Shown here: piece after piece, positions 1-64,000 of the stretch
Position numbering within the stretch: the first letter of the stretch is position 1
Layout of the letters: each line of letters opens with the position of its first letter
From: Enterobacteria phage XTG1
Length of the DNA stretch: 64,000 bases
Sequence record: KT184316.1
Reading direction: 5' to 3' (one strand)
Made by a program: the position numbers and the translations under genes
The notes under the pieces: model-generated
Databases searched by the model: none
Told to the model about the DNA's origin: nothing
What the model saw: the letters and a program-made list of their open reading frames with translations, nothing else

Positions 1-22
1 CTCCAACAGAGACCAAATTAAT

Positions 23-97
23 GTTCCAGTAGACAAAACGGTAAAGTCACCACTCTTTCAAAGTGGATATTTGAGGGTTCAAATCCCTTCTGGAACG
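23..97 (+). tRNA. tRNA-Glu (anticodon TTC)
   Basis: Manual cloverleaf: acceptor gttccag/ctggaac, anticodon loop ctttcaa, T-loop ttcaaat, CCA follows. Confidence 0.7.
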
Positions 98-192
98 CCA
101 GTTTTGACAGAAGACCAATTACAGCAAACTTAATCTTATTCATCTGAAGGTAAATCGGACAAAGAAGAGATTTGGTCTGGTCATTAAGAATT

Positions 193-264
193 GCGGGTAT
201 AGAGAAAGGGCGTCTCACATGTCTCATTAGCATGGTATCGGCAGGTTCGACTCCTGCACCCGCC
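193..264 (+). tRNA. tRNA with CAT anticodon (Met or Ile2), slightly atypical
   Basis: Acceptor gcgggt/acccgc, D-stem gaga/tctc, anticodon loop ctcatta, T-arm gcagg-ttcgact-cctgc; position 37 is T. Confidence 0.5.
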
Positions 265-347
265 TCCAATTTTGCAGAAGACCGTTTACAGCAACAAAAT
301 ACTTTTTGCGGATAAAAGAAAAAAAACACGGTCTGGCAATGTATTAA

Positions 348-421
348 GGTTAGGAAGCACATAAGGTATGTGCGGTCGCCTGTTAAGCGAATGGCACAGG
401 GTTCGAATCCCTGACTAACCG
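348..421 (+). tRNA. tRNA-Asn (anticodon GTT)
   Basis: Acceptor ggttagg/actaacc, D-stem gcac/gtgc, anticodon loop ctgttaa, T-arm caggg-ttcgaat-ccctg, CCA encoded. Confidence 0.7.
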
Positions 422-432
422 CCAAATTAAAT

Positions 433-517
433 GTGTCGTTATCCCGTAGATGGTAGCGGTGGGGACTGTAAATCCCTTGTCATTGAGACTCGGTAGGTTC
501 GACTCCTACACGGCACA
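433..517 (+). tRNA. tRNA-Tyr (anticodon GTA), long variable arm
   Basis: 85 nt; anticodon stem-loop gggga-ctgtaaa-tccct; T-arm gtagg-ttcgact-cctac; CCA encoded. Confidence 0.65.
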
Positions 518-526
518 CCAAATAAA

Positions 527-601
527 GGTTATGTAGTTTAATCTGGTTAAAATACTCCCCTGTCACGGGAGATGATGAGGGTTCAAATCCCTTCGTAACC
601 G
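527..601 (+). tRNA. tRNA-Asp (anticodon GTC)
   Basis: Acceptor ggttatg/cgtaacc, anticodon stem-loop ctccc-ctgtcac-gggag, T-arm gaggg-ttcaaat-ccctt, CCA encoded. Confidence 0.7.
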
Positions 602-840
602 CCAAATTATAATAAGTATTTCAAAATGATGTTTGAGAGGGCTATTTTAGCCCCTCCCTTAAAGAGTTCTTACGAGTATTCTTTAAAGGAGCAGAAGACC
701 AAATTCAGCAAGTACGTATGATATTTTCAAGCCAATTTAATTTTGAAAAAATTTATAAAACTTGGTCTGGCTCAACAATTTTACAGAAGACCGTTTACAG
801 CAAAACTTAAACAATCTATTTCTCCGGTAAAGAAAAGGCG

Positions 841-884
841 AAGGTTCGATTCCTTCACTCGGCAGATGTCGAGTTGGTGTAATG
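841..884 (+). pseudogene. tRNA-like fragments in permuted order (3' half directly followed by a 5' half); possible pseudo-tRNA or split/permuted tRNA
   Basis: aaggttcgattcctt-cactcggca (T-arm plus 3' acceptor strand) lies 3 nt upstream of gtcgagt-tg-gtgtaatggtagcac (5' acceptor strand plus D-arm); the two acceptor strands are complementary; no complete cloverleaf found. Confidence 0.3.
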
Positions 885-917
885 GTAGCACTTAAGATGA
901 TAAACAACGGTCTGGTA

Positions 918-1059
918 ATTATCTTTGTAGATAAGTTATTAAGCTTACCTGTGAGTATGCGACCACAAAGGGTGAAAGGGTAAATTCTAGATTTAAACCC
1001 AAAAAGGCACATCGCTACAGACCTTAAGCAAGTCTGGGTAGCTTATCTACAAAGATAAT
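918..1059 (+). ncRNA. Long hairpin element closed by an 18-bp perfect inverted repeat; candidate small structured RNA in the tRNA cluster
   Basis: attatctttgtagataag at 918-935 is the exact reverse complement of cttatctacaaagataat at 1042-1059; 106-nt interior. Confidence 0.35.
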
Positions 1060-1065
1060 TTAATG

Positions 1066-1137
1066 GAAGTGTAGCAGAATGGTGATGCGGCAGACTTTTA
1101 ATCTGACAGGCGATGGGTTCGAATCCCTCCACTTCTA
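1066..1137 (+). tRNA. tRNA-Lys (anticodon TTT)
   Basis: Acceptor ggaagtg/cacttct, anticodon loop cttttaa, T-loop ttcgaat, CCA encoded. Confidence 0.6.
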
Positions 1138-1218
1138 CCAAATTCACCCTTAACTGAGAAACACCTGCGCGGCTGGAAACACCCACTCAACAGTTTCTCT
1201 AACTAGGGTACTTATTCT

Positions 1219-1292
1219 GGTTCAGTCGCAGATAAGGTAATGCAAGGGTCTCATAAGCCCTATGAATGTGGGTTCGATTCCCATCTGAACCT
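1219..1292 (+). tRNA. tRNA-Met (anticodon CAT)
   Basis: Acceptor ggttcag/ctgaacc perfect, anticodon stem-loop agggt-ctcataa-gccct, T-arm gtggg-ttcgatt-cccat. Confidence 0.7.
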
Positions 1293-1296
1293 CCAA

Positions 1297-1369
1297 GCTG
1301 GTATAGTTAAGAAGGTTATAACACTCCCCTGATAAGGGAACATCGGTGGTTCGATTCCACCTACCAGTA
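1297..1369 (+). tRNA. tRNA-Ile (anticodon GAT)
   Basis: Anticodon stem-loop ctccc-ctgataa-ggga, T-arm ggtgg-ttcgatt-ccacc, CCA encoded. Confidence 0.65.
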
Positions 1370-1387
1370 CCAATTTCAATAAAGTTG

Positions 1388-1416
1388 TTGACATTGAGAT
1401 GTGACTACTTTATAGT
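1388..1416 (+). promoter_or_regulatory. Sigma70-like promoter (TTGACA, 17-bp spacer, TATAGT) inside the tRNA cluster
   Basis: ttgaca at 1388-1393, 17-nt spacer, tatagt at 1411-1416. Confidence 0.5.
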
Positions 1417-1618
1417 AACCTTAGTTTTCGTTGCGTAGCGTCTATTTTGCAAATTTAAAATAAATGCAAACGACAATGTTTTTCTGGCAGTAGCTTGATA
1501 GGCTAAACACCAGTGAGGTCTTCCAATCCCTCATCAAAGAATTTGGCGTACTCGCCCACGGTATGATTAATAAGGTGGGCATCTTTAAGGGCTTTCTAAG
1601 AGAGTCTTTAAAGATAAT

Positions 1619-1692
1619 GCACCCTTAGTTCAATTGGATAGAGCAACGGTCTTCTAAATCGTTAGTTACAGGTTCGAATCCTGTAGGGTGTA
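1619..1692 (+). tRNA. tRNA-Arg (anticodon TCT)
   Basis: Acceptor gcaccct/agggtgt, anticodon stem-loop acggt-cttctaa-atcgt, T-arm acagg-ttcgaat-cctgt, CCA encoded. Confidence 0.7.
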
Positions 1693-1837
1693 CCAAATAG
1701 TTAGCAGATTACTTAGACGGCCTTAGTGGGTCTTCCTGTAGGGAGGTGGTCTGTATCTCATGTTTTCCAGAACATGTAAATAATCTGAGAAGAAGCTTGA
1801 CAGTGTTGAGATAACAGGGTAAGCTTCGAATTATAAT

Positions 1838-1917
1838 ATGGGACGATGTTAAGACTCTAAGGCATGAGCAACGGCCTCCAAAACCGTTTCAAAGGGGTTC
1901 AACTCCTCCGTCCCATG
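1838..1917 (+). tRNA. Atypical tRNA-like gene, possibly tRNA-Trp (anticodon CCA) with an extended D region
   Basis: Perfect acceptor atgggac/gtcccat, T-loop ttcaact, GCCA after; loop ctccaaa on stem acgg/ccgt; about 7 extra nt between acceptor and anticodon stem. Confidence 0.4.
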
Positions 1918-1933
1918 CCAAAGTCTTATTAGG

Positions 1934-2021
1934 GGTAGGTAGCGGCTAATGGTAGCCAAACTGTCTTGAAAACAGTTGCCACTGTAGAGATACGGTGAGG
2001 GTTCGACTCCTTTACTTACCG
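1934..2021 (+). tRNA. tRNA-Ser (anticodon TGA), type II with long variable arm
   Basis: 88 nt; acceptor ggtaggt/acttacc; anticodon stem-loop actgt-cttgaaa-acagt; T-arm gaggg-ttcgact-ccttt; flanked by inverted repeat cttattagg/cctaataag. Confidence 0.65.
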
Positions 2022-2176
2022 CCTAATAAGATTTACTCCGTCCATGCTTGTTCGCATTGTCGGTTTATCCCTCGTGTATTGTCGTACACTGTCAAAGCAC
2101 CTAGTAGGTGTCACGGAGAAGAGATAATATCAAGCTCTCCAAAGGTTCTAGTCACCGGATTAAACAAGACTATGCA

Positions 2177-2198
2177 AAGACCTAAATAGGTCTTTTTA
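2177..2198 (+). terminator. Hairpin plus T-run, terminator-like
   Basis: aagacct-aaat-aggtctt followed by ttttt. Confidence 0.35.
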
Positions 2199-2276
2199 GA
2201 GGGCTTCTAAGGTTATTACAGCTTGTTGTGGAGCCTTGTTGCTTAGGTTCTTAGAAGTTCTCTAAAAAGATTTAAT

Positions 2277-2350
2277 GCACCTATAGCCCAACTGGTAGAG
2301 GCAGCAGACTTAGAATCTGCTCAGTGTGAGTTCGAATCTCTCTAGGTGTA
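2277..2350 (+). tRNA. tRNA with TAG anticodon (Leu-type) but short variable arm
   Basis: Acceptor gcaccta/taggtgt, anticodon stem-loop gcaga-cttagaa-tctgc, T-loop ttcgaat, A73, CCA encoded; 74 nt. Confidence 0.55.
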
Positions 2351-2360
2351 CCAAATTAAT

Positions 2361-2433
2361 GCAGGTGTAGCAAAATGGTTATGCGGCTGACTCTTAATCA
2401 GTAAGACGATGGGTTCAATTCCCTCCACCTGTA
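2361..2433 (+). tRNA. tRNA-Lys (anticodon CTT)
   Basis: Acceptor gcaggtg/cacctgt, anticodon loop ctcttaa, T-loop ttcaatt, CCA encoded. Confidence 0.6.
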
Positions 2434-2442
2434 CCAAACAAT

Positions 2443-2515
2443 GGGGTCATAGTTTATATGGTTAAAATTCGAGTTTTGCAAACTTGGGAACCGAGTTCAA
2501 TTCTCGGTGACTCCA
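2443..2515 (+). tRNA. tRNA-Ala (anticodon TGC)
   Basis: Acceptor ggggtca/tgactcc with G3:U70; anticodon stem-loop cgagt-tttgcaa-acttg; T-arm ccgag-ttcaatt-ctcgg; CCA encoded. Confidence 0.65.
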
Positions 2516-2524
2516 CCAATTAGT

Positions 2525-2596
2525 GCATCCATAGTTTAAACGGGAAAATTACAGTCTTCCAAACTGAGGTTGAGGGTTCGATTCCCTCTGGATGCT
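2525..2596 (+). tRNA. tRNA-Gly (anticodon TCC)
   Basis: Acceptor gcatcca/tggatgc perfect, anticodon loop cttccaa, T-arm gaggg-ttcgatt-ccctc, CCA encoded. Confidence 0.7.
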
Positions 2597-2606
2597 CCAA
2601 ATTAAT

Positions 2607-2679
2607 GCTCCTATCGTATAATTGGTTATTACGGTTGCCTTGTAAGCAACTTATCAGGGTTCGAGTCCTTGTGGGAGCA
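2607..2679 (+). tRNA. tRNA-Thr (anticodon TGT)
   Basis: Acceptor gctccta/tgggagc, anticodon stem-loop gttgc-cttgtaa-gcaac, T-arm caggg-ttcgagt-ccttg, CCA encoded. Confidence 0.7.
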
Positions 2680-2778
2680 CCAATTCAGAGGTCAAGTGAA
2701 AGACCGCTTTGAGTCAACTGAAGACCGTAACAAATTCCACGGAGTTGAGTTAGCGGCACAACTCCAGACCTCTTTCAT

Positions 2779-2850
2779 ACTCGCTTAGTTTATATGGTAA
2801 AACATCACCCTTACAAGATGAAGAAAAAGGTTCAAGTCCTTTAGTGAGTA
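2779..2850 (+). tRNA. tRNA-Val (anticodon TAC)
   Basis: Acceptor actcgct/agtgagt, D-stem gttt/aaac, anticodon loop cttacaa (one C-A mismatch in stem), T-arm aaagg-ttcaagt-ccttt, CCA encoded. Confidence 0.6.
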
Positions 2851-2854
2851 CCAT

Positions 2855-2929
2855 GTTCCAGTATCCCAATTGGCAGAGGATGCAAGCTCAAACCTTGTAT
2901 TAGTGACGGTTCGAATCCGTCTTGGAACA
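2855..2929 (+). tRNA. tRNA with CAA anticodon (Leu-type) but short variable arm
   Basis: Acceptor gttccag/ttggaac, D-loop aattggcaga, anticodon stem-loop gcaag-ctcaaac-cttgt, T-arm gacgg-ttcgaat-ccgtc, A73, CCA encoded. Confidence 0.55.
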
Positions 2930-2937
2930 CCAATTTT

Positions 2938-3010
2938 GCAGGATTAGTTCAAATGGAAAGAGCAACAGTCTACGAAGCTGTTAATAGGGGTTCGAATCCC
3001 TTATCCTGCG
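2938..3010 (+). tRNA. tRNA-Arg (anticodon ACG)
   Basis: Acceptor gcaggat/atcctgc perfect, anticodon stem-loop acagt-ctacgaa-gctgt, T-arm agggg-ttcgaat-ccctt, CCA encoded. Confidence 0.7.
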
Positions 3011-3030
3011 CCAGATAAAAAGGTGATACT

Positions 3031-3273
3031 ATGCAAACATTAACAGTAGTTGAACATGAAAACTGTGAGAGTATTGAGTTTGTCAGGGTCATTGGTGTTG
3101 AACACCACATTTTCTTAAAAGTGGGATACTTATGTGACCCCGCTAGAGTAGAAAGATTTATACGTGATTGTTTTGGTGGTAGACATCTGAAGAGTGTTAT
3201 TTTTGAGACAGTTTTACCAGAAGGTTTAGAAACGAATAATAACATTTACCTCCTTACGAGGATTAGACAATGA
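3031..3273 (+). CDS. Hypothetical protein (80 aa) embedded in tRNA cluster
   Basis: ORF with RBS aaggtga 7 nt upstream of ATG; stop overlaps next start (ATGA). Confidence 0.5.
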   Translation: MQTLTVVEHENCESIEFVRVIGVEHHIFLKVGYLCDPARVERFIRDCFGGRHLKSVIFETVLPEGLETNNNIYLLTRIRQ

Positions 3274-3827
3274 GATACTTAAAGTATGCTTCATGGATTT
3301 TCTTAGCTTTGTTAGAGCCATTTGCAGCAATCTTAGCAGTTATCTTAGCACCTTTTGTAGTTCCATTCTACAGTGAGAAGAAAGGACACTTACCTTTCGG
3401 GTTCAGATGGATGGAGACATATGACAACCCAATTGATGGTGATGAAGGTCACTTTAAAAGATGGGCTAATATTAGATGGATTGGTAAACTAGGCGTCTAC
3501 ATGCAAAGAGTCGGATGGCTCTGGAGAAACAAAGCTTATAACTTCTCTTACCATGTATTAGGAAGAGATGTAAAAGATGTTACTAAGTGGAAAGGTAATA
3601 TCAACGTAAGTTCTGACCCTGAAGATAATCAGACTGGTTATCTCCTAATGTGGAACAGTAATGCTTGGGGATTATTCGCCTTTATCCCATCAATTAAAGT
3701 CTTTGGTAAACAGTTTTACTGGAGAATTTATATTGGATGGAAACTAAAAAGTGTTGTCCCAGAAGAAAGAGCATTCTCAAGGGAAAGAGTTATGTTGGCA
3801 TTCTTTATTCATCCACTGAGAAAGTAA
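3270..3827 (+). CDS. Hypothetical membrane protein (185 aa)
   Basis: RBS gagga upstream; N-terminal hydrophobic stretch WIFLALLEPFAAILAVILAPFVVPF; translationally coupled to upstream ORF. Confidence 0.55.
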   Translation: MRYLKYASWIFLALLEPFAAILAVILAPFVVPFYSEKKGHLPFGFRWMETYDNPIDGDEGHFKRWANIRWIGKLGVYMQRVGWLWRNKAYNFSYHVLGRDVKDVTKWKGNINVSSDPEDNQTGYLLMWNSNAWGLFAFIPSIKVFGKQFYWRIYIGWKLKSVVPEERAFSRERVMLAFFIHPLRK

Positions 3828-3835
3828 AGATTTAA

Positions 3836-3908
3836 AGGGGATTAGTTTACAAGGTTAAAACCTCGGTCTTTGAAATCGAAGAAGTTGGTTCAATTCCAAC
3901 ATCCCCCG
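3836..3908 (+). tRNA. tRNA-Gln (anticodon TTG)
   Basis: Anticodon stem-loop tcggt-ctttgaa-atcga, T-arm gttgg-ttcaatt-ccaac, CCA encoded. Confidence 0.65.
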
Positions 3909-3913
3909 CCAAT

Positions 3914-3989
3914 GCTCCATTACTCCAATTGGCAGAGAGGCCAGACTTAAAATCTGTGTTATGTATCGGTTCGAATCCGATATGGAGTA
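3914..3989 (+). tRNA. tRNA with TAA anticodon (Leu-type) but short variable arm
   Basis: Acceptor gctccat/atggagt, D-loop aattggcaga (paralog of 2855-2929), anticodon loop cttaaaa, T-arm atcgg-ttcgaat-ccgat, A73, CCA encoded. Confidence 0.55.
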
Positions 3990-3997
3990 CCAAATTT

Positions 3998-4070
3998 AGC
4001 GGTATAGCATAACTGGCAATGCAACAGTCTCTGAAGCTGTCCTATTAAGGTTCAAATCCTTATGCCGCTG
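3998..4070 (+). tRNA. tRNA-Gln (anticodon CTG)
   Basis: Acceptor agcggta/tgccgct, anticodon stem-loop acagt-ctctgaa-gctgt, T-arm taagg-ttcaaat-cctta, CCA encoded. Confidence 0.6.
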
Positions 4071-4104
4071 CCACTTCTAAGGATTCTTACGAGAGTCCTT
4101 AAAT

Positions 4105-4177
4105 GTGGCCTTATCATAAATGGTAATGACCCATGCTGTGAACATGGTCTATACGGGTTCAAATCCCGTAGGTCACC
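4105..4177 (+). tRNA. tRNA-His (anticodon GTG)
   Basis: Acceptor gtggcct/aggtcac, anticodon stem-loop ccatg-ctgtgaa-catgg, T-arm acggg-ttcaaat-cccgt, CCA encoded. Confidence 0.7.
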
Positions 4178-4185
4178 CCAATTTA

Positions 4186-4260
4186 TAGTCCAAGTAGCTT
4201 ATATGGTTAAAGCGCGTGTCTGAAAAACATGAGAAGAGGGTTCAAATCCCACTGGACTAC
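4186..4260 (+). tRNA. tRNA-Phe (anticodon GAA)
   Basis: Acceptor tagtcca/tggacta perfect, anticodon stem-loop cgtgt-ctgaaaa-acatg, T-loop ttcaaat. Confidence 0.65.
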
Positions 4261-4278
4261 CAATTTCAAAGGTGCTTA

Positions 4279-5013
4279 ATGAAAGAGATGACAGAACAAG
4301 GTAAGGAGATTTTTAATCTCTTAAAAACCGGTAGAGGGTTTTCTAATCCCCTTATTACTGGTGCAGCAGTTCTCGGTGGAACCGTAGCTGCCTCTACATC
4401 ACTTGTAAGTTCTATTAGCTCTGTAACAGACCCTACAATGAAGGAGAAACTTGTTGCTGCTGGACTTACAACAGTCCTTCTAAACAGCTTTACAACAAGC
4501 CTTACAAGCACTACAGCGACTACTAAGACCTTAACAGACTATGGTCAAAAGTCTATTGATGAGTTTTCATCACGTATGCAGGTAGCAAAGGGGTATTCCA
4601 ATGTTATGGGTGCAGCAGGGGAACAAGTTGGCTGTACACCGTTTAGTGGTATTATGGGCGTTGCTACAGAATATGGTCAAAAAGCTATTGACACAATTAA
4701 CAGTGCACTAGATGTCGTTAATGATGTATTAAGTGACTTACAAGATGCTATTGACAAAGGTCTTGATACTATTTCTGATTTAGCTAACCAAGCTGTTAGT
4801 AAGATTAATGAAGGTATTTCGAAGATTACAGCTTATGCAGATGAAGTTGTGCAGATGATTGAAGAAGAAGCTGCTCTTATTGCAGAGTACCTTAAAACGA
4901 ATATCAATGGGTTCTTAGCAGGTATCTTACCAGACTGGTTTGATGATGCTTGTAAAACTGGTGTGATTGACACTATTGCAACACCAGAAATGAAGAACGC
5001 ATTACAGAAATAA
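4279..5013 (+). CDS. Hypothetical protein (244 aa, Ser/Thr/Ala-rich); start refined to ATG 4279
   Basis: Track ORF 4216-5013 begins inside tRNA-Phe; in-frame ATG at 4279 has RBS aaagg upstream (MKEMTEQ...). Confidence 0.55.
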   Translation: MKEMTEQGKEIFNLLKTGRGFSNPLITGAAVLGGTVAASTSLVSSISSVTDPTMKEKLVAAGLTTVLLNSFTTSLTSTTATTKTLTDYGQKSIDEFSSRMQVAKGYSNVMGAAGEQVGCTPFSGIMGVATEYGQKAIDTINSALDVVNDVLSDLQDAIDKGLDTISDLANQAVSKINEGISKITAYADEVVQMIEEEAALIAEYLKTNINGFLAGILPDWFDDACKTGVIDTIATPEMKNALQK

Positions 5014-5014
5014 T

Positions 5015-5104
5015 GGAAGATTAACCCTAAAAGGTAAGGGAGCAGTTTGCTAAACTGCCAGTAGCTGAGAAATCGGTGTACCAGTTCAAGTCTGGTATCT
5101 TCCT
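5015..5104 (+). tRNA. tRNA-Ser (anticodon GCT), type II with long variable arm
   Basis: 90 nt; acceptor ggaagat/atcttcc perfect; anticodon stem-loop gcagt-ttgctaa-actgc; T-arm accag-ttcaagt-ctggt; CCA encoded. Confidence 0.7.
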
Positions 5105-5111
5105 CCAATTT

Positions 5112-5184
5112 GAATCCGTGACAGAAATGGCTATGTGCCTGTCTGCAAAACAGGTTTATAAGGGTTCGAGTCCCTTCGGATTCT
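5112..5184 (+). tRNA. tRNA-Cys (anticodon GCA)
   Basis: Acceptor gaatccg/cggattc perfect, anticodon stem-loop cctgt-ctgcaaa-acagg, T-arm aaggg-ttcgagt-ccctt, CCA encoded. Confidence 0.7.
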
Positions 5185-5349
5185 CCAAGTTATTTTACTC
5201 TCTCTCAATTAAAATAATAATAATGCCCTGCTATAAGTATTCTTCCTTTCGCTACCGAAGAGTATTTTTAGACAGGGCTTTTTTACAGAGCTATACTTTA
5301 TAAGAAGACTTATACAGTATGTCTCTGACGTACATTGTGGTTTCTCCTT

Positions 5350-5373
5350 GACGGTCTCTGTGCCGTCTTTTTT
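5350..5373 (+). terminator. Rho-independent terminator closing the tRNA region
   Basis: gacgg-tctctgtg-ccgtc followed by tttttt. Confidence 0.6.
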
Positions 5374-5409
5374 AAGGGGAAACATGGTTAATTATTTGGA
5401 GAAAACATA

Positions 5410-5610
5410 ATGAGTGAGACCGTTTATAAAGAACTTTATGAAGCTAACAAGAAGCTAGAATTTATGCAGAATACTATCATGGCAATTGCAGACAGATTAT
5501 CTGTAGCAACAGGCATTGATATTAAAGAAGCATCTATGGATGCACTTCTTGATGCTGTTGATGCAAAGTTCGAAGTTAAGAAAGAAGAGACTGCTACAGA
5601 CTCTGAATAA
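5410..5610 (+). CDS. Small acidic hypothetical protein (66 aa) just upstream of terminase
   Basis: RBS tggaga upstream of ATG 5410; position could fit a small terminase-associated protein but there is no motif support. Confidence 0.45.
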   Translation: MSETVYKELYEANKKLEFMQNTIMAIADRLSVATGIDIKEASMDALLDAVDAKFEVKKEETATDSE

Positions 5611-5631
5611 TTCTATTTGCGGAGGTGCTTA

Positions 5632-7233
5632 ATGGACTTAAATGCTGTTAAGCAGAAGCGAGTGGAAGATGTTAGGAAAGTCCTAGCTGGAGAGTTGGGG
5701 CTTTCTGATGAAGTAAAAGAAATTATCAAATCATTTGGTAAAGACCCCTCTAAATTCCTTCCAACTCAAATTCTGACTTTATTAAGATACACACCAGACC
5801 AAGTTCGCCTTATCTTTAAATTGATGACTGATAAGAACTATGTAGCCCCTCAGCCGGGTTCTCAAGAGGTCTTTTTAAATACTAATGCTGACTTGGTTCT
5901 TTATGGTGGTGCTGCTGGTGCTGGTAAAACTGCTGCATTGTTAATGGACTCTTTAAGATTTATTGAAGACCCTAACTATAATGCTGTATATTTCCGTCGA
6001 AATACAACACAGCTACAAGGTGGTTTATGGCCTGCTGCAAAGAAACTATTTGGTAAGTTTGGTGGGGTTCCTCACGAGCAGAAGATGACTATCACATTCC
6101 CTTCTGGGGCAACTATCAAGTTCACCTACCTAGAACTTGAAAAACACGCTGAAGGTCATCAGGGTATTGAATACTCAGCTATTTACTTTGACGAAGGTAC
6201 ACACTTCTCTGCTTCACAGATTTCATACCTACAAACACGTCTGCGTTCTGGTGCTGAAGGTGATTCATACATGAAGATTTCCATGAACCCAGACAGAGAC
6301 CACTTTATTTATGATTGGGTAGAGCCATTCTTAGATGAAGAAGGTTATCCAGACCCTGAAAAGTGTGGTCGTATTCGTTGGTATGTAATGAATGACGGTG
6401 TGATGGTTTCTGATTGGGAGAGAGACAAGATTCTTGAAATGTTCCCTCTTGAGATTCCTCAAACCTACACCTTTATCTCTGGTACGATTGATGATAACCC
6501 CATCCTTGACTTCTTAGAGCCTAAGTACCGTGGTAAGTTGGAAAACAACACCCCTGTAAACGTTGCAAGACTTCGTTTCGGTAACTGGAAGGCTCGTGCA
6601 GAAGGTTCAAACTATTGGCAAAGACAATGGTGTGAAATTGTTGATTCACTCCCAGAAGATGTATTCGATGTTAGAGCATGGGACTTAGCAGCAACTTTAC
6701 CATCTGAGATTAACCCTAATCCAGACTGGACAGCAGGTGTTAAGATGGGTAAATCTAAAAAAGACGGTTGCTATTATATCATTGATGTAGTAAGATTTAG
6801 AGATAGACCCTCTGGAGTCGAAACACAAATTAATTTGACTGCTGAAAGTGACGGTAAGCGAACTGGTATTTTTATCCCTCAAGACCCAGGCGCTGCTGGT
6901 AAATCCTACGCAACATCCCTCATCAGGAAACTTGCCGAGAAAGGTTATCGAGCAAGAGCTAAACCAACAAATAAAGATAAAGTTACCCGCTTTGCGGGAT
7001 TTTCTGCTGCTTCTGAAGCTGGACTTGTAAAAGTCTTGAGAGGTAGTTGGAATGAAGCTTACTTCCAAGAGCTTGAAGGCTTTTGTGGTGATGGTAAAAC
7101 TAAAGATGACCAAGTGGATGCTACCAGTGATGCTTTCAACAGTCTTAACGAAGTTAAATTATTCAAGCCACCATCAATGGGTGCTCACACAGACTTAGTG
7201 AGAGGAAACCCATATGAGGGGCTTAGACGTTGA
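5632..7233 (+). CDS. Terminase large subunit
   Basis: Walker A-like LYGGAAGAGKT near N-terminus, about 530 aa, followed by portal; start set at ATG 5632 with GGAGG RBS (track start 5617 is non-ATG). Confidence 0.8.
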   Translation: MDLNAVKQKRVEDVRKVLAGELGLSDEVKEIIKSFGKDPSKFLPTQILTLLRYTPDQVRLIFKLMTDKNYVAPQPGSQEVFLNTNADLVLYGGAAGAGKTAALLMDSLRFIEDPNYNAVYFRRNTTQLQGGLWPAAKKLFGKFGGVPHEQKMTITFPSGATIKFTYLELEKHAEGHQGIEYSAIYFDEGTHFSASQISYLQTRLRSGAEGDSYMKISMNPDRDHFIYDWVEPFLDEEGYPDPEKCGRIRWYVMNDGVMVSDWERDKILEMFPLEIPQTYTFISGTIDDNPILDFLEPKYRGKLENNTPVNVARLRFGNWKARAEGSNYWQRQWCEIVDSLPEDVFDVRAWDLAATLPSEINPNPDWTAGVKMGKSKKDGCYYIIDVVRFRDRPSGVETQINLTAESDGKRTGIFIPQDPGAAGKSYATSLIRKLAEKGYRARAKPTNKDKVTRFAGFSAASEAGLVKVLRGSWNEAYFQELEGFCGDGKTKDDQVDATSDAFNSLNEVKLFKPPSMGAHTDLVRGNPYEGLRR

Positions 7234-7249
7234 TAGCTAGGTGAGAAGA

Positions 7250-8716
7250 ATGGCAGATATTACAGAAACACAAGAAAGCTTACCACCATTTAGAATGGGT
7301 GAAGTAGGTTCTTTGGGTCTGAAGGTTAAGAATGGAAGAATCTATGAAGAACCTCGTCAGGCACTAAGATTCCCTGAAAGTATTAAAACTTTCCAATTAA
7401 TGATGCGTGACCCTGCTGTAGCAGCATCTGTAAATATTATTAAGATGTTTGTCAGAAAAGTCAACTGGAGATTCGTACCTCCAAAGGGAAAAGAGCAAGA
7501 CCCTAAAATGCTTGAAAGAGCAGACTTCTTTAATTCTTTAATGGATGACATGGAGCATGATTGGGCAGATTTTATTAATTCTGTAATGTCATTCTGCACT
7601 TATGGGTTCTGTGTTAACGAGAAAGTTTATAAGAAGCGACAGGGTAAAAAAGGAAAGTACCAGTCAAAATTTGATGATGGTCTAATTGGATGGGCTAAAT
7701 TACCAATCAGAAACCAGTCAACACTTGATAAGTGGTATTTTGACGAAGACTTTAGGAAAGTTACTGGTGTTAGACAGAATCTGAGAAATGTTTCACATAT
7801 TGCTGGAGCAATTAATCTTGGAGAAAGACCTCTAACAAGAAAACTTCCACGAGCTAAATTCATGCTGTTTAAGTATGACGATGAATATGGAAATCCAGAA
7901 GGTCGTTCACCACTACTTAATGCTTATGTACCGTGGAAATATAAAGTACAGATTGAAGAGTATGAGGCTGTTGGCGTTTCAAGAGACTTAGTAGGTATGC
8001 CAAAGATTGGTTTACCACCAGACTATCTAGATGAAAATGCAGAACCTGAAAAGAAAGCTTTCGTACAATACTGCAAAACTGTTGTTAACGATATGATTGC
8101 TAATGATAGAGCAGGTTTAATCTGGCCTAGATATATCGACCCAGATACTAAAGAGGATATTTTTGAGTTCTCATTAGTTTCTAGACAGGGTGCTAAAGCA
8201 TACGATACAGGTTCTATTATTGACAGATATTCCAAGCAGATTATGATGGCATTTATGTCAGATGTTCTTGCTATGGGTCAGTCAAAATATGGTTCATTCT
8301 CTCTTGCAGATTCTAAGACGAGTTTACTAGCAATGTCAGTAGATATTCTGCTGAAGCAAATTAAGAACGTAATTAACCGTGATTTAGTTGCACAGACTTA
8401 TGCTCTTAATATGTGGGATGATGAAGAACATGTACAAATCACATATGATGATATCGAAACTCCAGACCTTGAAGCAATTGGTTCTTATATTCAGAAGACT
8501 GTTGCAGTAGGTGCTTTGGAAGTTGACAAAGAGCTATCTAACAAACTTAGAGAGCATATTGGTCTCCCTCCTGCTGATGAGTCTCAGCCAGTATCTGAAA
8601 AGCTTTCTCCAAATAGCCAAAGCCGCTCAGGAGATGGTTATAAGACCGCTGGAGAAGGTACTGCAAAGACACCTTCAGCGAAAGACCCAAGCACAGCAAA
8701 TAAGGCAAATAAATAA
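7250..8716 (+). CDS. Portal protein
   Basis: About 490 aa ORF immediately after terminase and before prohead protease; acidic C-terminus. Confidence 0.65.
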   Translation: MADITETQESLPPFRMGEVGSLGLKVKNGRIYEEPRQALRFPESIKTFQLMMRDPAVAASVNIIKMFVRKVNWRFVPPKGKEQDPKMLERADFFNSLMDDMEHDWADFINSVMSFCTYGFCVNEKVYKKRQGKKGKYQSKFDDGLIGWAKLPIRNQSTLDKWYFDEDFRKVTGVRQNLRNVSHIAGAINLGERPLTRKLPRAKFMLFKYDDEYGNPEGRSPLLNAYVPWKYKVQIEEYEAVGVSRDLVGMPKIGLPPDYLDENAEPEKKAFVQYCKTVVNDMIANDRAGLIWPRYIDPDTKEDIFEFSLVSRQGAKAYDTGSIIDRYSKQIMMAFMSDVLAMGQSKYGSFSLADSKTSLLAMSVDILLKQIKNVINRDLVAQTYALNMWDDEEHVQITYDDIETPDLEAIGSYIQKTVAVGALEVDKELSNKLREHIGLPPADESQPVSEKLSPNSQSRSGDGYKTAGEGTAKTPSAKDPSTANKANK

Positions 8717-9216
8717 TGGCTGAAGTTATCTCTATTTCAAATGCTACACGAGTGCATTCGTATAGGGGTGTCCTTATCATTACTGACAAGTTATCTGTAG
8801 AGGCTGGCTCAAGGGTCAGCCTTTCAGGTTATGTAAGTGATGGTGGAACCTCTGACGTTTTCACTATTTGCAGGTTACTTGATGCACCAATGAGTGGAAA
8901 ACCGTTTATTTTAGGAAATTGTAGTGAAATTGTTAAAATTCCATTTGACAGTTCATGCCTTTTGGGTGTAAAGTTATATAACTGCGAGAATAAACGTATA
9001 AATGTTAATAGCATTGAAGCCGCTTTCATTACCCTCGATACTGCATTTCAATCTCCAATGACAGTTAATAAAGAAACAAACAGACTTGAATACATTTTTT
9101 CACAAAATGATTACAAAGTACTTGTCAAAGGTAAAGTATATGATATGATTGTAAATGTGGTAGATGAATCTGGTAACCATTCAACAGTCCTTAAACAAAA
9201 AGTAAGGTTTAATTAA
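8716..9216 (+). CDS. Hypothetical protein (166 aa) between portal and protease
   Basis: Intact ORF, start overlaps portal stop (ATGA). Confidence 0.5.
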   Translation: MAEVISISNATRVHSYRGVLIITDKLSVEAGSRVSLSGYVSDGGTSDVFTICRLLDAPMSGKPFILGNCSEIVKIPFDSSCLLGVKLYNCENKRINVNSIEAAFITLDTAFQSPMTVNKETNRLEYIFSQNDYKVLVKGKVYDMIVNVVDESGNHSTVLKQKVRFN

Positions 9217-9548
9217 TGGGAACATTAACTATTGATGGTAAGAATAAAATCCTCGCCACGCTAACCCCAACGACTATTATTTTACACAATGTAGACCCAA
9301 CGGCAGACCCTACAGCAAATAAGGTTACTCAGCCAGTGGCTATTTATTTTTCTGAACCGGATAATGGCTTGATTGCCTCAGAAGACACAGTTAACATTAC
9401 TGTTCCAGCTTCTGCAACGGTCTCACACTATAGCTTGTGGGATGCTAACGATAAATGCGTGGCAACTGGTGCTCTTAGCAAACCTCAATTCTTTGCTGAA
9501 GAAGGTATCTATGTTATCTCTTCAGTCTCTGTAGATTTAAACAAATAG
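9216..9548 (+). CDS. Hypothetical protein (110 aa)
   Basis: Intact ORF coupled to upstream gene. Confidence 0.5.
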   Translation: MGTLTIDGKNKILATLTPTTIILHNVDPTADPTANKVTQPVAIYFSEPDNGLIASEDTVNITVPASATVSHYSLWDANDKCVATGALSKPQFFAEEGIYVISSVSVDLNK

Positions 9549-9559
9549 GGTGAGTAAAA

Positions 9560-10906
9560 ATGAGTTCGAATATCTTCAGACTTGCTGATAGATTATTCAA
9601 CCAACCTTTACTAGCCACTGAATCATTAGCTCACTCAGCAGCAACTTATGTGAATAACAGATTGCTGGGTGATGTCCAAGCAGCAGTAAACTTTGATAAA
9701 CCCAAAGGTGAAGCAAGAAGTCTTTTAAAAGTAAAAGATGACATTGCTATTATCCCTATTATGGGTGGTTTAACCCATCGTATGACATTCATTGATGCAA
9801 TGTGTACAGGTGGATTAAGCTCTTATGAAGGTTTGCGTAGAGGCTTTGACGAAGCTTTAGCAGATGAGTCAATCAAGACTATTGTTCTGCACATCGATTC
9901 TGGTGGTGGTGAAGCTTCAGGTTGCTTTGAATTAGCACGTCACATTATGGCTTCAAGAGGCCAAAAGAAAATTATTGCTTATGTAGATGAGTTCGCTTGT
10001 TCCGCTGCATACGCTCTTGCATCTTCTGCTGAAGAAATTATTGCATCACCAGATGCAGATGTTGGTTCTATTGGTGTAATCATGGTTCATCAGGAATTAA
10101 CTAAGGCATTTGAAAAGAATGGCGTAACAATTAACGTCATCAAAGCTGGTGAGTTTAAAGGTATGGGTTCACCATTCCAAGCACTCTCAGAAGAAAGCAA
10201 AGAAAGACTTCAAAAGAGAATTAATGATACCTACGCAACCTTTACAGGTTTTGTAGCTGAATCTCGTAATCTCTCTGAAGAAGCTGTAAAGAATACTGAG
10301 GCGAATGTTTATTCTGCTCAGGAAGCTCTTGAACTTGGTTTAATTAACTCAATCATGTCTCAAGATGATTTCTTAAATTACTTACAAGGTTCTGAAGAGG
10401 CTCCTGTAAGTTTAAACGTTAACAATTCAGGTGAAGAAATGACTGAACAAGAAAAGCAAGAACTAGAAGCTTTGCGTCTTCAGGTTGCTCAAATGAAAGC
10501 TAAAGAACAGGAAGCTGCTTTGTCAGATTTGACTAATAAGATTTCTGCTTCTGCCGAAGCTTTTGGATTTGATGCAAAAGAAGCTGCAACGACTATTTTA
10601 GGTGCTGGTCTTGATAACCCTCTGAGCGTTCTGTTTATGAATGCTATGGAAGGTGCTAACCAGAAACTTAATGAAACTATCGCGTCCCATGCTTCTGCAA
10701 TGGAAGAAAAAGAATCAGAAATTACCAAGCTGAAAGAAACTGCTGGTGCTGTTCTTGAACATTCTAATGCTATGGAAGAAATGGGTAATGACGGCGAAGC
10801 TGATTTGGTTGAAGAAGAAAAAGAACCAGCTAAGAATGCTTCCGAAGACACCGCTGAACAACGCAAACTGGCTCTCCAGAATGCTCTAAAATCTCTTATC
10901 AAATAA
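9560..10906 (+). CDS. Prohead protease (S49 / SppA-ClpP-like) fused to an acidic coiled-coil scaffold-like C-terminal domain
   Basis: IVLHIDSGGGEASG ... DEFACSAAYALASSAEEI ... GSIGVIM resembles S49 peptidase; C-terminal 200 aa rich in E/A/K; RBS agggtgag. Confidence 0.7.
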   Translation: MSSNIFRLADRLFNQPLLATESLAHSAATYVNNRLLGDVQAAVNFDKPKGEARSLLKVKDDIAIIPIMGGLTHRMTFIDAMCTGGLSSYEGLRRGFDEALADESIKTIVLHIDSGGGEASGCFELARHIMASRGQKKIIAYVDEFACSAAYALASSAEEIIASPDADVGSIGVIMVHQELTKAFEKNGVTINVIKAGEFKGMGSPFQALSEESKERLQKRINDTYATFTGFVAESRNLSEEAVKNTEANVYSAQEALELGLINSIMSQDDFLNYLQGSEEAPVSLNVNNSGEEMTEQEKQELEALRLQVAQMKAKEQEAALSDLTNKISASAEAFGFDAKEAATTILGAGLDNPLSVLFMNAMEGANQKLNETIASHASAMEEKESEITKLKETAGAVLEHSNAMEEMGNDGEADLVEEEKEPAKNASEDTAEQRKLALQNALKSLIK

Positions 10907-10917
10907 GGAACACAATA

Positions 10918-11295
10918 ATGGCATATGAAGGTTTTACTCACTTAGGTAAAAGAGAACCTCTGAATGATATCATTCTTTGGGAACAGGTTACCCCAACAGG
11001 TCACTCTCGCAAAGAGTACACTCCAGTTGCTTCAACAGAATACCGTGTAGGTGAAGTCCTGAAAGCAGATGGTACTAAAGTTGCAGCAAGGGAAGAAGCT
11101 CAGGCTGATTCTGTATGTATCGTTAACTTCTACGCAGACCTACAACTGTCTTACCACGGTCAGTTGAAAGTTGTTGGTATTTACCGTGACGCAGAACTAA
11201 AAGACCTGCTTACTCTTGAATCAGGTGTTGATGCTGATGCAGTCAAGACAGCTCTGGCTGCTAAAGGTATTGATTTCGTACCAACTGGCCTGTAA
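10918..11295 (+). CDS. Putative head decoration protein
   Basis: 125-aa ORF between protease and major capsid gene, the position of decoration proteins in lambda-like head modules; no motif evidence. Confidence 0.4.
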   Translation: MAYEGFTHLGKREPLNDIILWEQVTPTGHSRKEYTPVASTEYRVGEVLKADGTKVAAREEAQADSVCIVNFYADLQLSYHGQLKVVGIYRDAELKDLLTLESGVDADAVKTALAAKGIDFVPTGL

Positions 11296-11328
11296 TAACA
11301 ATAATAAGACATTCTGGAGAATTTTACA

Positions 11329-12435
11329 ATGTTGACTAATTCTGAAAAAAGCAGATTTTTCCTTGCTGACCTGACTGGTGAAGTCCAGTCTATCCCAAAT
11401 ACTTATGGGTATATTTCCAACTTAGGTCTATTCCGTTCAGCACCAATCACCCAAACTACTTTCCTTATGGACTTGACTGATTGGGATGTTAGCTTGCTTG
11501 ATGCGGTAGACCGTGATAGCCGTAAAGCAGAGACTAGCGCACCTGAGCGTGTTCGTCAAATCAGCTTCCCAATGATGTACTTCAAAGAAGTTGAAAGCAT
11601 TACTCCTGATGAGATTCAGGGTGTACGTCAGCCAGGCACTGCAAACGAACTGACTACTGAAGCTGTAGTACGTGCCAAGAAGCTGATGAAGATTCGTACC
11701 AAGTTCGATATTACTCGTGAGTTCCTGTTTATGCAAGCTCTGAAGGGTAAAGTTGTTGATGCTCGTGGTACTCTGTACGCTGACCTGTACAAGCAGTTCG
11801 ACGTTGAGAAGAAGACTATTTACTTCGACCTTGACAACCCTAATGCTGACATCGACGCTTCTATTGAAGAACTGCGTATGCACATGGAAGATGAAGCTAA
11901 GACTGGCACTGTAATCAACGGTGAAGAAATTCACGTAGTTGTTGACCGTGTGTTCTTCAGCAAGCTTACTAAACATCCTAAGATTCGTGACGCTTATCTT
12001 GCACAGCAGACTCCGCTGGCTTGGCAACAGATTACTGGTTCTCTGAGAACTGGTGGTACTGACGGCGTTCAGGCTCACATGAACACTTTCTACTACGGTG
12101 GTGTTAAGTTTGTCCAGTACAACGGCAAGTTCAAAGATAAGCGTGGTAAGGTTCACACTCTGGTGAGTATTGATAGTGTAGCAGCAACTGTTGGTGTAGG
12201 TCATGCTTTCCCTAACGTTTCTATGCTGGGTGAAGCAAACAACATCTTCGAAGTGGCATATGGTCCATGTCCTAAGATGGGTTATGCAAATACACTTGGT
12301 CAGGAACTGTACGTATTCGAATACGAAAAAGACCGTGACGAAGGTATTGACTTTGAAGCTCACTCTTACATGCTGCCATACTGCACACGTCCTCAGTTGC
12401 TGGTAGACGTTCGTTCTGACGCTAAACCAGACTAA
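11329..12435 (+). CDS. Major capsid protein (lambda gpE-like family)
   Basis: 368 aa; located after protease and decorator; resembles the capsid E family by recollection, unverified. Confidence 0.7.
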   Translation: MLTNSEKSRFFLADLTGEVQSIPNTYGYISNLGLFRSAPITQTTFLMDLTDWDVSLLDAVDRDSRKAETSAPERVRQISFPMMYFKEVESITPDEIQGVRQPGTANELTTEAVVRAKKLMKIRTKFDITREFLFMQALKGKVVDARGTLYADLYKQFDVEKKTIYFDLDNPNADIDASIEELRMHMEDEAKTGTVINGEEIHVVVDRVFFSKLTKHPKIRDAYLAQQTPLAWQQITGSLRTGGTDGVQAHMNTFYYGGVKFVQYNGKFKDKRGKVHTLVSIDSVAATVGVGHAFPNVSMLGEANNIFEVAYGPCPKMGYANTLGQELYVFEYEKDRDEGIDFEAHSYMLPYCTRPQLLVDVRSDAKPD

Positions 12436-12456
12436 TATTCTTAAGGAGGGTTATGA

Positions 12457-12906
12457 ATGTGTTATACAGGCGACCCAGCCAATAACCCTCTTGATAGAGT
12501 AAGAATCCTCTGCACAGACACCAATAATGATGAAATTCTTATTGAGCAGTCTGTGCTAGAGTGGTTCTATCTAGAATCTGGAAAGGATGAAAAGAAAGCA
12601 GCCATCAAAGCTCTTAAATATTTACTCTTTCAAGTAGCCAAGATGGGAGATGAGAAAGTTGGTGGTGTCTATTTACGTAACTCTTCCAGATTCAAATCTC
12701 TGAAAGCTGTTTATGACGACCTTGTTAAAAGCTCTGTTTCAGGACTACCCTATGCAGGTGGTATTAATCAGTGTGATATTGACATGCGTCGTCAGAATCC
12801 TTGCTCTGTCAAGAAATACACAGAATATGGTGATGCTGCCAGATACGAAGGCAGAGATTACTGCAACCGTGTTAATGGCGTATTTATTATCGAGCGAGAT
12901 GAATAA
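12457..12906 (+). CDS. Hypothetical head/neck protein (149 aa)
   Basis: ORF with RBS aaggaggg upstream; position after capsid gene. Confidence 0.5.
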   Translation: MCYTGDPANNPLDRVRILCTDTNNDEILIEQSVLEWFYLESGKDEKKAAIKALKYLLFQVAKMGDEKVGGVYLRNSSRFKSLKAVYDDLVKSSVSGLPYAGGINQCDIDMRRQNPCSVKKYTEYGDAARYEGRDYCNRVNGVFIIERDE

Positions 12907-13388
12907 TGGTTAAAAGGGTTATTCACCCCGCTAGAGCAAAATTAGTCGGGGCTATGAAGAACTTGCAAACGGCTAATGCTCAAGTTGGGTATTTTCAAGA
13001 ACAAGGTCAACATAGCTCTGGTTTTTCTTATCCTGCTTTAATGTATTTACAAGAAGTTATTGGGGTTCCTTCAGCTTCTGGTAAAGTATATCGTAGGTTG
13101 TTTGAAATCACTATGATGCTAAACAAACAGACCTTGTTAGAGCAGACTAAGAAGAATCTATATAAGCAACTTAGCAGTCTCAACACAGACCCTTCAAATA
13201 CCTTAGAAGCATTTGCAAAGAATGCTCAAAAGGCAATTAAAAGGGGTTTTGGTAATTCTGCTATCCTCCCTCCTAACGCACCTTCCACAGTCAAGAAAAA
13301 AGGCTTTAACGCACCTCTTGTTGAGACAGGTGACTTAAGAGATAACCTTGCTTATAAAATTTCTACTAAGAAGGGTATTAAGAAATGA
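12906..13388 (+). CDS. Hypothetical head-tail joining protein (160 aa)
   Basis: Coupled ORF (ATGA overlap) in head-tail connector region. Confidence 0.45.
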   Translation: MVKRVIHPARAKLVGAMKNLQTANAQVGYFQEQGQHSSGFSYPALMYLQEVIGVPSASGKVYRRLFEITMMLNKQTLLEQTKKNLYKQLSSLNTDPSNTLEAFAKNAQKAIKRGFGNSAILPPNAPSTVKKKGFNAPLVETGDLRDNLAYKISTKKGIKK

Positions 13389-13786
13389 GACTCTTAAACA
13401 GACACAGCTTTGTAGTAAAGCGTAAAGTCTCTGAAGACGGTTATTATAACGATGATGGTGATTGGGTAGCTTCGCAAGATATTGTAGAGGTCAACTGTAA
13501 AGGTAATATCCAGCCATATATCAAAGGTTCTGTAAAGAATGGTACACAGATTGCTTTACCGGAAGGTATTAGACTTACTGATACAAGAATCCTGTATACC
13601 ACATATAAGCTTAGAACTTCAGATGATGTAGAGTGGAATGAGTCTGACATTGTTATGATTGATGGTCATGAGTATGAAGTATTTATGACTATGGATTGGT
13701 CACAGCAATTAGCCCATACGTCCCATTATGAATATATCATTATTAGAAGGGATAAACTGAATGCAGTTAGAAACAGCAGAACTTGA
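13385..13786 (+). CDS. Hypothetical protein (133 aa)
   Basis: Coupled ORF. Confidence 0.45.
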   Translation: MRLLNRHSFVVKRKVSEDGYYNDDGDWVASQDIVEVNCKGNIQPYIKGSVKNGTQIALPEGIRLTDTRILYTTYKLRTSDDVEWNESDIVMIDGHEYEVFMTMDWSQQLAHTSHYEYIIIRRDKLNAVRNSRT

Positions 13787-14360
13787 AAAAGGTCTAGTTA
13801 GAACCTTAGTGGATGTTATTGGTCACAGATTAGCTCGTGATAAAAATAATAGACCAAACGTAATTAGAGCTTACCCTTCTGATAACTCAAATGACAAAGG
13901 TTTAAAACCTGACCAGCCATTTATCACCGTATATTGTCAAGATGCTGCAACACCTTATGGTTGGGTTCTTGATAAGTTTGTTGAAGATGATGTAGTTTGT
14001 TACAGAATTGCTTTTCAGATTCCTGTATTAATTACGGTAAATGGTAAAGGTGCTCACAGTATTATGCTTGAGCTTAAACAACGATTAGAGATGAGTTCAG
14101 TCAGAGATTTAATCCTTGAAGAAACAGGAGCTACAGTACTGGACACTGGAGCAATCCCAAATGATTACACTTATCTCAATACAGATTTCGAAAATTCTGC
14201 ACCTCTTGTTGTAACTCTTGTAAAAAACTCAGTCCTGAAAGATGAACGTGGAAGTATTATTGAGCGTGTCATTGTTGATGGTGAGTTAGTTTATGAAGAA
14301 GGACAAGAGCCACCAGAATATACTATCCATCTAGATGTAGACTCCAAAGGGGTAAAATAA
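13761..14360 (+). CDS. Hypothetical protein (199 aa), possible tail completion/sheath stabiliser
   Basis: ORF with RBS aaggga; immediately upstream of sheath gene. Confidence 0.4.
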   Translation: MQLETAELEKGLVRTLVDVIGHRLARDKNNRPNVIRAYPSDNSNDKGLKPDQPFITVYCQDAATPYGWVLDKFVEDDVVCYRIAFQIPVLITVNGKGAHSIMLELKQRLEMSSVRDLILEETGATVLDTGAIPNDYTYLNTDFENSAPLVVTLVKNSVLKDERGSIIERVIVDGELVYEEGQEPPEYTIHLDVDSKGVK

Positions 14361-15713
14361 ATGTGGAATCCAATTGTTAATGTAGATATTACATTGAACA
14401 CCGCAGGAACTACAAGAGAAGGTTTTGGTTTGCCACTATTCTTAGCTTCAACAGATAACTTTGAAGAAAGAGTCCGTGGTTACACTTCCTTAACTGAAGT
14501 TGCTGAAGATTTCGATGAAAACTCTGCTGCATATAAGGCTGCTAAACAACTTTGGAGTCAGACTCCTAAAGTAACTCAGCTTTATATTGGTAGACGTGCT
14601 ATGCAGTACACTGTATCAATTCCTGATGCCGTTACCGAAAGTACAGACTACTCAATTACTGTAGCTGCTGGCGGTGGAATTTCTCAACCATACCAGTACA
14701 CAGCACAAGACTCAGACACTGCTGAGGTAGTGTTGCAACAGTTTAAAACACAGATTGAAGCTGACCCAACAATCAAAGATAAGGTTTCTGTGAATGTAAC
14801 TGGTAGCAATGGCTCTGCCACAATGATTATTACCAAAGCTGGTGATAATGACTTTGTGAAAGTAACAACCACAGCACAGACTGTATACATTGCAAGTACA
14901 ACTGCCGATACAGCATCAACTGCTCTGGCAGCTATCGAAGCTTATTCTACTGACTGGTATTTCATTGCAGCAGAAGACAGAACTCAACAGTTTGTCTTAG
15001 CAATGGCTTCTGAGATTCAGGCTCGCAAGAAAATCTTCTTTACGGCTAACTCAGATGTAGCAGCACTGCAAGGCACAGAATTAGCCAGTGCAAATGATGT
15101 TCCAGCACAGCTTGCTAAGAATATGTACACTCGTACAGTTTGCTTGTGGCATCACACAGCAGCAGAAGATTATCCAGAGATGGCATACATTGCTTATGGT
15201 GCTCCATATGACGCAGGTTCGATTGCTTGGGGTAATGCTCAGCTAACTGGTGTAGCAGCTTCTCTACAACCATCTAATCAGAGACCTCTGACAAGTATTC
15301 AGAAGTCTGCTTTAGATGCACGTCACTGTAACTTTATTGACCTTGATGGTGGTGTTCCAGTGGTTCGTAGAGGGATTACTTCTGGTGGGGAATGGATTGA
15401 TATCATCCGTGGTGTTGACTGGTTAGAATCAGACCTGAAAACTTCTCTGAGAGACTTGCTAATTAACCAGAAGGGTGGTAAGATTACTTATGATGATACT
15501 GGTATTACTCGTATTCGTCAAGTCATTGAAACCTCTCTGCAAAGAGCAGTCAACAGAAACTTCCTGTCATCTTACACAGTTAATGTTCCTAAAGCCTCTC
15601 AAGTTGCTTTAGCAGACAAGAAAGCACGTATCCTGAAAGACGTTACCTTCGCAGGTATCTTAGCAGGGGCTATCTTGGATGTTGACTTGAAAGGTACAGT
15701 GGCTTACGAATAA
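14361..15713 (+). CDS. Tail sheath protein
   Basis: 450-aa ORF followed by 148-aa tube ORF, two small chaperone ORFs and tape measure: the canonical contractile-tail order. Confidence 0.6.
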   Translation: MWNPIVNVDITLNTAGTTREGFGLPLFLASTDNFEERVRGYTSLTEVAEDFDENSAAYKAAKQLWSQTPKVTQLYIGRRAMQYTVSIPDAVTESTDYSITVAAGGGISQPYQYTAQDSDTAEVVLQQFKTQIEADPTIKDKVSVNVTGSNGSATMIITKAGDNDFVKVTTTAQTVYIASTTADTASTALAAIEAYSTDWYFIAAEDRTQQFVLAMASEIQARKKIFFTANSDVAALQGTELASANDVPAQLAKNMYTRTVCLWHHTAAEDYPEMAYIAYGAPYDAGSIAWGNAQLTGVAASLQPSNQRPLTSIQKSALDARHCNFIDLDGGVPVVRRGITSGGEWIDIIRGVDWLESDLKTSLRDLLINQKGGKITYDDTGITRIRQVIETSLQRAVNRNFLSSYTVNVPKASQVALADKKARILKDVTFAGILAGAILDVDLKGTVAYE

Positions 15714-15728
15714 TAGAGGTAAATTGGA

Positions 15729-16175
15729 ATGGCTATGTATCAGCAATATTCCCCTAAAGACGTTGTATGTAGCTGGAATGGTATTGCCATTGAAGGCTTT
15801 GCCCCAGATTCATTCTTGCGTCTACAGAGAACATCACCACTTGTGACACCAGTTGTTGGTGCAGGTGGTCAAGTTGCTCTGACAAGAAATGCAGACAAGA
15901 CAGGTACTATTGAGATTGAGTTAATGCAGACTTCTCTCTCTAACCAGATGCTTTCTGCAATTCAAGCTAAACAAGACAATATGGAACTTGAAGAAGATAT
16001 CTCTTCTAACTTCGTAATCTACGACCCATCAGGCTCTGTTCTGGCAACTGGTATTAATGCTTGGTTGCAGGAATTACCGCAGATTGAACTTGGTCGTGAC
16101 CAGAACTCTAAAACTTGGATTTTTGGTTGTGAGAAGCTAGACTACACTTCTACAATTCCAGCGTCAAGTGTTTAA
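15729..16175 (+). CDS. Tail tube protein
   Basis: 148 aa, directly after sheath; followed by a strong terminator. Confidence 0.55.
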   Translation: MAMYQQYSPKDVVCSWNGIAIEGFAPDSFLRLQRTSPLVTPVVGAGGQVALTRNADKTGTIEIELMQTSLSNQMLSAIQAKQDNMELEEDISSNFVIYDPSGSVLATGINAWLQELPQIELGRDQNSKTWIFGCEKLDYTSTIPASSV

Positions 16176-16187
16176 TAAATCCTATAA

Positions 16188-16220
16188 GGGGGAGACTTTA
16201 AAAGGTCTTCCCCTTTTTTG
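16188..16220 (+). terminator. Rho-independent terminator after sheath-tube genes
   Basis: gggggagac-tttaaaag-gtcttcccc followed by tttttt. Confidence 0.65.
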
Positions 16221-16248
16221 TTTCTTTTAAAAGTATTAAGGAATCACA

Positions 16249-16647
16249 ATGAAAACAGAATCTAGAGTAATTAATGGCAAGAAAGTAAATATCGTTCTGC
16301 TTGGGGCAAGAGATGGTATTAAGATGTCTATGAAGTTGGGTAAAATTGTTGTTCCAACTTTTGCACAGATGCTATCAAGTCTGACTGACAAGGGTAAGAA
16401 GGAAGCTCCAATGGTTCCATTTAAAGAGCTTGTTGAAGCTTGTTTTGACAGAATTGAAGAAATTAACCTTGAAGAGATGGCTACCTTATTATTTCAAGGG
16501 GCAACTGTTGACGACTTCCCACTTAATATTGATACGTACTTCCAAGCAAACTACGGTGAGTTTATTGATTACTTAGCATTTGCGCTGGAGGCAAACTTCG
16601 GAAGTTTTTTCGAAGCAAGCATTTTCAAAAGCCTAACTTCTCAGTAA
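16249..16647 (+). CDS. Tail assembly chaperone
   Basis: 132-aa ORF between tube and tape measure. Confidence 0.5.
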   Translation: MKTESRVINGKKVNIVLLGARDGIKMSMKLGKIVVPTFAQMLSSLTDKGKKEAPMVPFKELVEACFDRIEEINLEEMATLLFQGATVDDFPLNIDTYFQANYGEFIDYLAFALEANFGSFFEASIFKSLTSQ

Positions 16648-16649
16648 AC

Positions 16650-16888
16650 ATGGGTAACACTCTACAGACACCACTAACTGATGCTGCTGTAGAGGCAACC
16701 TATGAAGAAGCAGACGAGATGAAATTTGTGCTTGCTATTTATGGTATGGAAGGGTGTAAAGAAACACTTGACCAACTCTTTGCTATGACATTCTCTGATT
16801 TATTATCATTGAGACAATTTCTTGAGATTCAGAGGTCGTATAAAGAGGAAATTGCTTACAACGAACTTAGAAGAGCAGGAAAAATGTA

Positions 16889-16889
<1 letters not shown>
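16650..16889 (+). CDS. Tail assembly chaperone, second ORF
   Basis: 79-aa ORF immediately before tape measure; a frameshift relation to the upstream ORF is possible but unverified. Confidence 0.45.
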
Positions 16890-24908
<8,019 letters not shown>

Positions 24909-24910
24909 TA

Positions 24911-26098
24911 ATGGCAGTAGGTGAAATTCAAATTAGTGCCTTGCCTCAAGCAGCCTTACCAATTGACCTTAGTGATATCTTCCATCTTAAACAAGGTATT
25001 GAGGATAAGAGATGCACTCTTGAGCAATTACTTGCTCCACACTCAAGCCTAAGAAATAACCCTCATGGTGTTACTAAAACACAAATTGGTTTAGATAACG
25101 TTATCAATGCTCTTCAGTTAGTTGCTGCAAATAACTTATCAGACGTTACTAATGTAGCTCAGGCAAGAGCAAATCTACAGATTATGTCTTCAGAAGAGGT
25201 TAATAATCTTGTTCAACAGCATATTCAGGACAAGAGCAACCCACATAATACAACTAAGGCACAGGTAGGATTGAGTAATGTTCAGAACTGGACAACATCT
25301 AACCTTTATAACGAAGATGCAGACAAGTACGCTACAGCAAGAGCAGTAAATAACTTGTACAAGGCTGTTCAGGCTTCTTATCCAGTAGGTACTATCCATC
25401 TTTCCATGAACTCTGCAAACCCTTCTACGTATTTAATTTGTGGAGGAACTTGGGAGTTAGTTTCAAAAGGTAGAGCATTGGTTGGTTATGACTCTGACAC
25501 AAGACCAGCAGGTTCTGTATTTGGTGCTTCAACTGTTACTTTGTCAGTTAATAACATGCCTCAACATTCACACTCCGTGTCTCTTAGTGGTGGTGGTCAC
25601 ACTCATAATGCAACTGTGTCAATTTCAGCTTTTGATTATGGAACTAAGACTACCAACTCTTTTGACTATGGAACAAAGACCACTAACACGACTGGTAACC
25701 ACAACCATGTTGGCAGTGGGTCAACAAGTGCTGCTGGTGCTCACAACCACAGATTGACCTATGAATCAGGTGGTGGTTTATCTGAAAGACCTGCAATGGT
25801 TTGGTCTTCAAGAAATGACCAATCATGGTACTCAGCAGATGCTGTCTGTGAAGTCGCTGGTGCTCACAGCCACTCTTTCAGTGTTACCACTAACACAACT
25901 GGTAACCACAACCATACGGTTGGTATTGGTGCTCACAGCCACACAGTTGGTATTGGTTCACATACACACAATGGTACTGTAACAGTTTCTTCTTCTGAAC
26001 ATACGCATAGCGGGAACACTAATAGTGTTGGTGGTGGACAAGCTTTCAACATTGAGCAGCCATCCTTTGTACTGTATGTATGGCAGAGAACAGCTTAA
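24911..26098 (+). CDS. Tail fibre protein 1 with His-x-His repeat C-terminal domain
   Basis: N-terminal repeated NPHGVTKTQIGL / NPHNTTKAQVGL units; C-terminal HSHS, GHTHN, NHNH, AHNH, AHSHS, NHNHT, AHSHT, SHTHN, EHTHS repeats; tandem FDYGTKTTN. Confidence 0.65.
   Translation: MAVGEIQISALPQAALPIDLSDIFHLKQGIEDKRCTLEQLLAPHSSLRNNPHGVTKTQIGLDNVINALQLVAANNLSDVTNVAQARANLQIMSSEEVNNLVQQHIQDKSNPHNTTKAQVGLSNVQNWTTSNLYNEDADKYATARAVNNLYKAVQASYPVGTIHLSMNSANPSTYLICGGTWELVSKGRALVGYDSDTRPAGSVFGASTVTLSVNNMPQHSHSVSLSGGGHTHNATVSISAFDYGTKTTNSFDYGTKTTNTTGNHNHVGSGSTSAAGAHNHRLTYESGGGLSERPAMVWSSRNDQSWYSADAVCEVAGAHSHSFSVTTNTTGNHNHTVGIGAHSHTVGIGSHTHNGTVTVSSSEHTHSGNTNSVGGGQAFNIEQPSFVLYVWQRTA
25630..25686 (+). repeat. 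Tandem direct repeat inside tail fibre 1 (encodes FDYGTKTTN twice)
   Basis: tttgattatggaactaagactaccaac followed by near-identical tttgactatggaacaaagaccactaac. Confidence 0.6.
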
Positions 26099-26107
26099 TT
26101 TCTTTAC

Positions 26108-26128
26108 AGGGGCTTGATAGCCCCTTTT
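26108..26128 (+). terminator. Hairpin terminator between the fibre genes
   Basis: aggggct-tgat-agcccct followed by ttt. Confidence 0.45.
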
Positions 26129-26144
26129 AAGAGGAAAATTTATA

Positions 26145-28529
26145 ATGGCAGATTACAAGTTGAGTGAATTAAACTCAATCGATACAATCCGTTCAGATGA
26201 CCTTCTTCATGTCAGAGTTAAAAAGAGACCTGAAATGCTTGGCGATGAAGACCGTCGAATGACCTATCAAGATTTCTTAGCATCTTTTAAACTTGAGAGA
26301 TTTGTTCAGATTGCTGGTAGCACTATGACAGGTGACTTAGGGATTGTTAAGTTACTTTATGGTGGTAAGGTAGTATTTAACCCAACAGGCTCTTCTGAGA
26401 TTAATATTGGGGATGTTTTAAAGACTTTTAAAATCAACGCAAATGGCCTTAAACTGACTATTGCAGACACTTCAAGGTCGGCAACTGTTTATCATACTCT
26501 GAATAAGCCAAGCCCTAATGAACTTGGGATGAGAACTAATGAAGAGAATGATGCAAGGTATGCAAGACTAGCTATCACAAACACATTCTCTGGAACTCAA
26601 AATATTCAAGGTGATGCTAACTTACTTCGCCTTAGAAACCAAAATGCAAATAATGCACAATATATCGAAGGTGTAAACCTAGATGGCTCGGCTAGATGGT
26701 GGGTTGGTATTGGTAGTAATGGCTCTGACGAAGTAAAGCTGTACAATAACAAATACAACTCAGCCTTGACTGTTGCAAGTAATGTCTCTGTTAATAAGTC
26801 TTTAGCAATCACTGGTCAAGTTCAACCTTCTGACTTCTCTAACTTAGATGCTAGATACTTTACTCAGACAGTAGCTAATCAGAGATTTGCACAGTTAGCT
26901 GCGAATAACAATTTCACTGGCACTAACACGTTTAGCAGAAACCTACTTATTATCAGTGACAGTGCTGCTTTAAGGTTGAAAAATGCAACAACTAGCTCAC
27001 TATTCATTCAGGGTGTTGACTCTCAGAACACTAACAGGTGGTATGTAGGGAACGGGGATAACACAGCCTCTGTGCTGCTACACAACTATGTACACGGTTC
27101 AAATATCAGACTTGATGATGGCTATATCTCAGTCAACCAGAACTTCAGAATCACTGGTCAAGTTCAACCTTCGGATTGGATTAATATTGACTCTAGATAT
27201 ATTCCGGCAGCAACTTTGAGTAACCTACCTAAGCTTAATGTTGCTAACACATTTGTGAATGTGCAAACTATTGTATCAAATAATGAAGGCGTAGTATTAA
27301 GAAACTTAACACAGGGGCAGCCACAATATATCCGTGGTGTTGATACCCAGAATGTATCTAGGTGGTGGGTAGGTGTGGGTGGCACAAATTCTACTGATGT
27401 GGCATTAAACAACAGCTACTCTGGGACTCAAATTACTCTTATGCCTTCAGCGATTAAGGCTAATAAGAACCTAACCATTACTGGTCAAGTTCAACCTTCT
27501 GATTGGTCTAACTTAGATGCTAGATATTTTGTTAAAACTCAGTTATTAAACCAATCCTTAATGACTGTTTCTGTAGATAACCTTGAAAACCCTTCAGGTT
27601 TTAATCTTGGATATTCAGGTTTTGTCAGAAACAATCAGGTTGCTAGTGGACTGAGAGAATTGGCAATTCATGTTGCTCACTCTAATAAGACTGCTGCACA
27701 TGCAAGAGGAATCTCTTTTGTGTATGGCTCAAATGGACTGGCAACATTTACCTATGCCTATGACAAAAATGGTGACTATGCCGGAGAGGCACAGCTTTAC
27801 ACAACTGATTTTAAACCAACCCCTTCAGATATCGGTGCATACACTAAAGCTGAAACTGACCAGAAGATTGCACAGGCAGTAAGTGACTCTACAGACCTTA
27901 ATAAAATCTACCCAGTTGGTATTGTAACGTGGTTTAACAGTAATGTTGACCCTAACACAGCGTTGCCTGGGTTAACTTGGACGTACCTGAATAATGGTGT
28001 TGGTAGAACTATCAGGATTGCAGCAGCAAACGGTTCAGATGTTGCTACAACAGGTGGTTCAGATTCTGTGACGTTAGCTGTTGGTAACTTGCCATCACAC
28101 ACTCATAGTTTCTCTGCTACCACTTCATCTTTTGATTATGGTACGAAGAACACTAATAGTACTGGTGGTCATACTCACTCTGTAAGTGGTACAACAAGTG
28201 CTGCTGGTAACCACGCCCACCACTTAGGTCTGCTATTGGTTAATGGTGGTGATGCTCAGTATGGTTACACAACTGTTAGCAACAGCAAGACAAGAACTCT
28301 TGACTGGCTTGATAGAAAAGATAACAAATTCCCTAACACTAACACAACTGGTAACCATACACACACATGGTCTGGTACTACAAGTAACACTGGTGCTCAC
28401 ACCCACTCTGTAGGTATCGGTGCTCACACTCATACAGTTAGTGGTAACACTGGTGGTACAGGTTCTGGTTCAGCATTCAGTGTTACTAACCAGTTCTACA
28501 AGTTAATGGCTTGGGTAAGAACTGCTTAA
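26145..28529 (+). CDS. Tail fibre protein 2 (794 aa) with three about 90-aa repeats and HxH-rich C-terminal domain
   Basis: Repeats ending ITGQVQPSD(F/W)SNLDARYF; C-terminal HTHSFS, GHTHSVS, NHAHH, NHTHTW, AHTHSV, AHTHTV; shares FDYGTK and terminal W-x-RTA with fibre 1. Confidence 0.65.
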   Translation: MADYKLSELNSIDTIRSDDLLHVRVKKRPEMLGDEDRRMTYQDFLASFKLERFVQIAGSTMTGDLGIVKLLYGGKVVFNPTGSSEINIGDVLKTFKINANGLKLTIADTSRSATVYHTLNKPSPNELGMRTNEENDARYARLAITNTFSGTQNIQGDANLLRLRNQNANNAQYIEGVNLDGSARWWVGIGSNGSDEVKLYNNKYNSALTVASNVSVNKSLAITGQVQPSDFSNLDARYFTQTVANQRFAQLAANNNFTGTNTFSRNLLIISDSAALRLKNATTSSLFIQGVDSQNTNRWYVGNGDNTASVLLHNYVHGSNIRLDDGYISVNQNFRITGQVQPSDWINIDSRYIPAATLSNLPKLNVANTFVNVQTIVSNNEGVVLRNLTQGQPQYIRGVDTQNVSRWWVGVGGTNSTDVALNNSYSGTQITLMPSAIKANKNLTITGQVQPSDWSNLDARYFVKTQLLNQSLMTVSVDNLENPSGFNLGYSGFVRNNQVASGLRELAIHVAHSNKTAAHARGISFVYGSNGLATFTYAYDKNGDYAGEAQLYTTDFKPTPSDIGAYTKAETDQKIAQAVSDSTDLNKIYPVGIVTWFNSNVDPNTALPGLTWTYLNNGVGRTIRIAAANGSDVATTGGSDSVTLAVGNLPSHTHSFSATTSSFDYGTKNTNSTGGHTHSVSGTTSAAGNHAHHLGLLLVNGGDAQYGYTTVSNSKTRTLDWLDRKDNKFPNTNTTGNHTHTWSGTTSNTGAHTHSVGIGAHTHTVSGNTGGTGSGSAFSVTNQFYKLMAWVRTA

Positions 28530-28536
28530 TCCCTTG

Positions 28537-28565
28537 TTGACTGATTGTTAAGATGGTGTTAATAT
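28537..28565 (+). promoter_or_regulatory. Sigma70-like promoter (TTGACT, 17-bp spacer, TAATAT) overlapped by a 9-bp inverted repeat
   Basis: ttgact 28537-28542, 17-nt spacer, taatat 28560-28565; inverted repeat aagatggtg/caccatctt spans the -10. Confidence 0.5.
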
Positions 28566-28608
28566 TCTTTATGGGTATTCTCACCATCTTGGCTGATGAG
28601 GTGATTAA

Positions 28609-28806
28609 ATGCCTACAATCCTAGCAATTCTTCTAAAAAATCTAGGTAGCTTCTTCTGGAAACTCATTTTATCCCTTCTAAGTGAATACATGATTGAGAA
28701 AGTGTTCTTTAGGCTTGCAAGATACCTTGCGAGTAAAACAGACACACCTATTGATGATGAGTTCGTAGATAACTTAGAAAAAGCTTTTAAGGGGGAGAAT
28801 AAATGA
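28609..28806 (+). CDS. Small hydrophobic protein (65 aa), possible membrane/lysis-associated
   Basis: N-terminal hydrophobic segment ILAILLKNLGSFFWKLILSLL; located at end of late module after a promoter. Confidence 0.4.
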   Translation: MPTILAILLKNLGSFFWKLILSLLSEYMIEKVFFRLARYLASKTDTPIDDEFVDNLEKAFKGENK

Positions 28807-29174
28807 AGTGGCTAGAGGAAGCTTTTAAAAATAATATTGGTGCAATTGTAGTTGGTATTTTTAGTGTTATTGGGATGTATACCACCATGCAAGTCTCGGA
28901 TGGTAAGCAAGAAGTGTCTGTCACAACAAAGTTACAGCAGTTAGATAATTATTCCAAAAGTAACTATTCAGCTATTCGTGATTTACAGTCTGACATGAGA
29001 CTGATTCAGCTAGGGATGGAGAACCAGAAAGTTCAGTTAGAGAATGTTAAGGGTGAAAACGCAAAACTTACCAAAACTCTTGATAAATTCTCTGACAGTG
29101 TGAACAATCTGGCTCAATCAGTATCAGCCCTCCAAGCTATTACTGAAAAGAACACAAAGAATACTGAAAGATAA
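28803..29174 (+). CDS. Membrane-anchored coiled-coil protein (123 aa), i-spanin-like architecture
   Basis: N-terminal TM helix IGAIVVGIFSVIGMYTT followed by a polar coiled-coil region; architecture only. Confidence 0.35.
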   Translation: MKWLEEAFKNNIGAIVVGIFSVIGMYTTMQVSDGKQEVSVTTKLQQLDNYSKSNYSAIRDLQSDMRLIQLGMENQKVQLENVKGENAKLTKTLDKFSDSVNNLAQSVSALQAITEKNTKNTER

Positions 29175-29179
29175 AATTT

Positions 29180-29207
29180 AAGGCTCCTTTTTACGGGAGC
29201 CTTTTTT
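29180..29207. terminator. Bidirectional terminator between convergent late and early transcription units
   Basis: aggctcc-tttttacg-ggagcc followed by tttttt; lies between stops of convergent genes at 29174 and 29211. Confidence 0.6.
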
Positions 29208-29210
29208 GTT

Positions 29211-30110
29211 TTACTTGCCTACTGACAGAGGTGCTTCAATCTTCCCTGCATGTTGGTAGTTGTTAATTCCACCAATAAAGTCACTTGCAGTAAGATGTTT
29301 TAAGTCACTTAAAGTGTTAAGCTGTACACCAATCTCAAAAGTAGGTGCATGGAACTCTTCATTGTTCATCAGTTCATAAACCTGCTTCATATGGTTCTGA
29401 TAAATCTGAGTATCTCCAAAGACACCTATCAAGTACCGTGGAGTGTATCCAGTCATCTTGCAAAGAACTTCTAAGATGAAGCCATAAGACGCAATGTTAA
29501 ACGGAAGTCCTAAAAAGGTGTCTACAGAACGCTGATACCATTGCAAATCCACTTCACCTTCATTAGTGATATAAATCTGAAACAGAACATGACAAGGTGC
29601 TAAAGCCATTGAGTTTGCTGCAATATCTGCTGCATTCCAAGCATTAACAAGCATGTAACGGTCTGTGATATCACCCTTCATCTTCGTTACTAAGGTCTCT
29701 AACTGGTCTACAACACAACCATTATGACCTTCGAAGTTTCTCCACTGGACCCCATAGATTCTCCCACCTGCATCTTCTAACCAATCTTGTTCAGAAGAAT
29801 AATTAGAACTTAACCATCGTTTAAAATCATCTGACCAGATAGTCCAGCGTTTCCCATCATTTTCACCCCAAGTACGGTAACGAAGTTCACCAAGTTTATT
29901 CTCACCATTCAGGAACCATAAAGCTTCCCCAATGACTTGCCGTGTAAACACCTGTTTAGATGTTAAGAGCGGGAAACCAGTTCGCATATCAAAACGAAAC
30001 TGAGGTGGAGCAAATGCAGAGATAACATCTCCAGTTCGTGTAGTACGCAGTTCACCAACGGATAAAACATGGTTCAGGATATTTTTGTAACTTGAATCTG
30101 CTTGTGACAT
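29211..30110 (-). CDS. thyA: Thymidylate synthase
   Basis: FPLLTSK, NAWNAADI, LAPCH catalytic Cys, QRSVDTFLGLPFNIASY (Asn retained, consistent with dUMP substrate). Confidence 0.85.
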   Translation of the reverse strand: MSQADSSYKNILNHVLSVGELRTTRTGDVISAFAPPQFRFDMRTGFPLLTSKQVFTRQVIGEALWFLNGENKLGELRYRTWGENDGKRWTIWSDDFKRWLSSNYSSEQDWLEDAGGRIYGVQWRNFEGHNGCVVDQLETLVTKMKGDITDRYMLVNAWNAADIAANSMALAPCHVLFQIYITNEGEVDLQWYQRSVDTFLGLPFNIASYGFILEVLCKMTGYTPRYLIGVFGDTQIYQNHMKQVYELMNNEEFHAPTFEIGVQLNTLSDLKHLTASDFIGGINNYQHAGKIEAPLSVGK

Positions 30111-30111
30111 A

Positions 30112-30657
30112 TCAAAAGTGTCCTTTTACTTGTGGAACATAAATTTCAAAAGTTGCTTTACTATCCTCTGATGGTTTTGACTGTACCTTTGTAAATACAC
30201 GGTTATCATACAGCTTCTCAAAGAAGTTTTCAAAAGGTAAATGCACAGTGGCCTCTTCAGTAACTTTATGGAAGACTGTATGGAACACCACACCAGCATA
30301 CGGTAAAGCATTGACAAGGACACCTGCACCACCAATTACAAAGACATCTTCATCAATAGAGCTATCAAGATACTTCAAAAATGCTCCAAATGACTCTTTA
30401 CTGGCTTTAGCATACATTACATCATCTTTGCCAAAGTCTATACCTAAGTGTGGTACAGAGTTTGTTAAGATGAGGTTTGCACGTTCTGGTAAAGGCTTAC
30501 TCCCCAGAGTCTTGAAAGTCTCATTACCCATCACTACTAAGTTGTTTTTAGTGAGTCTCTTAAACTCTTGCATATCTTGCTTATGTCGAGGCCACGGCAT
30601 ACCAGTCGGTGTACCAAATTCACCGTTTTCACCACTTGCAAATATTAGTTTAATCAT
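30112..30657 (-). CDS. folA: Dihydrofolate reductase
   Basis: MIKLIFA..GENGEFG..GMPW ... VVMGNETFKTLG ... LILTN; adjacent to thyA. Confidence 0.8.
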   Translation of the reverse strand: MIKLIFASGENGEFGTPTGMPWPRHKQDMQEFKRLTKNNLVVMGNETFKTLGSKPLPERANLILTNSVPHLGIDFGKDDVMYAKASKESFGAFLKYLDSSIDEDVFVIGGAGVLVNALPYAGVVFHTVFHKVTEEATVHLPFENFFEKLYDNRVFTKVQSKPSEDSKATFEIYVPQVKGHF

Positions 30658-30914
30658 TTTGTAAACCCTTTCTTAATGAACCAGTTGATGACACTCTTCA
30701 CAACTTTACTACGATGGTAGATAAAATGTGGAGATGGTTGGTATGAACCATAAGCCCAGAAAGCGATAATTTCATTACACCCTGTGCATCGGGTACTTTC
30801 TTCAGCAATATGACCGTTGACTATTTCACTTACCTCACCTTGTAAGTCTGTACACCCACAATGTGGACAACGGATAGGTGTTCCATCAGACTCATAGCAG
30901 TGTTCAATTTTCAT
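30654..30914 (-). CDS. Small zinc-ribbon protein (86 aa)
   Basis: CPHCGC ... CTGC cysteine pairs. Confidence 0.45.
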   Translation of the reverse strand: MKIEHCYESDGTPIRCPHCGCTDLQGEVSEIVNGHIAEESTRCTGCNEIIAFWAYGSYQPSPHFIYHRSKVVKSVINWFIKKGFTK

Positions 30915-31430
30915 CTATTTAACCTCAAAAACTGGCTCAAGAACCAATATAAAGTCTACACAGTCATCTTCTTCATCCAGAATACCATCAAAGTTCTTAG
31001 GAACGAAGTCGAAGAGGCTCATAACAAAACAGTCAGAAGTGACCTTGATAGTTCCTCCCATGTTCTCTACAGTCAACACTGTACGACTTTCTTTTACCTC
31101 CCTCAGAAGATTACCCACAAAGTCATCTAAGAAGTACTTCATCAATGACTTAAAACCTTTAGGATAATCTGTACCAGAGTATGTTTCAATCTGAGGTACA
31201 AGCTTAACATTTATATTGGTCTTTGTTAAGAATGCACTAGAGAACATACTATCAGGTAGCTTACAAACAGTCTTTCCAGTACCTTCATGTTCAATCTCAA
31301 CAAAACCAGCTTCATCGCCACATGTAACTATTTTAAAAGATGCTTCATTCTCATACTGTGAAGCCATAAACTTTTTAAGCATCGTTTTAAGGAAATCTGC
31401 ATGGGCATCTTGTAAGAATATATCAATCAT
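30915..31430 (-). CDS. Hypothetical protein (171 aa)
   Basis: Intact ORF in early operon. Confidence 0.5.
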   Translation of the reverse strand: MIDIFLQDAHADFLKTMLKKFMASQYENEASFKIVTCGDEAGFVEIEHEGTGKTVCKLPDSMFSSAFLTKTNINVKLVPQIETYSGTDYPKGFKSLMKYFLDDFVGNLLREVKESRTVLTVENMGGTIKVTSDCFVMSLFDFVPKNFDGILDEEDDCVDFILVLEPVFEVK

Positions 31431-31443
31431 AGTTAATCACCTA

Positions 31444-31803
31444 TTATGGGAACAGACACTTTATGTCATCGTTTTTAAAAACAAAACTTGTGTAGTTGTG
31501 ACCGTCAACATCCAGCCAAACAGCCTGAACATCTACACCATCAAGATTGTGGTAAAGCTCTTTGATGAAGTGGTCTTTCACAATCTGGCTGCTAGTTGTT
31601 TCCAGCTTAATGTTAGATATTGCTGAACCTACAGCCATATAACCCATGACACGTTTCTTCTCAGTATGCTTAATCTTACCATCTTTGTAAGCCATAATGA
31701 GATTGGAAAGAATCTTCACACCATAATACTTTTCAAGGTGAGTAGGTACGCCATAAAAGCCTAATGCGAAGTTTTCAGAGTGGATAATGTTTTCACGTTT
31801 CAT
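31444..31803 (-). CDS. Hypothetical protein (119 aa)
   Basis: Intact ORF in early operon. Confidence 0.5.
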   Translation of the reverse strand: MKRENIIHSENFALGFYGVPTHLEKYYGVKILSNLIMAYKDGKIKHTEKKRVMGYMAVGSAISNIKLETTSSQIVKDHFIKELYHNLDGVDVQAVWLDVDGHNYTSFVFKNDDIKCLFP

Positions 31804-31804
31804 A

Positions 31805-32134
31805 TTAATCTGCCAACCTTAAATTGAAATTAACACCAAATTTTTCACATACTTCCAACATATACTCAAGGGAGACGTTACCAGTGAGATGGATTATGTT
31901 GGACACACGAGCCTGAGAGATACCACAAATTTTAGCAACTTGCTCTTGAGAAAGACCTCTGGATTTAATCTCTCTCTTAAAACGATGTGCAACGAAGTCT
32001 CTCATTTCGTCTACATCCATTGGACAAATATAACTCTCCATTTCAGCCTCTCTATCAGCCTCCCAATCATCTTGTGGAGCATAAGGGTCAAAAACCTCAT
32101 TCATCTTTCTTCTTCCGTTTGCGTGAAGTATCAA
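31805..32134 (-). CDS. Helix-turn-helix DNA-binding protein (XRE-like)
   Basis: C-terminal LSQEQVAKICGISQARVSNI helix-turn-helix-like segment. Confidence 0.55.
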   Translation of the reverse strand: MILHANGRRKMNEVFDPYAPQDDWEADREAEMESYICPMDVDEMRDFVAHRFKREIKSRGLSQEQVAKICGISQARVSNIIHLTGNVSLEYMLEVCEKFGVNFNLRLAD

Positions 32135-32309
32135 TTAATGAGTCTATGTTTGTAGCTCTGACCTTTTCACGTTCATCATTAAGATAATCGTCAAGAGCCT
32201 TTTCAATCTGTGAATCATCCTGACAGATGACTGTAAAGACTGTAAAGCCGTCTGTATCGTCAATTATCTTACCATAACCGCTTCTGGGATGTAACTTTTT
32301 AAGAGCCAT
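32097..32309 (-). CDS. Hypothetical protein (70 aa)
   Basis: Small ORF ending in a basic tail. Confidence 0.4.
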   Translation of the reverse strand: MALKKLHPRSGYGKIIDDTDGFTVFTVICQDDSQIEKALDDYLNDEREKVRATNIDSLIDTSRKRKKKDE

Positions 32310-32310
32310 A

Positions 32311-32694
32311 TCAAATACCTGTGCAGCTTCTGTTTTCTAAGAAATACTCAACACCATACATAGCTTTTTGCATCAAATCTTCTTTAAACTGGATACGATG
32401 ATTGAGCATAGCCTGTACATCAATATCATCAGGGTGCTTCTCTTTAATATTTGCAGATTGCAGGAAATACTCTGCAAGAACACGATACTGATAGTCAGTT
32501 ACCTTATCAGTCATCTCTGTTAAAGACTCTTCAGAGATTGGTTTCAGTAGCTCACCATTAGCTAGAGCAACACCTTTTACAATCTGACAAGTATCCTCTG
32601 GGACACCTGATAAGTTCACATTTGGCAGTTCTGTTGCATTGACTGGTAAATTCATTGCCATAATCATTGCAGCAGCCAATAAAATCTTTTTCAT
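32311..32694 (-). CDS. Secreted/periplasmic hypothetical protein
   Basis: N-terminal signal peptide MKKILLAAAMIMAMNLPVNA. Confidence 0.5.
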   Translation of the reverse strand: MKKILLAAAMIMAMNLPVNATELPNVNLSGVPEDTCQIVKGVALANGELLKPISEESLTEMTDKVTDYQYRVLAEYFLQSANIKEKHPDDIDVQAMLNHRIQFKEDLMQKAMYGVEYFLENRSCTGI

Positions 32695-32799
32695 AATGAC
32701 CTCAAAGTTATATTAAATTTTGTATTACGTTGAGTATAAAAATAAGCTATAACACCTGACTTGTCAACAGATTTTATAGCTTATTTGGCAGATTTTTTA

Positions 32800-33040
32800 T
32801 AAGGCTACTGCCATCCTTCCATACCTTACCTTACCACACCTAACCATACCTAACCAAACTACACCATACAATACCTTGTTAAAAGACCCTTTTAAAGACC
32901 TTTTAAAAAGGTAAGTCTCATTTTAATGTAGCTGAGACTAACTACCCGCACTGAACCCGACCTTACCGAACCCTACCTCACAACACACCACCATACCGGA
33001 CAAAACAGCACCTTATTAAAAGACCCTGTTTAAAGACCTT
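32800..33040. repeat. Composite intergenic repeat, copy A (pentamer array plus conserved about 75-nt block)
   Basis: ggctactgccatcc, then CCTTACC/CCTAACC/CATACC array, ttaaaagaccc-ttttaaagacc-ttttaaaaagg, gtaagtctcattttaatgtagctgagactaactaccc; shared with 34195-34440. Confidence 0.6.
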
Positions 33041-33066
33041 TTAAAAAGGAGCCTCCGAAGAGGCTA
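33041..33066 (-). terminator. Rho-independent terminator on the minus strand (UUCG tetraloop)
   Basis: Minus-strand reading agcctc-ttcg-gaggct followed by a T-run; lies just downstream of minus-strand gene ending at 33077. Confidence 0.55.
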
Positions 33067-33076
33067 CCTAGTCAAC

Positions 33077-33517
33077 TTAGAAAGGTTTTCTACGTTGCTT
33101 GTTAATGTTAGCTTTCATAGCAGCTAAATGGTTTTGCTGTTCAATCAGTCGTGAGCGTTCTTGATGGCTAAGTGCCATAGTGTTCACATTCTCAATCGCT
33201 TGAGTGGCTTGCTTTAAAGCTCGACCAATCTTGCCAGACATTTTACGTTTTGCAATAGTTGCTTGATGCTTAGGTTCAACCACACGATAACCAACACCCA
33301 TTGAAGCAACCAGATAAATCTTCTCTTCTTTAAGAAGCTTCTCAATAAACTTCTCAAGTCGGTTTAGACGTGTAAGCGCATAAGCCTTCATTTCATCTTC
33401 GTACTTAACAATGTCACCTTGATAAGTTGGCTTCACAATACCTAAGAAGGTGTCCATCTCAGAATGTGATACAGTGTCACCGTAACTGAACTTTGCTGCT
33501 AATGCTTTTGTATTCAT
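33077..33517 (-). CDS. Hypothetical protein (146 aa)
   Basis: Intact ORF flanked by the composite repeats. Confidence 0.5.
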   Translation of the reverse strand: MNTKALAAKFSYGDTVSHSEMDTFLGIVKPTYQGDIVKYEDEMKAYALTRLNRLEKFIEKLLKEEKIYLVASMGVGYRVVEPKHQATIAKRKMSGKIGRALKQATQAIENVNTMALSHQERSRLIEQQNHLAAMKANINKQRRKPF

Positions 33518-33519
33518 AA

Positions 33520-34125
<606 letters not shown>

Positions 34126-34194
34126 TTAGTTGATTGTTAAGTTGTTTGTAAAGAACCCTCAATAGAAGACTCTTTAGAAACTTGGTAGATTTTT

Positions 34195-34440
34195 AATGTG
34201 GCTACTACCATCCACCCATACCTTACCGAACCTTACCCTACCCTACCAAAACGCACCTAACCTAACCGGACACTACCTTATTAAAAGACCCTGTTTAAAG
34301 GCCTTTTAAAAAGGTAAGTCTCATTTTAATGTAGCTGAGACTAACTACCCATACTTTACCTGACCGAACTAGACCCTACCTCACCAGACATAACCGCGCC
34401 AAACCTTACCGCGCCATACATCACTTAAAAACCCTCTTAA
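34195..34440. repeat. Composite intergenic repeat, copy B
   Basis: gctactaccatcc, CCTTACC/CCTACC/CCTAACC array, ccttattaaaagaccctgtttaaaggccttttaaaaaggtaagtctcattttaatgtagctgagactaactaccc nearly identical to copy A. Confidence 0.6.
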
Positions 34441-34511
34441 AAGACTCTTAAGTGATGCTGGTGAGTACCCGTTGGTTTATGCTGCTCAGTATACTCACCA
34501 AATTTTCTATG

Positions 34512-34700
34512 TCAACAACTTTCTAATAAAGTTTTATGAAGATTTTGCTTAACAACCCGCCTCACATGCCTATGCTCTTTCTTAATAAAGAGTGACCTCT
34601 TCTTGATAGAGCGCCTATTCTTGTAAGTATTACTAGGATACTTATCATGAACCGGACAACAACTCCCCGGATTTGTAAACTTGATAATCTCTCTTTTCAC
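34512..34700 (-). CDS. Small highly basic protein (62 aa)
   Basis: K/R-rich ORF coupled to ligase gene. Confidence 0.4.
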   Translation of the reverse strand: MKREIIKFTNPGSCCPVHDKYPSNTYKNRRSIKKRSLFIKKEHRHVRRVVKQNLHKTLLESC

Positions 34701-35836
34701 TATTCATAATCCCTAATAACTAGCCCGACAGGGAACTGTAAAGAACCCTTACGAGTCATCTTCTGGAACTGTACCGTTAAAGGTTTCCCGATAAACTCTT
34801 CAGGATGCTCAGCAAGATACTGTTTCTTCTCATGAGTAGTCTTCCATGAGACATCTACAAAGACGTTAGGAAGAGTCTCTACAACGAACTTACCGTGGCC
34901 ACGCTTATCAGTCTTTACACCAGTCACTTTAAACTCTTCAGTGTGCATCTTCTTGTGCTTAATCAAGAAGTATGAACGGTGACAACACTCATAGAATGAG
35001 TCTTCAGAGATTGAACGGTACATTGCACCTTCAAACTTAGCCTCAACCCACTTATCATGAGCTTCATCAAATTCTTCCCAAGAGTTCACACGGATAGTCT
35101 GTACAGGAACCACTCTACAGGTATCACCAAGCTCAACAATGGGTGAATTATCAATAACTTCACGACGCTCAGGCCAAGATTTTGAATTGTCACAGATATC
35201 ATACCAGTAGAATTTAAGAAGGTGGCGGTCTGGATTGTCAGCATTCTTAATCATAGAGACAATATCTTCTAAGTCCCAACCATGAGCATAAATCTCACCA
35301 TCAAAGTCTTCAACTTGTGGATGTAATTTAAGCAACAAAAGCAAATCTGGAATTAGTTCTGCTGGAACGTTGTAAACAGTATTCTCACGAGAATAAGCCG
35401 TGAAGTTAACTAAATCAGCATCTCTTGAAATTCTACAACGTACACCATCCAGTTTCGGTTGAGCATCAGCAGGGAACTTCAGATACTTTGCATGACTAAC
35501 CTTTGCAGCATCATGAGCAAGCTGTACACCTACCTTCTCAGTATTCTGTGCAGACTCTTTTGTGTAAGCATAACCTTTACGGTCAACTTGCTTTTTATAC
35601 TTAGCAGCAACTTCAAAGAGAGCTTGCTGTTCAGCATTACGCTCATTCTTTTTACCGATGTTCTTAGGCTCTGCTGTGTACTCTTCAAACATCATCTTAC
35701 CATTTTCTTTACCATAGGTTGTAATAACTTTGTCACCTACAGCAACGCATGACCAGACGTTGAAGGAACCATCTTTATTTTGTTTGTATAGGATTGTCAT
35801 TTTTAACCTCTGAGTGATACCAAGTATTGCAAGCAT
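34700..35836 (-). CDS. ATP-dependent DNA ligase
   Basis: Nucleotidyltransferase motif I KLDGVR, motif III-like FDGEIY, EGAMYRS and LIKHKK downstream. Confidence 0.7.
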   Translation of the reverse strand: MLAILGITQRLKMTILYKQNKDGSFNVWSCVAVGDKVITTYGKENGKMMFEEYTAEPKNIGKKNERNAEQQALFEVAAKYKKQVDRKGYAYTKESAQNTEKVGVQLAHDAAKVSHAKYLKFPADAQPKLDGVRCRISRDADLVNFTAYSRENTVYNVPAELIPDLLLLLKLHPQVEDFDGEIYAHGWDLEDIVSMIKNADNPDRHLLKFYWYDICDNSKSWPERREVIDNSPIVELGDTCRVVPVQTIRVNSWEEFDEAHDKWVEAKFEGAMYRSISEDSFYECCHRSYFLIKHKKMHTEEFKVTGVKTDKRGHGKFVVETLPNVFVDVSWKTTHEKKQYLAEHPEEFIGKPLTVQFQKMTRKGSLQFPVGLVIRDYE

Positions 35837-35993
35837 TACATGCGTAAAGCTCTAAGTCATTTTTATCTGGTTTATGGAAACAGTTTGACCCACAACGACA
35901 CCGGAATAGCTTACCATCAACACGAAGAATAAATGTTTCAAGCTCACCATCTTCTGTAAGAACTGCGTTCTTAAATTTATCTTCTACAGTCAT
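35775..35993 (-). CDS. Small zinc-finger protein (72 aa)
   Basis: CRCGSNCFH ... CNACNTWYH. Confidence 0.4.
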   Translation of the reverse strand: MTVEDKFKNAVLTEDGELETFILRVDGKLFRCRCGSNCFHKPDKNDLELYACNACNTWYHSEVKNDNPIQTK

Positions 35994-36247
35994 TTTCTCT
36001 TACCACCAATCTCTACGTCGATAACTTGAACATCGCCAGCAACATCAAACTTATGAATGATGCTTTCAACAGTGTAAGTCCAACCATCAATGCGAACCAA
36101 CTCACCTTCTCGTGGGACGATTGGATTACGTTGAGCTACGGTTGTAGTGGAGTGAACAACATCATAACAATAGATGTAGTTTACTGAGACTTCCATCGTG
36201 AAAACCTCACTCAATAACCGTAGTGTGTGATTGTCCATTTTTGCCAT
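35990..36247 (-). CDS. Hypothetical protein (85 aa)
   Basis: Intact coupled ORF. Confidence 0.45.
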   Translation of the reverse strand: MAKMDNHTLRLLSEVFTMEVSVNYIYCYDVVHSTTTVAQRNPIVPREGELVRIDGWTYTVESIIHKFDVAGDVQVIDVEIGGKRK

Positions 36248-36443
36248 AGCTGTAAGATGTTGTTGTTTGAGAATTTGGACATCTTACAACAACAATATCT
36301 CTGCTTATAGCATCACCATGTAACTTGTATACTCTGCAATCTTGCATCTCTGGTGGGAGGCTGTAAGAAGCATTTTTATCTTCATAAGAAGGGTTGCAGC
36401 CAGATAGAAAAATAACACCAAGCGCAATTACTACTTTCCACAT
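36207..36443 (-). CDS. Putative lipoprotein
   Basis: Signal peptide MWKVVIALGVIFLSGC with lipobox L-S-G-C. Confidence 0.5.
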   Translation of the reverse strand: MWKVVIALGVIFLSGCNPSYEDKNASYSLPPEMQDCRVYKLHGDAISRDIVVVRCPNSQTTTSYSYGKNGQSHTTVIE

Positions 36444-36630
36444 AACACTTCTCCTATTACTGTTCACGATGCTCTACTTCTCTGTATGTACGTCGATAAT
36501 GAATGATAAGTGGTGCTAATTCATTGCTTTTAACATTTGAACGTAACAGTTGCCAGTCAAAACCTTTACCAACTCTTCCATATAAATTAAAAAACTTAAC
36601 TTTGCGTTTCATTTTCGGTATCCCCAATAT

Positions 36631-36858
36631 TCAGAAGTCAATACTAATGCGTTCACCCTTAAGGACTCCAGTGCGGTCTCTTGCAATCTTGCCGTCAACA
36701 ATAAGTATATGTGCAGCCCTTAAAGAGTCACCATTAAAAGCTTTTACGAACTTACTAGGCATCACTACAATGGACATCTCCTGAATCAACTCTGGAGTAT
36801 AGCAGTTGTCGTGAAGTTGCTGAATAACGTCTGCAAGTGTCATTTTTGATGTCTCCAA
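36631..36858 (-). CDS. Hypothetical protein (75 aa)
   Basis: Intact ORF. Confidence 0.4.
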   Translation of the reverse strand: METSKMTLADVIQQLHDNCYTPELIQEMSIVVMPSKFVKAFNGDSLRAAHILIVDGKIARDRTGVLKGERISIDF

Positions 36859-37049
36859 TACTCAATGTCAATAAGTTCTTGTGCAATGCTTTTCAGATTA
36901 CCTTTCAAGAAAACCTTCTCAGAACCAGAAAGAGATGAATTGTCAATTAACCTGTTCATTCTCTCAAACAATTTCTGTTTACGGTTCTTGATAGTTTCCT
37001 TTGAAGCACCTTTCATCATTGCTGCATGGGTTCTTCCACGGTGGCTCAT
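36840..37049 (-). CDS. Hypothetical protein (69 aa)
   Basis: Intact ORF, basic. Confidence 0.4.
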   Translation of the reverse strand: MSHRGRTHAAMMKGASKETIKNRKQKLFERMNRLIDNSSLSGSEKVFLKGNLKSIAQELIDIEYWRHQK

Positions 37050-37100
37050 AAGCCCTCCTATACAAGATACAGCATAAGGTACTCTTCCCTGAGCACCTTG

Positions 37101-37664
37101 TCAACTTAGTTTTGCAAACTCTCCGTGGAGTTTTACAGCAGCTTCACAGTAAGCTTTATGGGCTTCTTCTGGTGTATCAAACATACCAAGATGATAGTTT
37201 TTACCTTGTAAACGTATCATTGCTCTAAACCTTTTGCTTATCTTCTGTACACCTTTTGGCAACCCAGATGGGGACTTTCTTGAACGATTGCAAGAGTTTT
37301 GTGAAGCTGTACAAACCCTTAAATTCAAGTACCTATTGTCCCAACCGTCCCCATTCTTATGGTCAACCTGTAAGTTTTTATCAGGTAGATAGCCATCCAC
37401 ATATAGTATTGCTAGACGGTTAGCTTGGTAGCCTTTACCATCAAGCAATAACTGAACAGACTTGTGACCATCTGTGTTTATCCTATAATTTCCTGCCTTT
37501 TTGCCTCCAAAACGAGAGTTGAAGTTCTTATTGCCTCGTGATACCGGCTCTCTAAACTTCCAAGTAAAGACCCCTGTTTCGGGGTCGTAGTCCAATAGCT
37601 CCTTAAGACGAATTTCTGTAATCATTTCAATACCATCAATGTACTTCCAACCAGCTCTTACCAA
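37101..37664 (-). CDS. HNH homing endonuclease with AP2-like DNA-binding domain
   Basis: VDHKNGDGWDNRYLNLRVCTASQN (HNH) and C-terminal GV..RFRAMIRLQGKNYHLGMFDTPEEAHKAY (AP2-like); track ORF overlaps DNA polymerase 3' end by 29 nt. Confidence 0.65.
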   Translation of the reverse strand: MVRAGWKYIDGIEMITEIRLKELLDYDPETGVFTWKFREPVSRGNKNFNSRFGGKKAGNYRINTDGHKSVQLLLDGKGYQANRLAILYVDGYLPDKNLQVDHKNGDGWDNRYLNLRVCTASQNSCNRSRKSPSGLPKGVQKISKRFRAMIRLQGKNYHLGMFDTPEEAHKAYCEAAVKLHGEFAKLS

Positions 37665-40335
37665 CCTTTCCTGTGCCAGTTACAAGCGTCTCACTCTTCA
37701 AACCTAAATTCTTAGATGCCTGACCATACATCCAGTCAGTTATGGCTTTAACTTCTTGAGTCATACTTTCTGGGCATTCCCAACTGTTTTCATCGTGGTA
37801 TGCCAGCAAAAGCCTAGCACCGATTGCTGGTTTTCGTCCATTTAATTTTGTCAATCCTTCTTCACATGTTCTTCTACAAGCAAGGTTAATCGCCTCATTT
37901 TGAATCTGAGCCTCTGAACCCATGAGCAAATAATTCAATAGCTTATGTGGAGATTTACACCACAACCAAGCTCCAGCAACCTTTACAAAACCCCCTTTAG
38001 AAATTGCAGCAGTCTTACCAAATACCTCTTCAAGTGCCTTTTTAGTTGCTTTGTAGTCAGCTTCCAAGTCATCTAGCAACTTCTTAATTTTAGGTAAACG
38101 AATAAAGTAAGTCTGTTTAGTCAGTGCACCTTCCTGAGTAGTTGCAGCTTTAATAGTTTTAGCAAACTTCTCATCACCTGCACCAAACAGCAGTGCATAG
38201 ATACCATTCTTAGCTTTCTTACGACCTTTACTAATCTCATGAAGAAGATTCTCATCCTGCGTTGCACGACAAGTTAAGATATCCTGCTCATCGTTCAAGC
38301 TAAAGTAGATACTGTTCAGTGTATGTGCATCAGTCCCTGAATAGACAACGTACAGGTCATTCTCAGAGTCATAGCGAAGGTACTTATCAATCTCTGGGTT
38401 GAGGTACTCATCAAAATGTTTGCAGTAATAGCGTCCATCTTCTTGACGAATGAACTCAATTTCTTCTTTACCTTGCGTCACCGCTTTGGTGAAGTCTTTA
38501 TCACCCATAAAGTTACAAAGCAGAACTAGCTGGGCTGAGTTCATATCTACAGAGACAACGTTAGTACCTTCCTCACAAATCCACACTGCCCTCATTGGTT
38601 CCCCATAGACAGCAGCACCAGACGGTACGTTTACAATACCATATTGTGTCATACGTCCAGTTGAAGTACCAAACACCATTGCACCAGCACTAAGGCGACC
38701 ATCAGGACGAATCTGGTTCAACCAACCTTTTTCATCATCCTTTGAGTTCTCAATAGTTCTGCGTCGGTGCATCAAAGTATAGTACTTAGCAATCTTCTGT
38801 CCAAGCTCACCTTCAATCGTATCATAAGATGATTCAGTAAGTTTTGGTGAAGTACGGATTAAGCAAGGCTCAAGCAAATCTGTGTACTTCTTCACAGACC
38901 AGTTATGCTCAATGTACTGAACACCTTCATGTTCAACATAACTTAAACCACAACGTTCTACCATCTCCTGCCACTTAGGATGTTTTGTAATCATCTTTTT
39001 ATTGTCTTTGAAACGACAAACTTTGACAGGGCGACCGTCTGAGTCTTTCTTGTAGTTCCAGTCATCTGGAATCCAACCAACTGATTTCAAGTAGTCTTTA
39101 ACAACTGCTACCTGAGTCATACGAGAAACTTCAAACTCAATTGGTGTATATGGTGCATCAATCAAACCCGTGTAGCGACTTGACTCAAGTTCAAAGTGGT
39201 TAACAACGTGGCTGTTATAGTACTTCACGGTTTTGACTGTTTTTACTGGCTTCCAGTCTTTGCATTTCTTACCAATCTTTGCGTTCAACTCATTGCAAAT
39301 TGCACGAGCATCCTTCATTGCTACAAAGCCTTCCTTGTACTCTTCACCAGTTACAGAGTTGGTTGGTGTATAGCAATTTCTCTTTTCAATGTTAAAAATC
39401 TTTGTAGTTGGCTTACCAAATGGCTTGATTTCATATGTCTGCATCTCACCATTACGTACCTGCTGACGATACTTTGTCTTAGGGTACTTGGTAATTCTTT
39501 TCAGTCCATCTGCATGACCAAATGCTTCAACATACTCATTCCAAGCCTTTGCAAACTCTTCTCCAGTGACTTTACCTTTGGTCTTAATAGTTGGAGGTAG
39601 ATGTGGTTCAACCTCTGAAGCAAGCTCATTAGTCAACTTGTCAAGTTCCTTTACATGGAACTCCATAAGCTCTTTATCAGCTTTCCAGCCATTGATAGCT
39701 TGTTGACTCATCCAGAAAGATGTTTCTTTAGCTCGCATGTAGGTTTCATAAGTGTCTATGCCACACTTCTTAAGCTTCAGGTATTCATTATCCAGTGCAC
39801 GTTTAGTTTTGGCGTTAATACGGATATCTTCTACAACACGAGTGAAGATTTCTGCATTCCACACACCCCAATGTTCAATCTCTGGTTTACGAACACCAAC
39901 ACGAGCACCCCATGCAGCCAAACCATGAGCACCTTTATAACCCTTTGGAGTTGGTCTATCCATCCACTGAACACGAGACTGGATAAGAGAATCCTGAAAG
40001 AAATTACTCCACGGTTTACACTTTGGATTATCAAAGTTCCATAAATCAGGTGCAATGTGATTGAAAACCCACCAGTCATAACCGAGACCATTGTGAATGC
40101 AAAGACGTTTTGCCTTTAACGCAAACTCAATACCTTCACGTAAGCCACCCTTAATATACTTGGTATACTTGTGACCGAGGATAGGCTCATCTGTAAAGAC
40201 CCACACAGGCGGCTCTTCATCGTCAGATTTATAGTCTGCAAAAGCCATTACGTGCACTTTAGTGAACTCAAGGAGTAAACCATCAGTTTCTGTATCACCA
40301 ACTAAATGTAAGTTTTTAAAATCTACGTTTTCCAT
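37636..40335 (-). CDS. DNA polymerase, family A, with 3'-5' exonuclease domain
   Basis: Exo I DTETDG; motif B-like RKKAKNGIYALLFGAG; motif C-like AYHDE; start set at ATG 40335 with RBS gagggag. Confidence 0.8.
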   Translation of the reverse strand: MENVDFKNLHLVGDTETDGLLLEFTKVHVMAFADYKSDDEEPPVWVFTDEPILGHKYTKYIKGGLREGIEFALKAKRLCIHNGLGYDWWVFNHIAPDLWNFDNPKCKPWSNFFQDSLIQSRVQWMDRPTPKGYKGAHGLAAWGARVGVRKPEIEHWGVWNAEIFTRVVEDIRINAKTKRALDNEYLKLKKCGIDTYETYMRAKETSFWMSQQAINGWKADKELMEFHVKELDKLTNELASEVEPHLPPTIKTKGKVTGEEFAKAWNEYVEAFGHADGLKRITKYPKTKYRQQVRNGEMQTYEIKPFGKPTTKIFNIEKRNCYTPTNSVTGEEYKEGFVAMKDARAICNELNAKIGKKCKDWKPVKTVKTVKYYNSHVVNHFELESSRYTGLIDAPYTPIEFEVSRMTQVAVVKDYLKSVGWIPDDWNYKKDSDGRPVKVCRFKDNKKMITKHPKWQEMVERCGLSYVEHEGVQYIEHNWSVKKYTDLLEPCLIRTSPKLTESSYDTIEGELGQKIAKYYTLMHRRRTIENSKDDEKGWLNQIRPDGRLSAGAMVFGTSTGRMTQYGIVNVPSGAAVYGEPMRAVWICEEGTNVVSVDMNSAQLVLLCNFMGDKDFTKAVTQGKEEIEFIRQEDGRYYCKHFDEYLNPEIDKYLRYDSENDLYVVYSGTDAHTLNSIYFSLNDEQDILTCRATQDENLLHEISKGRKKAKNGIYALLFGAGDEKFAKTIKAATTQEGALTKQTYFIRLPKIKKLLDDLEADYKATKKALEEVFGKTAAISKGGFVKVAGAWLWCKSPHKLLNYLLMGSEAQIQNEAINLACRRTCEEGLTKLNGRKPAIGARLLLAYHDENSWECPESMTQEVKAITDWMYGQASKNLGLKSETLVTGTGKVGKSWLEVH

Positions 40336-40365
40336 TTTTACTCCCTCTAAAATCATTAACCTCAT

Positions 40366-40592
40366 ACATTACTGCAAAAAATTATAAAAAGCAAGTTGAC
40401 AATGTACTTGACAAGGTGTTAATCTTTGCGAAGTGGGTTTTTACTTAAAAGGTTACTTAACAGTTTAACTATACAGATACTTTAAAACTCTTAAAAGATT
40501 ATTTAATAGCTTTTAAAAAGCTTTAAAGTATAACGTATAGAATACGTTAAGATAAAAGATTAAAACTTAATAGTTACTTAAAAGAGGCTTAC
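40366..40592. promoter_or_regulatory. AT-rich divergent regulatory region between the polymerase operon and the forward replication operon
   Basis: Two TTGACA hexamers at 40396-40401 and 40408-40413; minus-strand TATAAT-like element; 227-bp non-coding gap between divergent starts. Confidence 0.4.
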
Positions 40593-41015
40593 ATGCAGAA
40601 AATGTTTGTTCACCCAGACATAGCTGACTTTGTTAGAGCTTTGCAGAAGTTGGAAGAACTTGACATTGCTGCTCAACGGGAATATGCTCACCATCACAGG
40701 AGAATGGTTGATATACAACATGAAATAGAGTTGTCTGAAAACTATGAAGATGACTTAAAATGCTCTGTATTTGAGCATATGAAAGATGTTGCTACAGCGA
40801 GACGTAAAGCTAAAGACACAGTTGCTTTACTAGATTCTCTTAAAAAGAGGTTGCAAAGTGGTACAGACCTGTGTAATCTAGCATCACTGATTAACGATGT
40901 TGAAACTTCTTGGGATAGGCACTATTATCCACGTTCTGAAAAGACACTTGACTTTTCTTCATCCGAAAACTTAAAATGTTCTAGAAAGAAACTTAACCAA
41001 CTGAGAGAGAAATAA
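40593..41015 (+). CDS. Hypothetical protein (140 aa)
   Basis: First ORF of forward operon. Confidence 0.5.
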   Translation: MQKMFVHPDIADFVRALQKLEELDIAAQREYAHHHRRMVDIQHEIELSENYEDDLKCSVFEHMKDVATARRKAKDTVALLDSLKKRLQSGTDLCNLASLINDVETSWDRHYYPRSEKTLDFSSSENLKCSRKKLNQLREK

Positions 41016-41016
41016 T

Positions 41017-41817
41017 ATGAATATCGATGTAGAAAAGATGCTTGAAGAGAAAGGTGTTGATGAAGCATTCTTAATCAATGCCGTAGAAAGCATGGCTATG
41101 ATTCTTCGTGGTAATAACTACACAGAACAGTTTATGCCTGCAAGCTATAACTTGCCTGAAGACAAGTCTGATAACGGTGCTTTTGCAGAACAGGTCAACA
41201 TGATGTTAACAGACACTACACTTGCTCTGGCATCTATTGCGGTTGGTGTTGATGCACTTGCTGAGTTCATTTTTTATGAAATGCAAAAGAATGACTATAT
41301 CAGGATGTCAGACGAAGATAAGGAACTGTTGCTGACTAAGGACACTGATTTCATTATTGATACGCTTATCTCATCAACGAGTGCTGTTATGGCTGTTCTT
41401 GAGAAGCGTATGGAAGAGAAACTTTCACGATATGAAAAACTTGATTGGGGCGTAGAAGAATTAAACCCACGAATCAAAGAGATTATCCAGCAAACTAAAG
41501 AGTCTTTGGAAGAAGCTGTTGAAAATGACTCTGTAGCTGACATTGAACCACTTCAGGTGAAAGTTGCACTGATGATTCCAGCTATCTCTACGATGATGAA
41601 TATCGTTGCACTAATCCAACTGTCACAGATGATGGGTGTGAGTATTGAGTTCATTGAGGAAATGACTGGTGGCGTTAGTATGCAAGCAATCAATGATGTT
41701 TTGGTGAACATTGGTGCTTCAATCATTGAAGAGAAACTACGCATTAACTTCGGTGATGATTTTGTGAAGCAAATCTCAGCTATGGCTGAAAAAGAGTCTG
41801 CTGAGCAACTGCACTAA
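41017..41817 (+). CDS. Hypothetical acidic protein (266 aa)
   Basis: Intact ORF, followed by terminator. Confidence 0.5.
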   Translation: MNIDVEKMLEEKGVDEAFLINAVESMAMILRGNNYTEQFMPASYNLPEDKSDNGAFAEQVNMMLTDTTLALASIAVGVDALAEFIFYEMQKNDYIRMSDEDKELLLTKDTDFIIDTLISSTSAVMAVLEKRMEEKLSRYEKLDWGVEELNPRIKEIIQQTKESLEEAVENDSVADIEPLQVKVALMIPAISTMMNIVALIQLSQMMGVSIEFIEEMTGGVSMQAINDVLVNIGASIIEEKLRINFGDDFVKQISAMAEKESAEQLH

Positions 41818-41835
41818 GTCTTTATAAATCTTACA

Positions 41836-41859
41836 AGCCTCCTTAGTTGGGGGCTTTTT
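41836..41859 (+). terminator. Rho-independent terminator
   Basis: agcctcc-ttagtt-gggggct followed by tttt. Confidence 0.55.
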
Positions 41860-41878
41860 AGTAATTAAGGGAGATAAA

Positions 41879-42622
41879 ATGAGTAATATTATCGCATTTA
41901 CTGGAAATGCACGTTCTGGAAAAGACACCTCATGTTCTATTGTGAAGAACATCTTAGAGGATGAGTATGGCTACAATGTTGCTGTAATGGCCTTTGCAGA
42001 CAACCTTAAACTATCTGCATCAAAGATATTTGACTTGACTTGGAATGACCTGTACGGTGAAACTAAAGAGACTCCACAGGTTTTTGACTTATCATACTCT
42101 GAACTGATGTTTAAAGTTACGGAAGCTATGGAGTTCACCTTCAGAGATGAACGTTACCATATGGACTTCAAGCTTATGTCAGAGTTAACCGGACGATTAA
42201 TCATGGAGCTTAAGAAGGTTGCTAAACCGACTCTATTGACACGTCTGGGGTTTAGTAAAAAGTATAAATTCTCATCAAGACAAATTCAACAGATTTGGGG
42301 TACTGAAGTTGTCCGTAAAGTAATGGGCGACAAGTTCTGGTCTAAAGACCTTGAAAAAAGAATGGTTAGATTCCATGAAATGTGCTCACTTAGAAACCAA
42401 TATGGTTTTGTCTTAATCAGTGATTTAAGATTTGACTCTGAAGCTGAATGGCTGAGTAGATTTGCACACCAAACTATTGAAGTAAAAAGAGACAATGTGG
42501 GCAAAGTTTCATCACATGTTTCAGAAAATGGGATTTCTACAAAATATGAGCGTGACATTATTCATAATAATGGTACTCTTGCAGACCTTGAGAACAAGCT
42601 AAGAGCCATCATTAAAGTTTAA
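41879..42622 (+). CDS. Deoxynucleoside monophosphate kinase-like P-loop kinase
   Basis: N-terminal IIAFTGNARSGKDT P-loop; about 247 aa. Confidence 0.55.
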   Translation: MSNIIAFTGNARSGKDTSCSIVKNILEDEYGYNVAVMAFADNLKLSASKIFDLTWNDLYGETKETPQVFDLSYSELMFKVTEAMEFTFRDERYHMDFKLMSELTGRLIMELKKVAKPTLLTRLGFSKKYKFSSRQIQQIWGTEVVRKVMGDKFWSKDLEKRMVRFHEMCSLRNQYGFVLISDLRFDSEAEWLSRFAHQTIEVKRDNVGKVSSHVSENGISTKYERDIIHNNGTLADLENKLRAIIKV

Positions 42623-42630
42623 AAGAGAGA

Positions 42631-42831
42631 ATGAAGATGAGAGTAAAAGACAATTTTAAAGTTATTGACCACCGTTTAGTGGAACTCTCATTTCTTTCCA
42701 ATGAGGTAATGATTGAACGTCTTAAGAGAGTTGAATCACGAAGGAAAGAGATTGCAGATGAAATTCATGAACTGGACAAGATTGAAAATGGATTGAAGGC
42801 AGAACTACAACGAAGAGGTGCTAATGTCTAA
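42631..42831 (+). CDS. Hypothetical protein (66 aa)
   Basis: Small coiled-coil-like ORF. Confidence 0.4.
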   Translation: MKMRVKDNFKVIDHRLVELSFLSNEVMIERLKRVESRRKEIADEIHELDKIENGLKAELQRRGANV

Positions 42832-44809
42832 AGGTCGTAAATTGAAAGAGGCTGGTCAGTTTATTGGTCATTGTGCATGTCCACGTTGTGGTTCATCAGA
42901 CGCTGGTTCAATCTATCATCATGACGATGATTCTTATTCGATGACTTGCTTTAGTTGTAACAAAGGTTTCCCAGAGTGGGATTTTGATAAAGGACAAATC
43001 GTGAGCACTTATTCTACTGGTTCAGACAATAAAAACCGTACTTTCCGTGGAATGGATTTAGACGATGTGAAAGAAAACCTTGAAGCAATGGACTTAAAGG
43101 ACAGGAAGATTCCTGCAAAAGTTCTTGAGCGTTTAGGTATCAAGGTTGACATTGACAGTGATGGTGAAATTGACGCGCATTTCTACCCAACTTACAAACG
43201 CAATGAAGATGGCAAGCTAGAGCATGTTGGCTACCGTGTTCGTCACCGTTACCCAGAAGACCATCCAAAAGAGCACCTACGAGGTAAGTTAAAAGACTTT
43301 TCTGGTGGTGTTGGAGACATTAAAGGTGAACTGGCAATGTTCGGTTCATGGATTGCTCCAGAAGGTGGTAACCGTCTATTCATCTGGGAAGGTGAGATGG
43401 AATGTGCGACAGCAATCTATATGACTTCTCTTGCGATTAAGGACAAGTCTCGTCGTAAAAATTACTGTCACGTATCTGTTCCATCAGGTGCAAACATCAA
43501 GTCTATCAAGGATAACTATCAGTACATTACATCATTTGATGAGATTTACTTGTGCTTTGATAACGATGAAGCAGGTGCTAAAGCCACTAAAGAGGCTGCT
43601 GGTATCCTACCTATTGAGAAGGTTCGTTTATTCCAGTATCCAGAAGGCGTAAAAGACCTTAACGAGTGGTGGACAAAGTTCTATAAAGAGAAAGATACAG
43701 TTCTGGAAGGATTTAAGCAGCGTATCTACAATGCACCTCGTTACTGTCCTGCTGGTATCAAGAACTTTGCAGATGGTTTTGAGGCAATGAAGAATCGTGG
43801 TCAGATTCCATTGATTCCTTTCCCAGAATCTTTCGGAGATTTGAACAGGCTGACTTATGGTGGTTACGGTTTAGGTGAGATTACAACTATTGCAGCACCA
43901 TCTTCAGTAGGTAAGTCAGCTTACACTCGTGAGATGATTTACTCAGCTTGGAAAGAAACTGATTATAATATCGGTGTAATTCCTGTAGAAGATACCTATG
44001 AAGAGTTGATGGAGATGCTCTGTGCAATCCACCTGAGCAAGCAGATTTCTGAGATTCCTTATGATGAACGGGATTGGGATGAATTAAAAGGAGCACACGC
44101 AGAACTTTCAAAAGGTCGTCGTATCCATATCGTTGACCATCAAGGGGCAATTGACCAAGATAACCTGCTAGAGTTTGTTGACTATCTTGTTAACAGTTTA
44201 GACTGTAAGATTATCATTCTTGACCCTATCACGTTAGCCCTGTCACGTTCTGATACGGATGAAGAAGAAGTTTTGTCTGAGCTATTGCGTCGTTGCAAAC
44301 GCTACCAGTATGCGCAGGTGAACGTCTGTCACGTTCGTAAGAGTGCAGGCGGTCAGAAGGCTAACTCCGAAGGTGGAGATATCTCTGAAGAGGATATTAA
44401 AGGTTCTGGTGCGTATTTCCAGATTTCTATGAACAACATTCTGTTAATGCGTAACAAGGTTGACCCAGACCCTGTTAAGAAAAACTTGACAAAAATCAAG
44501 TTAACTAAATGCCGTCGTCACGGTAAGTCAACGGGTATTGCTGGTCATACTTGGTACAATCCAGATACAGGACGTCTCATTAAAGCATCTGGTTGTGGAG
44601 TTGACATTGATGGTGCAGCAGAAAATATTCGTCAACAGTTTGGTATTGGTGAAGCTGAAGACCATTATGATGACTCTTTGCCTCATTATGAGGATGAAGT
44701 GTTTGACCGTGAGACTGGTGAAGTCTATACTGAAGAACAACGTCAAAGCTCAACGATTCCACCTGTATTAAGTGAGGATGCAGATGACTGCCCGTTTGAA
44801 ACTGAGTGA
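42818..44809 (+). CDS. DNA primase/helicase (zinc-ribbon, TOPRIM and DnaB-like helicase fusion)
   Basis: CPRCGSS ... CFSCNKGF zinc ribbon; FIWEGEME and LCFDNDEAG TOPRIM acidic motifs; Walker A APSSVGKSAY. Confidence 0.85.
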   Translation: MLMSKGRKLKEAGQFIGHCACPRCGSSDAGSIYHHDDDSYSMTCFSCNKGFPEWDFDKGQIVSTYSTGSDNKNRTFRGMDLDDVKENLEAMDLKDRKIPAKVLERLGIKVDIDSDGEIDAHFYPTYKRNEDGKLEHVGYRVRHRYPEDHPKEHLRGKLKDFSGGVGDIKGELAMFGSWIAPEGGNRLFIWEGEMECATAIYMTSLAIKDKSRRKNYCHVSVPSGANIKSIKDNYQYITSFDEIYLCFDNDEAGAKATKEAAGILPIEKVRLFQYPEGVKDLNEWWTKFYKEKDTVLEGFKQRIYNAPRYCPAGIKNFADGFEAMKNRGQIPLIPFPESFGDLNRLTYGGYGLGEITTIAAPSSVGKSAYTREMIYSAWKETDYNIGVIPVEDTYEELMEMLCAIHLSKQISEIPYDERDWDELKGAHAELSKGRRIHIVDHQGAIDQDNLLEFVDYLVNSLDCKIIILDPITLALSRSDTDEEEVLSELLRRCKRYQYAQVNVCHVRKSAGGQKANSEGGDISEEDIKGSGAYFQISMNNILLMRNKVDPDPVKKNLTKIKLTKCRRHGKSTGIAGHTWYNPDTGRLIKASGCGVDIDGAAENIRQQFGIGEAEDHYDDSLPHYEDEVFDRETGEVYTEEQRQSSTIPPVLSEDADDCPFETE

Positions 44810-45065
44810 TAGTTATAAAAGAGAGGGGTTCACACCCTTCTTTGAAGAAAAAAGTTTAAATAAATTTCAGGAAGAGTGTTTGACAAAGGTTGATAGGTTC
44901 TATAGAATGCTCTACATGAAATGTGATGGGGGTGTTGAGGTAGAAGAAAAGTTCCATCACAGTATTATCACAGTCACTATTACTATACCTGAACATAATA
45001 TTGGTTGGCTGTTTATAATGAAAGAAAATGTGTTTGAATATCAAGTATATCGGAGAATATCATGA
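44772..45065 (+). CDS. Hypothetical protein (97 aa)
   Basis: ORF overlapping primase-helicase 3' end. Confidence 0.35.
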   Translation: MRMQMTARLKLSDSYKREGFTPFFEEKSLNKFQEECLTKVDRFYRMLYMKCDGGVEVEEKFHHSIITVTITIPEHNIGWLFIMKENVFEYQVYRRIS

Positions 45066-45283
45066 AACACTCTAAAGCATTTGAAAAAGTTTTTGGGGAC
45101 TCTTTAAAAGCCACTGCTGGAAAACCAGCAAAATACTATGAAGAAAAACGTGTAAGAACTGGAAAAACTGCACGTAAAGCAGCTTCTAAAGATAAGCACA
45201 ACTTCCAGTAATTAATGTTTGACAATAGAGTATCAACAAATTAGAATTGGTACTCTTCATAAATTGAGATAGAGGTTTAAATA

Positions 45284-46141
45284 ATGTCTAAAGTTGTTAA
45301 AATGAAAGCTCCGGTAGAGAAGTACAATGGTACTGAACGTCAAACTCTGCGTTACCTGCTGAAAGATGTCTGGTTTTATTACCTGAATACTTCACCACGT
45401 CCGGGAAAAGGTAAGTCTATTGATAAGAAATTCCCAGGAAAAGATTGTAACTACAGCGTATCAATTCTGGCAGAAGACGGTAACAAACTGTTTAAAGAGT
45501 TTACTAAGTCTAAGAAAAATCCAGAAGGATGGGATAAAGTTACTACTGAAGCAGTTGATGCAGACGACTTCGAAGAGAAGTTTGGTTGTAAACCACCTTT
45601 TGAAGCAGACACTTACTACATCTTGAAAGTAAGTCGTGCAGCAGCTTATAAAGACGGTGCTGTATGGACAGCTAAACAGTCATTCCCTGTGATGCTGATT
45701 GAAGAAGTAAATGGTAAGCGTGTAGCTGTTAAACAGCCGATGAAGAAAATCAAAGCTCAAGCATCTGATAAACATGAAGATGACAAGAACTATGATGTAA
45801 TTCATCCAGATATTGCAGTCGGTAACGGTTCTTTTGGTAGTGTGATTCTTTCTACTCACTTCTACACTTTTGAGAACAATGTTCTGACAAAACCTATTCA
45901 GGAACAGTTTATCATTGATACTCTTGTACCTTACACTGGTGGTAACGGTGCTAATGGTGAACCTGAACTGGATGAAGATGAACTGGCTATGCTTGGTCTT
46001 GATGGTGTTGAAGATAACGGTGAAATCACTGAAGAAGACGCAACAGACCATAAACCTTCGAATGCTTCTGATGATGGTGACGATGAAGACTTGCCAGACC
46101 CAGATGACGAAGAAGATGAAGACTTCGATACAGAAGACTAA
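45284..46141 (+). CDS. Putative ssDNA-binding protein with acidic C-terminal tail
   Basis: 285 aa; C-terminal 60 residues are D/E-rich ending DFDTED; location in replication operon. Confidence 0.45.
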   Translation: MSKVVKMKAPVEKYNGTERQTLRYLLKDVWFYYLNTSPRPGKGKSIDKKFPGKDCNYSVSILAEDGNKLFKEFTKSKKNPEGWDKVTTEAVDADDFEEKFGCKPPFEADTYYILKVSRAAAYKDGAVWTAKQSFPVMLIEEVNGKRVAVKQPMKKIKAQASDKHEDDKNYDVIHPDIAVGNGSFGSVILSTHFYTFENNVLTKPIQEQFIIDTLVPYTGGNGANGEPELDEDELAMLGLDGVEDNGEITEEDATDHKPSNASDDGDDEDLPDPDDEEDEDFDTED

Positions 46142-46160
46142 TCTCTAAAAGTTACTTTAA

Positions 46161-46187
46161 AGCCCTGTACTCAGTATGGGGCTTTTT
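46161..46187 (+). terminator. Hairpin terminator
   Basis: agccc-tgtactcagtat-ggggc followed by ttttt. Confidence 0.4.
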
Positions 46188-46203
46188 CATATGGAGAGCC
46201 ATA

Positions 46204-47244
46204 ATGGAGAAGTACACATTAACAAAACTTCCCGATTCAGTTACACATGTTTTTATTGACTCTGACAGTATTGCCTACAAAGGTGCTTGTGTAGTTGAGA
46301 AAGCAAAATATAAATATGTCAATAAACTCACAGCAGAAGAATCTGAGCCATTTGATAATGCGAAAGATGCTGCAAGATGGTTAGCAGACCAGAGAATCCT
46401 TGTGGAAGAACTTGGCCTGACATTTGATGAAGATGAATGGGAAAGACAGACTTGGAAAGAAGCTAAGAGTGAAAAAGAAGCTATCATGGCTACTCAACAG
46501 GTGCTTCAGGAATGGCTTAAGGTTGTTGGGAAAGAAAGAACTTGGGTAGGTTATTTAACAGAGAAAGGTGTACATAAACATAAAGACATTAAAGGTCTTG
46601 AGCACCAATATCAAGGTAACCGTAAAGATGCTGTCACACCAACACACTTAGTTGCTTGTCGTGAGTATCTTCTGTCAAGACCAGAGTTCAAACTCTTAAA
46701 GGGTGGCTTCGAAGCCGATTCAATCGTAATTGCTAAAGCTGAAAAGATGGGTAAGAAAGCTGCTCTTATGAGTATTGACAAAGACCTTCGACAAGCTGAA
46801 GGAACTTATTGTATTGATATGACTTATGAAAAGTCACCACTAATTTTTATCGCTGATAATAATGTTGGTGATATCTGGGATTGTCCTATCAAATCAAAAC
46901 CAAAAGCTGCAAAAACAGTTGGTGTAGGTTTTAAATTCTTGTGTTATCAGGCTGTTGCTGGAGATAATGCAGACAACTACTTCGGCCTAAAAGGTGCTGG
47001 TAAAGTAGCTGTGATGAATGCTTTAGATGGTAAAGAGACCTACAAAGAGTGTCTTGACGCTATCTATGAACTCTATGCTAAAAAAGACTCTTATACCTAT
47101 GTGTCATGGGATGGACAGACTGTTACAAAGACACCGTTAGAGTTAATGGAACAGCATTTCTGGATAGCATATCAAGAGAGAAATCCAAAAGACAATTTCT
47201 CTTTCAAGAAATATAATTGGGAGCCGTGTATGAATGAAGATTAA
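46204..47244 (+). CDS. 5'-3' exonuclease / flap endonuclease
   Basis: N-terminal VFIDSDSIAYKG; H3TH-like GDNADNYFGLKGAGKVAV. Confidence 0.6.
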   Translation: MEKYTLTKLPDSVTHVFIDSDSIAYKGACVVEKAKYKYVNKLTAEESEPFDNAKDAARWLADQRILVEELGLTFDEDEWERQTWKEAKSEKEAIMATQQVLQEWLKVVGKERTWVGYLTEKGVHKHKDIKGLEHQYQGNRKDAVTPTHLVACREYLLSRPEFKLLKGGFEADSIVIAKAEKMGKKAALMSIDKDLRQAEGTYCIDMTYEKSPLIFIADNNVGDIWDCPIKSKPKAAKTVGVGFKFLCYQAVAGDNADNYFGLKGAGKVAVMNALDGKETYKECLDAIYELYAKKDSYTYVSWDGQTVTKTPLELMEQHFWIAYQERNPKDNFSFKKYNWEPCMNED

Positions 47245-47731
47245 AGGATTTGGCAATTGCCCTACCTACGGTCATTGGGTATCTTTATGTGGGGAAGTTG
47301 ACCCCACTAAACATTTTGGCTTTGTCTATTTAGTACACTGTAAGAAGACTGGACAATATTATATCGGAAAGAAACAGCTTAATAGTGTGACTAAAAGAAA
47401 AGTTGCTGGCAAGACTCGGAAGAAGGTAGTCACTAAGGAGAGTGATTGGATGACTTACGAAACCTCTTCTGAGTATATTAAAAAAGATATTGAAAGCTTT
47501 GGAAAAGAATCTTTTGATTTTTACATTATTCAAACCTACTACACAAAAGGTGGTCTAGTCTATGGTGAAGCAAACCTCCAACATAAATTCGATGTAATGA
47601 CAAAAAGGATTGACTCTAATCTCAGACTCTTCTACAATGCCAATATTGCAGCAATTAAGTTTATTACTAAAGAAACTTATGAAGATGCTGAAAAAAGAAT
47701 CCATAAGGTAATGAAAGCAAATTGTGCTTGA
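47234..47731 (+). CDS. GIY-YIG domain nuclease (homing-endonuclease-like)
   Basis: GFVYLVHCKKTGQYYIGK resembles GIY-(x10)-YIG motif. Confidence 0.5.
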   Translation: MKIKGFGNCPTYGHWVSLCGEVDPTKHFGFVYLVHCKKTGQYYIGKKQLNSVTKRKVAGKTRKKVVTKESDWMTYETSSEYIKKDIESFGKESFDFYIIQTYYTKGGLVYGEANLQHKFDVMTKRIDSNLRLFYNANIAAIKFITKETYEDAEKRIHKVMKANCA

Positions 47732-47737
47732 TAACTA

Positions 47738-47983
47738 TTGAGAGAGAATAAAATGTTTAACAAAAGTAAAGCTGTGAGTCATGTAGCAAAGGTTGACAGC
47801 AAGATTGAAGAACTTGAGCGCATTCTTGCAAATGCCAGAGAGTCAATAATTAAAGAAGTTGAAGCTGTTGAATCCCAAATGCAGCACCTAATGCTTAAAC
47901 GTCAAGAGTTACGTGAGCATCTGGAATATATTGAAACACGAGAGCTAAAAGTTAACAGATTTTTAAGGAGTCCGAATGTTTAA
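47738..47983 (+). CDS. Hypothetical coiled-coil protein (81 aa)
   Basis: Intact ORF. Confidence 0.4.
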   Translation: MRENKMFNKSKAVSHVAKVDSKIEELERILANARESIIKEVEAVESQMQHLMLKRQELREHLEYIETRELKVNRFLRSPNV

Positions 47984-48731
47984 CTCAAGAGAATCAGTAA
48001 AAAACTGGAATCTTCGTTGCGGAAACACCCAAAAGCAACCTTACAGTGATGAGTATTGGGAATCTTTGAAATCCCAGTCTCTGTGTATGCTTGAAGAAGC
48101 AAAAGAGCTTGTAAAAGCAATTGAAGAGAAAGACCCCATTGAGACATTGGATGCTCAGGCAGATTTGCAATATGTTCTTGACGGTTTGATTTACCTGTCA
48201 CAACATGACCACAACGGAGCTATGGAAGCTGTTTGCCATAATAATGACCTGAAGTACACAGGTGACTATGAAGAAGCTTTAAAACGTCTTGCAGACATTG
48301 AAAAGCGTACTGGTCAAGAGTGTATTATTCGAATGTCAGTGGTTGATGGTAAAGAGTGGTATGCGATTGTCCGTGCAGCCGATGGGAAGATTATGAAGCA
48401 ATCAAATCTCCCTAAAGTACAGCTTGGTGAATACATTGTAGAGCTTGAAAGCCAAGAACTTTTTGTGGTAGTATCTGAGACATGCGTTATCTGCAAAGGT
48501 ATTGTAGGTAGCTTAAAGGATTTGGGTGTAGATGGTTTTGTAGAAGTTAATCCAATTACCTCTAAAGCAGATAAAGACTTCTGTAAAGAGAATGGACTAT
48601 GGATTGCAGATATTGTCTACTATGATGGTGAGCAGTTCCATGTAACCTCATACCCGAAACTGAATTATGATGCTAATAACCTGAAGTGCTGGTTAAAAGG
48701 GGTTGGTTATAATGGATTCACAGAACATTAA
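47976..48731 (+). CDS. Hypothetical protein with MazG-like NTP pyrophosphohydrolase N-terminal signature
   Basis: EEAKELVKAIEEKDPIETLDAQADLQYVLDGL matches the EExxE...D...DLxxVL pattern; weak. Confidence 0.35.
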   Translation: MFNSRESVKNWNLRCGNTQKQPYSDEYWESLKSQSLCMLEEAKELVKAIEEKDPIETLDAQADLQYVLDGLIYLSQHDHNGAMEAVCHNNDLKYTGDYEEALKRLADIEKRTGQECIIRMSVVDGKEWYAIVRAADGKIMKQSNLPKVQLGEYIVELESQELFVVVSETCVICKGIVGSLKDLGVDGFVEVNPITSKADKDFCKENGLWIADIVYYDGEQFHVTSYPKLNYDANNLKCWLKGVGYNGFTEH

Positions 48732-49035
48732 TAAAGAGGGTGTGGCTCAGAAGAGCCACTTCTCAAACTACAATATTTCTATGACGGTGTTTATGAATGA
48801 CCCGTTACTTGAAAAGTATGGTGAGACTCCAGATACACTTCTGGATAATGAACAAGTTTTAAAAGCAGTCCTGTACAAATACGGGATTGACATTGAGAAA
48901 GAGTATTCTTTTGAAATCTGCCAACACAGGAATACTTTTGGTAAAGTTGTGATGGCTCCACTTTTTATGGGTGTAGAAAGGACTGACTACGGTTGGTTAT
49001 ATCTAAAAAGAAACTTGGAGAAATACCGTGTTTAA
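48703..49035 (+). CDS. Hypothetical protein (110 aa)
   Basis: Intact ORF. Confidence 0.4.
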   Translation: MVIMDSQNINKEGVAQKSHFSNYNISMTVFMNDPLLEKYGETPDTLLDNEQVLKAVLYKYGIDIEKEYSFEICQHRNTFGKVVMAPLFMGVERTDYGWLYLKRNLEKYRV

Positions 49036-49363
49036 AGCAAAGAAGTTAGATTACGATGCCATTATCTCTGGTGCTAAATTAGGTGTTGACAGTCTCGGAC
49101 GGGACGTTAAACACGGAGACACAGTTATGTACTGTGATGACCGAAGAGGAAGAAGTGCAATCTTGTTTGGAAAAGTTGTATGTAAAATACGCGGTAATTA
49201 TGTTGTTTCAGATATGGATGGCAACGTCGCACAAAAGCTCAAAATAATCATGGATAGCAAGACTCCATCATGGCTCTTAAATTGTATGCACGCTTCATCT
49301 ATCACAAAAGTAAGTGATAAGTTTTACGATATGTGGCAGAATGAGCAAATTTTCAAGATTTAA
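49028..49363 (+). CDS. Hypothetical protein (111 aa)
   Basis: Intact ORF followed by terminator. Confidence 0.45.
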   Translation: MFKAKKLDYDAIISGAKLGVDSLGRDVKHGDTVMYCDDRRGRSAILFGKVVCKIRGNYVVSDMDGNVAQKLKIIMDSKTPSWLLNCMHASSITKVSDKFYDMWQNEQIFKI

Positions 49364-49367
49364 ACTA

Positions 49368-49391
49368 GGGAGCCTCTTCGGAGGCTCTTTT
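49368..49391 (+). terminator. Rho-independent terminator (UUCG tetraloop)
   Basis: gggagcctc-ttcg-gaggctc followed by ttttc. Confidence 0.65.
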
Positions 49392-49409
49392 CATCTGTAG
49401 GATTCGAAA

Positions 49410-51644
49410 ATGATTAAGACAATTAAAAAATCAAATGGTACAGTAGTAAGCTTTGACCCAGAAAGACTGAATAAGTGGGCATCATGGGCAGATAAACGTG
49501 GAATTATCTGGTCAGAAGTCACTATGGAAGCTATGAAACGTGTCTATGAGGGTTGCACTACAAAAGAGATGCACCAAGCCATGATTGATGTTTGTGTTGA
49601 TAAACAAACTCAAGAGTACTCAGATATGGCTGGACGACTGCTTTTGGGTATTATCTACAAAGAAGCCTTTGGAGGCTTTACTAAGGTTCCTACGCTGATT
49701 ACCTTCGTTAAAAATATGGAGAGAGCAGGACTTTGGGAGAAGATGGATTATTCACAGGAAGAGCTTGAATACCTGCAAGGTTACATCGTGCACTCAAAAG
49801 ATATCTCTTACGGTTATGCAGTCTTGAAACAGTTCAGAGACAAGTACGGTATCCGTGATATTAAAACGGGAAGACTGTTTGAGTCACCACAATTTATGTT
49901 TATGGGTATGGCTATGAAAGCCTTTGAGAAGCAACCAAAGCACCGTAGACTGCAAGATGTTATCAAGCTGTACACTTACTTATCTGACCTGAAGATTAAC
50001 GCTCCTACGCCCTATTTAAACGGGTTAAGAGCAACTAAATCAGGTTATGCGTCATGCTGTTTGATTAAGGCAAATGATACTGCTGAGTCTCTTGGTATTG
50101 CTGCAAAGGTTGCTTATGATATGACCACAAAGCAAGCTGGTATTGGTATGCTGATGGAGACACGTACTATTGGTGATGGTATCCGTCAAAATACGATTGA
50201 GCACATGGGTAAACTACCTTATTACAAGCTTGTACGTTCATCTGTAGAGGCAAACAAACAGAAGAGTCGTGGCGGTTCAGCTAATAACTTCTACACTGCT
50301 CTAGACCCGCAGATTGAAGATTTACTGCGTTTGAAGCACCCTACAACGGTTCCTTCTAAACGTATTAATGAGATGGACTATTCATTCGGCACAAACGATT
50401 ATTTCTGGCAGTGTGTTCAGTATGATACAGATTGGTTGCTATTCTCTTACAAAGATGCACCAAAACTCTATGACATGTTCTACACAGCATCTGCTGATGA
50501 GTTTGCTATGGCAGTTGGTCACGCAGTACATTCAGGAGTTAAGCACAGACGAGTAAAGGCTCGTGAAATTGCCAAGCTGTTTATTCAACAGCGTTATGCT
50601 ACAGGTCGTGTGTATCCATTCTTCACTAACAATGCGAACACACATACACCATTTAAAGAACCATTGAAGATGTCAAATCTTTGTATGGAAATTGTGTTGC
50701 CAGTGTATGGTTTTGAGAAAGAGACAGACCTTTACAGAGACGATGCTGTGAAAGAGGATGGTGAGGTGGCTCTTTGCTTCCTAGCTAGTTTGGTTGCAGG
50801 GAGAATTTCAGAAGATGAATACGCTGACGTTGCTTATTATGCTCTTGCAATGGTTGACTCCGTTATTGACCTTATGGATTATCCGTATCCGTCGATGCGT
50901 AACCATGTTCAGAAGCGTCGTTCTGTTGGGATTGGCCTTACAAATGTGGCTCATTACCTTGCGAAGAACTACGTGAACTACTCTTCACGAGCAGGTAAGA
51001 CGAAGCTTCATGAGCTTGCTGAAATGCACTCTTACTACTTACACGAAGCTTCTTTAAGACTTGCTAAAGAACGTGGTGTACCTGAGTATATGCAGTTCAC
51101 TAAGTATCCTGAAGGCTGGGTTCCTCCAAAGACAGCTAACAAGAAGATTGATGAGAAGCATGATGCAAAACTTCGTTATGATTGGGATGACTTAGCACAA
51201 CGTATTAAAGAAAATGGTGGAATCCGTAACTCTGTATTAGAGGCTTACATGCCTAATGAGAGTTCTTCACTGGCAACTAATACGACAAACGGCTTGTACC
51301 CAATTCGTGACTTTATTTTAACTAAAAAGTCTGCAACTGGTAACGTACTGTTTATTGTTCCAGATTACGAAGAGTTGAAGTATGTCTATGAAATTGCTTG
51401 GGATATTGACACCTTTGACCTGATTGATTGTTATGCAATTGTTCAAAAGTTCACTGGTCAAGCTATCTCTTCAGATTTCTATGTTGACTACGCAAAAGCT
51501 AAGAAGGTATCATTGGCTCAAGCTTTGAAGTACATGATTTATGCTAACTCAGTAGGTATGAAAACTATGTACTACCTTAACAGTCGCATTGGTGTAGGTA
51601 AATCTGCACTGCAAGATGCTTATTGCGAGGGTTGTGGTGTTTAG
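49410..51644 (+). CDS. nrdA: Ribonucleotide reductase class I large subunit
   Basis: 744 aa; active-site NLCMEI; C-terminal CEGCGV cysteine pair. Confidence 0.85.
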   Translation: MIKTIKKSNGTVVSFDPERLNKWASWADKRGIIWSEVTMEAMKRVYEGCTTKEMHQAMIDVCVDKQTQEYSDMAGRLLLGIIYKEAFGGFTKVPTLITFVKNMERAGLWEKMDYSQEELEYLQGYIVHSKDISYGYAVLKQFRDKYGIRDIKTGRLFESPQFMFMGMAMKAFEKQPKHRRLQDVIKLYTYLSDLKINAPTPYLNGLRATKSGYASCCLIKANDTAESLGIAAKVAYDMTTKQAGIGMLMETRTIGDGIRQNTIEHMGKLPYYKLVRSSVEANKQKSRGGSANNFYTALDPQIEDLLRLKHPTTVPSKRINEMDYSFGTNDYFWQCVQYDTDWLLFSYKDAPKLYDMFYTASADEFAMAVGHAVHSGVKHRRVKAREIAKLFIQQRYATGRVYPFFTNNANTHTPFKEPLKMSNLCMEIVLPVYGFEKETDLYRDDAVKEDGEVALCFLASLVAGRISEDEYADVAYYALAMVDSVIDLMDYPYPSMRNHVQKRRSVGIGLTNVAHYLAKNYVNYSSRAGKTKLHELAEMHSYYLHEASLRLAKERGVPEYMQFTKYPEGWVPPKTANKKIDEKHDAKLRYDWDDLAQRIKENGGIRNSVLEAYMPNESSSLATNTTNGLYPIRDFILTKKSATGNVLFIVPDYEELKYVYEIAWDIDTFDLIDCYAIVQKFTGQAISSDFYVDYAKAKKVSLAQALKYMIYANSVGMKTMYYLNSRIGVGKSALQDAYCEGCGV

Positions 51645-51699
51645 TTTTAATAACTATGAGGGTCGTAAAAGACCCTCTAAAATTAACTTTGGAGAGACT

Positions 51700-51957
51700 A
51701 TGAAAGACTTAATAGCAAATCACGAATGGCCCATATACTTGTTCCACAAACCTCGGAAAACGATGTACTATGTGAGTAGCACAGACATGATGATAAAACA
51801 AAATGATGACTCATGGGTCGATGGTGTCTCTTACATCTCTACAGCAGATGGTAAAATCTATGCAAGACCTTATGACATGTTTAACAAAGAAAATTGGGAA
51901 GTTTTAGACAGAAAACAAGCCTTAGAGATGATAAAGAAAGGAGAAATCACGCTATGA
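51700..51957 (+). CDS. Hypothetical protein (85 aa) between nrdA and nrdB
   Basis: ATG 51700 with RBS ggagag; track ORF start 51616 overlaps nrdA. Confidence 0.4.
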   Translation: MKDLIANHEWPIYLFHKPRKTMYYVSSTDMMIKQNDDSWVDGVSYISTADGKIYARPYDMFNKENWEVLDRKQALEMIKKGEITL

Positions 51958-53027
51958 TTAACCAACACCCAATCTTTTTAGGTGGTGAGAGAAAGACATT
52001 TGACTCACTTAACAAGCACTACCCAAAAATCTTTGAACTCTATAAACAACAAAAAGCACAAGACTGGTCAGAAGATGAGTTCCCTTTTGAACAATCACGT
52101 CTTGATTTTGAGAGTGTACCAGCATCAATGTCAGGTGTAATGCTTGAGATTCTTAAGTGGCAGTGGGAAGCAGATACCCAAGTTGCTAAGAGTTTAGCGT
52201 TTGCTTTTGCACCATTCATCTCTGATGACATTTATGCAACTGCAATTATGAAGCAGTCTGAGATTGAAAACCTACATGCTCTTACTTACTCGGAGATTGT
52301 AAGACAGTGTATTAAAAATCCTGAAACAATCTTAGATGAGATTAACCAGAACATTGCTGTACAAGACCGATTAAAAACTGTGAATCGTGTTCTTGAAGAA
52401 TTACTGGATGAAGGTATAAACTATCGACTGAGTTATGTCCGTGACTCACTTCTGGATAAAGACCCTTTGCACTTCCATAAAGTGATTCTGAAAGGGCTGT
52501 TTGCAGTGACTGCACTTGAAGGCATATCTTTTATGGCATCCTTTGCATGTACTTTTGCACTTGATGCTCAAGATAAATTTCAGGGTATTGCTCAAGCTGT
52601 CCAGAAAATTATGCTTGACGAAATCCTTCACACTAAAATTGATATTGAAGTTTTAAAAGAAACTTTAAGAGATGATGAATGGCAGAAAGCTTTTCAACAA
52701 ATTCTTCCAGAGATTAAAGTAATCTTAGATGAAGTAGTTGAAAGTGAAGAGAAATGGTCGTATTATATCTTCTCCGAAGGACGTGCTGTAGTTGGCTTGA
52801 ATACAAAGCTTCTTCATGAGTGGGTTTACTATAATGCTGCCCCACTGTATGATATGTTTGGCATTCCCAGAGGTTTTGTAGCTCCTAAAGAACCACCTTT
52901 GAAGTACATGATTAAGAAGATGGAAATTGATAAAGAGCAGAATGCTAATCAGGAGCAACAGAACGGTGCGTACCTGTTGAATACTGTTGTAGATGATTTG
53001 AATAGTGGATTTTTAGAGGTTCCTTAA
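51951..53027 (+). CDS. nrdB: Ribonucleotide reductase class I small subunit
   Basis: About 358 aa after start refinement (MINQHPIF...); adjacent to nrdA; RBS ggagaa. Confidence 0.75.
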   Translation, partial: AMINQHPIFLGGERKTFDSLNKHYPKIFELYKQQKAQDWSEDEFPFEQSRLDFESVPASMSGVMLEILKWQWEADTQVAKSLAFAFAPFISDDIYATAIMKQSEIENLHALTYSEIVRQCIKNPETILDEINQNIAVQDRLKTVNRVLEELLDEGINYRLSYVRDSLLDKDPLHFHKVILKGLFAVTALEGISFMASFACTFALDAQDKFQGIAQAVQKIMLDEILHTKIDIEVLKETLRDDEWQKAFQQILPEIKVILDEVVESEEKWSYYIFSEGRAVVGLNTKLLHEWVYYNAAPLYDMFGIPRGFVAPKEPPLKYMIKKMEIDKEQNANQEQQNGAYLLNTVVDDLNSGFLEVP

Positions 53028-53269
53028 TGACTTATGTAATTTACTCCAAAACTGGATGCCCTCAGTGTGAGACTGCAAAGAATTTTGCAAAAGCTCGTGG
53101 TATTGACCATGTTGTGAGAATGTTAGGGCAGGACTATGAACTATCAGACCTGATGGATATTGCACAGATGCCAGTTCGTCAGATGCCATTCATCATGAAA
53201 ACTGATGGACAAAACCTAAAACCTGTTGGAACGCTACAGAATTTTATGGCAGAGGTGAATAATGCTTAA
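53027..53269 (+). CDS. Glutaredoxin-like protein
   Basis: YSKTGCPQCETAK CPxC motif; 80 aa; coupled to nrdB. Confidence 0.75.
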   Translation: MTYVIYSKTGCPQCETAKNFAKARGIDHVVRMLGQDYELSDLMDIAQMPVRQMPFIMKTDGQNLKPVGTLQNFMAEVNNA

Positions 53270-53468
53270 ACGCCTTTGGGAAGGTCTGGTTGTTGATGCA
53301 CCAGCCATTGTGATTGGTATGCTTGTTGTTAACCTATTTACTGATTTTGAACAAGGTTCATTGTTTGGAGCCATGTTACTATGGGTTATCTTTGAAATAT
53401 TAGAGATACAGTTAGGCATCACTGAAAAACTTAGAAAACTCGTTTCTAAGTTTTCTAAAAAGATTTAG
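53262..53468 (+). CDS. Small membrane protein (68 aa)
   Basis: Two hydrophobic segments. Confidence 0.4.
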   Translation: MLKRLWEGLVVDAPAIVIGMLVVNLFTDFEQGSLFGAMLLWVIFEILEIQLGITEKLRKLVSKFSKKI

Positions 53469-53475
53469 AATGAAA

Positions 53476-53497
53476 GGGTCTCTTCGGAGACCTTTTT
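53476..53497 (+). terminator. Rho-independent terminator (UUCG tetraloop)
   Basis: gggtctc-ttcg-gagacc followed by ttttt. Confidence 0.6.
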
Positions 53498-53516
53498 AGC
53501 ATGTAAAGGGGCAATA

Positions 53517-55661
53517 ATGAACAAAGTACAGATTATTAAAAAGAACGGCTCACTTGAAGAACCTGATATCAAAAAAGTTTTAGCAGCAGTAGCTAAGTCA
53601 GCTAACAGGGTTGGATATAAAGAACTTCCACCAGATGTTACCCAAGCTCTTGAGTCAGCATTTATGAGGATTCTGGTAAAGTCCACTAAGCAGAATAATT
53701 TGCTAATTTCTGTAAATGATATTCACAGTATTGTTGAGGGTGCTTTGGCAGAAGTCAATCACGAGATTTATGAGTCTTACTCAACATATAGAAATTACCG
53801 TAAAGAAGTTGCTCAAAATTGGGATGAGCTTTACCAGAAGACCAAAGAGACACTCTTCTTAGGTGACCGAGAAAACGCTAATTTTGACAGCAGTTTAATT
53901 TCTACAAAAGGTTCAATTATTCGTGGTTATCTGACTAAAGAAATCTTTAAACAGTACCACTTAACACCAGAGGAACTTGAAGCCATTGAAAAAGGGTTTA
54001 TCTATATCCATGATTTAAGAGACCTAATTTTTGGTGGTATCAACTGTTGCCTGTTTGACATTGGTAAAGTCCTGAAAGGTGGCTTTGAAATGTCTGGCAT
54101 CGAATATTGTGAACCGAAGTCTGTACTGTCAGCCTTACAGGTTATTGGTGACGTAGTACTTTCAGCAACTGCACAGCAATTTGGTGGTTTTACTTTAGCA
54201 GAGATTGATAAGGTACTTGTACCGTATGCTAAGAAGTCTCTACGCTATCATGCTGAGAAAGCATCATCTTATGGTATTCCTAAAGAGCATTACCACAATT
54301 ATGTAACGGAGCAGTTACAAATTGAATTAACTCAAGGTTTTCAGTCACTTGAAATGAAACTGAACACTGTACCTTGTAGCCGTGGTGATTTCGCATTCAC
54401 AACTTTAACATTTGGTTTACTTGACTCAGACATGTCTAATGAAGACAACCGGCTACAATACATGATTGCAAACACCATTCTTGATGTTCGCATGAATGGA
54501 CAAGGTAAGAGTAAGAAGCCTGTTGTATTCCCTAAACTGGTTTATATTCATGACCAGAAGAGACACGATGAGAATATCTGTCAAGGCCAACTGTACAGTA
54601 AAGCTATTGAGTGTTGCTCTAAAGCAATGTATCCAGATTTCTTAAGCGTATCTGGTCATGGTGCTGTAGCAGAGGCTTTTGAGCGTTCTGGCAAGGTAAT
54701 TTCACCGATGGGTTGCAGAGCTTTCTTATCCCCATATCTTAACGAGAATGGAGAAGAGTTCTACGTTGGTCGTGCTAACATTGGTGCTGTGTCTTTGAAC
54801 TTACCAATGATTTACCAGTGTTCTAAAGAGAATGGTTTAGATTTCTGGAAAGAGCTTGACAAGTACCTAGATATGATTCGCAGCTTCCACAAGAAACGCT
54901 ACGAAATGATTGCTAATATGCCAGCAAGCTCTAACCCTCTTGCATTCACACAAGGTGGTCTGTACAAAGGGACCAAGAAACCTACTGACAAGGTTGGTTG
55001 GGATATCGTGAAGTCTTTCACAGCTTCTTTTGGGGTTACTGCGCTTGATGAGTTATCTGTTCTTGCTGAAGGTAAACGGCTGCATGAAGTTGGGAGCTAT
55101 AGTTTTGCATACGATGTTCTGGCATACATTAACATGAAAACTGAAGAGTTTAAAAATGAAGATGGCTTCTTATATGCTGTCTATGGTACTCCAGCAGAAT
55201 CACTTTGTGGAACTCAGCTAAAACAGTTCAGAGAAATGTTTGGTGTTATCAAAGGTGTTTCTGACAAGGAATACTTTACAAACAGTTTCCATATGAATGT
55301 TGCAGCAGACATCTCACCATTTGAGAAGCAGGACTTAGAAGAGCCATTCTTCCATATCTGTAGAGGTGGCAGAATCCAGTATGTCAGGGTAGCTAACCCA
55401 GAAAACTTACCAGCACTTAAAAGCTGTATTACCAGAGGGATGTTGAAAGGTTTCTATCAGGGACTTAACTTTGACTTAGCAATCTGTGAGCATTGTGGTA
55501 ACAGACCAAAATCAGATGTTGAAGAGTGTGAAGTTTGTCACTCACATGATATCTCTGTGATTAACAGGGTGTGTGGGTATCTTGGATGGACTAAGATTAA
55601 AGGTGAATCCCGAATGAACGATGCAAAAATCGCTGAGATTCGTGACAGAGTTTCTATGTAA
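53517..55661 (+). CDS. nrdD: Anaerobic ribonucleoside-triphosphate reductase
   Basis: 714 aa; C-terminal zinc site CEHCG...CEVCHS and glycyl-radical motif RVCGYLG. Confidence 0.85.
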   Translation: MNKVQIIKKNGSLEEPDIKKVLAAVAKSANRVGYKELPPDVTQALESAFMRILVKSTKQNNLLISVNDIHSIVEGALAEVNHEIYESYSTYRNYRKEVAQNWDELYQKTKETLFLGDRENANFDSSLISTKGSIIRGYLTKEIFKQYHLTPEELEAIEKGFIYIHDLRDLIFGGINCCLFDIGKVLKGGFEMSGIEYCEPKSVLSALQVIGDVVLSATAQQFGGFTLAEIDKVLVPYAKKSLRYHAEKASSYGIPKEHYHNYVTEQLQIELTQGFQSLEMKLNTVPCSRGDFAFTTLTFGLLDSDMSNEDNRLQYMIANTILDVRMNGQGKSKKPVVFPKLVYIHDQKRHDENICQGQLYSKAIECCSKAMYPDFLSVSGHGAVAEAFERSGKVISPMGCRAFLSPYLNENGEEFYVGRANIGAVSLNLPMIYQCSKENGLDFWKELDKYLDMIRSFHKKRYEMIANMPASSNPLAFTQGGLYKGTKKPTDKVGWDIVKSFTASFGVTALDELSVLAEGKRLHEVGSYSFAYDVLAYINMKTEEFKNEDGFLYAVYGTPAESLCGTQLKQFREMFGVIKGVSDKEYFTNSFHMNVAADISPFEKQDLEEPFFHICRGGRIQYVRVANPENLPALKSCITRGMLKGFYQGLNFDLAICEHCGNRPKSDVEECEVCHSHDISVINRVCGYLGWTKIKGESRMNDAKIAEIRDRVSM

Positions 55662-55671
55662 AACTTGACAT

Positions 55672-55710
55672 GGTGGTGTGAGTCTTGATAGGCTTACATC
55701 ACCTTTTTTT
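55672..55710 (+). terminator. Imperfect hairpin plus T-run after nrdD
   Basis: ggtggtgtgag...cttacatcacc followed by ttttttt. Confidence 0.35.
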
Positions 55711-55816
55711 ATTGGATGTTAGATATGGCAGAGAACATCATTGGCCTATTCATAGGTTCTGTCTTACTAGGGTTCTTTTTAGGACTCTCTTATTGTGAAT
55801 TAAGAGGCAAGTTAAA

Positions 55817-56017
55817 ATGTTTAAAATATCAAAATCGTTGATATACATTCTCCACATTCTAATCTTCTTCTTTGGGGTTAGTGTTATGGTATGGGGTTTT
55901 TCAGACCCACAGTGGAGTTTATCATATCATGGTCAGATGGATTTATGGTCATGCTTCAAACCATTTTTAGGGTTAGCCATAGCATTCAGTGTATTGCCAA
56001 CTAAGGTGAAATTATGA
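55817..56017 (+). CDS. Small membrane protein (66 aa)
   Basis: Hydrophobic segments. Confidence 0.4.
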   Translation: MFKISKSLIYILHILIFFFGVSVMVWGFSDPQWSLSYHGQMDLWSCFKPFLGLAIAFSVLPTKVKL

Positions 56018-56409
56018 TTAAGTTGAACAAAAAACAGTTAGAGTGGATTAAAGATTATGCCTCAGAGTGCGGCTCTTGCGAAAAGAATCACGTAAGATAT
56101 TCAACATTCCATGCGACCTTCACATTGTACATCAGCGACAACGTTCTAAGTGATTCCGTAGAAGATGGTGTAGCGTTACCTAATGAATTACTTGACAAAT
56201 TAGCTGTAGTTACTGGAACGTGGAGTGAAGAAGATGGTCACGAACTATCTGACAATGTTGTCTTCTACAGTCTTGAAAATATTATGAATCCAGAGTACAT
56301 TATGTTAATGACTTGTGCACAAGACTGTGTGCCATTACAAAACTTCATTAAAGAGCACTGTGAAGAATTTATTACTAAACAGGTTCCTTGTCAGGTGGTG
56401 TTTGAATGA
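56014..56409 (+). CDS. Hypothetical protein (131 aa)
   Basis: Coupled ORF. Confidence 0.45.
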   Translation: MIKLNKKQLEWIKDYASECGSCEKNHVRYSTFHATFTLYISDNVLSDSVEDGVALPNELLDKLAVVTGTWSEEDGHELSDNVVFYSLENIMNPEYIMLMTCAQDCVPLQNFIKEHCEEFITKQVPCQVVFE

Positions 56410-56705
56410 GTAAAACAATTCGAAGAAAAGGTTTAAAGAACGTTCACGGACTCTATGAGTGGAGAAATGAGGTACGTAACAGAGAAAATGCTTCAGATGT
56501 CTACTTCCATTCTGATATGATGTCCAGAAAAGGTGGCTCTTACGACTTCACAAGCCAGCCTTGTAGAGAGATTAAGAAGGCTACTAAACGTCTTACAAGA
56601 ACACAAATAAGGCAGCTTTCTAAGACATCCTTCTTAGATGAAGACTTTGACATTGACAGTAAGTCTCCGAAGAAAGCTGCTAAGAACACTTATATGTATT
56701 GGTGA
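56406..56705 (+). CDS. Hypothetical protein (99 aa)
   Basis: Coupled ORF. Confidence 0.45.
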   Translation: MSKTIRRKGLKNVHGLYEWRNEVRNRENASDVYFHSDMMSRKGGSYDFTSQPCREIKKATKRLTRTQIRQLSKTSFLDEDFDIDSKSPKKAAKNTYMYW

Positions 56706-56714
56706 GGTAACTAG

Positions 56715-57200
56715 ATGAATTACATGGAGATTCGACCATTTGACACAGCTAATGGTGAAGGGGTTCGTGTAAGCCTCTTCGTAGCTGGTTGTAAGCATCA
56801 CTGTGAAGGCTGCTTTAACAGGGAGTCTTGGAAGTTTAATGCTGGTAAAGAGTTTACTTATGCAAACCTCTACGGTATCATTAAGTTAATGGATGATAAT
56901 GCCATCAGTGGGCTGTCAATACTTGGTGGAGAACCTCTGGATGATAGAAACATTCAAGAGGTTACCAACATATGCAAACGTATTAAAACCGTTTACCCAG
57001 AAAAATCTATCTGGCTCTGGACAGGTTTTCAGTTACATGAAAAAATTCACCTTGATGTGATGAAATATGTTGACGTGGTGATTGATGGTAAGTATGATTC
57101 ATCTAAACCAACAGTTAAACCATATCGTGGTTCTGATAACCAAAACCTCTGGAGAAAAGAGTATGGATGGCAAGGCGATTGTCAATGGAGAGCCGAGTAA
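56715..57200 (+). CDS. nrdG: Anaerobic ribonucleotide reductase activating protein (radical SAM)
   Basis: CKHHCEGC radical-SAM cysteine cluster near N-terminus; 161 aa; downstream of nrdD. Confidence 0.8.
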   Translation: MNYMEIRPFDTANGEGVRVSLFVAGCKHHCEGCFNRESWKFNAGKEFTYANLYGIIKLMDDNAISGLSILGGEPLDDRNIQEVTNICKRIKTVYPEKSIWLWTGFQLHEKIHLDVMKYVDVVIDGKYDSSKPTVKPYRGSDNQNLWRKEYGWQGDCQWRAE

Positions 57201-57324
57201 GTCTCGTCGTAAAGTAGGTTATCGGTAAAGGGCACTTTACAATGTTCTACAGAACAAACTTAACCGTTTGTGTCACTGAAAAAGAACTTAAAACATTTTG
57301 TGAAAAGATTGAGAGAGATATGAA

Positions 57325-57582
57325 ATGGGACTCTGGAATAGTTTTAAATCAAAAGTAAAAGCAGCACTAGCTTCATTAGGTATGCTCACTGGTGTTGATG
57401 TGACTCACCTTATGCAGAACTTCAATATGGATGAGAAGCTGGCTAATGAGATTATGAAAAGTATCTATGTAGGCCGTGGTAAAGGTGGTAAGAAACAAGC
57501 CCACCGTCCGTCTGGTGCAGCAGCTATTAAACGAGCAGCTAAGAAAGCTCGTAACCGTAAACGTAATAAGAAGGCTAAATAA
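57325..57582 (+). CDS. Hypothetical protein with basic C-terminus (85 aa)
   Basis: Intact ORF; C-terminal K/R-rich tail. Confidence 0.4.
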   Translation: MGLWNSFKSKVKAALASLGMLTGVDVTHLMQNFNMDEKLANEIMKSIYVGRGKGGKKQAHRPSGAAAIKRAAKKARNRKRNKKAK

Positions 57583-57584
57583 TC

Positions 57585-57905
57585 ATGAGCAAAGTTTATA
57601 ACACTCGCAAATTACAGATTTTCGTACTGTGCCAGTTTATGGCTAAAGAATATAACTTCTACTATTGCGGCACAGGTTTTATTAGCGACGATGATGGTTC
57701 ATACCTACCATTTAAAGAAGCTGTGAAGCTCTTTAATGAAGAGAAAAGCTCTAAGAAAGATATTGAAAAGGTTAAGCTAACCTACAGCAAGAAAGATAAG
57801 AAGATTATCTGCCTAGATAACTTTGTGAAAGTTACTGGAGAAGCAAAAGAGTTTATGGATGAGAGTGAGATTTCATTCACAAGCATCTTGAAAGTAGCTC
57901 AGTAA
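57585..57905 (+). CDS. Hypothetical protein (106 aa)
   Basis: Coupled ORF. Confidence 0.45.
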   Translation: MSKVYNTRKLQIFVLCQFMAKEYNFYYCGTGFISDDDGSYLPFKEAVKLFNEEKSSKKDIEKVKLTYSKKDKKIICLDNFVKVTGEAKEFMDESEISFTSILKVAQ

Positions 57906-57956
57906 ACAGATACTATAAGGGGACTGTAAAGGTTCCCTTTTTATTTTGGAGGTAAA

Positions 57957-58472
57957 ATGTATCTGTCAAACCTGAAACGTTCGGTTGCAATGTCAGTTCT
58001 AAGACTCAGCTTTGATGAGCGTCAAGAGTTTATAGACTCCCACAAATATGACCCTTCAAATTCTAATCACATGGTTCTTTGGAATCGTGATAACTTCCGT
58101 GAAAGAGCACTTGTCCGTTATTACCCACACTACACAATAGATAACCTGTATGAATGGTGTGTTGTGAAGAACACCATTGCAACACTGAACAATCTTTGCA
58201 GGTATACGGGTAAGCAAACATTTACATTAGGTCATCACAAACCTGTTACAAAAGGTGGTGAACATCACTGTGCAAACTGGTTTATCCAAACTAAAACTGA
58301 TAACCAGAAGCAAGGAGATAGCCTCCTAAGTATCCCTAAGATGACCTATGAAGAGCAAGAGAAATATATCAAAAATAATATGCCAGATGTGCTTGACAAC
58401 AACTATACAGATTTGGCAATATATCTCCTGTTGAAGTTCGAGACAGTTTATAGGGCAACTTATAATGGCTAG
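57957..58472 (+). CDS. HNH-like nuclease domain protein
   Basis: LGHHKPVTKGGEHHCANWFIQTKTDNQKQG resembles an HNH core; weak. Confidence 0.4.
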   Translation: MYLSNLKRSVAMSVLRLSFDERQEFIDSHKYDPSNSNHMVLWNRDNFRERALVRYYPHYTIDNLYEWCVVKNTIATLNNLCRYTGKQTFTLGHHKPVTKGGEHHCANWFIQTKTDNQKQGDSLLSIPKMTYEEQEKYIKNNMPDVLDNNYTDLAIYLLLKFETVYRATYNG

Positions 58473-58743
58473 AGAAAAGTGGGAGATTTTACCATTAGTC
58501 AGTGAAGGAGGTAATGGTTGTGAAATGTACATGATACGTGGTCATGTTCCAGAGCCAATTGCACTTGAGATGGTAAACAACTTTACAGATGGTTCTTACA
58601 AAGACTTAGGCGAACCAACTGTCAAGCAACAATGGGTTAAACCTGTACCAGACAGCACAGGTAACTGTAGTGTACTTTATCACGTTGTAGACCCTGCAAA
58701 ATGCAAATCTGCAATGGCAGTAACAAACGTAACTTTTGATTGA
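58465..58743 (+). CDS. Hypothetical protein (92 aa)
   Basis: Coupled ORF directly upstream of Prs-like gene. Confidence 0.45.
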   Translation: MAREKWEILPLVSEGGNGCEMYMIRGHVPEPIALEMVNNFTDGSYKDLGEPTVKQQWVKPVPDSTGNCSVLYHVVDPAKCKSAMAVTNVTFD

Positions 58744-58754
58744 GAGAGAAAACT

Positions 58755-59636
58755 ATGAAAACATCTATCCGTGTTACAGTTCATTCACCAACTAAAGGAA
58801 CTCATGAAGAAGAGTTTAACATCATCCAATTTCCTTCTGGTGAGATTGGTGGACACTTTTCGCCAGAGTTTGTTGATTTCACTGCTTATGCAGCATCATC
58901 CATCAACAATGTGATTATGATTGTAAAAGGTTATGATAAGGATACATTGTTTGCTGTGGCACTTGCTAAAGAAGCAATTGATGATTTAATTCCTCATGAT
59001 TATGCTTTAAAGACTGTCATCTTTTACTACTTACCAAATGCACGTTATGACCGTCACATGTTTAAAGGCGACGCAGCAGCTTTAAAGGTTTTTGCTAAAC
59101 AGATTAATGCAATGGGGTTTGGCGCAGTCTGTGCAGTTGACCCTCACAGCTATGTACCAGATAACCTGTTTAACTGCTTCCAGAGTATTCCTCAAAAGGA
59201 GATTGCAGTCCACTATGCAAATGACCCTCTAATTGATTACTTAGTAGCCCCAGATGCAGGTGCTTCTAAGAAGATTGCAGAGACTGCTAAAGAGGTGGAT
59301 AAACCATATATCACAATGTCTAAGGTGCGAAATCTTAAGACTGGAGAAATCACTGGTATGCGAATCCTTGACGATGTTGATTTGACAGATAAAACTGTCA
59401 TGATTCTGGATGATATTTGTGATGGAGGTCGAACCTTCATAGAAGCAGCTAAACATCTTCGTGAAGCAGGTGCAAAACGTGTTGAGCTTTATGTAACACA
59501 TGGTATCTTCTCTAAAGGTGTTGAAAACCTTCTTGACAATGGTATCGACCATATTTACACTACAAACTCTTTAGGCGAAGCTAAAGACCGTGGCTTAACA
59601 CATTATGGTCAAGTTACTGTAGCAAACCTTGATTGA
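58755..59636 (+). CDS. Ribose-phosphate pyrophosphokinase (PRPP synthetase) family protein; candidate ADP-ribose pyrophosphokinase of an NAD+ reconstitution module
   Basis: Prs-family blocks FPSGEI, NARYDRH, VDPHS, VAPDAGA, VMILDDICDGGRT ... AKRVELYVTHGIFS; start set at ATG 58755 with RBS gagagag. Confidence 0.7.
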   Translation: MKTSIRVTVHSPTKGTHEEEFNIIQFPSGEIGGHFSPEFVDFTAYAASSINNVIMIVKGYDKDTLFAVALAKEAIDDLIPHDYALKTVIFYYLPNARYDRHMFKGDAAALKVFAKQINAMGFGAVCAVDPHSYVPDNLFNCFQSIPQKEIAVHYANDPLIDYLVAPDAGASKKIAETAKEVDKPYITMSKVRNLKTGEITGMRILDDVDLTDKTVMILDDICDGGRTFIEAAKHLREAGAKRVELYVTHGIFSKGVENLLDNGIDHIYTTNSLGEAKDRGLTHYGQVTVANLD

Positions 59637-59645
59637 AAGTTTATA

Positions 59646-59667
59646 GGGGCTTGAAAGCCCCATTTTG
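59646..59667 (+). terminator. Hairpin between Prs-like and NAMPT-like genes
   Basis: ggggct-tgaa-agcccc followed by attttg. Confidence 0.4.
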
Positions 59668-59681
59668 AGAGAGATTAAAAG

Positions 59682-61463
59682 ATGACTAAATCACTTTATG
59701 CAGTACCAGCAGGTTTAAACGCAGATGCTTACAAATCTGGTCATGTTTACCAGTACCCTAGTGCAACAGAATATTTGATGTTCAACCTGACACCACGTAG
59801 CGACAAATGGTTTAACAGTCCATTAGCAATTGATGGTGTAGTCGCTTTTGGTATTCAACGTTTTGTTAAAGATTACTTGATAGACCACTGGAACGCTACG
59901 TTCTTTGAACGTGACAAAAAAGAAGCAATTGACGAAATCTTAGAAGTCATGAATGGTGTTCTGGGCAAAGATGCTATCGGTCGAGAGCATTGGGAAGCAC
60001 TCCACGATTTAGGTTATCTACCAGTTGAAGTATATGCTGTAGAAGAAGGTACAGTTGTCCCGATGCGTGTCCCAATGATTGTCTTCCAGAACACTGTTTC
60101 AGGCTTCCATTGGGTAGCAGGTTATCTGGAAGATGCTTTCTCTGCTGAGATTTGGAAGGCTTGCACCATTGCGACTATTGCATTGCACTACAAACGCATC
60201 TGTAAGAAGTGGGCTGACCTTACTTGTGACAATGACTTACATTTACCTTATCAGTGCCATGATTTTGCTATGCGTGGTATGTCCGGCTTTACTGATGACG
60301 CATTTAACGCTGTAGGTCACTTAACCAGCTTTAAAGGGACTGATAGCTTCCCTGCTGTATACACGGCTAAACGAATCTATGGACAGTCCTACCCAATCTC
60401 TGATATTGGTAGTTCTGTACCAGCCACTGAGCACTCTGTAATGTGTGCAAACATTGCTTGGGAAGGTGGTAATGAGTTGATTGAAGAAGAAAGACGCTTT
60501 AAAGGTGAGTTACAAACCTTCCGTCGTTTCTTAACAGAAACTTACCCAACAGGTATTGCAAGCATTGTTTCAGATACTTATAACTTCTGGAGAACTGTGT
60601 CAGAAATCTTACCAGCACTTCGTAAAGAAATTATGGAACGTGATGGCAAACTGGTAATTCGCCCTGACTCTGGAGACCCTGTACATATTGTCACAGGTTA
60701 TAAAGCAATCCACTTAGAATGTGCTAAGAAGGCTTATTACGAGCACCTAAGCAAGCTGGAAGCCAGTGACACAATGTTGAATGCTGTTCTGAACATGAAG
60801 CTTGAGAACATCAACTATGGTATTGCTGGATGGCTACTGTCAGAAGGCTACGAGATGGTTGTTGACAGAGAAGACTTTGAAGTTGCTGATACAGTGATGT
60901 TGAAAAATGCTTATATGGTTGGTTCTGCAAACGTTGTAACACGTCCTGTAGCTGAGATTGATGGAGCTATTAAGACACTGTACAACATCTTTGGGGGAAC
61001 TATTAACTCTAAAGGTTTTAAAGTACTGGATGAGCATATTGGACTTATTTATGGCGACTCTATCACGTTGGAACGTGCAAATGAAATACTGAAGCGTTTG
61101 TATGAAATGGGTTTTGCAAGCTCTAACGTAGTGTTTGGTGTAGGTTCTTACACTTACCAGTACATGACTCGTGACACCTTTGCATTTGCTGTCAAAGCAA
61201 CTCTTGCAAGCATTGGTGGTAAAGAGATTATGCTTGCAAAAGACCCTAAAACAGATAGTGGTGTTAAGAAGTCTGCTTTTGGTGGTGTAGCACCTATGTG
61301 GGATGGTGAAAATCTGAAAGCTGTAGATGGCTATGGGTTCCAGAGCTTTGCAGATGCACTTGAACATCCAGCTTGTGCTTTACGTCTAGTCTTTAGCGAC
61401 TCTGAGCAGTTCGGCTACACAACTCTTGGTGATATTCGAAATAATATTGACAAGCAGCTTTAA
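59682..61463 (+). CDS. Nicotinamide phosphoribosyltransferase (NAMPT) family protein; candidate nicotinamide ADP-ribose transferase
   Basis: N-terminal NADAYKSGHVYQYP matches the NAMPT TDSYK..H..QYP signature; 593 aa; RBS gagag; directly downstream of Prs-like gene. Confidence 0.75.
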   Translation: MTKSLYAVPAGLNADAYKSGHVYQYPSATEYLMFNLTPRSDKWFNSPLAIDGVVAFGIQRFVKDYLIDHWNATFFERDKKEAIDEILEVMNGVLGKDAIGREHWEALHDLGYLPVEVYAVEEGTVVPMRVPMIVFQNTVSGFHWVAGYLEDAFSAEIWKACTIATIALHYKRICKKWADLTCDNDLHLPYQCHDFAMRGMSGFTDDAFNAVGHLTSFKGTDSFPAVYTAKRIYGQSYPISDIGSSVPATEHSVMCANIAWEGGNELIEEERRFKGELQTFRRFLTETYPTGIASIVSDTYNFWRTVSEILPALRKEIMERDGKLVIRPDSGDPVHIVTGYKAIHLECAKKAYYEHLSKLEASDTMLNAVLNMKLENINYGIAGWLLSEGYEMVVDREDFEVADTVMLKNAYMVGSANVVTRPVAEIDGAIKTLYNIFGGTINSKGFKVLDEHIGLIYGDSITLERANEILKRLYEMGFASSNVVFGVGSYTYQYMTRDTFAFAVKATLASIGGKEIMLAKDPKTDSGVKKSAFGGVAPMWDGENLKAVDGYGFQSFADALEHPACALRLVFSDSEQFGYTTLGDIRNNIDKQL

Positions 61464-61477
61464 AAGTATATGATAAG

Positions 61478-61499
61478 AGGCTCCTACGGGAGCCTTTTT
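61478..61499 (+). terminator. Rho-independent terminator (UACG tetraloop) closing the Prs-like/NAMPT-like pair
   Basis: aggctcc-tacg-ggagcc followed by ttttt. Confidence 0.65.
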
Positions 61500-61516
61500 A
61501 ATTTCTGGAGAAGATT

Positions 61517-61852
61517 ATGAAAATCAAAGAGATGAACATCAACATCGTCTTAGAGGAACGTTGGGAGAACATCAAGAAACCTGAAAATGGTCATAAGTTC
61601 CTTAACAAAATTTTAGTAGCAGCTAAAGAAGAACTGACTGGTAAGATTGCAGCAGCAATCACAATAAAGGTCTGTGTAAAAGGTCTTCCAGACAATCACC
61701 AATTTGCACTTGACGAGTTTAAAGAAAGCTTCTACAATCCAAATAAACAGATGCTTGAAAGTAACTTTGCAGTATCTACAAGTATCGTTCATGACAGAAG
61801 CTTTATCCTTTACAAAAACATGAGAGGTGAGTCATGCAAGCATATTGGATAG
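61517..61852 (+). CDS. Hypothetical protein (111 aa)
   Basis: Intact ORF. Confidence 0.45.
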   Translation: MKIKEMNINIVLEERWENIKKPENGHKFLNKILVAAKEELTGKIAAAITIKVCVKGLPDNHQFALDEFKESFYNPNKQMLESNFAVSTSIVHDRSFILYKNMRGESCKHIG

Positions 61853-62010
61853 AAATTTTACTGTCACTTGGTAGTGTAGCAATATTTGTTTGCCTTCTTT
61901 GTAAGTACTTTGCAGAACACAAAAAGTGTGACTACTGTAACGGAGAAGGGTATACAAGAGCAGGTTGTTGCCCTATTTGTGGTGGTTCTGGTAAAATGTT
62001 TAATAAGTAA
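61834..62010 (+). CDS. Small membrane protein with C-terminal CxxC..CxxC (58 aa)
   Basis: ATG 61834; hydrophobic N-terminus and CDYCNGEG...CCPICGGSG; below the ORF-track length cutoff. Confidence 0.35.
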   Translation: MQAYWIEILLSLGSVAIFVCLLCKYFAEHKKCDYCNGEGYTRAGCCPICGGSGKMFNK

Positions 62011-62039
62011 TTTAACAGTAAACTAAGAGGAAAGTATTA

Positions 62040-64000
62040 TGCGCATGGTAAACGACCACGCAGAAGTGATTAAGAGTTCAACTTCTTTAGAGACGTCTCA
62101 AGCACAGATTACAATGACACCTGAGATGTTCAGCCTTTTGAGTTCTGGTGTATATACCTTTAAAGAAAGGGCAGTGATTCGTGAACTGTCATGTAACGCA
62201 GTAGATGCTCAGAAAGAAGCTGGAAAAGAGAACATCCCATTCCATGTGCATTTACCTACTCGTTTTGAGCCTTACTTCGAAGTTCGTGATTTTGGAACTG
62301 GATTGACTCATGATAAAGTTATGAGTTTGTACCTAAACTATGGAGCTTCTACGAAGAATGACTCTAATGACTACATTGGTGCAATGGGTATCGGCTCAAA
62401 GTCACCATTTGCAATTGCTCAGTCATTCACAGTATCGAGCTATGTTGATGGTGTTGTTAATAAGTACTCTGTTTATCTTGAGAATGGTATCCCTCAAGTA
62501 ACTAAGCTGACAACTAACCCAACAAAAGAACCTAATGGTTTAGCTGTACGTGTGGCAGTTGCTGACCACCGTATCTCAAAGTTCTTTGAAGAAGCTGGGA
62601 ATGTGTACTCATACTTCACTGTAAAACCAGAAAGTAATATTGAGTACGACGATGTATTAGCAGATATGAACGTCATTGCTCGTGAAGAAGGTGTTTATGA
62701 TGCCATGATTCATAAGCAAAGCTGGCGTTCTAGTGGTAACAAGACAGAGTTTAATGTGGTGATGGGTAACATTGCCTACCCTGTTAATATGGAAGCATTA
62801 CTTGGCGATGATTTCTTCAAAGTATTGCCAGAATTTTTCCGTAGGAGTGTAGACCTTGTAAACATCTACATGCCTATTGGTTCAGTTGCTATTGCAGCTT
62901 CTCGTGAAGCATTACAGATGAATGACACGACAAAAAATGTTATCATTGAGGCTACTAAAAAGATAACTGAAGCCATTACAAAGGATGTTATCAAGAAAGT
63001 TAATAGCCAACCTACACTCATGGATGCTGCACAGGCTTATGCTGAGTTACGTTTGAACTCACGAGAGATGTTTAATGCTGTGTGTCCAAAGCTAGAGTGG
63101 GGAGGCGTTAAGCTTGATTCTCTGGAAGAAGAATTGCTAAACATTCGTCGTGGGATTATCTACGCAGAAGACGGCTCAGTCATTTATGAACGTGACGGTA
63201 AAGGTAATATTAAGGTTGATAGGAACGGAAACAACATCCCTAAAGTAGATTACCTTTATGACCCAGTTGCTTATGTCAAGTTCAACTCTTTAGAGAGTAA
63301 GATTCGTGCAACAGCACTTTCCTACACTCAAGAGGCAAGTATGTTCAATATCTTTGGTGCAATGCGTAAAAGCCAAATTGAACAGTTTTTGTTCGTGATT
63401 AATGACCGTCGCAATAAAAACGGTACTGAGAAGACTGTAGGACGAAATCAAATCTTGCGTGGTGCATGTCGAGACTACGCTAACGAGTCAGGCCTGTTCC
63501 ACAGATACAATGGTATTGTGTTTGTATTCTCTAATGAGAAAGAGTTAGATGATTTAATCAATCTGCACAAACTTGATAAAAGCTTGTTAAAGATTGTGAA
63601 AATGTCTGATAAGGAGCACCATTATCAGCGTAAAGAAGCTGTGAGGGGCGTTGTAAAACTCTGGAAAGCTGTTCCAGCAGAAGCTGTAGCTTCATACAAA
63701 GAGGTATCAGAAGACCTAGACACAATTGAAGAGCCTCAGCTTTATATTAAGGCAGTAGGCGACACAGTTGATGGTAGATGTTTTTGCTCATCTCCAGAAG
63801 ATGTAGCTAAGTCAGTTGCTAATGTTACAGGTAAGACAGTCTATGTTTTCCGAAAAGCAAATTGGAAAAAGATACCAGAAGATTGGATTGAAGTAGATGA
63901 GAAACTCTTGAACGACAGCTTAACTGATGTTCACTGGATTAACCATAACAGATATATGACGCGTATCTATATGAATGGTGTCCTTGACCTTACAAGCAGT
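62040..64000 (+). CDS. GHKL-type ATPase domain protein, possibly rIIA-like; 3' end beyond window
   Basis: Bergerat-fold motifs ELSCNAVDA and VRDFGTGL, then GAMGIGSKS; open frame to window end; absent from ORF track, presumably because it has no stop inside the window. Confidence 0.45.

Follow-up and report, generated by a model that had tools for sequence, protein, structure and literature searches.

Two tail fibre genes of a Felix O1-like phage

The window, the whole 64,000-nt stretch of DNA that was analysed, carries two tail fibre genes encoding proteins of 395 aa (fibre 1, a short tail fibre [STF]) and 794 aa (fibre 2, a long tail fibre [LTF]). The coordinates of the genes and their parts are collected in Table 1. 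A sequence-only reading had proposed two tail fibre genes here, and this identification was borne out by the PHROG families of both proteins, by synteny with phage Bas63 and by a 98% DNA identity of the pair to annotated Felixounavirus tail-fibre genes (phages LF82P3 and KhF3). The fibre region was matched by 239 phage records, and genomes of the Bas63, Sf14, VpaE1 and Felix O1 type covered 72 to 100% of it at 84 to 98% DNA identity. Fibre 1 is orthologous to Bas63 gp26 (PMC12609058), Sf14 gp52 (PMC11821841) and VpaE1 gp74 (PMC4690856), and fibre 2 to Bas63 gp27 (PMC12609058), Sf14 gp53 (PMC11821841) and VpaE1 gp75 (PMC4690856). The locus reads wedge 2 (489 aa), wedge 1 (285 aa), LTF platform, STF and LTF, an order which, together with the protein sizes, agrees with that of the cryo-EM-assigned Bas63 gp23 to gp27 (PMC12609058). 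The product of the 100-aa open reading frame directly upstream of fibre 1 is, by synteny and without direct alignment, the positional counterpart of Bas63 gp25, the "LTF platform" to which the long fibre attaches (PMC12609058). The two genes encode side tail fibres of a Felix O1-like Escherichia coli myophage of the genus Felixounavirus and are paralogues (BLASTP, 35% identity over 233 aa, E 1e-22).

The architecture of this fibre pair, including its presence in the virion, has already been published for the Bas63, Sf14 and VpaE1 orthologues, and virion presence, fibre lengths and attachment sites are taken from that work. Sf14 gp52 (391 aa) and gp53 (792 aa) each carry a "Yes" in the final column of the protein table (PMC11821841); VpaE1 gp74 and gp75 appear in Figure 5, a virion-protein analysis, and their homology to gp37 is noted (PMC4690856); and for Bas63 a collar, an HxH needle and a head tip are reported in each fibre (PMC12609058). 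Bas63 gp26 (PMC12609058) and Sf14 gp52 (PMC11821841) were seen by cryo-EM as 430-Å fibres along the sheath. The window shares with the Bas63, Sf14, VpaE1 and Felix O1 loci the gene order and, within a few residues of Sf14, the protein sizes, as well as the N-terminal ED(K/R)(R/K)(C/M)T motif, the helix-turn motifs, the LTF beta repeats and the collar, needle and head, and differs only in allele content. New here are a variability map over 29 relatives, the bounds of a needle-tip and head cassette, the sharing of this cassette between fibres and with T4-like phages, and the lack of detectable gp38 and gp57A homologues.

Table 1. Features of the fibre locus (positions in the window)
Feature	Position	Strand	Evidence or remarks
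100-aa ORF directly 5' of fibre 1	24606..24908	+	PHROG 4141, E 3e-62
Fibre 1 (STF)	24911..26098	+	PHROG phrog_2097, E 1.6e-136
Fibre 1 N-terminal baseplate-binding region and helix-turn shaft	24911..25330	+	conservation, motifs, model
Fibre 1 collar, T4 gp10 C-terminal-like, ~aa 141-217	25331..25561	+	Pfam, PDB, model
Fibre 1 ascending needle strand, aa 218-280	25562..25750	+	HxH 219/230/264/278, both FDYGTK decapeptides
FDYGTK tandem, (A/S)FDYGTKTTN x2	25628..25687	+	TRF period 30, 2.0 copies, 86% matches
Fibre 1 head, aa 281-318	25751..25864	+	hypervariable segment
Fibre 1 descending needle strand and C-terminal return to collar (...YVWQRTA)	25865..26095	+	HxH 319/333/342/351/364
Hairpin AGGGGCT-TGAT-AGCCCCT, then TTTT	26108..26125	+	in 46-nt gap between fibre genes
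Fibre 2 (LTF)	26145..28529	+	phrog_4277, E 0, full length
Fibre 2 N-terminal baseplate-binding region and first beta domain	26145..26564	+	EDRRMT aa 35-40, conserved
Fibre 2 repeat 1, aa 145-246	26577..26882	+	Pfam gp37_trimer; local repeat HMM E 2.6e-42
Fibre 2 repeat 2, aa 260-360	26922..27224	+	local repeat HMM E 3.3e-39
Fibre 2 repeat 3, aa 367-469	27243..27551	+	local repeat HMM E 8.8e-42
Fibre 2 distal variable domain, aa 470-560	27552..27824	+	37-58% mean identity, 14 alleles
Fibre 2 collar, aa 561-650	27825..28094	+	conserved, 87-94% mean identity
Fibre 2 needle-tip and head cassette, SFDYGTK box to GIGAHTHTV box	28123..28438	+	tblastn, blastn, sliding identity
Fibre 2 descending needle strand and C-terminal return (...LMAWVRTA)	28356..28526	+	HxH 738/752/761

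Collars, His-x-His needles and heads

The N-terminal region of fibre 1 carries EDKRCT at aa 31 to 36, a motif described for Sf14 (PMC11821841), and is followed by a shaft with two NPHxxTKxQxGLxNV units (aa 49 to 65 and 109 to 125); the model predicts helices in this part. Averaged over each position's relatives, region and shaft were 87% or more identical to the window, with one allele in 30 sequences. The N-terminal region of fibre 2, whose motif is likewise described for Sf14 (PMC11821841), is weakly similar to that of fibre 1 and also had a single allele (87 to 95% mean identity). The fibre 1 collar matched Pfam Gp10_C (E 1.6e-18; 68.4 bits for a cut-off of 27) and PDB sequences 2FKK and 5HX2, and its model (pLDDT 86 to 89) was matched to 2FKK by Foldseek with a probability of 0.98. 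The fibre 2 collar aligned with that of fibre 1 and scored 22.1 bits with Gp10_C, under the same cut-off.

Both proteins had been said to end in dense His-x-His repeats. Nine HxH motifs were found in fibre 1 and six in fibre 2 (aa 652, 676, 690 as HAHH, 738, 752 and 761), including the quoted AHSHS, NHNHT, AHTHS and NHAHH; these counts are far above chance, as 5,000 composition-preserving shuffles gave means of 1.4 and 0.5 and never reached the observed whole-protein counts. The near-identical W-x-RTA terminus was also present (...YVWQRTA and ...MAWVRTA). The T4 gp37 tip (2XGF) matched fibre 1 over aa 146 to 367 (E 1.1e-26) and fibre 2 over aa 647 to 773 (E 2e-19), with seven of the seven T4 HxH motifs aligned in register in fibre 1 and six of the seven in fibre 2. 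In 58 homologues, down to 40% identity, H230, H232, H319, H321, H351 and H353 of fibre 1 were invariant, as were W391 and R393, and H219, H221, H278 and H280 were at least 90% conserved. These results supported the proposal of a T4-type metal-binding tip and refined it with respect to the head. In T4, whose tip structure (PDB 2XGF) was reportedly described by Bartual et al. in PNAS in 2010, the HxH motifs build a needle stapled by iron (Fe2+), and receptor contact is made through a small head between the ascending and descending HxH sets. It is exactly the segment between these sets that is hypervariable in the fibres of the window. The fibre 1 head, presumed to be the receptor-contacting tip, had a mean identity to the window of only 0.19 to 0.32 among relatives and nine alleles in 30 sequences; the window's allele occurred in 31 records, all Felixounavirus.

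Homology to the T4 gp37 tip is significant over collar, needle and head, and the two systems share the position of the head between the HxH sets, the DLGTK/FDYGTK decapeptides, the GIGAHTHTV box and a C-terminal return to the collar, which ends in ...IVRLA in T4 and in ...WQRTA and ...WVRTA here. They differ in that the tip sits on a single-protein fibre here but on a four-protein gp34-35-36-37 fibre in T4, and in that the collars are only about 20% identical to that of gp37 and have an extra gp10-type (L/M)PxHxH motif. Compared with the seven HxH motifs of T4 gp37, fibre 1 has two more and fibre 2 one fewer, and any number of metal sites in either tip is a guess. Relatives have seven to nine in the STF, seven being reported for Bas63, and the motif beside the LTF head is HAHH here but HHxH in Bas63 (PMC12609058). 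An AF2 model of the fibre 1 monomer (mean pLDDT 65; head below 50) had long strands at aa 222 to 241 and 351 to 369, which would fit an out-and-back topology; Foldseek with this model gave no PDB match at an E value of 0.001 or less and did not retrieve 2XGF by fold. Searches of the window and of the complete genome of KhF3, which is nearly identical, detected no homologue of the T4 fibre chaperones gp38 and gp57A, so that the T4 folding route cannot be followed exactly.

The FDYGTK motif that the two fibres had been said to share was found in both and is conserved in T4 gp37. A 27-bp tandem repeat had been placed at 25630-25686 of fibre 1; the duplication of FDYGTKTTN stood, but its period is 30 bp (10 aa). 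The copies (AFDYGTKTTN and SFDYGTKTTN) are equal at 25 of 30 bases, and four of the five differences are synonymous. Most fibre 1 orthologues have two copies and some have three or four, while gp37 has two in T4 and three in Tequatrovirus SHBML-50-1. The tandem repeats are old conserved structural units and not recent products of slippage. A 27-bp tandem does occur at 25900-25970, in the descending strand, where it encodes xHxHTVGIG units.

Fibre 2 repeats and exchange of cassettes

Fibre 2 contains three repeats, as had been proposed, with a core of about 102 aa and a period of 107 to 115 aa instead of about 90 aa. Pfam PF20744 (gp37_trimer) matched three times (E 3.3e-78), the repeats are spaced by 342 and 327 nt in the DNA, and their pairwise identity was 41 to 46% (z = 22 to 30 against shuffles). 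The common ending ITGQVQPSD(F/W)SNLDARYF held for repeat 1, in which a variable body (aa 141 to 220; 10 alleles in 28 sequences) precedes the conserved junction ITGQVQPSDFSNLDARYF, and for repeat 3 (junction ITGQVQPSDWSNLDARYF; 16 body alleles), but not for repeat 2, which ends in ITGQVQPSDWINIDSRYI and has 15 body alleles. Repeat 2 is homologous to the region of T7 gp17 before the tip (4A0T/7BOZ), aligning with residues 348 to 441, and, according to the Bas63 paper (PMC12609058), the T4 gp34 rod (5NXH) is another close counterpart of the repeats. In contrast to these proteins, fibre 2 has three tandem copies and two more divergent beta domains, with a strongly conserved junction between domains and bodies that are hypervariable among phages. 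The distal variable domain had a weak Pfam gp37_C match, and published selection hits in a relative (aa 497 and 534; PMC6669636) fall within it.

Alleles were counted in one MAFFT alignment of 28 to 30 sequences by single-linkage clustering at 80% identity. Among 29 relatives, identity to the window collapsed only in the heads and the fibre 2 repeat bodies. There were 10 to 16 alleles per fibre 2 body position, 12 of the fibre 2 head (aa 693 to 737, 28221-28355) and 9 of the fibre 1 head, in nearly free combination, and for several pairs of positions all four allele combinations occurred. The body 1 allele of the window recurred at 86 to 100% identity in the relatives L011, L012, L014, L026 and L028, which differ in every other cassette, and one body allele occupies position 1 in L021 but position 3 in L028 (90% identity). 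Identity at the same fibre 2 position was bimodal, either about 30 to 40% or above 90%. Megablast breakpoints coincided with the junction motifs, as in L001, where 96% DNA identity extended to 26573, was lost abruptly and returned at junction motifs. Both fibres were kept throughout, except that the fibre 2 reading frame is truncated or missing at L013 and L015.

A cassette of about 300 nt comprising needle tip and head, with the FDYGTK and GIGAHxHTV boxes as edges, is found on both fibres of some phages. In the window the two head alleles are unrelated, and L004 combines the window's STF head with a different LTF head, but L012, L014 and L018 bear essentially the same head on STF and LTF; in L018 the shared tract (200 nt at 91%) begins at the FDYGTK box and ends at the first His box past the head. 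The fibre 2 cassette of the window aligned with SHBML-50-1 gp37 over 316 nt (blastn, 84.2%, E 8e-98) between unalignable flanks, and sliding identity rose from about 0.47 to 0.77 to 0.97 at 28129 and dropped past 28428. The LTF of L005 has the T4 gp37 cassette at about 92% amino acid identity with the same edges. The LTF head allele of the window was found in 37 phage records, among them five T4-like phages and one other phage whose match reached only 49% identity. The proposed recombination hotspot was supported by the replacement of cassettes among relatives, with sharp boundaries at conserved motif boxes, and to judge from the alignments the heads and fibre 2 repeat bodies behave as freely recombined cassettes.

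His-box-mediated swapping of adhesins in the distal tail fibre genes of T-even phages is said to have been described by Tétart et al. in J Mol Biol in 1998. As there, short conserved motifs coding for GxHxH flank divergent specificity segments and mark the ends of exchange; unlike there, a subfamily border is crossed (Ounavirinae and Tevenvirinae), two paralogous fibres within a genome also exchange segments, the FDYGTK box takes the place of a His box at the left boundary, and the specificity segment is a gp37 head instead of a gp38 adhesin. The outcome, alternative receptor specificities, resembles that of the Mu G and P1 C invertible segments and diversity-generating retroelements, but variation here is between genomes and by ordinary recombination. 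A search for inverted repeats of more than 25 nt flanking the region found none, and no invertase or reverse transcriptase was seen in the list of open reading frames for 22000-32000.

Proposed architecture and roles of the two fibres

Taken together, it is highly probable that the locus encodes a Felix O1-like STF and LTF with T4 gp37-type tips, the parts of which are swapped as cassettes. We infer that each fibre protein is a homotrimer, whose conserved N-terminal domain would dock to the baseplate, on the wedge for fibre 1 and on the LTF platform protein for fibre 2. The chain would pass from a globular collar into an outgoing needle strand, through a small distal head and back along a returning strand; the C terminus would adjoin the collar because the chain returns there. 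The HxH motifs of both strands would come together across the three chains, each giving an octahedral metal site on the fibre axis and so stapling a six-stranded needle in which the FDYGTK decapeptides may serve as structural spacers of the outgoing strand. Receptor specificity would reside in the head and not in the histidines, the probable receptor for this phage group being the LPS core. The LTF owes its greater length to three gp37_trimer domains between anchor and collar, which bring its beta domains to five; conserved helix-turn junctions (ITGQVQPSD.SNLDARYF) lie between the gp37_trimer domains. Homologous recombination would cross over at the junction motifs, at the FDYGTK box and at the GIGAHxHTV His box, so that heads and repeat bodies may pass as cassettes from one Felixounavirus to another, from one fibre to the other within a phage, and to or from T4-like gp37.

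Gp10_C was the only Pfam match of fibre 1 above threshold, and gp10 chains were both the best fold matches of the model and among the PDB sequence matches, as would be expected if fibre 1 were a T4 gp10-like baseplate wedge or pin with a purely structural His-rich tail. This is very improbable, as the gp10 similarity is limited to the collar (aa 144 to 220) and the gp37 tip match is far stronger, as Bas63 gp26 (PMC12609058) and Sf14 gp52 (PMC11821841) are fibres, and as a hypervariable head is expected of a receptor-binding tip and not of a wedge protein. The variability of the fibre 2 bodies could reflect drift under relaxed constraint on tolerant beta-helix surfaces, one of three options raised by the Bas63 authors (PMC12609058), with junctions that are merely more constrained than bodies. 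The bimodal identities, the identical alleles in otherwise different fibres, the four-way allele combinations, the abrupt loss and return of similarity in L001 and the body allele found at two positions all argue against drift, which we regard as unlikely, and for cassettes.

Two readings of how the fibres work were compared. With slightly less than even confidence, the LTF may scan reversibly for a primary receptor and the STF then bind irreversibly to a second LPS epitope and trigger contraction, as in T4, in which case the two heads of the window would recognise different structures on one host. The two unrelated heads favour this, and so do the proposal of T4-like behaviour by the Bas63 authors, who report variable LTF and constant STF occupancy (PMC12609058), and that of the Sf14 authors, by whom the outer core is seen as the target of one fibre at least and the target of the other is called unclear (PMC11821841). 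The near-same heads on both fibres of L012, L014 and L018 argue against an obligatory two-receptor scheme, and the STF is structurally a shortened LTF and not a gp12-like fibre. A more tentative reading is that the fibres are alternative, nonsequential adhesins that broaden the host range, either sufficing on its own cognate host. The independent assortment of STF and LTF heads, as in L004, and the known broad host range of Felix O1-type phages would accord with this, but phages with identical heads would gain nothing, and the retention of both fibres in every relative but L013 and L015 suggests that both are needed.

The gap between the fibre genes contains a hairpin with a fold energy of -16.5 kcal/mol, at which a terminator scan made no call; it may terminate transcription weakly or stabilise the RNA. 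Spacers were listed for 27 relatives, and in these the stem of the hairpin was kept and the loop was variable.

The fibre genes and their phage group

The two ORFs that a sequence-only reading had taken for tail fibre genes were recovered with exactly the bounds that it had proposed. They were separated by a 46-nt spacer containing a conserved hairpin. The fibre region was matched by 239 phage records, nearly all of them Felixounavirus with Escherichia, Salmonella or Shigella hosts. DNA identity was 98.3% over 100% of the region for LF82P3 and 98.0% for KhF3, and both genes carried a tail-fibre annotation in the ∼98%-identical Felixounavirus genomes LF82P3, KhF3 and KhF1. Upstream ORFs encoded a Baseplate_J protein of 489 aa, a baseplate protein of 285 aa and a 100-aa protein (Pfam Baseplate_J and DUF2612; PHROG baseplate), giving an ORF order of 489, 285, 100, 395 and 794 aa. 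Cryo-EM of phage Bas63 identified gp23 as wedge 2 (489 aa), gp24 as wedge 1 (285 aa), gp25 as the long tail fibre platform, gp26 as the short tail fibre of 430 Å and gp27 as the long tail fibre of 630 Å (PMC12609058). Wedge 2, wedge 1, platform, short fibre and long fibre were present in the window in the same order and sizes, and orthology to Bas63 was assigned from synteny, sizes and the description in that paper. The pair also corresponded to gp52 (391 aa) and gp53 (792 aa) of Sf14 (PMC11821841) and to gp74 and gp75 of VpaE1, whose likeness to T4 gp37 had already been noted (PMC4690856). Orthologues were detected in virion protein analyses of VpaE1, gp74 and gp75 included, and of Felix O1 (PMC4690856) and were seen as virion fibres by cryo-EM in Bas63 (PMC12609058) and Sf14 (PMC11821841). 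Overall, synteny, sizes and nucleotide identity identified the pair, at the level of sequence, as the short (fibre 1) and long (fibre 2) tail fibres of a Felixounavirus.

Over a C-terminal stretch of 233 residues, fibres 1 and 2 were 35% identical (E 1e-22), and a faint N-terminal pattern, ...D.(F/L)H...ED(K/R)R(C/M)T...(L/F)LA, was common to both. This pattern corresponds to the Bas63-type baseplate-binding domain, which is structurally conserved according to the Bas63 authors (PMC12609058). As the two proteins are related at both ends, they are paralogues. The shaft of fibre 1 contained two NPHxxTKxQxGLxNV units together with NLSDV...ARANL-type helix-turn motifs, shaft features that the sequence-only reading had passed over. 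Two alternative-frame ORFs within this gene were rejected as genes, being low-complexity read-throughs of the repeat region.

This fibre architecture is already known from a 2015 publication and from cryo-EM work of 2025 that resolved it, and hence no new kind of system is described. The present analysis adds a coordinate-level domain map, the boundaries of exchanged cassettes and the sharing across subfamilies of the long-fibre head of the window.

Features of the fibre region and its flanks (positions in the window)
Feature	Position	Strand	Description
Fibre 1 ORF	24911-26098	+	395 aa
Shaft units of fibre 1	25055-25105; 25235-25285		aa 49-65; aa 109-125
Alternative-frame ORFs in fibre 1	25482-25757; 25761-25982	+	rejected as genes
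FDYGTK tandem	25628-25687		period 30 bp (ten residues)
27-bp tandem	25900-25970		encodes xHxHTVGIG units
Hairpin	26108-26125		AGGGGCT-TGAT-AGCCCCT, then TTTT; lies in the 46-nt spacer
Fibre 2 ORF	26145-28529	+	794 aa
Segment shared with SHBML-50-1 gp37	28123-28438		316 nt
Promoter-like element	28537-28598		TTGACT-17-TAATAT; lies in the gap separating fibre 2 from the 65-aa ORF that starts at 28609
Small ORF	28609-28806	+	65 aa
Small ORF	28803-29174	+	123 aa
Bidirectional terminator	29180-29203
Thymidylate synthase and dihydrofolate reductase genes	29211-30657	-	299 aa and 181 aa; converge on the fibre operon

Tip architecture and internal repeats

Dense His-x-His (HxH) motifs at both C-termini, an FDYGTK motif common to the two fibres and W-x-RTA ends had been described from the sequence, and all of these, the quoted pentapeptides included, were present. 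Fibre 1 contained nine HxH motifs, all within aa 219-366, and fibre 2 contained six, within aa 652-763. The means for composition-preserving shuffles were 1.4 and 0.5, respectively, and none of 5000 shuffles reached the observed whole-protein counts. Searches of all PDB sequences with phmmer matched both fibres to 2XGF, the solved receptor-binding tip of T4 gp37, in agreement with the proposed likeness to T4-type tips. Residues 146-367 of fibre 1 aligned with chain residues 18-228 (E 1.1e-26), and residues 647-773 of fibre 2 were matched at E 2e-19. The seven iron-coordinating HxH motifs of T4 were all aligned with HxH in fibre 1, which had two extra motifs near the collar, and six of the seven were so aligned in fibre 2. 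Among 58 fibre-1 homologues, extending down to 40% identity, H230, H232, H319, H321, H351 and H353 were invariant, and H219, H221, H278 and H280 were at least 90% conserved. T4 gp37 likewise has tandem decapeptides (DLGTKTTSS / FDYGTKGTNS), a GIGAHTHTV box and a related C-terminus. Just upstream of the tip, a collar of the T4 gp10 C-terminal type was found (Pfam PF21939 Gp10_C), scoring 68.4 bits in fibre 1 against a cut-off of 27; the fibre-2 collar was under this cut-off, at 22.1 bits, but still aligned to that of fibre 1. Judged by primary structure, therefore, both fibres have the features of a gp37-type tip.

A single-chain AlphaFold2 model of fibre 1, built from the 58-sequence alignment, had a mean pLDDT of 65 and was confident in the collar alone (86-89), with values below 50 in the head. 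Long strands predicted at aa 222-241 and 351-369 were consistent with an out-and-back topology. A Foldseek search of the PDB with this monomer detected weak gp10 and C24 matches and none at an E value of ≤0.001. Trimer models fitted to density have been published for the orthologues in Bas63 (PMC12609058) and Sf14 (PMC11821841). By homology with 2XGF and the published Bas63 fits, each fibre protein would form a homotrimer in which the chain runs out of the collar along the needle, forms a small head and then returns. As the chain would run back from the head, the C-terminus would pack near the collar. Each HxH motif, contributed by all three chains, may form one axial metal site stapling the six-stranded needle, and the head, located where the ascending HxH set gives way to the descending one, would make the receptor contact. 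Phages of this group use the LPS core as receptor, and the same receptor is presumed for this phage.

The internal repeats were partly as first described. A duplication of the FDYGTK segment was confirmed, with a period of 30 bp instead of the proposed 27 bp; its copies differed at 5 of 30 bases, and four of these five differences were synonymous. A true 27-bp tandem was located further downstream. Fibre-1 orthologues mostly had two copies of the FDYGTK decapeptide, with three copies in four orthologues and four in three, and the HxH count shifted along with these copies, ranging from 7 to 9 per short fibre and from 4 to 7 per long fibre. This variation in copy number among orthologues argued that the tandem is an old needle unit and not a product of recent slippage. 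In fibre 2, the three expected repeats were found (aa 145-246, 260-360 and 367-469), but with a core of ∼102 aa and a period of 107-115 aa in place of a length of ∼90 aa, and the ending ITGQVQPSD(F/W)SNLDARYF attributed to all three did not apply to repeat 2, which ends in ITGQVQPSDWINIDSRYI. Pairwise identities were 41-46% (z = 22-30). All three stretches were matched by Pfam PF20744 gp37_trimer, with a score of 258.3 bits against a cut-off of 21.7 (E 3.3e-78), and were also similar to the region of T7 gp17 that precedes the T7 tip.

Exchange of cassettes among relatives

Both fibres were taken from 29 related viral contigs (related loci and contigs bear handles from L001 to L031). Identity to the window was 0.87-0.99 in the N-terminal region and collar of fibre 1 (aa 1-200) and dropped to 0.19-0.32 at aa 281-320; in fibre 2, a drop to 0.20-0.28 was observed at aa 701-740. 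In both proteins, these hypervariable segments lay exactly between the two HxH sets. Variation in fibre 2 was periodic, with conserved junction motifs (aa 221-258, 336-360 and 445-465) and mean identities of only 0.37-0.58 in the repeat bodies, the variable parts of the gp37_trimer domains, and in the distal domain (aa 466-560). Clustering of 28 long fibres at 80% identity gave 1 allele for the N-terminal region, 4 for the collar, 10, 15 and 16 for repeat bodies 1, 2 and 3, 14 for the distal domain and 12 for the head. These alleles were combined almost freely. The body-1 allele of the window recurred in five contigs (L011, L012, L014, L026 and L028) at 86-100% identity, its body-2 allele was also present in L010 and L016 and its body-3 allele in L002 and L019, while its head was found elsewhere among the long fibres compared only in L001-L003. 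Two side observations were made during this comparison: the fibre-2 ORF of L013 was truncated to 541 aa and had no HxH tip, and no single long ORF was found for fibre 2 of L015. These defects could be due to assembly errors, frameshifts or an interrupted gene.

The Bas63 authors left the variability of the long-fibre beta domains unexplained, with drift among three explanations put forward (PMC12609058). Identities between bodies at the same position were bimodal, being either ∼30-40% or >90%, and one body allele was found as repeat 1 in L021 and as repeat 3 in L028 (79 residues, 90% aa identity), suggesting that the repeated junction motif occasionally mediates ectopic exchange. In comparisons with close relatives, DNA breakpoints coincided with the junction motifs. 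The free combination of alleles, the bimodal identities, the change of position and the breakpoints at junctions thus favoured cassette exchange over drift as the source of the variability. An earlier expectation of module swaps at a recombination hotspot was thereby borne out.

Exchange was also evident for the heads. Three contigs (L012, L014 and L018) had the same head on both fibres, and in L018 the two fibre genes shared 200 nt at 91% identity, a stretch beginning at the SFDYGTK box and ending at the first His box past the head. The two fibres of the window bear unrelated heads, and recent gene conversion between them was rejected, the best mutual DNA match being 81 nt at 75%. The fibre-1 head of the window was detected only in Felixounavirus records. 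The fibre-2 head was also detected in T4-like gp37 proteins of SHBML-50-1, AV122, BYEP01, sutha and N2, with 84% DNA identity to SHBML-50-1 gp37 over the shared segment (E 8e-98). Sliding identity to SHBML-50-1 rose from ∼0.47 to 0.77-0.97 at position 28129 and went down again after 28428, placing the cassette edges at the FDYGTK box and the GIGAHTHTV box. The cassette of T4 gp37 itself, with ∼92% aa identity and the same two edges, was present in the long fibre of L005. As the edges of the shared segments fall there, the FDYGTK motif represents the left junction of a mobile cassette of ∼100 aa. Recombination at His boxes was reportedly proposed for T-even adhesins by Tétart et al. in 1998, and that idea fits the mobile head described here. 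The GC content of the tips (0.42-0.475, with flanks at ∼0.38) was considered as a sign of foreign origin and was attributed instead to Gly/His/Thr codon content.

The proposed mechanism involves three conserved linker boxes, ITGQVQPSD.SNLDARYF, the FDYGTK box and the GIGAHxHTV His box, which would serve as shared recombination junctions. Head cassettes of ∼100 aa would move among the short fibre, the long fibre and T4-like gp37, and repeat-body cassettes of ∼80 aa, with 10-16 alleles per position, would be reshuffled and may occasionally change position. Programmed switching by an invertible segment or a diversity-generating retroelement was unsupported. Inverted repeats in 24000-29500 were short and scattered (the longest were 16-25 nt with 74-100% complementarity) and gave no sign of an invertible segment, and no invertase or reverse transcriptase was present among the neighbouring ORFs characterised by Pfam or PHROG families.

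Tip folding and flanking elements

Folding of T4 gp37 requires gp38 and gp57A. With gp38 of SHBML-50-1 and gp57A of T4 as queries, tblastn and phmmer detected no sequence homologue of either in the window or in the complete KhF3 genome, the best E value being 0.3. This scaffold carries related tips with no detectable homologue of these proteins, and the folding of T4-identical or T4-like tips in this setting becomes a testable question. No fibre chaperone of the Mu type was found in Sf14 either (PMC11821841). The two small ORFs that directly follow the long-fibre gene and precede the bidirectional terminator lie where fibre chaperones are usually located, although nothing supports such a role. 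They matched PHROG 402 (65 aa) and PHROG 4038 (123 aa), both function-unknown families, and in the 123-aa protein a hydrophobic segment at the N-terminus preceded a coiled coil, with only weak coiled-coil and spanin-like matches. A table for Sf14 lists the nearby gp55 as 'holin or lysozyme', with 'Yes' in its last column (PMC11821841).

A wider interpretation would combine three elements: that the fibres are assembled from combinatorial cassettes, that the beta domains form a selected second recognition surface and that T4-type tips fold here without dedicated chaperones. We put this combination forward tentatively and give it somewhat less than even weight. If true, the long-fibre beta domains would be under diversifying selection as a lateral surface for host recognition or defence evasion, and folding of T4-type tips without gp38 or gp57A would offer a chaperone-free chassis for retargeting. 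Felix O1-type fibres set host range, and these phages have applications in phage therapy and in the diagnosis of Salmonella and E. coli. The evidence indicates that a ∼300-nt cassette, delimited by the FDYGTK and His boxes, is exchanged among the two fibres and T4-like gp37, and the cassette boundaries represent natural splice points for retargeting such phages.

Two further elements were detected beside the fibre genes. Across the 27 relatives for which a spacer was listed, the hairpin had a conserved stem and a variable loop; its T-run was absent in the most distant relatives (L020, L022, L027 and L029), and it was not called by a consensus terminator scan. This hairpin may govern the relative amounts of the two fibres by acting either in weak termination or in mRNA stability. 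Downstream of fibre 2, the -10 element of the promoter-like sequence lay inside a 9-12 bp inverted repeat, AAGATGGTG...CACCATCTT, with a fold energy of -28 to -33 kcal/mol. This element had no Rfam match and was almost invariant in all relatives, the most distant included; it looks like a regulated promoter/operator or an RNA element preceding the downstream small genes. Over 24000-29500, Rfam gave a single sub-threshold match, at the terminator at 29180.

In the KhF3 record (KT184315.1), a 10-nt 'cos site' is annotated within the long-fibre gene (5330-5339, equivalent to 5371-5380 of L031, the KhF3 locus, and to ∼27781-27790 in the window), and the labels 'attP' and 'StbAB binding sites' appear elsewhere. 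These three labels look like bare motif matches and were not treated as evidence. Beyond the terminator, the converging thymidylate synthase and dihydrofolate reductase genes were typical of the organisation of Felix O1-type genomes.

Follow-up and report, generated by a model that had tools for sequence, protein, structure and literature searches.

The window analysed here, a stretch of 64 kb, derives from a Felix O1-like myovirus and contains an ORF of 285 codons whose translation ends in ...DDEEDEDFDTED, in agreement with the length and terminal DFDTED given in the original prediction. The product is 100% identical to Felix01p191 of Felix O1 (gene 104; AAQ14822.1; UniProt Q6KGA9), and is labelled "hypothetical" in nearly all database entries. 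Gene 104 is flanked by a gp4-like primase-helicase gene on one side and a 5'-3' exonuclease gene on the other, with the gene for Pol A close by (Table 1), and the order primase-helicase, gene 104, exonuclease is kept in all relatives examined; together, the surrounding genes form a T7-type replisome set. Expression of ORF 104 peaks at 25 min, along with that of the polymerase and primase-helicase genes (PMC3185647). The candidate promoter is annotated at this site in some relatives, and the terminator, also annotated in relatives, corresponds to 't104', an independent prediction of the paper describing the Felix O1 genome (PMC3185647). The gene had been placed by its first description in a "replication operon": the replication cluster is borne out, but an operon is not, since gene 104 possesses its own near-consensus promoter sequence and its own predicted intrinsic terminator.

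Table 1. Features of the gene 104 locus and its replication neighbours, with positions in the window.
Feature	Position	Strand	Remarks
Pol A, family A DNA polymerase, 909 aa	37636..40365	-	Gp96; PF00476, phrog_17
gp4-like primase-helicase	42818..44809	+	Gp101; C-terminus P-F-E-T-E at 44792..44806
Sigma-70-like promoter, TTGACA-17 nt-TAGAAT	45219..45247	+	11/12 consensus positions, 36 nt upstream of start codon; consensus match only
Ribosome-binding site, GAGG	45272..45275	+	8 nt before ATG; direct sequence reading
Gene 104 CDS, 285 aa, proposed T7-type ssDNA-binding protein	45284..46141	+	ATG start, TAA stop
Three short beta-strands forming N-terminal extension (aa 1-22)	45284..45349	+	DSSP E3-6, E11-14, E17-20, pLDDT >90
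OB-fold core, aa 23-218 (predicted)	45350..45937	+	
G180-N-G-S183, near-invariant	45821..45832	+	aligns with T7 gp2.5 G144-G-G-S147, start of beta4-beta5 hairpin
Tyr194, predicted base-stacking residue	45863..45865	+	aligns with T7 gp2.5 Tyr158 (= Enc34 Trp150), same register in two alignments
Acidic C-terminal tail, aa 219-285, predicted disordered	45938..46138	+	pLDDT about 30-55
Junction motif D232-E-L234-A-M-L237-G238	45977..45997	+	D232, L234, L237, G238 invariant in family alignment
Tail tip F281-D-T283-E-D, clade-specific [F/W]-x-T-E motif, proposed docking peptide	46124..46138	+	F281, T283 invariant
Intrinsic terminator (stem of 12 bp with 3-nt loop, followed by U-tract)	46159..46187	+	-15.2 kcal/mol, z -2.97
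5'-3' exonuclease (T7 gp6 / FEN-like), conserved downstream neighbour	46204..47244	+	phrog_107, E 2.4e-63

Database searches with the single sequence were largely uninformative. The sole PHROG match was to phrog_3877, of unknown function, and no Pfam family scored above threshold, so that the protein stands as a homolog outside current sequence models. NCBIfam returned no match, and a phmmer search of the PDB nothing but a spurious match to BshC (E 0.97). The top Pfam entry, TFIIA (E 0.61; 10.4 bits against a cut-off of 36.2), was rejected as a sub-threshold, compositional match restricted to the low-complexity acidic tail. Direct BLASTP against T7 gp2.5 gave a non-significant E of 0.02, and hhalign of a narrow, nine-sequence family profile against gp2.5 reached a probability of only 7.7%, albeit in the correct register. 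Because both comparisons are too weak, the link to gp2.5 depends on intermediates. The family-only profile recovers 66 proteins among 1.84 billion, and intermediates match phrog_3877, with E from 1e-16 to 1e-21, as well as phrog_112, the 'Gp2.5-like ssDNA binding and annealing protein', at E values as low as 8e-14. When the profile was widened to 43 sequences, T7 gp2.5 became the best PDB sequence (E 1.8e-7), and hhalign of this profile against gp2.5 gave a probability of 93.3% (E 2.6e-7). The 285-aa protein itself does not score above threshold against the HMM of either PF10991 or PHROG 112.

Structure prediction, named with the original prediction as a check for an OB fold, returned an OB-fold core. 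AF2 models built on the nine-sequence alignment had a core pLDDT of ~80; with the 43-sequence alignment the mean pLDDT was 84.6, with 204 residues at or above 90 and all five models falling between 81 and 85. Foldseek searches with the predicted core matched T7-type SSBs only (E 1.9e-5 to 8.5e-4, probability 0.99-1.00), and in three dimensions this predicted OB barrel resembles gp2.5, Enc34 ORF6, 4KLK and 4JG2 more closely than it does other OB proteins. The four belong with the T7-type structural group (gp2.5 / Enc34 / DUF2815), whose hallmark versus other SSBs is a long capping helix directly after beta2 (PMC5686142). DSSP assignment of the model shows a helix in this place (E55-62, then H66-71), but of only six residues and much shorter than in T7 gp2.5 or Enc34; a second helix (H93-100) follows after one further strand. 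The core also has the family motif F96-x3-F-x3-P-P105-F-E-A-x2-Y-Y112 and, around aa 150-175, an inserted Lys-rich loop. The three N-terminal strands lie ahead of the part that can be aligned with shorter gp2.5-like proteins, distant homologs aligning from profile position ~20-30. Residues 1-218 as a whole are slightly basic (34 K/R versus 30 D/E).

Conservation within this core coincides in several places with residues of interest in gp2.5. In the GNGS segment, N181 is present in 42 of the 43 sequences of the broad set and G182 in all of them. Tyr194 is invariant within the family, and its position holds an aromatic residue in 31 of the 43 broad-set sequences; the aligned residue of T7 gp2.5, Y158, is required for ssDNA binding (PMC5686142; PMC13402713). 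The model places Tyr194 in strand E183-196, close to the end of the strand and not at its start, whereas the T7-type aromatic lies at the N-terminus of beta4. On the aligned cleft strand, K115 is Lys in 33 of 43 sequences and R118 is basic in 32 of 43, although T7 K109 (the equivalent of Enc34 Arg112) aligns with S117 and not with either of them. In the mechanism proposed here, the OB core (aa 23-218) would bind ssDNA in its cleft, with bases stacking on Tyr194 and with the conserved K115 and R118 in contact.

The original prediction of an SSB-like protein had been based on position and tail; the predicted OB fold, the profile-level link to gp2.5, the aligned Tyr194 and the gene context now all support it. 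We therefore consider that the gene 104 product is very probably the missing T7-type SSB of Felix O1, a divergent relative of T7 gp2.5 whose binding of ssDNA is predicted from sequence comparison and modelling. A search of the window with phmmer, using E. coli-type, T4 gp32-type and gp2.5-type queries (the E. coli SSB and gp32 queries being approximate), revealed no other SSB-like ORF, and the Felix O1 genome paper of 2010 mentions no SSB (PMC3185647). As the window represents 64 kb of a genome of ~87 kb, for the rest of the genome a second SSB is excluded only indirectly, through the annotations of relatives and that paper.

The long acidic tail anticipated from inspection, some 60 D/E-rich residues, is evident: the last 60 residues include 31 D/E, and the 67 residues from 219 to 285 contain these same numbers of acidic residues (31 D/E) with 1 K/R and a single aromatic, F281. 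Tail sequences vary among homologs while retaining their acidity; the core is well conserved. Of all ORFs of at least 100 aa in the window, the gene 104 product alone has at least 10 D/E in its last 25 residues, so that the tail does not simply reflect composition across the genome. By analogy with the T7 tail, this 67-residue segment probably competes with ssDNA for the cleft. Near its beginning, the junction motif is predicted to form a short helix (aa 231-236, pLDDT ~70 in model 2), and, under the tentative docking-code interpretation given below, this D-E-L-x-x-L-G motif could provide a second contact, making the tail bipartite. ELG[F/Y] strings resembling the junction motif recur in some helicase tails, without statistical support.

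The extreme C-terminus of the tail is distinctive. Among 160 ORFs in the window, only two terminate in [FWY]xT[ED]: gene 104 and the primase-helicase gene. Acidic tails with matching aromatic tips on SSB and helicase, as in T7 coupling, are present in six of seven lineages, and the tip motif is carried by both proteins in these six, with flanking residues that co-vary (SSB and helicase pairs such as PFETE/PFETE, GFQTE/GFQTE and PFRTE/PFKTE). In a test of this co-variation, resting on only six lineages, the true pairing scored 11/24, the maximum of all 720 possible pairings, and none of the 265 derangements reached 11. Gene conversion, or other copying of DNA, was rejected as the source of the common tips, as their codons differ (10-16 of 21 nt identical). 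The primase-helicase of one lineage (L003) is without the tip motif. In a distant lineage (L015) both tails are acidic and contain an aromatic, yet they are unlike each other, indicating that the tight match of tips is specific to the clade. Beyond the tip, local alignment of SSB and helicase tails revealed no significant likeness (500 composition-preserving shuffles, z -1.1 to 1.95).

That SSB and primase-helicase end in a common tip suggests that both dock at one site in the replisome. We propose that the [F/W]-x-T-E tip is a docking peptide, the likeliest partner in the replisome being the family A DNA polymerase; T7 gp5 is the precedent for presuming that Pol A receives both tails. With this tip on the primase-helicase as well, SSB and helicase would share a single site and be in competition for it, as the tails of T7 gp2.5 and gp4 are. 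In T7 the gp2.5 tail anchors on the front basic patch of the polymerase, and PDB 6P7E contains the gp4 tail peptide DTDF (PMC12339929). This patch (KWKRR in T7 gp5; K587/K589/R590/R591) is not conserved at the aligned position of Pol A, which reads ISKGG, in an alignment of 22% identity that leaves the register of the patch uncertain. Across the polymerases compared, the segment reads ISKGG, ICKGG, IAKGG, WKRGG or AHGGG, and a Lys-rich insertion occurs just upstream in three lineages only. In view of this lack of conservation no receptor site is claimed. One tentative interpretation, to which we would give rather less than even weight, is that Ounavirinae use a docking code of their own: an internal aromatic ahead of a C-terminal x-T-E, co-evolving on SSB and primase-helicase, with a receptor unrelated by homology to the front basic patch of the T7 polymerase. 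Such a code would differ from the one based on a terminal Phe in T7 and in E. coli SSB.

It is also possible, if somewhat unlikely, that the protein is a T7-type SSB whose tip has no docking site on the DNA polymerase. Suggested partners common to both tails would then be the DNA-binding cleft of the SSB itself, the 5'-3' exonuclease, the ring of the helicase or some host protein, and a part in the control of protein stability may be envisaged as well. The absence of a conserved front basic patch in Pol A favors such a reading, as do the tips of one lineage, L008 (DDDDIPF-RTE and DDDDVPF-KTE), which resemble the DDDIPF tip of E. coli SSB, and the many intermediates that end in ...DIPF or ...DDPF. 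Host partners of the SSB tip, on the other hand, recognise the carboxylate of the terminal Phe, and three residues past the aromatic would block this recognition. Also in favor of this reading, in crystals of T7-type SSBs C-termini occupy a beta-sheet groove of neighbouring molecules (PMC5686142), and AF2 puts the T7 tail into its own groove (PMC12339929). Against these observations, T7, the only studied system of this type, has both tails on the polymerase (PMC12339929); and the co-variation of helicase and SSB tips requires a common receptor, whichever protein that may be.

Turning from the partner of the tip to the role of the protein, a gp2.5-type OB fold could instead belong to a recombination or annealing protein, or to a regulator, with the host SSB acting at the fork. 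T7 gp2.5 anneals strands, phrog_112 is named an 'ssDNA binding and annealing protein', the adjoining 5'-3' exonuclease would make a typical recombination pairing, and the core bears clade-specific additions (the three-strand N-terminal extension and the Lys-rich loop). We nevertheless judge this improbable: the gene is kept in every relative in the same place between primase-helicase and exonuclease, is co-expressed with polymerase and helicase, and encodes a product whose tail tip is common to the replicative helicase, while neither the window nor the genome paper offers another SSB candidate. Nor are the two roles truly exclusive, as T7 has both in one protein; the proposed SSB may likewise promote strand annealing, in the manner of gp2.5, with the adjacent exonuclease. 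Scarcely credible, and already disfavoured, is the notion that the acidic tail is itself the functional part, with the protein not binding DNA but mimicking it or taking over the host (in the style of Ocr/ArdA, or of a transcription-factor-like acidic activator), for although the tail is rich in acidic residues and gave the sole, weak Pfam match to TFIIA, that match falls on low-complexity sequence only, the tail is poorly conserved beside a well conserved and slightly basic core whose fold matches SSBs specifically, and known mimics are folded acidic domains rather than disordered tails.

As a proposed T7-type SSB, the gene 104 product invites comparison with the prototype, T7 gp2.5 (PDB 1JE5). 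Both show the correspondence of GGGS with GNGS and of Tyr158 with Tyr194 within a profile-level relationship; both carry a disordered acidic tail in which a single aromatic near the end looks critical, with a match in the tail tip of the primase-helicase (in T7, ...EDGDF and ...NDTDF), and both are encoded with the same replisome set of Pol A, gp4-like primase-helicase and gp6-like exonuclease. The differences are substantial, however. Identity is only 13-16%, undetectable by pairwise BLAST; the protein has 285 aa versus 232 in T7, with the additional N-terminal strands and Lys-rich loop, and a tail of 67 residues versus roughly 40; and its aromatic is not C-terminal, being followed by x-T-E(-D). 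The phage, moreover, is a myovirus using host RNA polymerase, and its Pol A lacks the front basic patch at the aligned position. The ORF6 SSB of Enterobacter phage Enc34 (PDB 5ODJ/5ODK/5ODL; PF10991 Enc34_ssDNA-bd, formerly DUF2815) similarly combines an OB core bearing extra N-terminal strands with an unstructured acidic C-terminus and an aromatic at the start of beta4 (Trp150), but is shorter (~190 aa, with a 29-residue tail) and only 13-14% identical; PF10991 is not matched by the gene 104 product and only weakly by one intermediate (E 0.006, below cut-off). To E. coli-type SSB (PF00436), a tetramer with a terminal ...DDDIPF tip, and to T4 gp32 there is no sequence similarity. In both of these the capping helix occupies another place in the topology, and the fold of gp32 is too distinct for alignment with T7-type SSBs (PMC5686142).

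The gene 104 product is thus very probably a new, divergent member of a known SSB type, an ordinary but useful result. In Felix O1, a classic phage of Salmonella typing and biocontrol, the assignment fills a gap in annotation, and the gap extends to its relatives: some 300 sequenced genomes of Felixounavirus, Mooglevirus and Erwinia/Pectobacterium Ounavirinae list polymerase, primase-helicase, ligase and exonuclease, and no SSB, and we found no literature on a gp2.5 or ssDNA-binding protein of Felixounavirus. It would complete a T7-type replisome inside a myovirus, provide PHROG 3877 with a function, and extend T7-type SSBs past the reach of current Pfam, NCBIfam and PHROG models. The co-varying tip common to helicase and SSB is a testable handle on replisome organisation. 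T7-type SSBs are, in addition, sensed by bacterial defences such as Retron-Eco8, via the Tyr that is conserved here as Tyr194 (PMC13402713); knowing the SSB gene therefore helps in predicting how sensitive these therapeutic phages are to such defences.

The 285-aa ORF that ends in ...DDEEDEDFDTED had been proposed to encode an SSB, a protein binding single-stranded DNA, whose C-terminal tail is long and acidic, and the reading of its ends and of its tail holds: aa 219-285 contain 31 D/E, one K/R and a sole aromatic, F281, following a core (aa 1-218) that is slightly basic (34 K/R vs 30 D/E). Among window ORFs of at least 100 aa, this one alone has at least 10 D/E in its last 25 residues, and the antisense strand across it is interrupted by stops. 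The SSB interpretation itself is supported by a homology chain to T7 gp2.5, by the predicted fold, by conserved residues and by replisome context, which together support a divergent T7-type SSB, a putative ssDNA binder lying outside current sequence models. The gene 104 product would supply the SSB that Felix O1-like phages had seemed to lack, a result that is expected in kind, useful for annotation and endowed with one neat testable feature.

Single-sequence searches with the protein matched no Pfam family (a TFIIA match, below threshold, fell on the acidic tail), no NCBIfam model and no PDB sequence in any meaningful way; its PHROGs match, phrog_3877 (E 2e-170), is of 'unknown function', and BLASTP against T7 gp2.5 was not significant (E 0.02). 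A word-indexed search returned 14 clusters only, from which nine sequences, with identity down to 45%, formed the family alignment A1. When 1.84 billion representatives were searched exhaustively with A1 (hmmsearch), 66 proteins scored E<=1e-3, 13 E<=1e-10 and 4 E<=1e-30. The distant ones (200-240 aa) all have F-E-x-x-F-K-x-x-P-P-F-E-A-x-x-Y-Y as core motif, and their tails are acidic with an aromatic residue at the end. Of ten such intermediates, six match phrog_3877 (E 1e-16 to 1e-21) as well as phrog_112 (E 3e-5 to 8e-14), the latter described as 'Gp2.5-like ssDNA binding protein and ssDNA annealing protein', and the intermediates' contigs are T7-like, with endonuclease I, 5'-3' exonuclease, Gp5.9, Toprim primase-helicase and Pol A. 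The profile of A2, the 43-sequence alignment of family plus intermediates, ranks T7 gp2.5 (1je5) first among PDB sequences (E 1.8e-7), and hhalign pairs target 109-219 with T7 101-185 at 93.3% probability (E 2.6e-7). Since A1 alone gives 7.7%, in unchanged register, the sequence link to gp2.5 is transitive, not direct.

Structure prediction agrees with the OB fold anticipated for this protein. Both AF2 models are closest to 5odk (Enc34 SSB), 1je5 (T7 gp2.5) and 4klk (DUF2815), with fold-comparison scores of 8.8, 7.8 and 7.9 (next 4.5) for the model built from A1 and 8.8, 8.6 and 8.5 (next 4.9) for that built from A2. Mean pLDDT was 69.6 in the former (core ~80, tail <40) and 84.6 in the latter, with 204 residues at >=90, all five models spanning 81-85 and an identical order of secondary-structure elements. 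Two additions to the core are clade-specific: aa 1-22 form a three-strand N-terminal extension, and ~aa 150-175 a Lys-rich loop, 10 residues of which are missing in one homolog. The Enc34 structure paper sets four features for T7-type SSBs: an OB barrel, a helix directly behind beta2, a stacking aromatic where beta4 begins (T7 Tyr158, Enc34 Trp150; Y158 is experimentally required), and a cleft that is basic along with a tail that is acidic and unstructured (PMC5686142). A 2026 study confirms Y158 as the nucleic-acid contact residue and its requirement for Retron-Eco8 activation (PMC13402713). Y194 aligns to Y158 in both alignments, invariant in A1 and aromatic in 31 of the 43 A2 sequences. The nearly invariant G180-N-G-S183 aligns to T7 G144-G-G-S147, and the strand bearing T7 K109 has two conserved positions, K115 (K in 33/43) and R118 (basic in 32/43). 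A helix (66-71) directly follows beta2 in the AF2 model but is short, at most a tentative counterpart of the hallmark helix.

The neighbouring genes, together with this one, make up the T7 replisome set gp5, gp4, gp2.5 and gp6, and all relatives examined, to 30% identity, keep the gene order, which runs from the primase-helicase through small ORFs and this gene to the exonuclease. A six-frame scan of the window for a second SSB, with E. coli SSB, T4 gp32 (both approximate queries) and T7 gp2.5, gave only E >0.3, and the A2 profile found this ORF alone (E 1.6e-65; next best 0.81).

Features of the replication region, with strand and basis
Feature	Position	Strand	Details
Family A polymerase (Pol A)	37636..40365	-	PF00476, phrog_17; intact, 909 aa
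266-aa gene	41017..41817	+	phrog_4251 'minor tail protein' (E 4e-145); no Pfam match
Fused primase-helicase	42818..44809		Toprim_2 + DnaB_C; phrog_239
Lys-rich 49-aa ORF	45062..45211	+	directly upstream of SSB promoter; 150-bp hypothetical gene in relatives
Terminator-like hairpin	45114-45131	-	within the 49-aa ORF
Sigma-70-like promoter	45219-45247	+	near-consensus, TTGACA-17-TAGAAT
Ribosome-binding site	8 nt upstream of ATG	+	GAGG; sequence
SSB-like gene	45284..46141	+	ATG start, TAA stop
Intrinsic terminator	46159-46187	+	12-bp stem, -15.2 kcal/mol, z -3.0
5'-3' exonuclease			phrog_107
165-aa gene	47234..47731	+	PHROG 447 'NAD synthetase'; Pfam SegE-type GIY-YIG endonuclease (E 3e-28); phrog_7363 'homing endonuclease'
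Other neighbours			dNMP kinase; MazG-like pyrophosphatase; ribonucleotide reductases

The tail tip is clade-specific and common to the SSB-like protein and the helicase. Tails in A1 are variable in sequence, yet neither F281 nor T283 ever changes and the ends read F-x-T-E; the window primase-helicase ends ...DADDCPFETE, and [FWY]-x-T-[ED] within the last 8 residues occurs in these two alone among the 160 ORFs that reach 60 aa or more.

C-terminal ends of the two proteins in the window and related lineages
Lineage	Primase-helicase	SSB-like protein
Window	DCPFETE	DEDFDTED
L011	DCPFETE	DAPFETE
L012 (Pectobacterium phage Arno162)	GSGFQTE	EEGFQTE
L008 (Enterobacter phage phi63_307)	DIPFRTE	DVPFKTE
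L010	RDDFVTA	DDDFQTE
L006	EVGFETN	DNDWETE
L003	...EPCEQH, no motif	ESWRTE

True SSB/helicase pairing yields 11/24 identities at four variable positions around the aromatic (six lineages, a small sample), the maximum among all 720 pairings and reached by none of 265 derangements. The tip codons of the two genes differ (10-16 of 21 nt identical), so the match is maintained at the peptide level. L003, whose SSB has WRTE, is the sole lineage with a primase-helicase devoid of the tip motif; there (6249-9517) the 3' end of the primase-helicase gene is followed directly, with an overlap, by a gene for a PIF1-like helicase of 448 aa. With tips removed and composition controlled, SSB and helicase tails showed no significant similarity (z -1.1 to 1.95). 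The junction motif D232-E-L-A-M-L-G238 is conserved and forms a short predicted helix (pLDDT ~70), and similar ELG[F/Y] strings occur in helicase tails of L008, L003 and L006. The L003 helicase tail contains DDEELGYG, resembling the SSB's DDEELDELGYSG.

An aromatic residue lies in the last six positions of 42 of the 43 proteins of the wider gp2.5-like set. As in T7, where gp2.5 ends ...EDGDF and gp4 ...NDTDF, it is the very last residue in most intermediates (...DIPF, ...DDPF, ...GEDW), whereas the Felix O1-like clade adds x-T-E after it. The T7 gp2.5 tail anchors on a front basic patch of the polymerase (K587/K589/R590/R591), and the gp4-type peptide DTDF is seen on the polymerase in PDB 6P7E (PMC12339929); that paper and the titles of its references 41 and 42 give the C-terminal Phe of gp2.5 as essential. 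For the OB cleft, the gp2.5 tail is in addition a competitor of ssDNA (PMC10359462). If the T7 analogy holds, the two proteins most likely dock at one polymerase site through their shared tip. The T7 patch aligns to ISKGG in the window polymerase, so homology does not place the receptor. In the Pol A region aligned to gp5 ~575-595, a Lys-rich insertion (KATKKALEEVFGK) just upstream of the patch position is present in the window, L008 and L011, and not in L003 or L006 (low-identity alignment); basic docking might alternatively use this element.

The window belongs to Felixounavirus (Ounavirinae), with 99.5% identity to Escherichia phage SP22 and ~200 further records at 95-99%. The protein is 100% identical to Felix O1 Felix01p191 (AAQ14822.1; UniProt Q6KGA9, 'Uncharacterized protein'; window + 23,136 = Felix O1), and the gene is Felix O1 gene 104, because terminator 't104' of the Felix O1 genome paper (PMC3185647) is the hairpin downstream of the ORF. 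That paper names ligase, polymerase Gp96, primase/helicase Gp101 and exonuclease gene 105; neither 'single-strand' nor 'SSB' occurs in its text, and its RT-PCR table has ORF 104 peaking at 25 min, in the same class as ORFs 96 and 101. All 40 phage records sampled across 301 tblastn hits say 'hypothetical protein', bar one mislabel; of the ~33 cluster members with names, just one, the UniRef entry from phage SapYZU01, says 'Single-stranded DNA-binding protein'. We found no literature on Felixounavirus with gp2.5 or ssDNA-binding protein.

Several observations concern annotation nearby and in related records. The 266-aa gene sits between Pol A and dNMP kinase, inside the replication cluster, and all relatives have it in synteny (277-283 aa in L003, L008 and L011); its 'tail' label looks doubtful, and the PHROG 447 label on the 165-aa protein appears wrong. 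In phage Tribble (L001 12032-15536) the polymerase is annotated as two CDS with an 'endonuclease' gene between, and the anaerobic RNR gene is also interrupted, by an HNH endonuclease; against the intact window polymerase, mobile endonuclease insertions thus differ among close relatives. The near-identical contigs L006 and L007 have primase-helicases called at 931 aa (4106-6901) and 626 aa (403-2283) with the same C-terminus, a gap that could reflect an insertion or intein, or start-codon calling. Staphylococcus phage SA1 record GU169904 carries a 97% identical copy of the Felix O1-type gene (103398-104183), probably because the assembly is chimeric or contaminated; DNA-level matches to the window come from two 'Campylobacter' records as well. 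In Shigella phage SFPB (OQ031072, 32815-33572) the ortholog is split between a 135-aa and a 150-aa CDS (two tblastn pieces), either through a frameshift/sequencing error or as a pseudogene.

Follow-up and report, generated by a model that had tools for sequence, protein, structure and literature searches.

The gene pair at positions 58755 to 61463 of the window, the 64-kb stretch of phage DNA that was analyzed, is very probably the NARP1 operon (Adps plus Namat) of a Felixounavirus and the ortholog of genes 79 and 80 of phage Bas63. The initial annotation had proposed a module that leads from ADP-ribose (ADPR) through ADPR-PP to NAD+, and this proposal is borne out by the orthology to Bas63, the clamp signature of the Namat protein, and the lack of an NMNAT motif; together with the conserved catalytic residues, these observations form the basis of the identification made here. 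The chemistry and the antidefense phenotype of the window operon are supported by analogy, through the literature on orthologs and homologs. Since the Bas63 genes are those from which NARP1 was discovered, the system is real but not new.

The source genome is Felix O1-like, with 96 to 99% nucleotide identity to KhF1, KhF3, HY02, wV8, and others, and the window includes an array of 25 tRNAs. The first gene, adps (58755 to 59636, plus strand), encodes a Prs-family protein of 293 amino acids counted from an ATG that is equivalent to the start used in the Bas63 annotation; an in-frame TTG at 58740 (plus strand) is an alternative start. The second gene, namat (59682 to 61463, plus strand), encodes a NAMPT-family protein of 593 amino acids. 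The two genes lie on the same strand with a 45-nt spacer (59637 to 59681), in agreement with their earlier description as a codirectional pair 45 bp apart. Antisense open reading frames inside both genes (59241 to 59552 and 60840 to 61367, minus strand) were dismissed as spurious in view of the strong conservation of the sense frames. A scan of positions 57000 to 62500 against Rfam at an E value of ≤0.1 gave zero matches.

In the proposed mechanism, host defenses such as SIR2-HerA, DSR1/2, type I Thoeris, SEFIR, and similar systems would cleave NAD+ to ADP-ribose and nicotinamide. With ATP as the donor, Adps would add pyrophosphate to the terminal ribose of ADPR, generating ADPR-PP, and Namat would then let nicotinamide displace the pyrophosphate of ADPR-PP. 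This last step would yield NAD+ directly, so that neither NMN nor an NMN adenylyltransferase would be needed.

Genetic evidence for this scheme comes from Bas63. NARP1 was discovered by deleting genes 79 and 80 of this Felixounavirus; the resulting phage was sensitive to SIR2-HerA and NAD+ depletion was worse, the effect of the two genes was independent of host pncC and nadR, and ADPR-PP (m/z 720.010) was seen only when wild-type Bas63 infected SIR2-HerA cells (bioRxiv 10.1101/2024.02.11.579819). In a separate preprint, deletion of Bas63 g79 or g80 lowered plating on Sir2-HerA by 10^4- to 10^6-fold, and complementation restored it. The in vitro biochemistry comes from homologs of the window and Bas63 enzymes; Bas63 Adps itself "did not purify well" (bioRxiv 10.1101/2024.02.11.579819). 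Adps of the Bacillus phage SPbetaL1 converts ADPR and ATP to ADPR-PP and gave no measurable product in a control assay for PRPP synthesis, for which the substrates are given as ribose-5-phosphate and ATP in the legend of Fig. 2D and as "PRPP and ATP" in the body text. SPbetaL1 Namat prefers ADPR-PP to PRPP; in vitro, this preference and direct NAD+ synthesis were recorded only for the SPbetaL1, P. foliorum, and DyoEdafos Namat enzymes, and the activity of Bas63 Namat was deduced from in vivo metabolites. These homologs are distant, with about 38% identity for SPbetaL1 Namat and about 28% (27.6%) for the validated DyoEdafos Adps. NARP1 loci number 859 in 20,185 phage genomes (10.64898/2026.01.28.702374), and a NAMPT-family gene immediately adjoins 97% of the Adps-clade genes (NARP1 source paper). 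The window pair has the same arrangement, in that its adps, syntenic to that of Bas63, lies 45 bp from a NAMPT-family gene.

The initial annotation was right in describing the second gene as NAMPT-like and long, as the length of the open reading frame agrees and the matches to NAPRTase (6.8e-35) and PRK09198 (1.4e-140) are far beyond chance. The protein is 99% identical to Bas63_0080 (585 of 593 residues), and its top PDB matches by both sequence and fold were the SPbetaL1 Namat structures 9w5w and 9w5x (4.6e-128; TM 0.95), which ranked above all Nampt structures; the AF2 model used had a pLDDT of 93.1 and a pTM of 0.91. The selectivity-clamp loop (SCL) is S40-D41-K42-W43 (59799 to 59810, plus strand), the same as in Bas63, and aligns to T38-S39-R40-V41 of SPbetaL1 Namat. 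The published rule allows Arg, Lys, or Tyr as the third residue of this loop and assigns the stacking to the fourth residue when the third is Lys or Tyr; in Bas63 Namat, the third residue is Lys and the fourth stacks on adenine (PMC12774641). The window Namat follows this rule with Lys42 third and Trp43 fourth. The Namat consensus for the selectivity-clamp helix (SCH) is GSx(phi)x(phi)x(phi)TRD, in which positions 3 and 7 of the motif are aromatic and stack on adenine. In the window protein, this helix reads GSYTYQYMTRD (amino acids 488 to 498; 61143 to 61175, plus strand), which matches the consensus and has an aromatic at both positions. The corresponding helices are GSFTYQYNTRD in SPbetaL1 Namat, GAQTYQRNTRD in Haemophilus ducreyi NadV, and GGALLQKVDRD in Xanthomonas (Xcc) Nampt; both aromatics are missing from the Nampt enzymes (human and Xanthomonas) and also from the fairly close H. 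ducreyi NadV.

The ligand contacts of SPbetaL1 Namat are largely preserved as well. Seventeen are identical in the window protein (D15, Y17, F195, R198, D221, A248, H251, R327, D329, G458, D459, G488, S489, Y494, T496, R497, and D498), and most of these are invariant in an alignment of 32 sequences, including Y17, F195, R198, D221, H251, R327, and D329, which align to SPbetaL1 and are invariant in the 32 homologs. Two contacts are changed (S190 to A196 and A362 to S460), and Bas63 has both changes. The window Namat also contains an inserted alpha/beta subdomain of about 88 residues (amino acids ~340 to 427; 60699 to 60962, plus strand), which is confidently folded in the AF2 model and for which no structural relatives were detected. 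In the sequence, it follows the RPDSGDP strand and precedes the GDS loop, which contacts the AMP phosphate. Felix O1-like phages and their relatives among the enterobacterial phages share this insertion in Namats of ~590 to 610 amino acids; it is absent from SPbetaL1 Namat, from bacterial homologs of ~496 amino acids, which have a 24-residue linker instead, and from Nampt.

The Adps protein belongs to the Prs family but stands apart from its housekeeping members. It matches Pribosyltran (1.5e-11), Pribosyl_synth (2.9e-09), and TIGR01251 (9.8e-35), all far beyond chance, as well as phrog_619 (1.3e-97), and the motifs quoted for the pair in the initial annotation (FPSGEI, NARYDRH, VMILDDICDGGRT, and DAYKSGHVYQYP) were all found in the translations. 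In an alignment with Prs structures, the protein shows FPSGEI, NARYDRH, DPHS, an S-K190-V-R loop, and DDICDGGRT; by this alignment, K190 would be the counterpart of the catalytic-loop lysine K162 of SPbetaL1 Adps. The profile comparison with bona fide Prs that had been suggested earlier separates the two: the protein passes the generic TIGR01251 subfamily model by a narrow margin (119.9 versus 113), whereas it scores 42 to 103 bits against the NCBIfam equivalog and lineage-specific Prs models, for which the cutoffs are 296 to 536 (for example, 91 bits versus a cutoff of 297 for one equivalog). Because all of these scores are far under the cutoffs, Adps is not a housekeeping-type Prs. A PADLOC scan found weak similarity to the ShosT and PsyrT toxins in the PRTase domain (E value of about 5e-6), which was read as a common domain, and membership in those families was rejected.

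At equal length, Adps is 78% identical to Bas63_0079 (230 of 293 residues), and the differences are concentrated in one segment (58758 to 59297, plus strand; the N-terminal ~180 codons). Nucleotide identity to Bas63 is 57 to 62% at positions 58758 to 59027 and 73 to 84% from there up to 59297, compared with 89 to 99% in the flanks; the drop is sharp and local and begins at the start codon. At the protein level, 121 of the 180 N-terminal residues are identical (67%) versus 109 of the 113 C-terminal residues (96%). The N-terminal half of the window Adps is therefore an allele distinct from that of Bas63. At ≥90% nucleotide identity, the window-type allele is found in 155 phage records and the Bas63/Felix O1 type in 57, and the identities of adps homologs in tblastn searches are bimodally distributed. 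Because the N-terminal 180 residues are so different from those of the genetically tested Bas63 protein, substrate specificity is a point that we infer from sequence, and the window allele would share that of its Bas63 ortholog. The abruptness of the drop within otherwise nearly identical DNA, the commonness of each allele, and the bimodal identities could instead indicate that the operon is NARP1 with an N-terminal Adps allele that alters substrate range, regulation, or susceptibility to host factors relative to the Bas63/Felix O1 allele, in which case the two alleles would differ in function; this is improbable, as the catalytic motifs FPSGEIGG, LPNARYDRHMFKGDAAALKVFA, and DPHS are the same in both alleles, the partner Namat, which requires ADPR-PP, is 99% identical, and mosaicism of this kind is ordinary among Felix O1-like phages.

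The two-allele pattern of Adps and the Namat insertion are details beyond the cited papers, which mention neither. That they have functions of their own is a tentative and rather doubtful suggestion; their roles may include docking of Adps so that the labile ADPR-PP is channeled, a regulatory function, or evasion of a host factor that inhibits or senses NARP1.

The absence of an NMN adenylyltransferase bears on the conventional alternative, a salvage route in which PRPP made from ribose-5-phosphate by the Prs-like enzyme feeds NMN synthesis by the NAMPT-like enzyme and the completion of NAD+ falls to host NadR or PncC. No H.GH motif was found in any open reading frame of at least 45 amino acids in the window or in stop-to-stop segments of at least 60 amino acids in all six frames of the 64 kb, so the lack of an HxGH protein, initially claimed for several kilobases, extends to the whole window. 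The search for an NMNAT elsewhere in the genome likewise gave no H.GH motif in positions 30000 to 87100 of Bas63, which served as a stand-in for the genome segment that the window lacks. Pfam scans of the open reading frames at 28.6 to 64 kb, apart from the DNA polymerase, primase-helicase, and ribonucleotide-reductase genes, detected no NMNAT (CTP_transf_like), Nudix, Macro, or RyR domain, and there were no Macro (PF01661, PF14519, or PF20016) or RyR (PF02026) domains in the four open reading frames upstream and two downstream of the operon. NARP1 and NARP2 have not been found together in one phage, and the lack of an Nmnat in the window and the Bas63 stand-in is that expected for NARP1.

Conventional salvage is the reading that the database names and the Pfam and NCBIfam domains of Prs and NAMPT would suggest. 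SPbetaL1 Namat is able to form NMN from PRPP in vitro, keeping about half of the NMN-forming activity of human Nampt, and some flux through NMN is thus possible. Even so, this explanation is highly improbable for the window pair and is largely refuted for the Bas63 ortholog, where the operon counters SIR2-HerA even in a pncC nadR double mutant (bioRxiv 10.1101/2024.02.11.579819). The control assay for PRPP synthesis by SPbetaL1 Adps yielded no product (with ribose-5-phosphate, per the Fig. 2D legend), the Prs equivalog models are far under their cutoffs, and the adenine clamp of the window Namat would have no purpose with PRPP. With no NMNAT motif in the window or the Bas63 stand-in and a clamp present, both NARP2 and canonical salvage were rejected in favor of NARP1. 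Least probable of all is a role broader than NADase defenses, in the supply of NAD+ or adenine nucleotides in any infection: a preprint credits Bas63 g79 and g80 with a benefit against retron Ec86 and the hhe system as well, but depletion of NAD+ or adenine may be part of those effects too, ADPR-PP was detected only with an NADase defense present, and NARP1 requires ADPR and nicotinamide, the products of NAD+ cleavage.

The initial annotation had described the pair as bracketed by hairpins, which is only partly so. A terminator-like hairpin with a T-run (AAGAGGCUCC-UACG-GGAGCCUUUU; 61475 to 61498, plus strand) begins 12 nt past the namat stop codon, with a fold energy of -17.2 kcal/mol (z score of -3.1), and a promoter-like TTGACA-16-TATGAT (11/12) lies just ahead of it at 61447 to 61474. 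A second hairpin (GGGGCU-UGAA-AGCCCC, followed by AUUUU; 59646 to 59661, plus strand) lies in the spacer, which as a whole folds at -12.6 kcal/mol (z score of -3.0) and is 87 to 100% identical to that of Bas63. Directly 5' of adps, no hairpin was found, only an imperfect inverted repeat (58581 to 58626) inside the upstream open reading frame; because that frame (58465 to 58743) abuts adps, there is no intergenic space, and the nearest upstream terminator-like hairpin (57917 to 57939) is two genes away. In phage SUSP1, an HNH endonuclease gene sits in the adps-namat spacer, and an HNH endonuclease is annotated within the NARP1 locus of several Felixounaviruses. The decamer TTGAGAGAGA occurs 15 nt ahead of the adps ATG (58740 to 58749, plus strand) and again 17 nt ahead of the namat ATG (59665 to 59674). 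Five exact copies are present in the window, four of them on the plus strand; of these four, three precede an ATG start codon by 15 to 17 nt, and the other overlaps the TTG with which open reading frame 47738 starts. The decamer is probably a shared translation initiation region.

In NARP1, the virus rebuilds a metabolite that the host has destroyed, and the defense protein is not blocked; the two reactions were unknown before 2024. The system is now published and widespread, the function called for the window pair was correct and already known, and the value of the present result is confirmatory in that NARP1 could be recognized from raw sequence. The annotation matters in practice because "ribose-phosphate pyrophosphokinase" and "nicotinamide phosphoribosyltransferase" are still the names of the two genes in the public records consulted. 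It is also relevant to phage therapy, as Felix O1-like phages with the minimal operon are predicted to be resistant to NADase defenses of the SIR2, TIR, and DSR types, and, by published logic (10.64898/2026.01.28.702374), minimal NARP1 is predicted to be unable to overcome aRES, a defense that yields ADPR-1''-phosphate.

Compared with known systems, the window pair shares folds and catalytic motifs with cellular Prs and Nampt/NadV, from which it differs in falling short of the Prs equivalog HMMs and in having the SCH aromatics at positions 3 and 7. NARP2 of Vibrio phage KVP40 (the Nampt NadV plus the bifunctional Nmnat NatV) likewise uses a NAMPT-family enzyme to restore NAD+ against depletion, but it uses PRPP and requires an Nmnat, whereas the window has an adjacent Adps, an adenine clamp, and no HxGH-motif protein. 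The adps and namat core is shared with NARP1-AP (Adpp; Vibrio phage Gary) and RyDEP NARP1 (Mycobacterium phage DyoEdafos); unlike these variants, the window operon has no Macro-domain phosphatase or RyR-domain glycosidase among the open reading frames scanned at 28.6 to 64 kb. With NARP1 of SPbetaL1, it shares the two-enzyme logic, the Namat fold (TM 0.95), the catalytic residues, and the SCH motif; SPbetaL1 Namat, at 491 amino acids, lacks both the ~88-residue subdomain and an insertion of ~15 residues near positions 258 to 272, and its SCL relies on Arg40 in place of the Lys42-Trp43 of the window protein. The closest counterpart is Bas63 (JohannRWettstein, MZ501086; bas63_0079 and bas63_0080), which carries an extra small open reading frame (bas63_0081) after namat and differs in the N-terminal 180 residues of Adps (only 67% identical) but has the same genus, gene order, protein lengths (293 and 593 amino acids), and 45-bp spacer with a hairpin, the same upstream orthologs of gp77 and gp78, and the rIIA gene further downstream.

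The adps gene (58755-59636, + strand) encodes a Prs-like protein of 293 amino acids when read from its ATG, with an in-frame TTG at 58740 (+) as an alternative start, and is followed after a 45-nt spacer (59637-59681) by namat (59682-61463, + strand), which encodes a NAMPT-like protein of 593 amino acids. The ORF list bears out the co-directional pair 45 bp apart described in the initial annotation, and every motif quoted there was found in the Adps and Namat translations. Adps matches the profiles Pribosyltran (1.5e-11) and Pribosyl_synth (2.9e-09) and passes TIGR01251, the generic model for Prs (119.9 bits; cut-off, 113), and it scores far under the cut-off of all Prs equivalog models (e.g., 91 bits versus 297). 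Namat matches NAPRTase (6.8e-35), PRK09198 (1.4e-140), and NAMPT_N. Genes 79-80 of Bas63 (Escherichia phage JohannRWettstein) have exactly the same lengths, order, and 45-bp spacing; Namat is identical to Bas63_0080 at 585 of 593 residues and Adps to Bas63_0079 at 230 of 293, and the product of ORF 57957-58472, located 5' of adps, is 88% identical to Bas63 gp77. Judged by these comparisons, the window genes are orthologous to Bas63 genes 79-80, beyond family resemblance.

NARP1 (Adps plus Namat) was discovered by deletion of this two-gene operon in the BASEL phage Bas63, a Felixounavirus (MZ501086). Without genes 79-80, Bas63 plated ~20-fold worse on SIR2-HerA and caused a deeper drop in NAD+; protection by the operon was kept in a host lacking pncC and nadR, and ADPR-PP (m/z 720.010) and ADPR-cP were seen only in SIR2-HerA cells infected with wild-type Bas63 (bioRxiv 10.1101/2024.02.11.579819). 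As Bas63 Adps did not purify, homologs from Bacillus phage SPbetaL1 were used for the biochemistry; the SPbetaL1 Adps converted ADP-ribose (ADPR) and ATP to ADPR-PP, and the SPbetaL1 Namat converted ADPR-PP and nicotinamide to NAD+, preferring ADPR-PP over PRPP (10.1101/2024.02.11.579819). A PRPP-synthesis control assay with SPbetaL1 Adps gave no measurable product, its substrates being ribose-5-phosphate and ATP in the legend of Fig. 2D and "PRPP and ATP" in the body text (10.1101/2024.02.11.579819). In an independent knockout-library preprint, loss of g79 or g80 lowered plating on Sir2-HerA by 10^4-10^6, which complementation restored; effects on retron Ec86 and hhe were also reported and were weaker. 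In XTG1, a host NADase effector would cleave NAD+ to ADPR and nicotinamide, Adps would transfer pyrophosphate from ATP onto the terminal ribose of ADPR, and Namat would replace the pyrophosphate with nicotinamide to regenerate NAD+. This mechanism, whose steps are known from homologs and orthologs, very probably operates in the window phage.

The "selectivity clamp" for ADPR-PP that characterizes Namat consists of a helix (SCH) and a loop (SCL) stacking on adenine; the third SCL residue is Arg, Lys, or Tyr, and with Lys the stacking is provided by the fourth residue, as in Bas63 (PMC12774641). The window Namat has the SCH GSYTYQYMTRD (aa 488-498) and the SCL S40-D41-K42-W43. At the SCH, SPbetaL1 Namat reads GSFTYQYNTRD, whereas H. 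ducreyi NadV, a Nampt fairly close in sequence, reads GAQTYQRNTRD and a Xanthomonas Nampt reads GGALLQKVDRD. The catalytic and ligand-contact residues of SPbetaL1 Namat correspond to identical residues in the window protein except for two contacts (S190 to A196 and A362 to S460), both of which are also changed in Bas63; Y17, F195, R198, D221, H251, R327, and D329 are invariant in a 32-sequence alignment. The SPbetaL1 Namat structures 9w5w/9w5x are the top matches both by sequence (4.6e-128) and by fold of the AF2 model (pLDDT 93.1; TM 0.95), ahead of H. ducreyi NadV and all Nampt structures. The NAD+ reconstitution reading originally proposed is supported, as the locus is NARP1, orthologous to Bas63 genes 79-80 and with the Namat clamp present.

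The absence of an HxGH-type NMNAT, initially noted within several kilobases, extends across the whole 64-kb window, in which no H.GH motif was found in ORFs of at least 45 aa or in stop-to-stop segments of at least 60 aa (six frames); none was found either in Bas63 30000-87100, a span that includes the part of the genome absent from the window. Pfam detected no CTP_transf_like, Nudix, Macro, or RyR domain in the neighbors and the ORFs of 28.6-64 kb, a scan covering genes other than those for DNA polymerase, primase-helicase, and ribonucleotide reductase. The window operon is therefore a minimal two-gene NARP1. Among other published NAD+-rebuilding forms, NARP2 was rejected since no NMNAT motif was found in the window and no NMNAT domain in the scanned ORFs, NARP1-AP since its Macro phosphatase domain was not found in those ORFs, and RyDEP-extended NARP1 since no RyR domain was found there. 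Adps and Namat match separate parts (49-224 and 236-534, respectively) of phrog_12872 ("nicotinamide phosphoribosyl transferase," 547 profile positions), which suggests that fused Adps-Namat proteins exist in some phages.

The pair had been described as bracketed by hairpins, which holds in part: one hairpin lies in the spacer (59646-59661, +) and namat is followed by another, terminator-like and with a T-run (61475-61498, +), each folding more stably than shuffled controls (z about -3), and none lies directly 5' of adps because ORF 58465-58743 abuts the gene. The closest terminator-like hairpin 5' of adps is at 57917-57939. A sigma-70-like promoter close to consensus (TTGACA-16-TATGAT, 11/12) lies across the end of namat, directly before the terminator-like hairpin (61447-61498), a pairing with a comparable counterpart at 57888-57939. 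The decamer TTGAGAGAGA occurs 15-17 nt 5' of the ATG of adps (58740-58749), namat (59665-59674), and ORF 57325 (57309-57318), and a further copy (47738-47747) overlaps the start of ORF 47738; with one mismatch allowed there are 17 matches versus 9.0 expected, and the decamer is probably a shared ribosome-binding region. The spacer with its hairpin resembles a homing site. In SUSP1 this is precisely where an HNH endonuclease gene is located (L003 3891-4382), and skuden, VpaE1, GEC_vB_BS, and other Felixounaviruses have a ~470-bp extra segment and an annotated HNH endonuclease in the locus.

The opening 25 kb of the window and the adps-namat locus share 96-99% nucleotide identity with numerous Felix O1-like phages infecting E. 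coli and Salmonella, including KhF1/2/3, HY02, wV8, and LF82P5. An array of 25 tRNA genes (1-5187, +), typical of such phages, is followed by virion genes and then by replication and nucleotide metabolism genes, including those for thymidylate synthase, DHFR, ligase, dNMP kinase, and NrdG, and the last gene, incomplete at the window end, aligns with rIIA of KhF1 and Bas63. From this content and identity, the window covers roughly three quarters of a Felixounavirus genome. The replication region contains free-standing homing endonuclease genes, one beside the DNA polymerase gene (HNH_3 plus AP2, 37101-37664, -) and one SegE-like GIY-YIG (47234-47731, +). The 171-aa product of ORF 57957-58472 belongs to phrog_3500, with a weak HNH-like PHROG match; a preprint reports that its Bas63 counterpart gp77, described there as GIY-YIG, counters retron Ec67 ~10-fold and that rIIA/rIIB (window 62039 onward) counter qatABCD. 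Given these neighbors, the window NARP1 sits in a stretch rich in anti-defense genes.

Over its 5' half (58758-59297), adps is a divergent allele with sharp boundaries, showing 57-84% nucleotide identity to Bas63 between flanks of 89-99%; identity is 57-62% from the start codon to ~59027 and at least 89% again by ~59300. Identity between the two Adps proteins is 67% over residues 1-180 and 96% over residues 181-293, and their Prs-type motifs are the same. Two allele classes circulate in Felixounavirus, both common: the window type is present in 155 phage records (at least 90% nucleotide identity) and the Bas63/Felix O1 type in 57. VpaE1 has the window type, and its derivative VpaE1_ev035 has the Bas63/Felix O1 type. 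The main caveat is that the adps allele of the window is not the one tested genetically in Bas63; the window Adps is predicted to have the same activity because its partner Namat, which needs ADPR-PP, is 99% identical.

The window Namat also contains an inserted subdomain of ~88 residues (aa ~340-427; 60699-60962, +), located between the RPDSGDP strand and the helix before the GDS loop, that is not in SPbetaL1 Namat, 496-aa bacterial homologs, or Nampt. This site is 19 to 102 residues long in different family members, and the long form is common to homologs of ~590-610 aa with identities as low as ~46%; besides those of Felix O1-like phages, these include proteins whose names refer to Suspvirus, Yersinia, and Pectobacterium phages. 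The insertion is confidently folded in the AF2 model, had no Pfam match and no structural relative found, and goes unmentioned in the cited papers, with a text search of the Namat structure paper returning no mention.

Compared with Bas63, the window lacks the small ORF bas63_0081 after namat (Bas63, L002 25509-25853; window, 61514), and its nrdD is uninterrupted (53517-55661), whereas that of Bas63 (L002 16631-19517) is split by a homing endonuclease insertion. NARP1 has been counted at 859 loci in 20,185 phage genomes (10.64898/2026.01.28.702374). The window locus is this already published system, in its archetypal genus; what goes beyond the cited papers is the allelic form of Adps and the insertion in Namat.

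Follow-up and report, generated by a model that had tools for sequence, protein, structure and literature searches.

Does the long open frame at the end of the analysed DNA of Enterobacteria phage XTG1 (KT184316.1; 64,000 nucleotides, hereafter the window) encode a RIIA protein, and what might this protein do for the phage? The initial annotation had described a frame beginning at position 62040 and running off the window end. It had noted three Bergerat-fold motifs and favoured a rIIA-like product that acts in exclusion or anti-exclusion, with a topoisomerase or a MORC-like ATPase as the alternative.

The open frame and its identity as rIIA

A long open frame reaching the window end was confirmed, while the position of its start had to be corrected. 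The frame read from 62040 is full of stops, whereas the one read from 62039 stays open for 654 codons, as far as base 64000. Its ATG occupies positions 62039-62041 on the plus strand. An in-frame TAA is located upstream of it at 62024-62026, and a Shine-Dalgarno sequence, GAGG, was read from the sequence at 62027..62030 of the same strand, 8 nt before the ATG; the 20 nt 5′ of the start codon are TAAACTAAGAGGAAAGTATT. With the composition of the window (39% G+C), the chance of 654 codons staying open is ~2e-20. A promoter-like site at 62012-62040 was set aside, as it overlaps the start codon. The frame was missing from the ORF list because the tool that made the list skips ORFs running off an end, just as the initial annotation had supposed.

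The identity of the frame was determined by profile and pairwise comparisons. In the PHROGs database, the 654-aa fragment matched phrog_612, named 'RIIA lysis inhibitor', with an E value of 1.4e-182; of the 725 positions of this profile, the match covered 1-604. The same profile was matched by a full-length orthologue of 788 aa (E 2e-189, positions 1-716) and, end to end, by T4 RIIA (NP_049616.1; E 9e-250, positions 1-724). Megablast assigned the window to the genus Felixounavirus (Ounavirinae, FelixO1-like), with matches to 239 phage records, the best of which was Escherichia phage fjerdesal (97.6% nucleotide identity). The fragment and the annotated 788-aa rIIA product of fjerdesal (QHR70264.1) are identical in 651 of 654 residues (99.5%), and 640 residues (97.9%) are identical in Bas63/JohannRWettstein (bas63_0084; genome MZ501086). 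Both alignments were free of gaps, and the proteins thus differ by few substitutions only. Since rIIA of the nearest relatives has 788 codons, the window carries codons 1-654 of about 788 (62039..64000, plus strand), ~83% of the gene, which is cut by the window end and for this part lacks a stop codon.

The relationship to T4 RIIA was clearest in the N-terminal part. BLASTP of the full-length orthologue aligned aa 24-317 at 32% identity (E 7e-37), and hhalign with a profile of 66 homologues yielded a probability of 100% (E 1.8e-57) over aa 13-336. The hhalign alignment did not extend past the N-terminal region, and only the N-terminal ~40% of the protein aligns directly. For the C-terminal ~460 residues, no pairwise alignment with T4 RIIA was obtained by BLASTP or hhalign. 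Used alone, the C-terminal halves of the orthologue and of T4 RIIA fall on one common stretch of phrog_612 (E 7e-42 and 3e-84, respectively), and this shared PHROG profile is the only link between them. T4 RIIA, which has 725 aa as against 788 aa in Felixounavirus, resembles the protein of the window in its PHROG, in the GHKL motifs and the SRE loop described below, in the N-terminal ~320 aa (the 32% identical part) and in being paired with rIIB. The rIIA-like reading of the initial annotation is therefore upheld by the phrog_612 profile, by the alignment with T4 RIIA, by near-identical rIIA genes of Felixounavirus and by rIIB, which directly follows rIIA in the relatives. Already in the 2010 Felix O1 genome paper, gene 1 was named rIIA (PMC3185647). 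The gene is known and widely annotated, and this copy adds nothing new to it. The value of the assignment lies in the annotation: a real and well-known gene was absent from the ORF track, and this is now corrected.

Downstream rIIB and the surroundings of rIIA

The initial annotation had suggested looking for a rIIB-like gene downstream. Such a gene is present in the relatives, and that of XTG1 itself lies past the window. In fjerdesal, typing phage 1 (TP1) and Bas63, an annotated rIIB of ~369 codons begins ~80 bp after rIIA; its product matched the phrog_609 RIIB profile (E 1.4e-89) and T4 RIIB (37% identity, E 4e-61). A query composed of the rIIA 3′-end and rIIB was found contiguous in 210 phage records. 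In Pectobacterium phage Wc4-1 (43% identity) and in a metagenomic contig (29% identity), rIIB also stands directly after rIIA. From these relatives we infer the last ~134 codons of rIIA and the rIIB gene of this genome, the latter being expected to start about 480 bp beyond the window end.

The phrog_609 'RIIB' profile has 1055 positions, of which ~20-310 are matched by rIIA N-termini and ~750-1049 by rIIB. As the profile covers both genes, natural RIIA-RIIB fusion proteins are implied, and these in turn lend Rosetta-stone support to a physical partnership of the two proteins.

Upstream of rIIA, the plus strand encodes a ribose-phosphate pyrophosphokinase (Prs, 58740-59636) and a nicotinamide phosphoribosyltransferase (NAMPT, 59682-61463). 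The order Prs, NAMPT, small ORFs, rIIA and rIIB is the same in Felixounavirus relatives such as fjerdesal and Bas63. The surroundings of rIIA in T4 are different, with topoisomerase gene 60 in place of the NAD+ salvage genes found here. The two upstream genes correspond to g79 and g80 of Bas63, which have been reported to counter Sir2-HerA through NAD+ reconstitution. Since counter-defence genes thus adjoin rIIA, the end of the window can be regarded as an anti-defence neighbourhood. The linkage of Prs/NAMPT with the rII genes is also kept in Pectobacterium phage Wc4-1 and in the metagenomic contig.

Two putative transcription signals were detected on the plus strand at the end of NAMPT. A promoter-like site of the sigma-70 type, close to the consensus (TTGACA-16-TATGAT, 11/12), at 61447-61474 is abutted by a terminator-like hairpin with a 10-bp stem (61475-61498), which lies just past the NAMPT stop codon. 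The segment 61447-61498 likely marks where one transcription unit gives way to the next, ahead of the rII cluster. The unit that follows would probably comprise the phrog_4262 gene, the gene of a 58-aa membrane protein, rIIA and, in the relatives, rIIB, and rIIA and rIIB are probably co-transcribed.

The 58-aa ORF (61834-62010, plus strand; phrog_3931) lies directly upstream of rIIA. Its product carries a single hydrophobic helix at the N-terminus and, after it, two perfect CxxCxGxG repeats of the DnaJ type (CDYCNGEG and CPICGGSG), for which the Pfam model DnaJ_CXXCXGXG gave a weak match (E 0.08). A 52-aa protein of the same layout and in the same position is encoded by Pectobacterium phage Wc4-1 (L009, 3821-3979; CSRCQGTG and CPDCQGTG). 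T4 rIIA.1 was compared as a candidate counterpart of this small membrane protein and turned out to be unrelated. It is possible that the CxxCxGxG protein is a third partner of the rII module.

Apart from rIIA, some further differences to the relatives were found. A gene of ~346 bp for a hypothetical protein of 114 aa (fjerdesal_60/bas63_0081), which in the relatives is situated between NAMPT and the phrog_4262 gene, is absent here at 61516-61519. The anaerobic ribonucleotide reductase gene nrdD (ORF 53517-55661) is uninterrupted at about 54714, whereas at the matching point nrdD of Bas63 contains an insertion of ~740 bp with the homing endonuclease gene bas63_0068. At its start, the window carries a cluster of 25 tRNA genes (23-5187, plus strand) that resembles the tRNA block of Bas63. 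This number roughly agrees with published counts for Felix O1 and wV8, which are 22-23 tRNAs.

Counter-defence as the probable role of the rII genes

The rII genes are a classic locus, and their published genetics on RexAB and QatABCD hosts is clear. Among the phages studied is SUSP1, a member of Ounavirinae. T4 can do without rIIA and rIIB as long as RexAB is absent (bioRxiv 10.1101/2025.11.20.689424; PMC8594841). When RIIA or RIIB was knocked down in a set of five phages, which includes SUSP1 and represents four subfamilies and five genera, plating dropped on RexAB hosts only, and hosts without Rex showed no effect (PMC11879866). Deletion of g84 (rIIA) or g85 (rIIB) of Bas63 reduced plating on qatABCD hosts 10^4-10^5-fold, and the defect was rescued by complementation (PMC11482910). 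It has also been reported that bacterial gasdermin systems can sense RIIB as a trigger (PMC10312443). For Bas63 g85/g84, a homology of '>80%' to T4 RIIA/B has been stated (PMC11482910); this value was not matched by the identities to T4 measured here, which amounted to 32% for RIIA (N-terminal part only) and 37% for RIIB.

From this genetics, which was obtained with near-identical or related orthologues, we concluded that rIIA encodes the predicted ATPase of a counter-defence module made up of two proteins. RIIA and RIIB together would let the phage grow in hosts with abortive-infection systems such as RexAB and QatABCD.

The name of the profile suggests another primary role, namely the control of lysis timing and not anti-defence. 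The database entry ('RIIA lysis inhibitor') and the PHROG category ('lysis') point in this direction, the gene was named after the classical r (rapid-lysis) plaque phenotype of T4, and in the relatives rIIB is followed within a few genes by a putative lysin and the spanins. It counts against this role that lysis inhibition proper in T4 depends on RI and the holin T. Moreover, the RIIA/RIIB knock-downs in the five phages remained without effect when the hosts lacked Rex (PMC11879866), and the phenotype of Bas63 is specific to one defence system (PMC11482910). Lysis timing as the primary role of RIIA is thus judged improbable. We regard the frame as the 5′ 83% of the rIIA gene of a Felixounavirus, a FelixO1-like myovirus of E. 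coli; its product is an orthologue of T4 RIIA and the ATPase partner in the counter-defence module with rIIB. To this reading we assign a probability of roughly 0.93.

The ATPase module and its relationship to Hsp90

All three Bergerat-fold motifs listed in the initial annotation are present, and their key residues are conserved, as scored over 71 diverse homologues including T4. They reside within a Bergerat-fold (GHKL) ATP-binding domain of about aa 24-200 (62108..62638, plus strand, as for all features of the gene). Motif I or N box (ELSCNAVDA, aa 49-57, 62183..62209) contains the invariant residues E49, N53 and D56. In motif II or G1 box (VRDFGTGL, aa 82-89, 62282..62305), no homologue deviates at D84 or G86, and at least 90% of them share G88, while G114, G117, G119 and K121 are invariant in motif III, the G2 box or ATP lid hinge (GAMGIGSKS, aa 114-122, 62378..62404). 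By analogy with the GHKL family, E49 is presumably the catalytic base, N53 a Mg2+ ligand and D84 a contact to adenine. The ATP-binding domain is followed by a transducer-like (ribosomal S5 domain-2-like) second domain of about aa 200-295 (62636..62923). It harbors the ASREAL loop (S288-R289-E290-x-L292, 62897..62914), a candidate gamma-phosphate-sensing arginine loop, in which R289 and E290 were found in 71 of 71 homologues and S288 and L292 in 69 of 71. The first part of a lineage-variable C-terminal region (aa 330-654, 63026..64000) extends to the window end. This layout agrees with the description of RIIA as an N-terminal GHKL domain joined to a variable C-terminus (PMC7824862).

An AlphaFold2 model of a full-length, 98%-identical orthologue was confident (pLDDT 87.5); no solved structure corresponds to the C-terminal half. 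No transmembrane segment was detected in RIIA or RIIB, although the RII proteins of T4 have been described as associated with the membrane; any association of RIIA/RIIB with the membrane would therefore be peripheral.

With Pfam, the fragment itself gave matches below threshold only, to HATPase_c (E 0.087), DotY and DUF5659, and Pfam alone would thus have missed the identity of rIIA. Pfam HATPase models matched 18 (HATPase_c_3, weak) and 7 of the 66 homologues. PADLOC matches to TmtA, PDC-M08B and Csm4 were dropped, as they were weak or limited to the ATPase core. The papers searched contained no biochemical data that would show an RIIA to be active as an ATPase.

Searches at the level of structures and profiles consistently led to Hsp90. 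The best 50 Foldseek matches in the PDB were all of the Hsp90 family, with TRAP1 at the top (E 3.8e-17). Phmmer with the full-length orthologue gave no match among the PDB sequences; the 66-homologue profile was needed, and it retrieved only TRAP1 and HtpG (E 4e-5). With E. coli HtpG, hhalign reached a probability of 95%, the alignment not extending past the N-terminal region. The best partial matches in NCBIfam were 'HSP90 family protein' (E 1.8e-11) and the sacsin ATP-binding domain. In addition, the SRExLQ loop is common to HtpG, where it reads NVSREILQ (R336); the T4 RIIA sequence is APSREALS. In Hsp90, the loop around R336 provides the middle-domain arginine that contacts the gamma-phosphate of ATP, and by this likeness the R289 loop may serve in gamma-phosphate sensing. 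The rIIA product of the window hence exhibits both the N-domain signature and the middle-domain catalytic arginine loop of the Hsp90 family (HtpG, TRAP1, GRP94), whose members are the nearest cellular relatives of its ATPase module. It is not itself a member of the family: it scored 43 bits against a curated cut-off of 455, gave no full-length match with complete middle and C-terminal dimerisation domains, and no Hsp90 C-domain was detected in it.

These data also bear on the alternatives raised by the initial annotation. MORC, MutL and type II topoisomerases belong to the same GHL class, but their TOPRIM, MutL C-terminal and CW/coiled-coil domains are absent from rIIA. Since TOPRIM, DNA-gate, MutL C-terminal and MORC modules are all lacking, MORC has the fold class in common with rIIA and nothing further, and its S5-like domain likewise resembles that of rIIA at the fold level only. 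A MORC/paraMORC-like GHKL ATPase, working as a stand-alone effector of exclusion or defence and not in rII counter-defence, is very unlikely: no HATPase_c_3 match was obtained on the rIIA protein at E<=1, the sequence profiles indicate Hsp90 and not MORC, and the orthology to T4 RIIA and the obligatory pairing with rIIB speak against it. The published phenotypes are moreover those of counter-defence and not of defence; for Bas63 it has already been reported that rIIA works together with rIIB and matters only on defence-carrying hosts. A phage type II topoisomerase, of which the frame would encode the ATPase subunit (GyrB/T4 gp39-like), is regarded as refuted. Pfam revealed neither TOPRIM nor DNA-gate domains, which the initial annotation had named as evidence against rIIA, in the 654-aa fragment, the 788-aa orthologue or the 66 homologues. 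The orthologue stops after residue 788, the next gene being rIIB, no topoisomerase family appeared among the PHROG, NCBIfam or PDB-sequence matches, Hsp90 ranked above topoisomerases in every search, and the transducer loop is of the Hsp90-type SRE and not the topoisomerase signature.

For the RIIA ATPase as partner of RIIB, the fold and the conservation of the motifs suggest that binding and hydrolysis of ATP would power a clamp cycle like that of Hsp90 and MutL, and that the active site may be completed in this cycle by the arginine of the transducer domain. Such a cycle would be needed for the anti-defence activity, and the variable, lineage-specific C-terminus of ~460 residues may set the specificity for a partner or target. 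Tentatively, and with considerable doubt, RIIA could be seen as more than a generic GHKL protein, namely as a phage-encoded side line within the Hsp90 branch of the GHL ATPases, because the Hsp90 N-domain signature and the invariant SRE loop coincide, in Ounavirinae, with a CxxCxGxG protein encoded upstream.

If this were true, RIIA could act at the membrane as a chaperone-like clamp powered by ATP, which together with RIIB might remodel or sequester components of depolarising abortive-infection systems. The 70-year-old question of the rII mechanism would thereby gain a testable handle.
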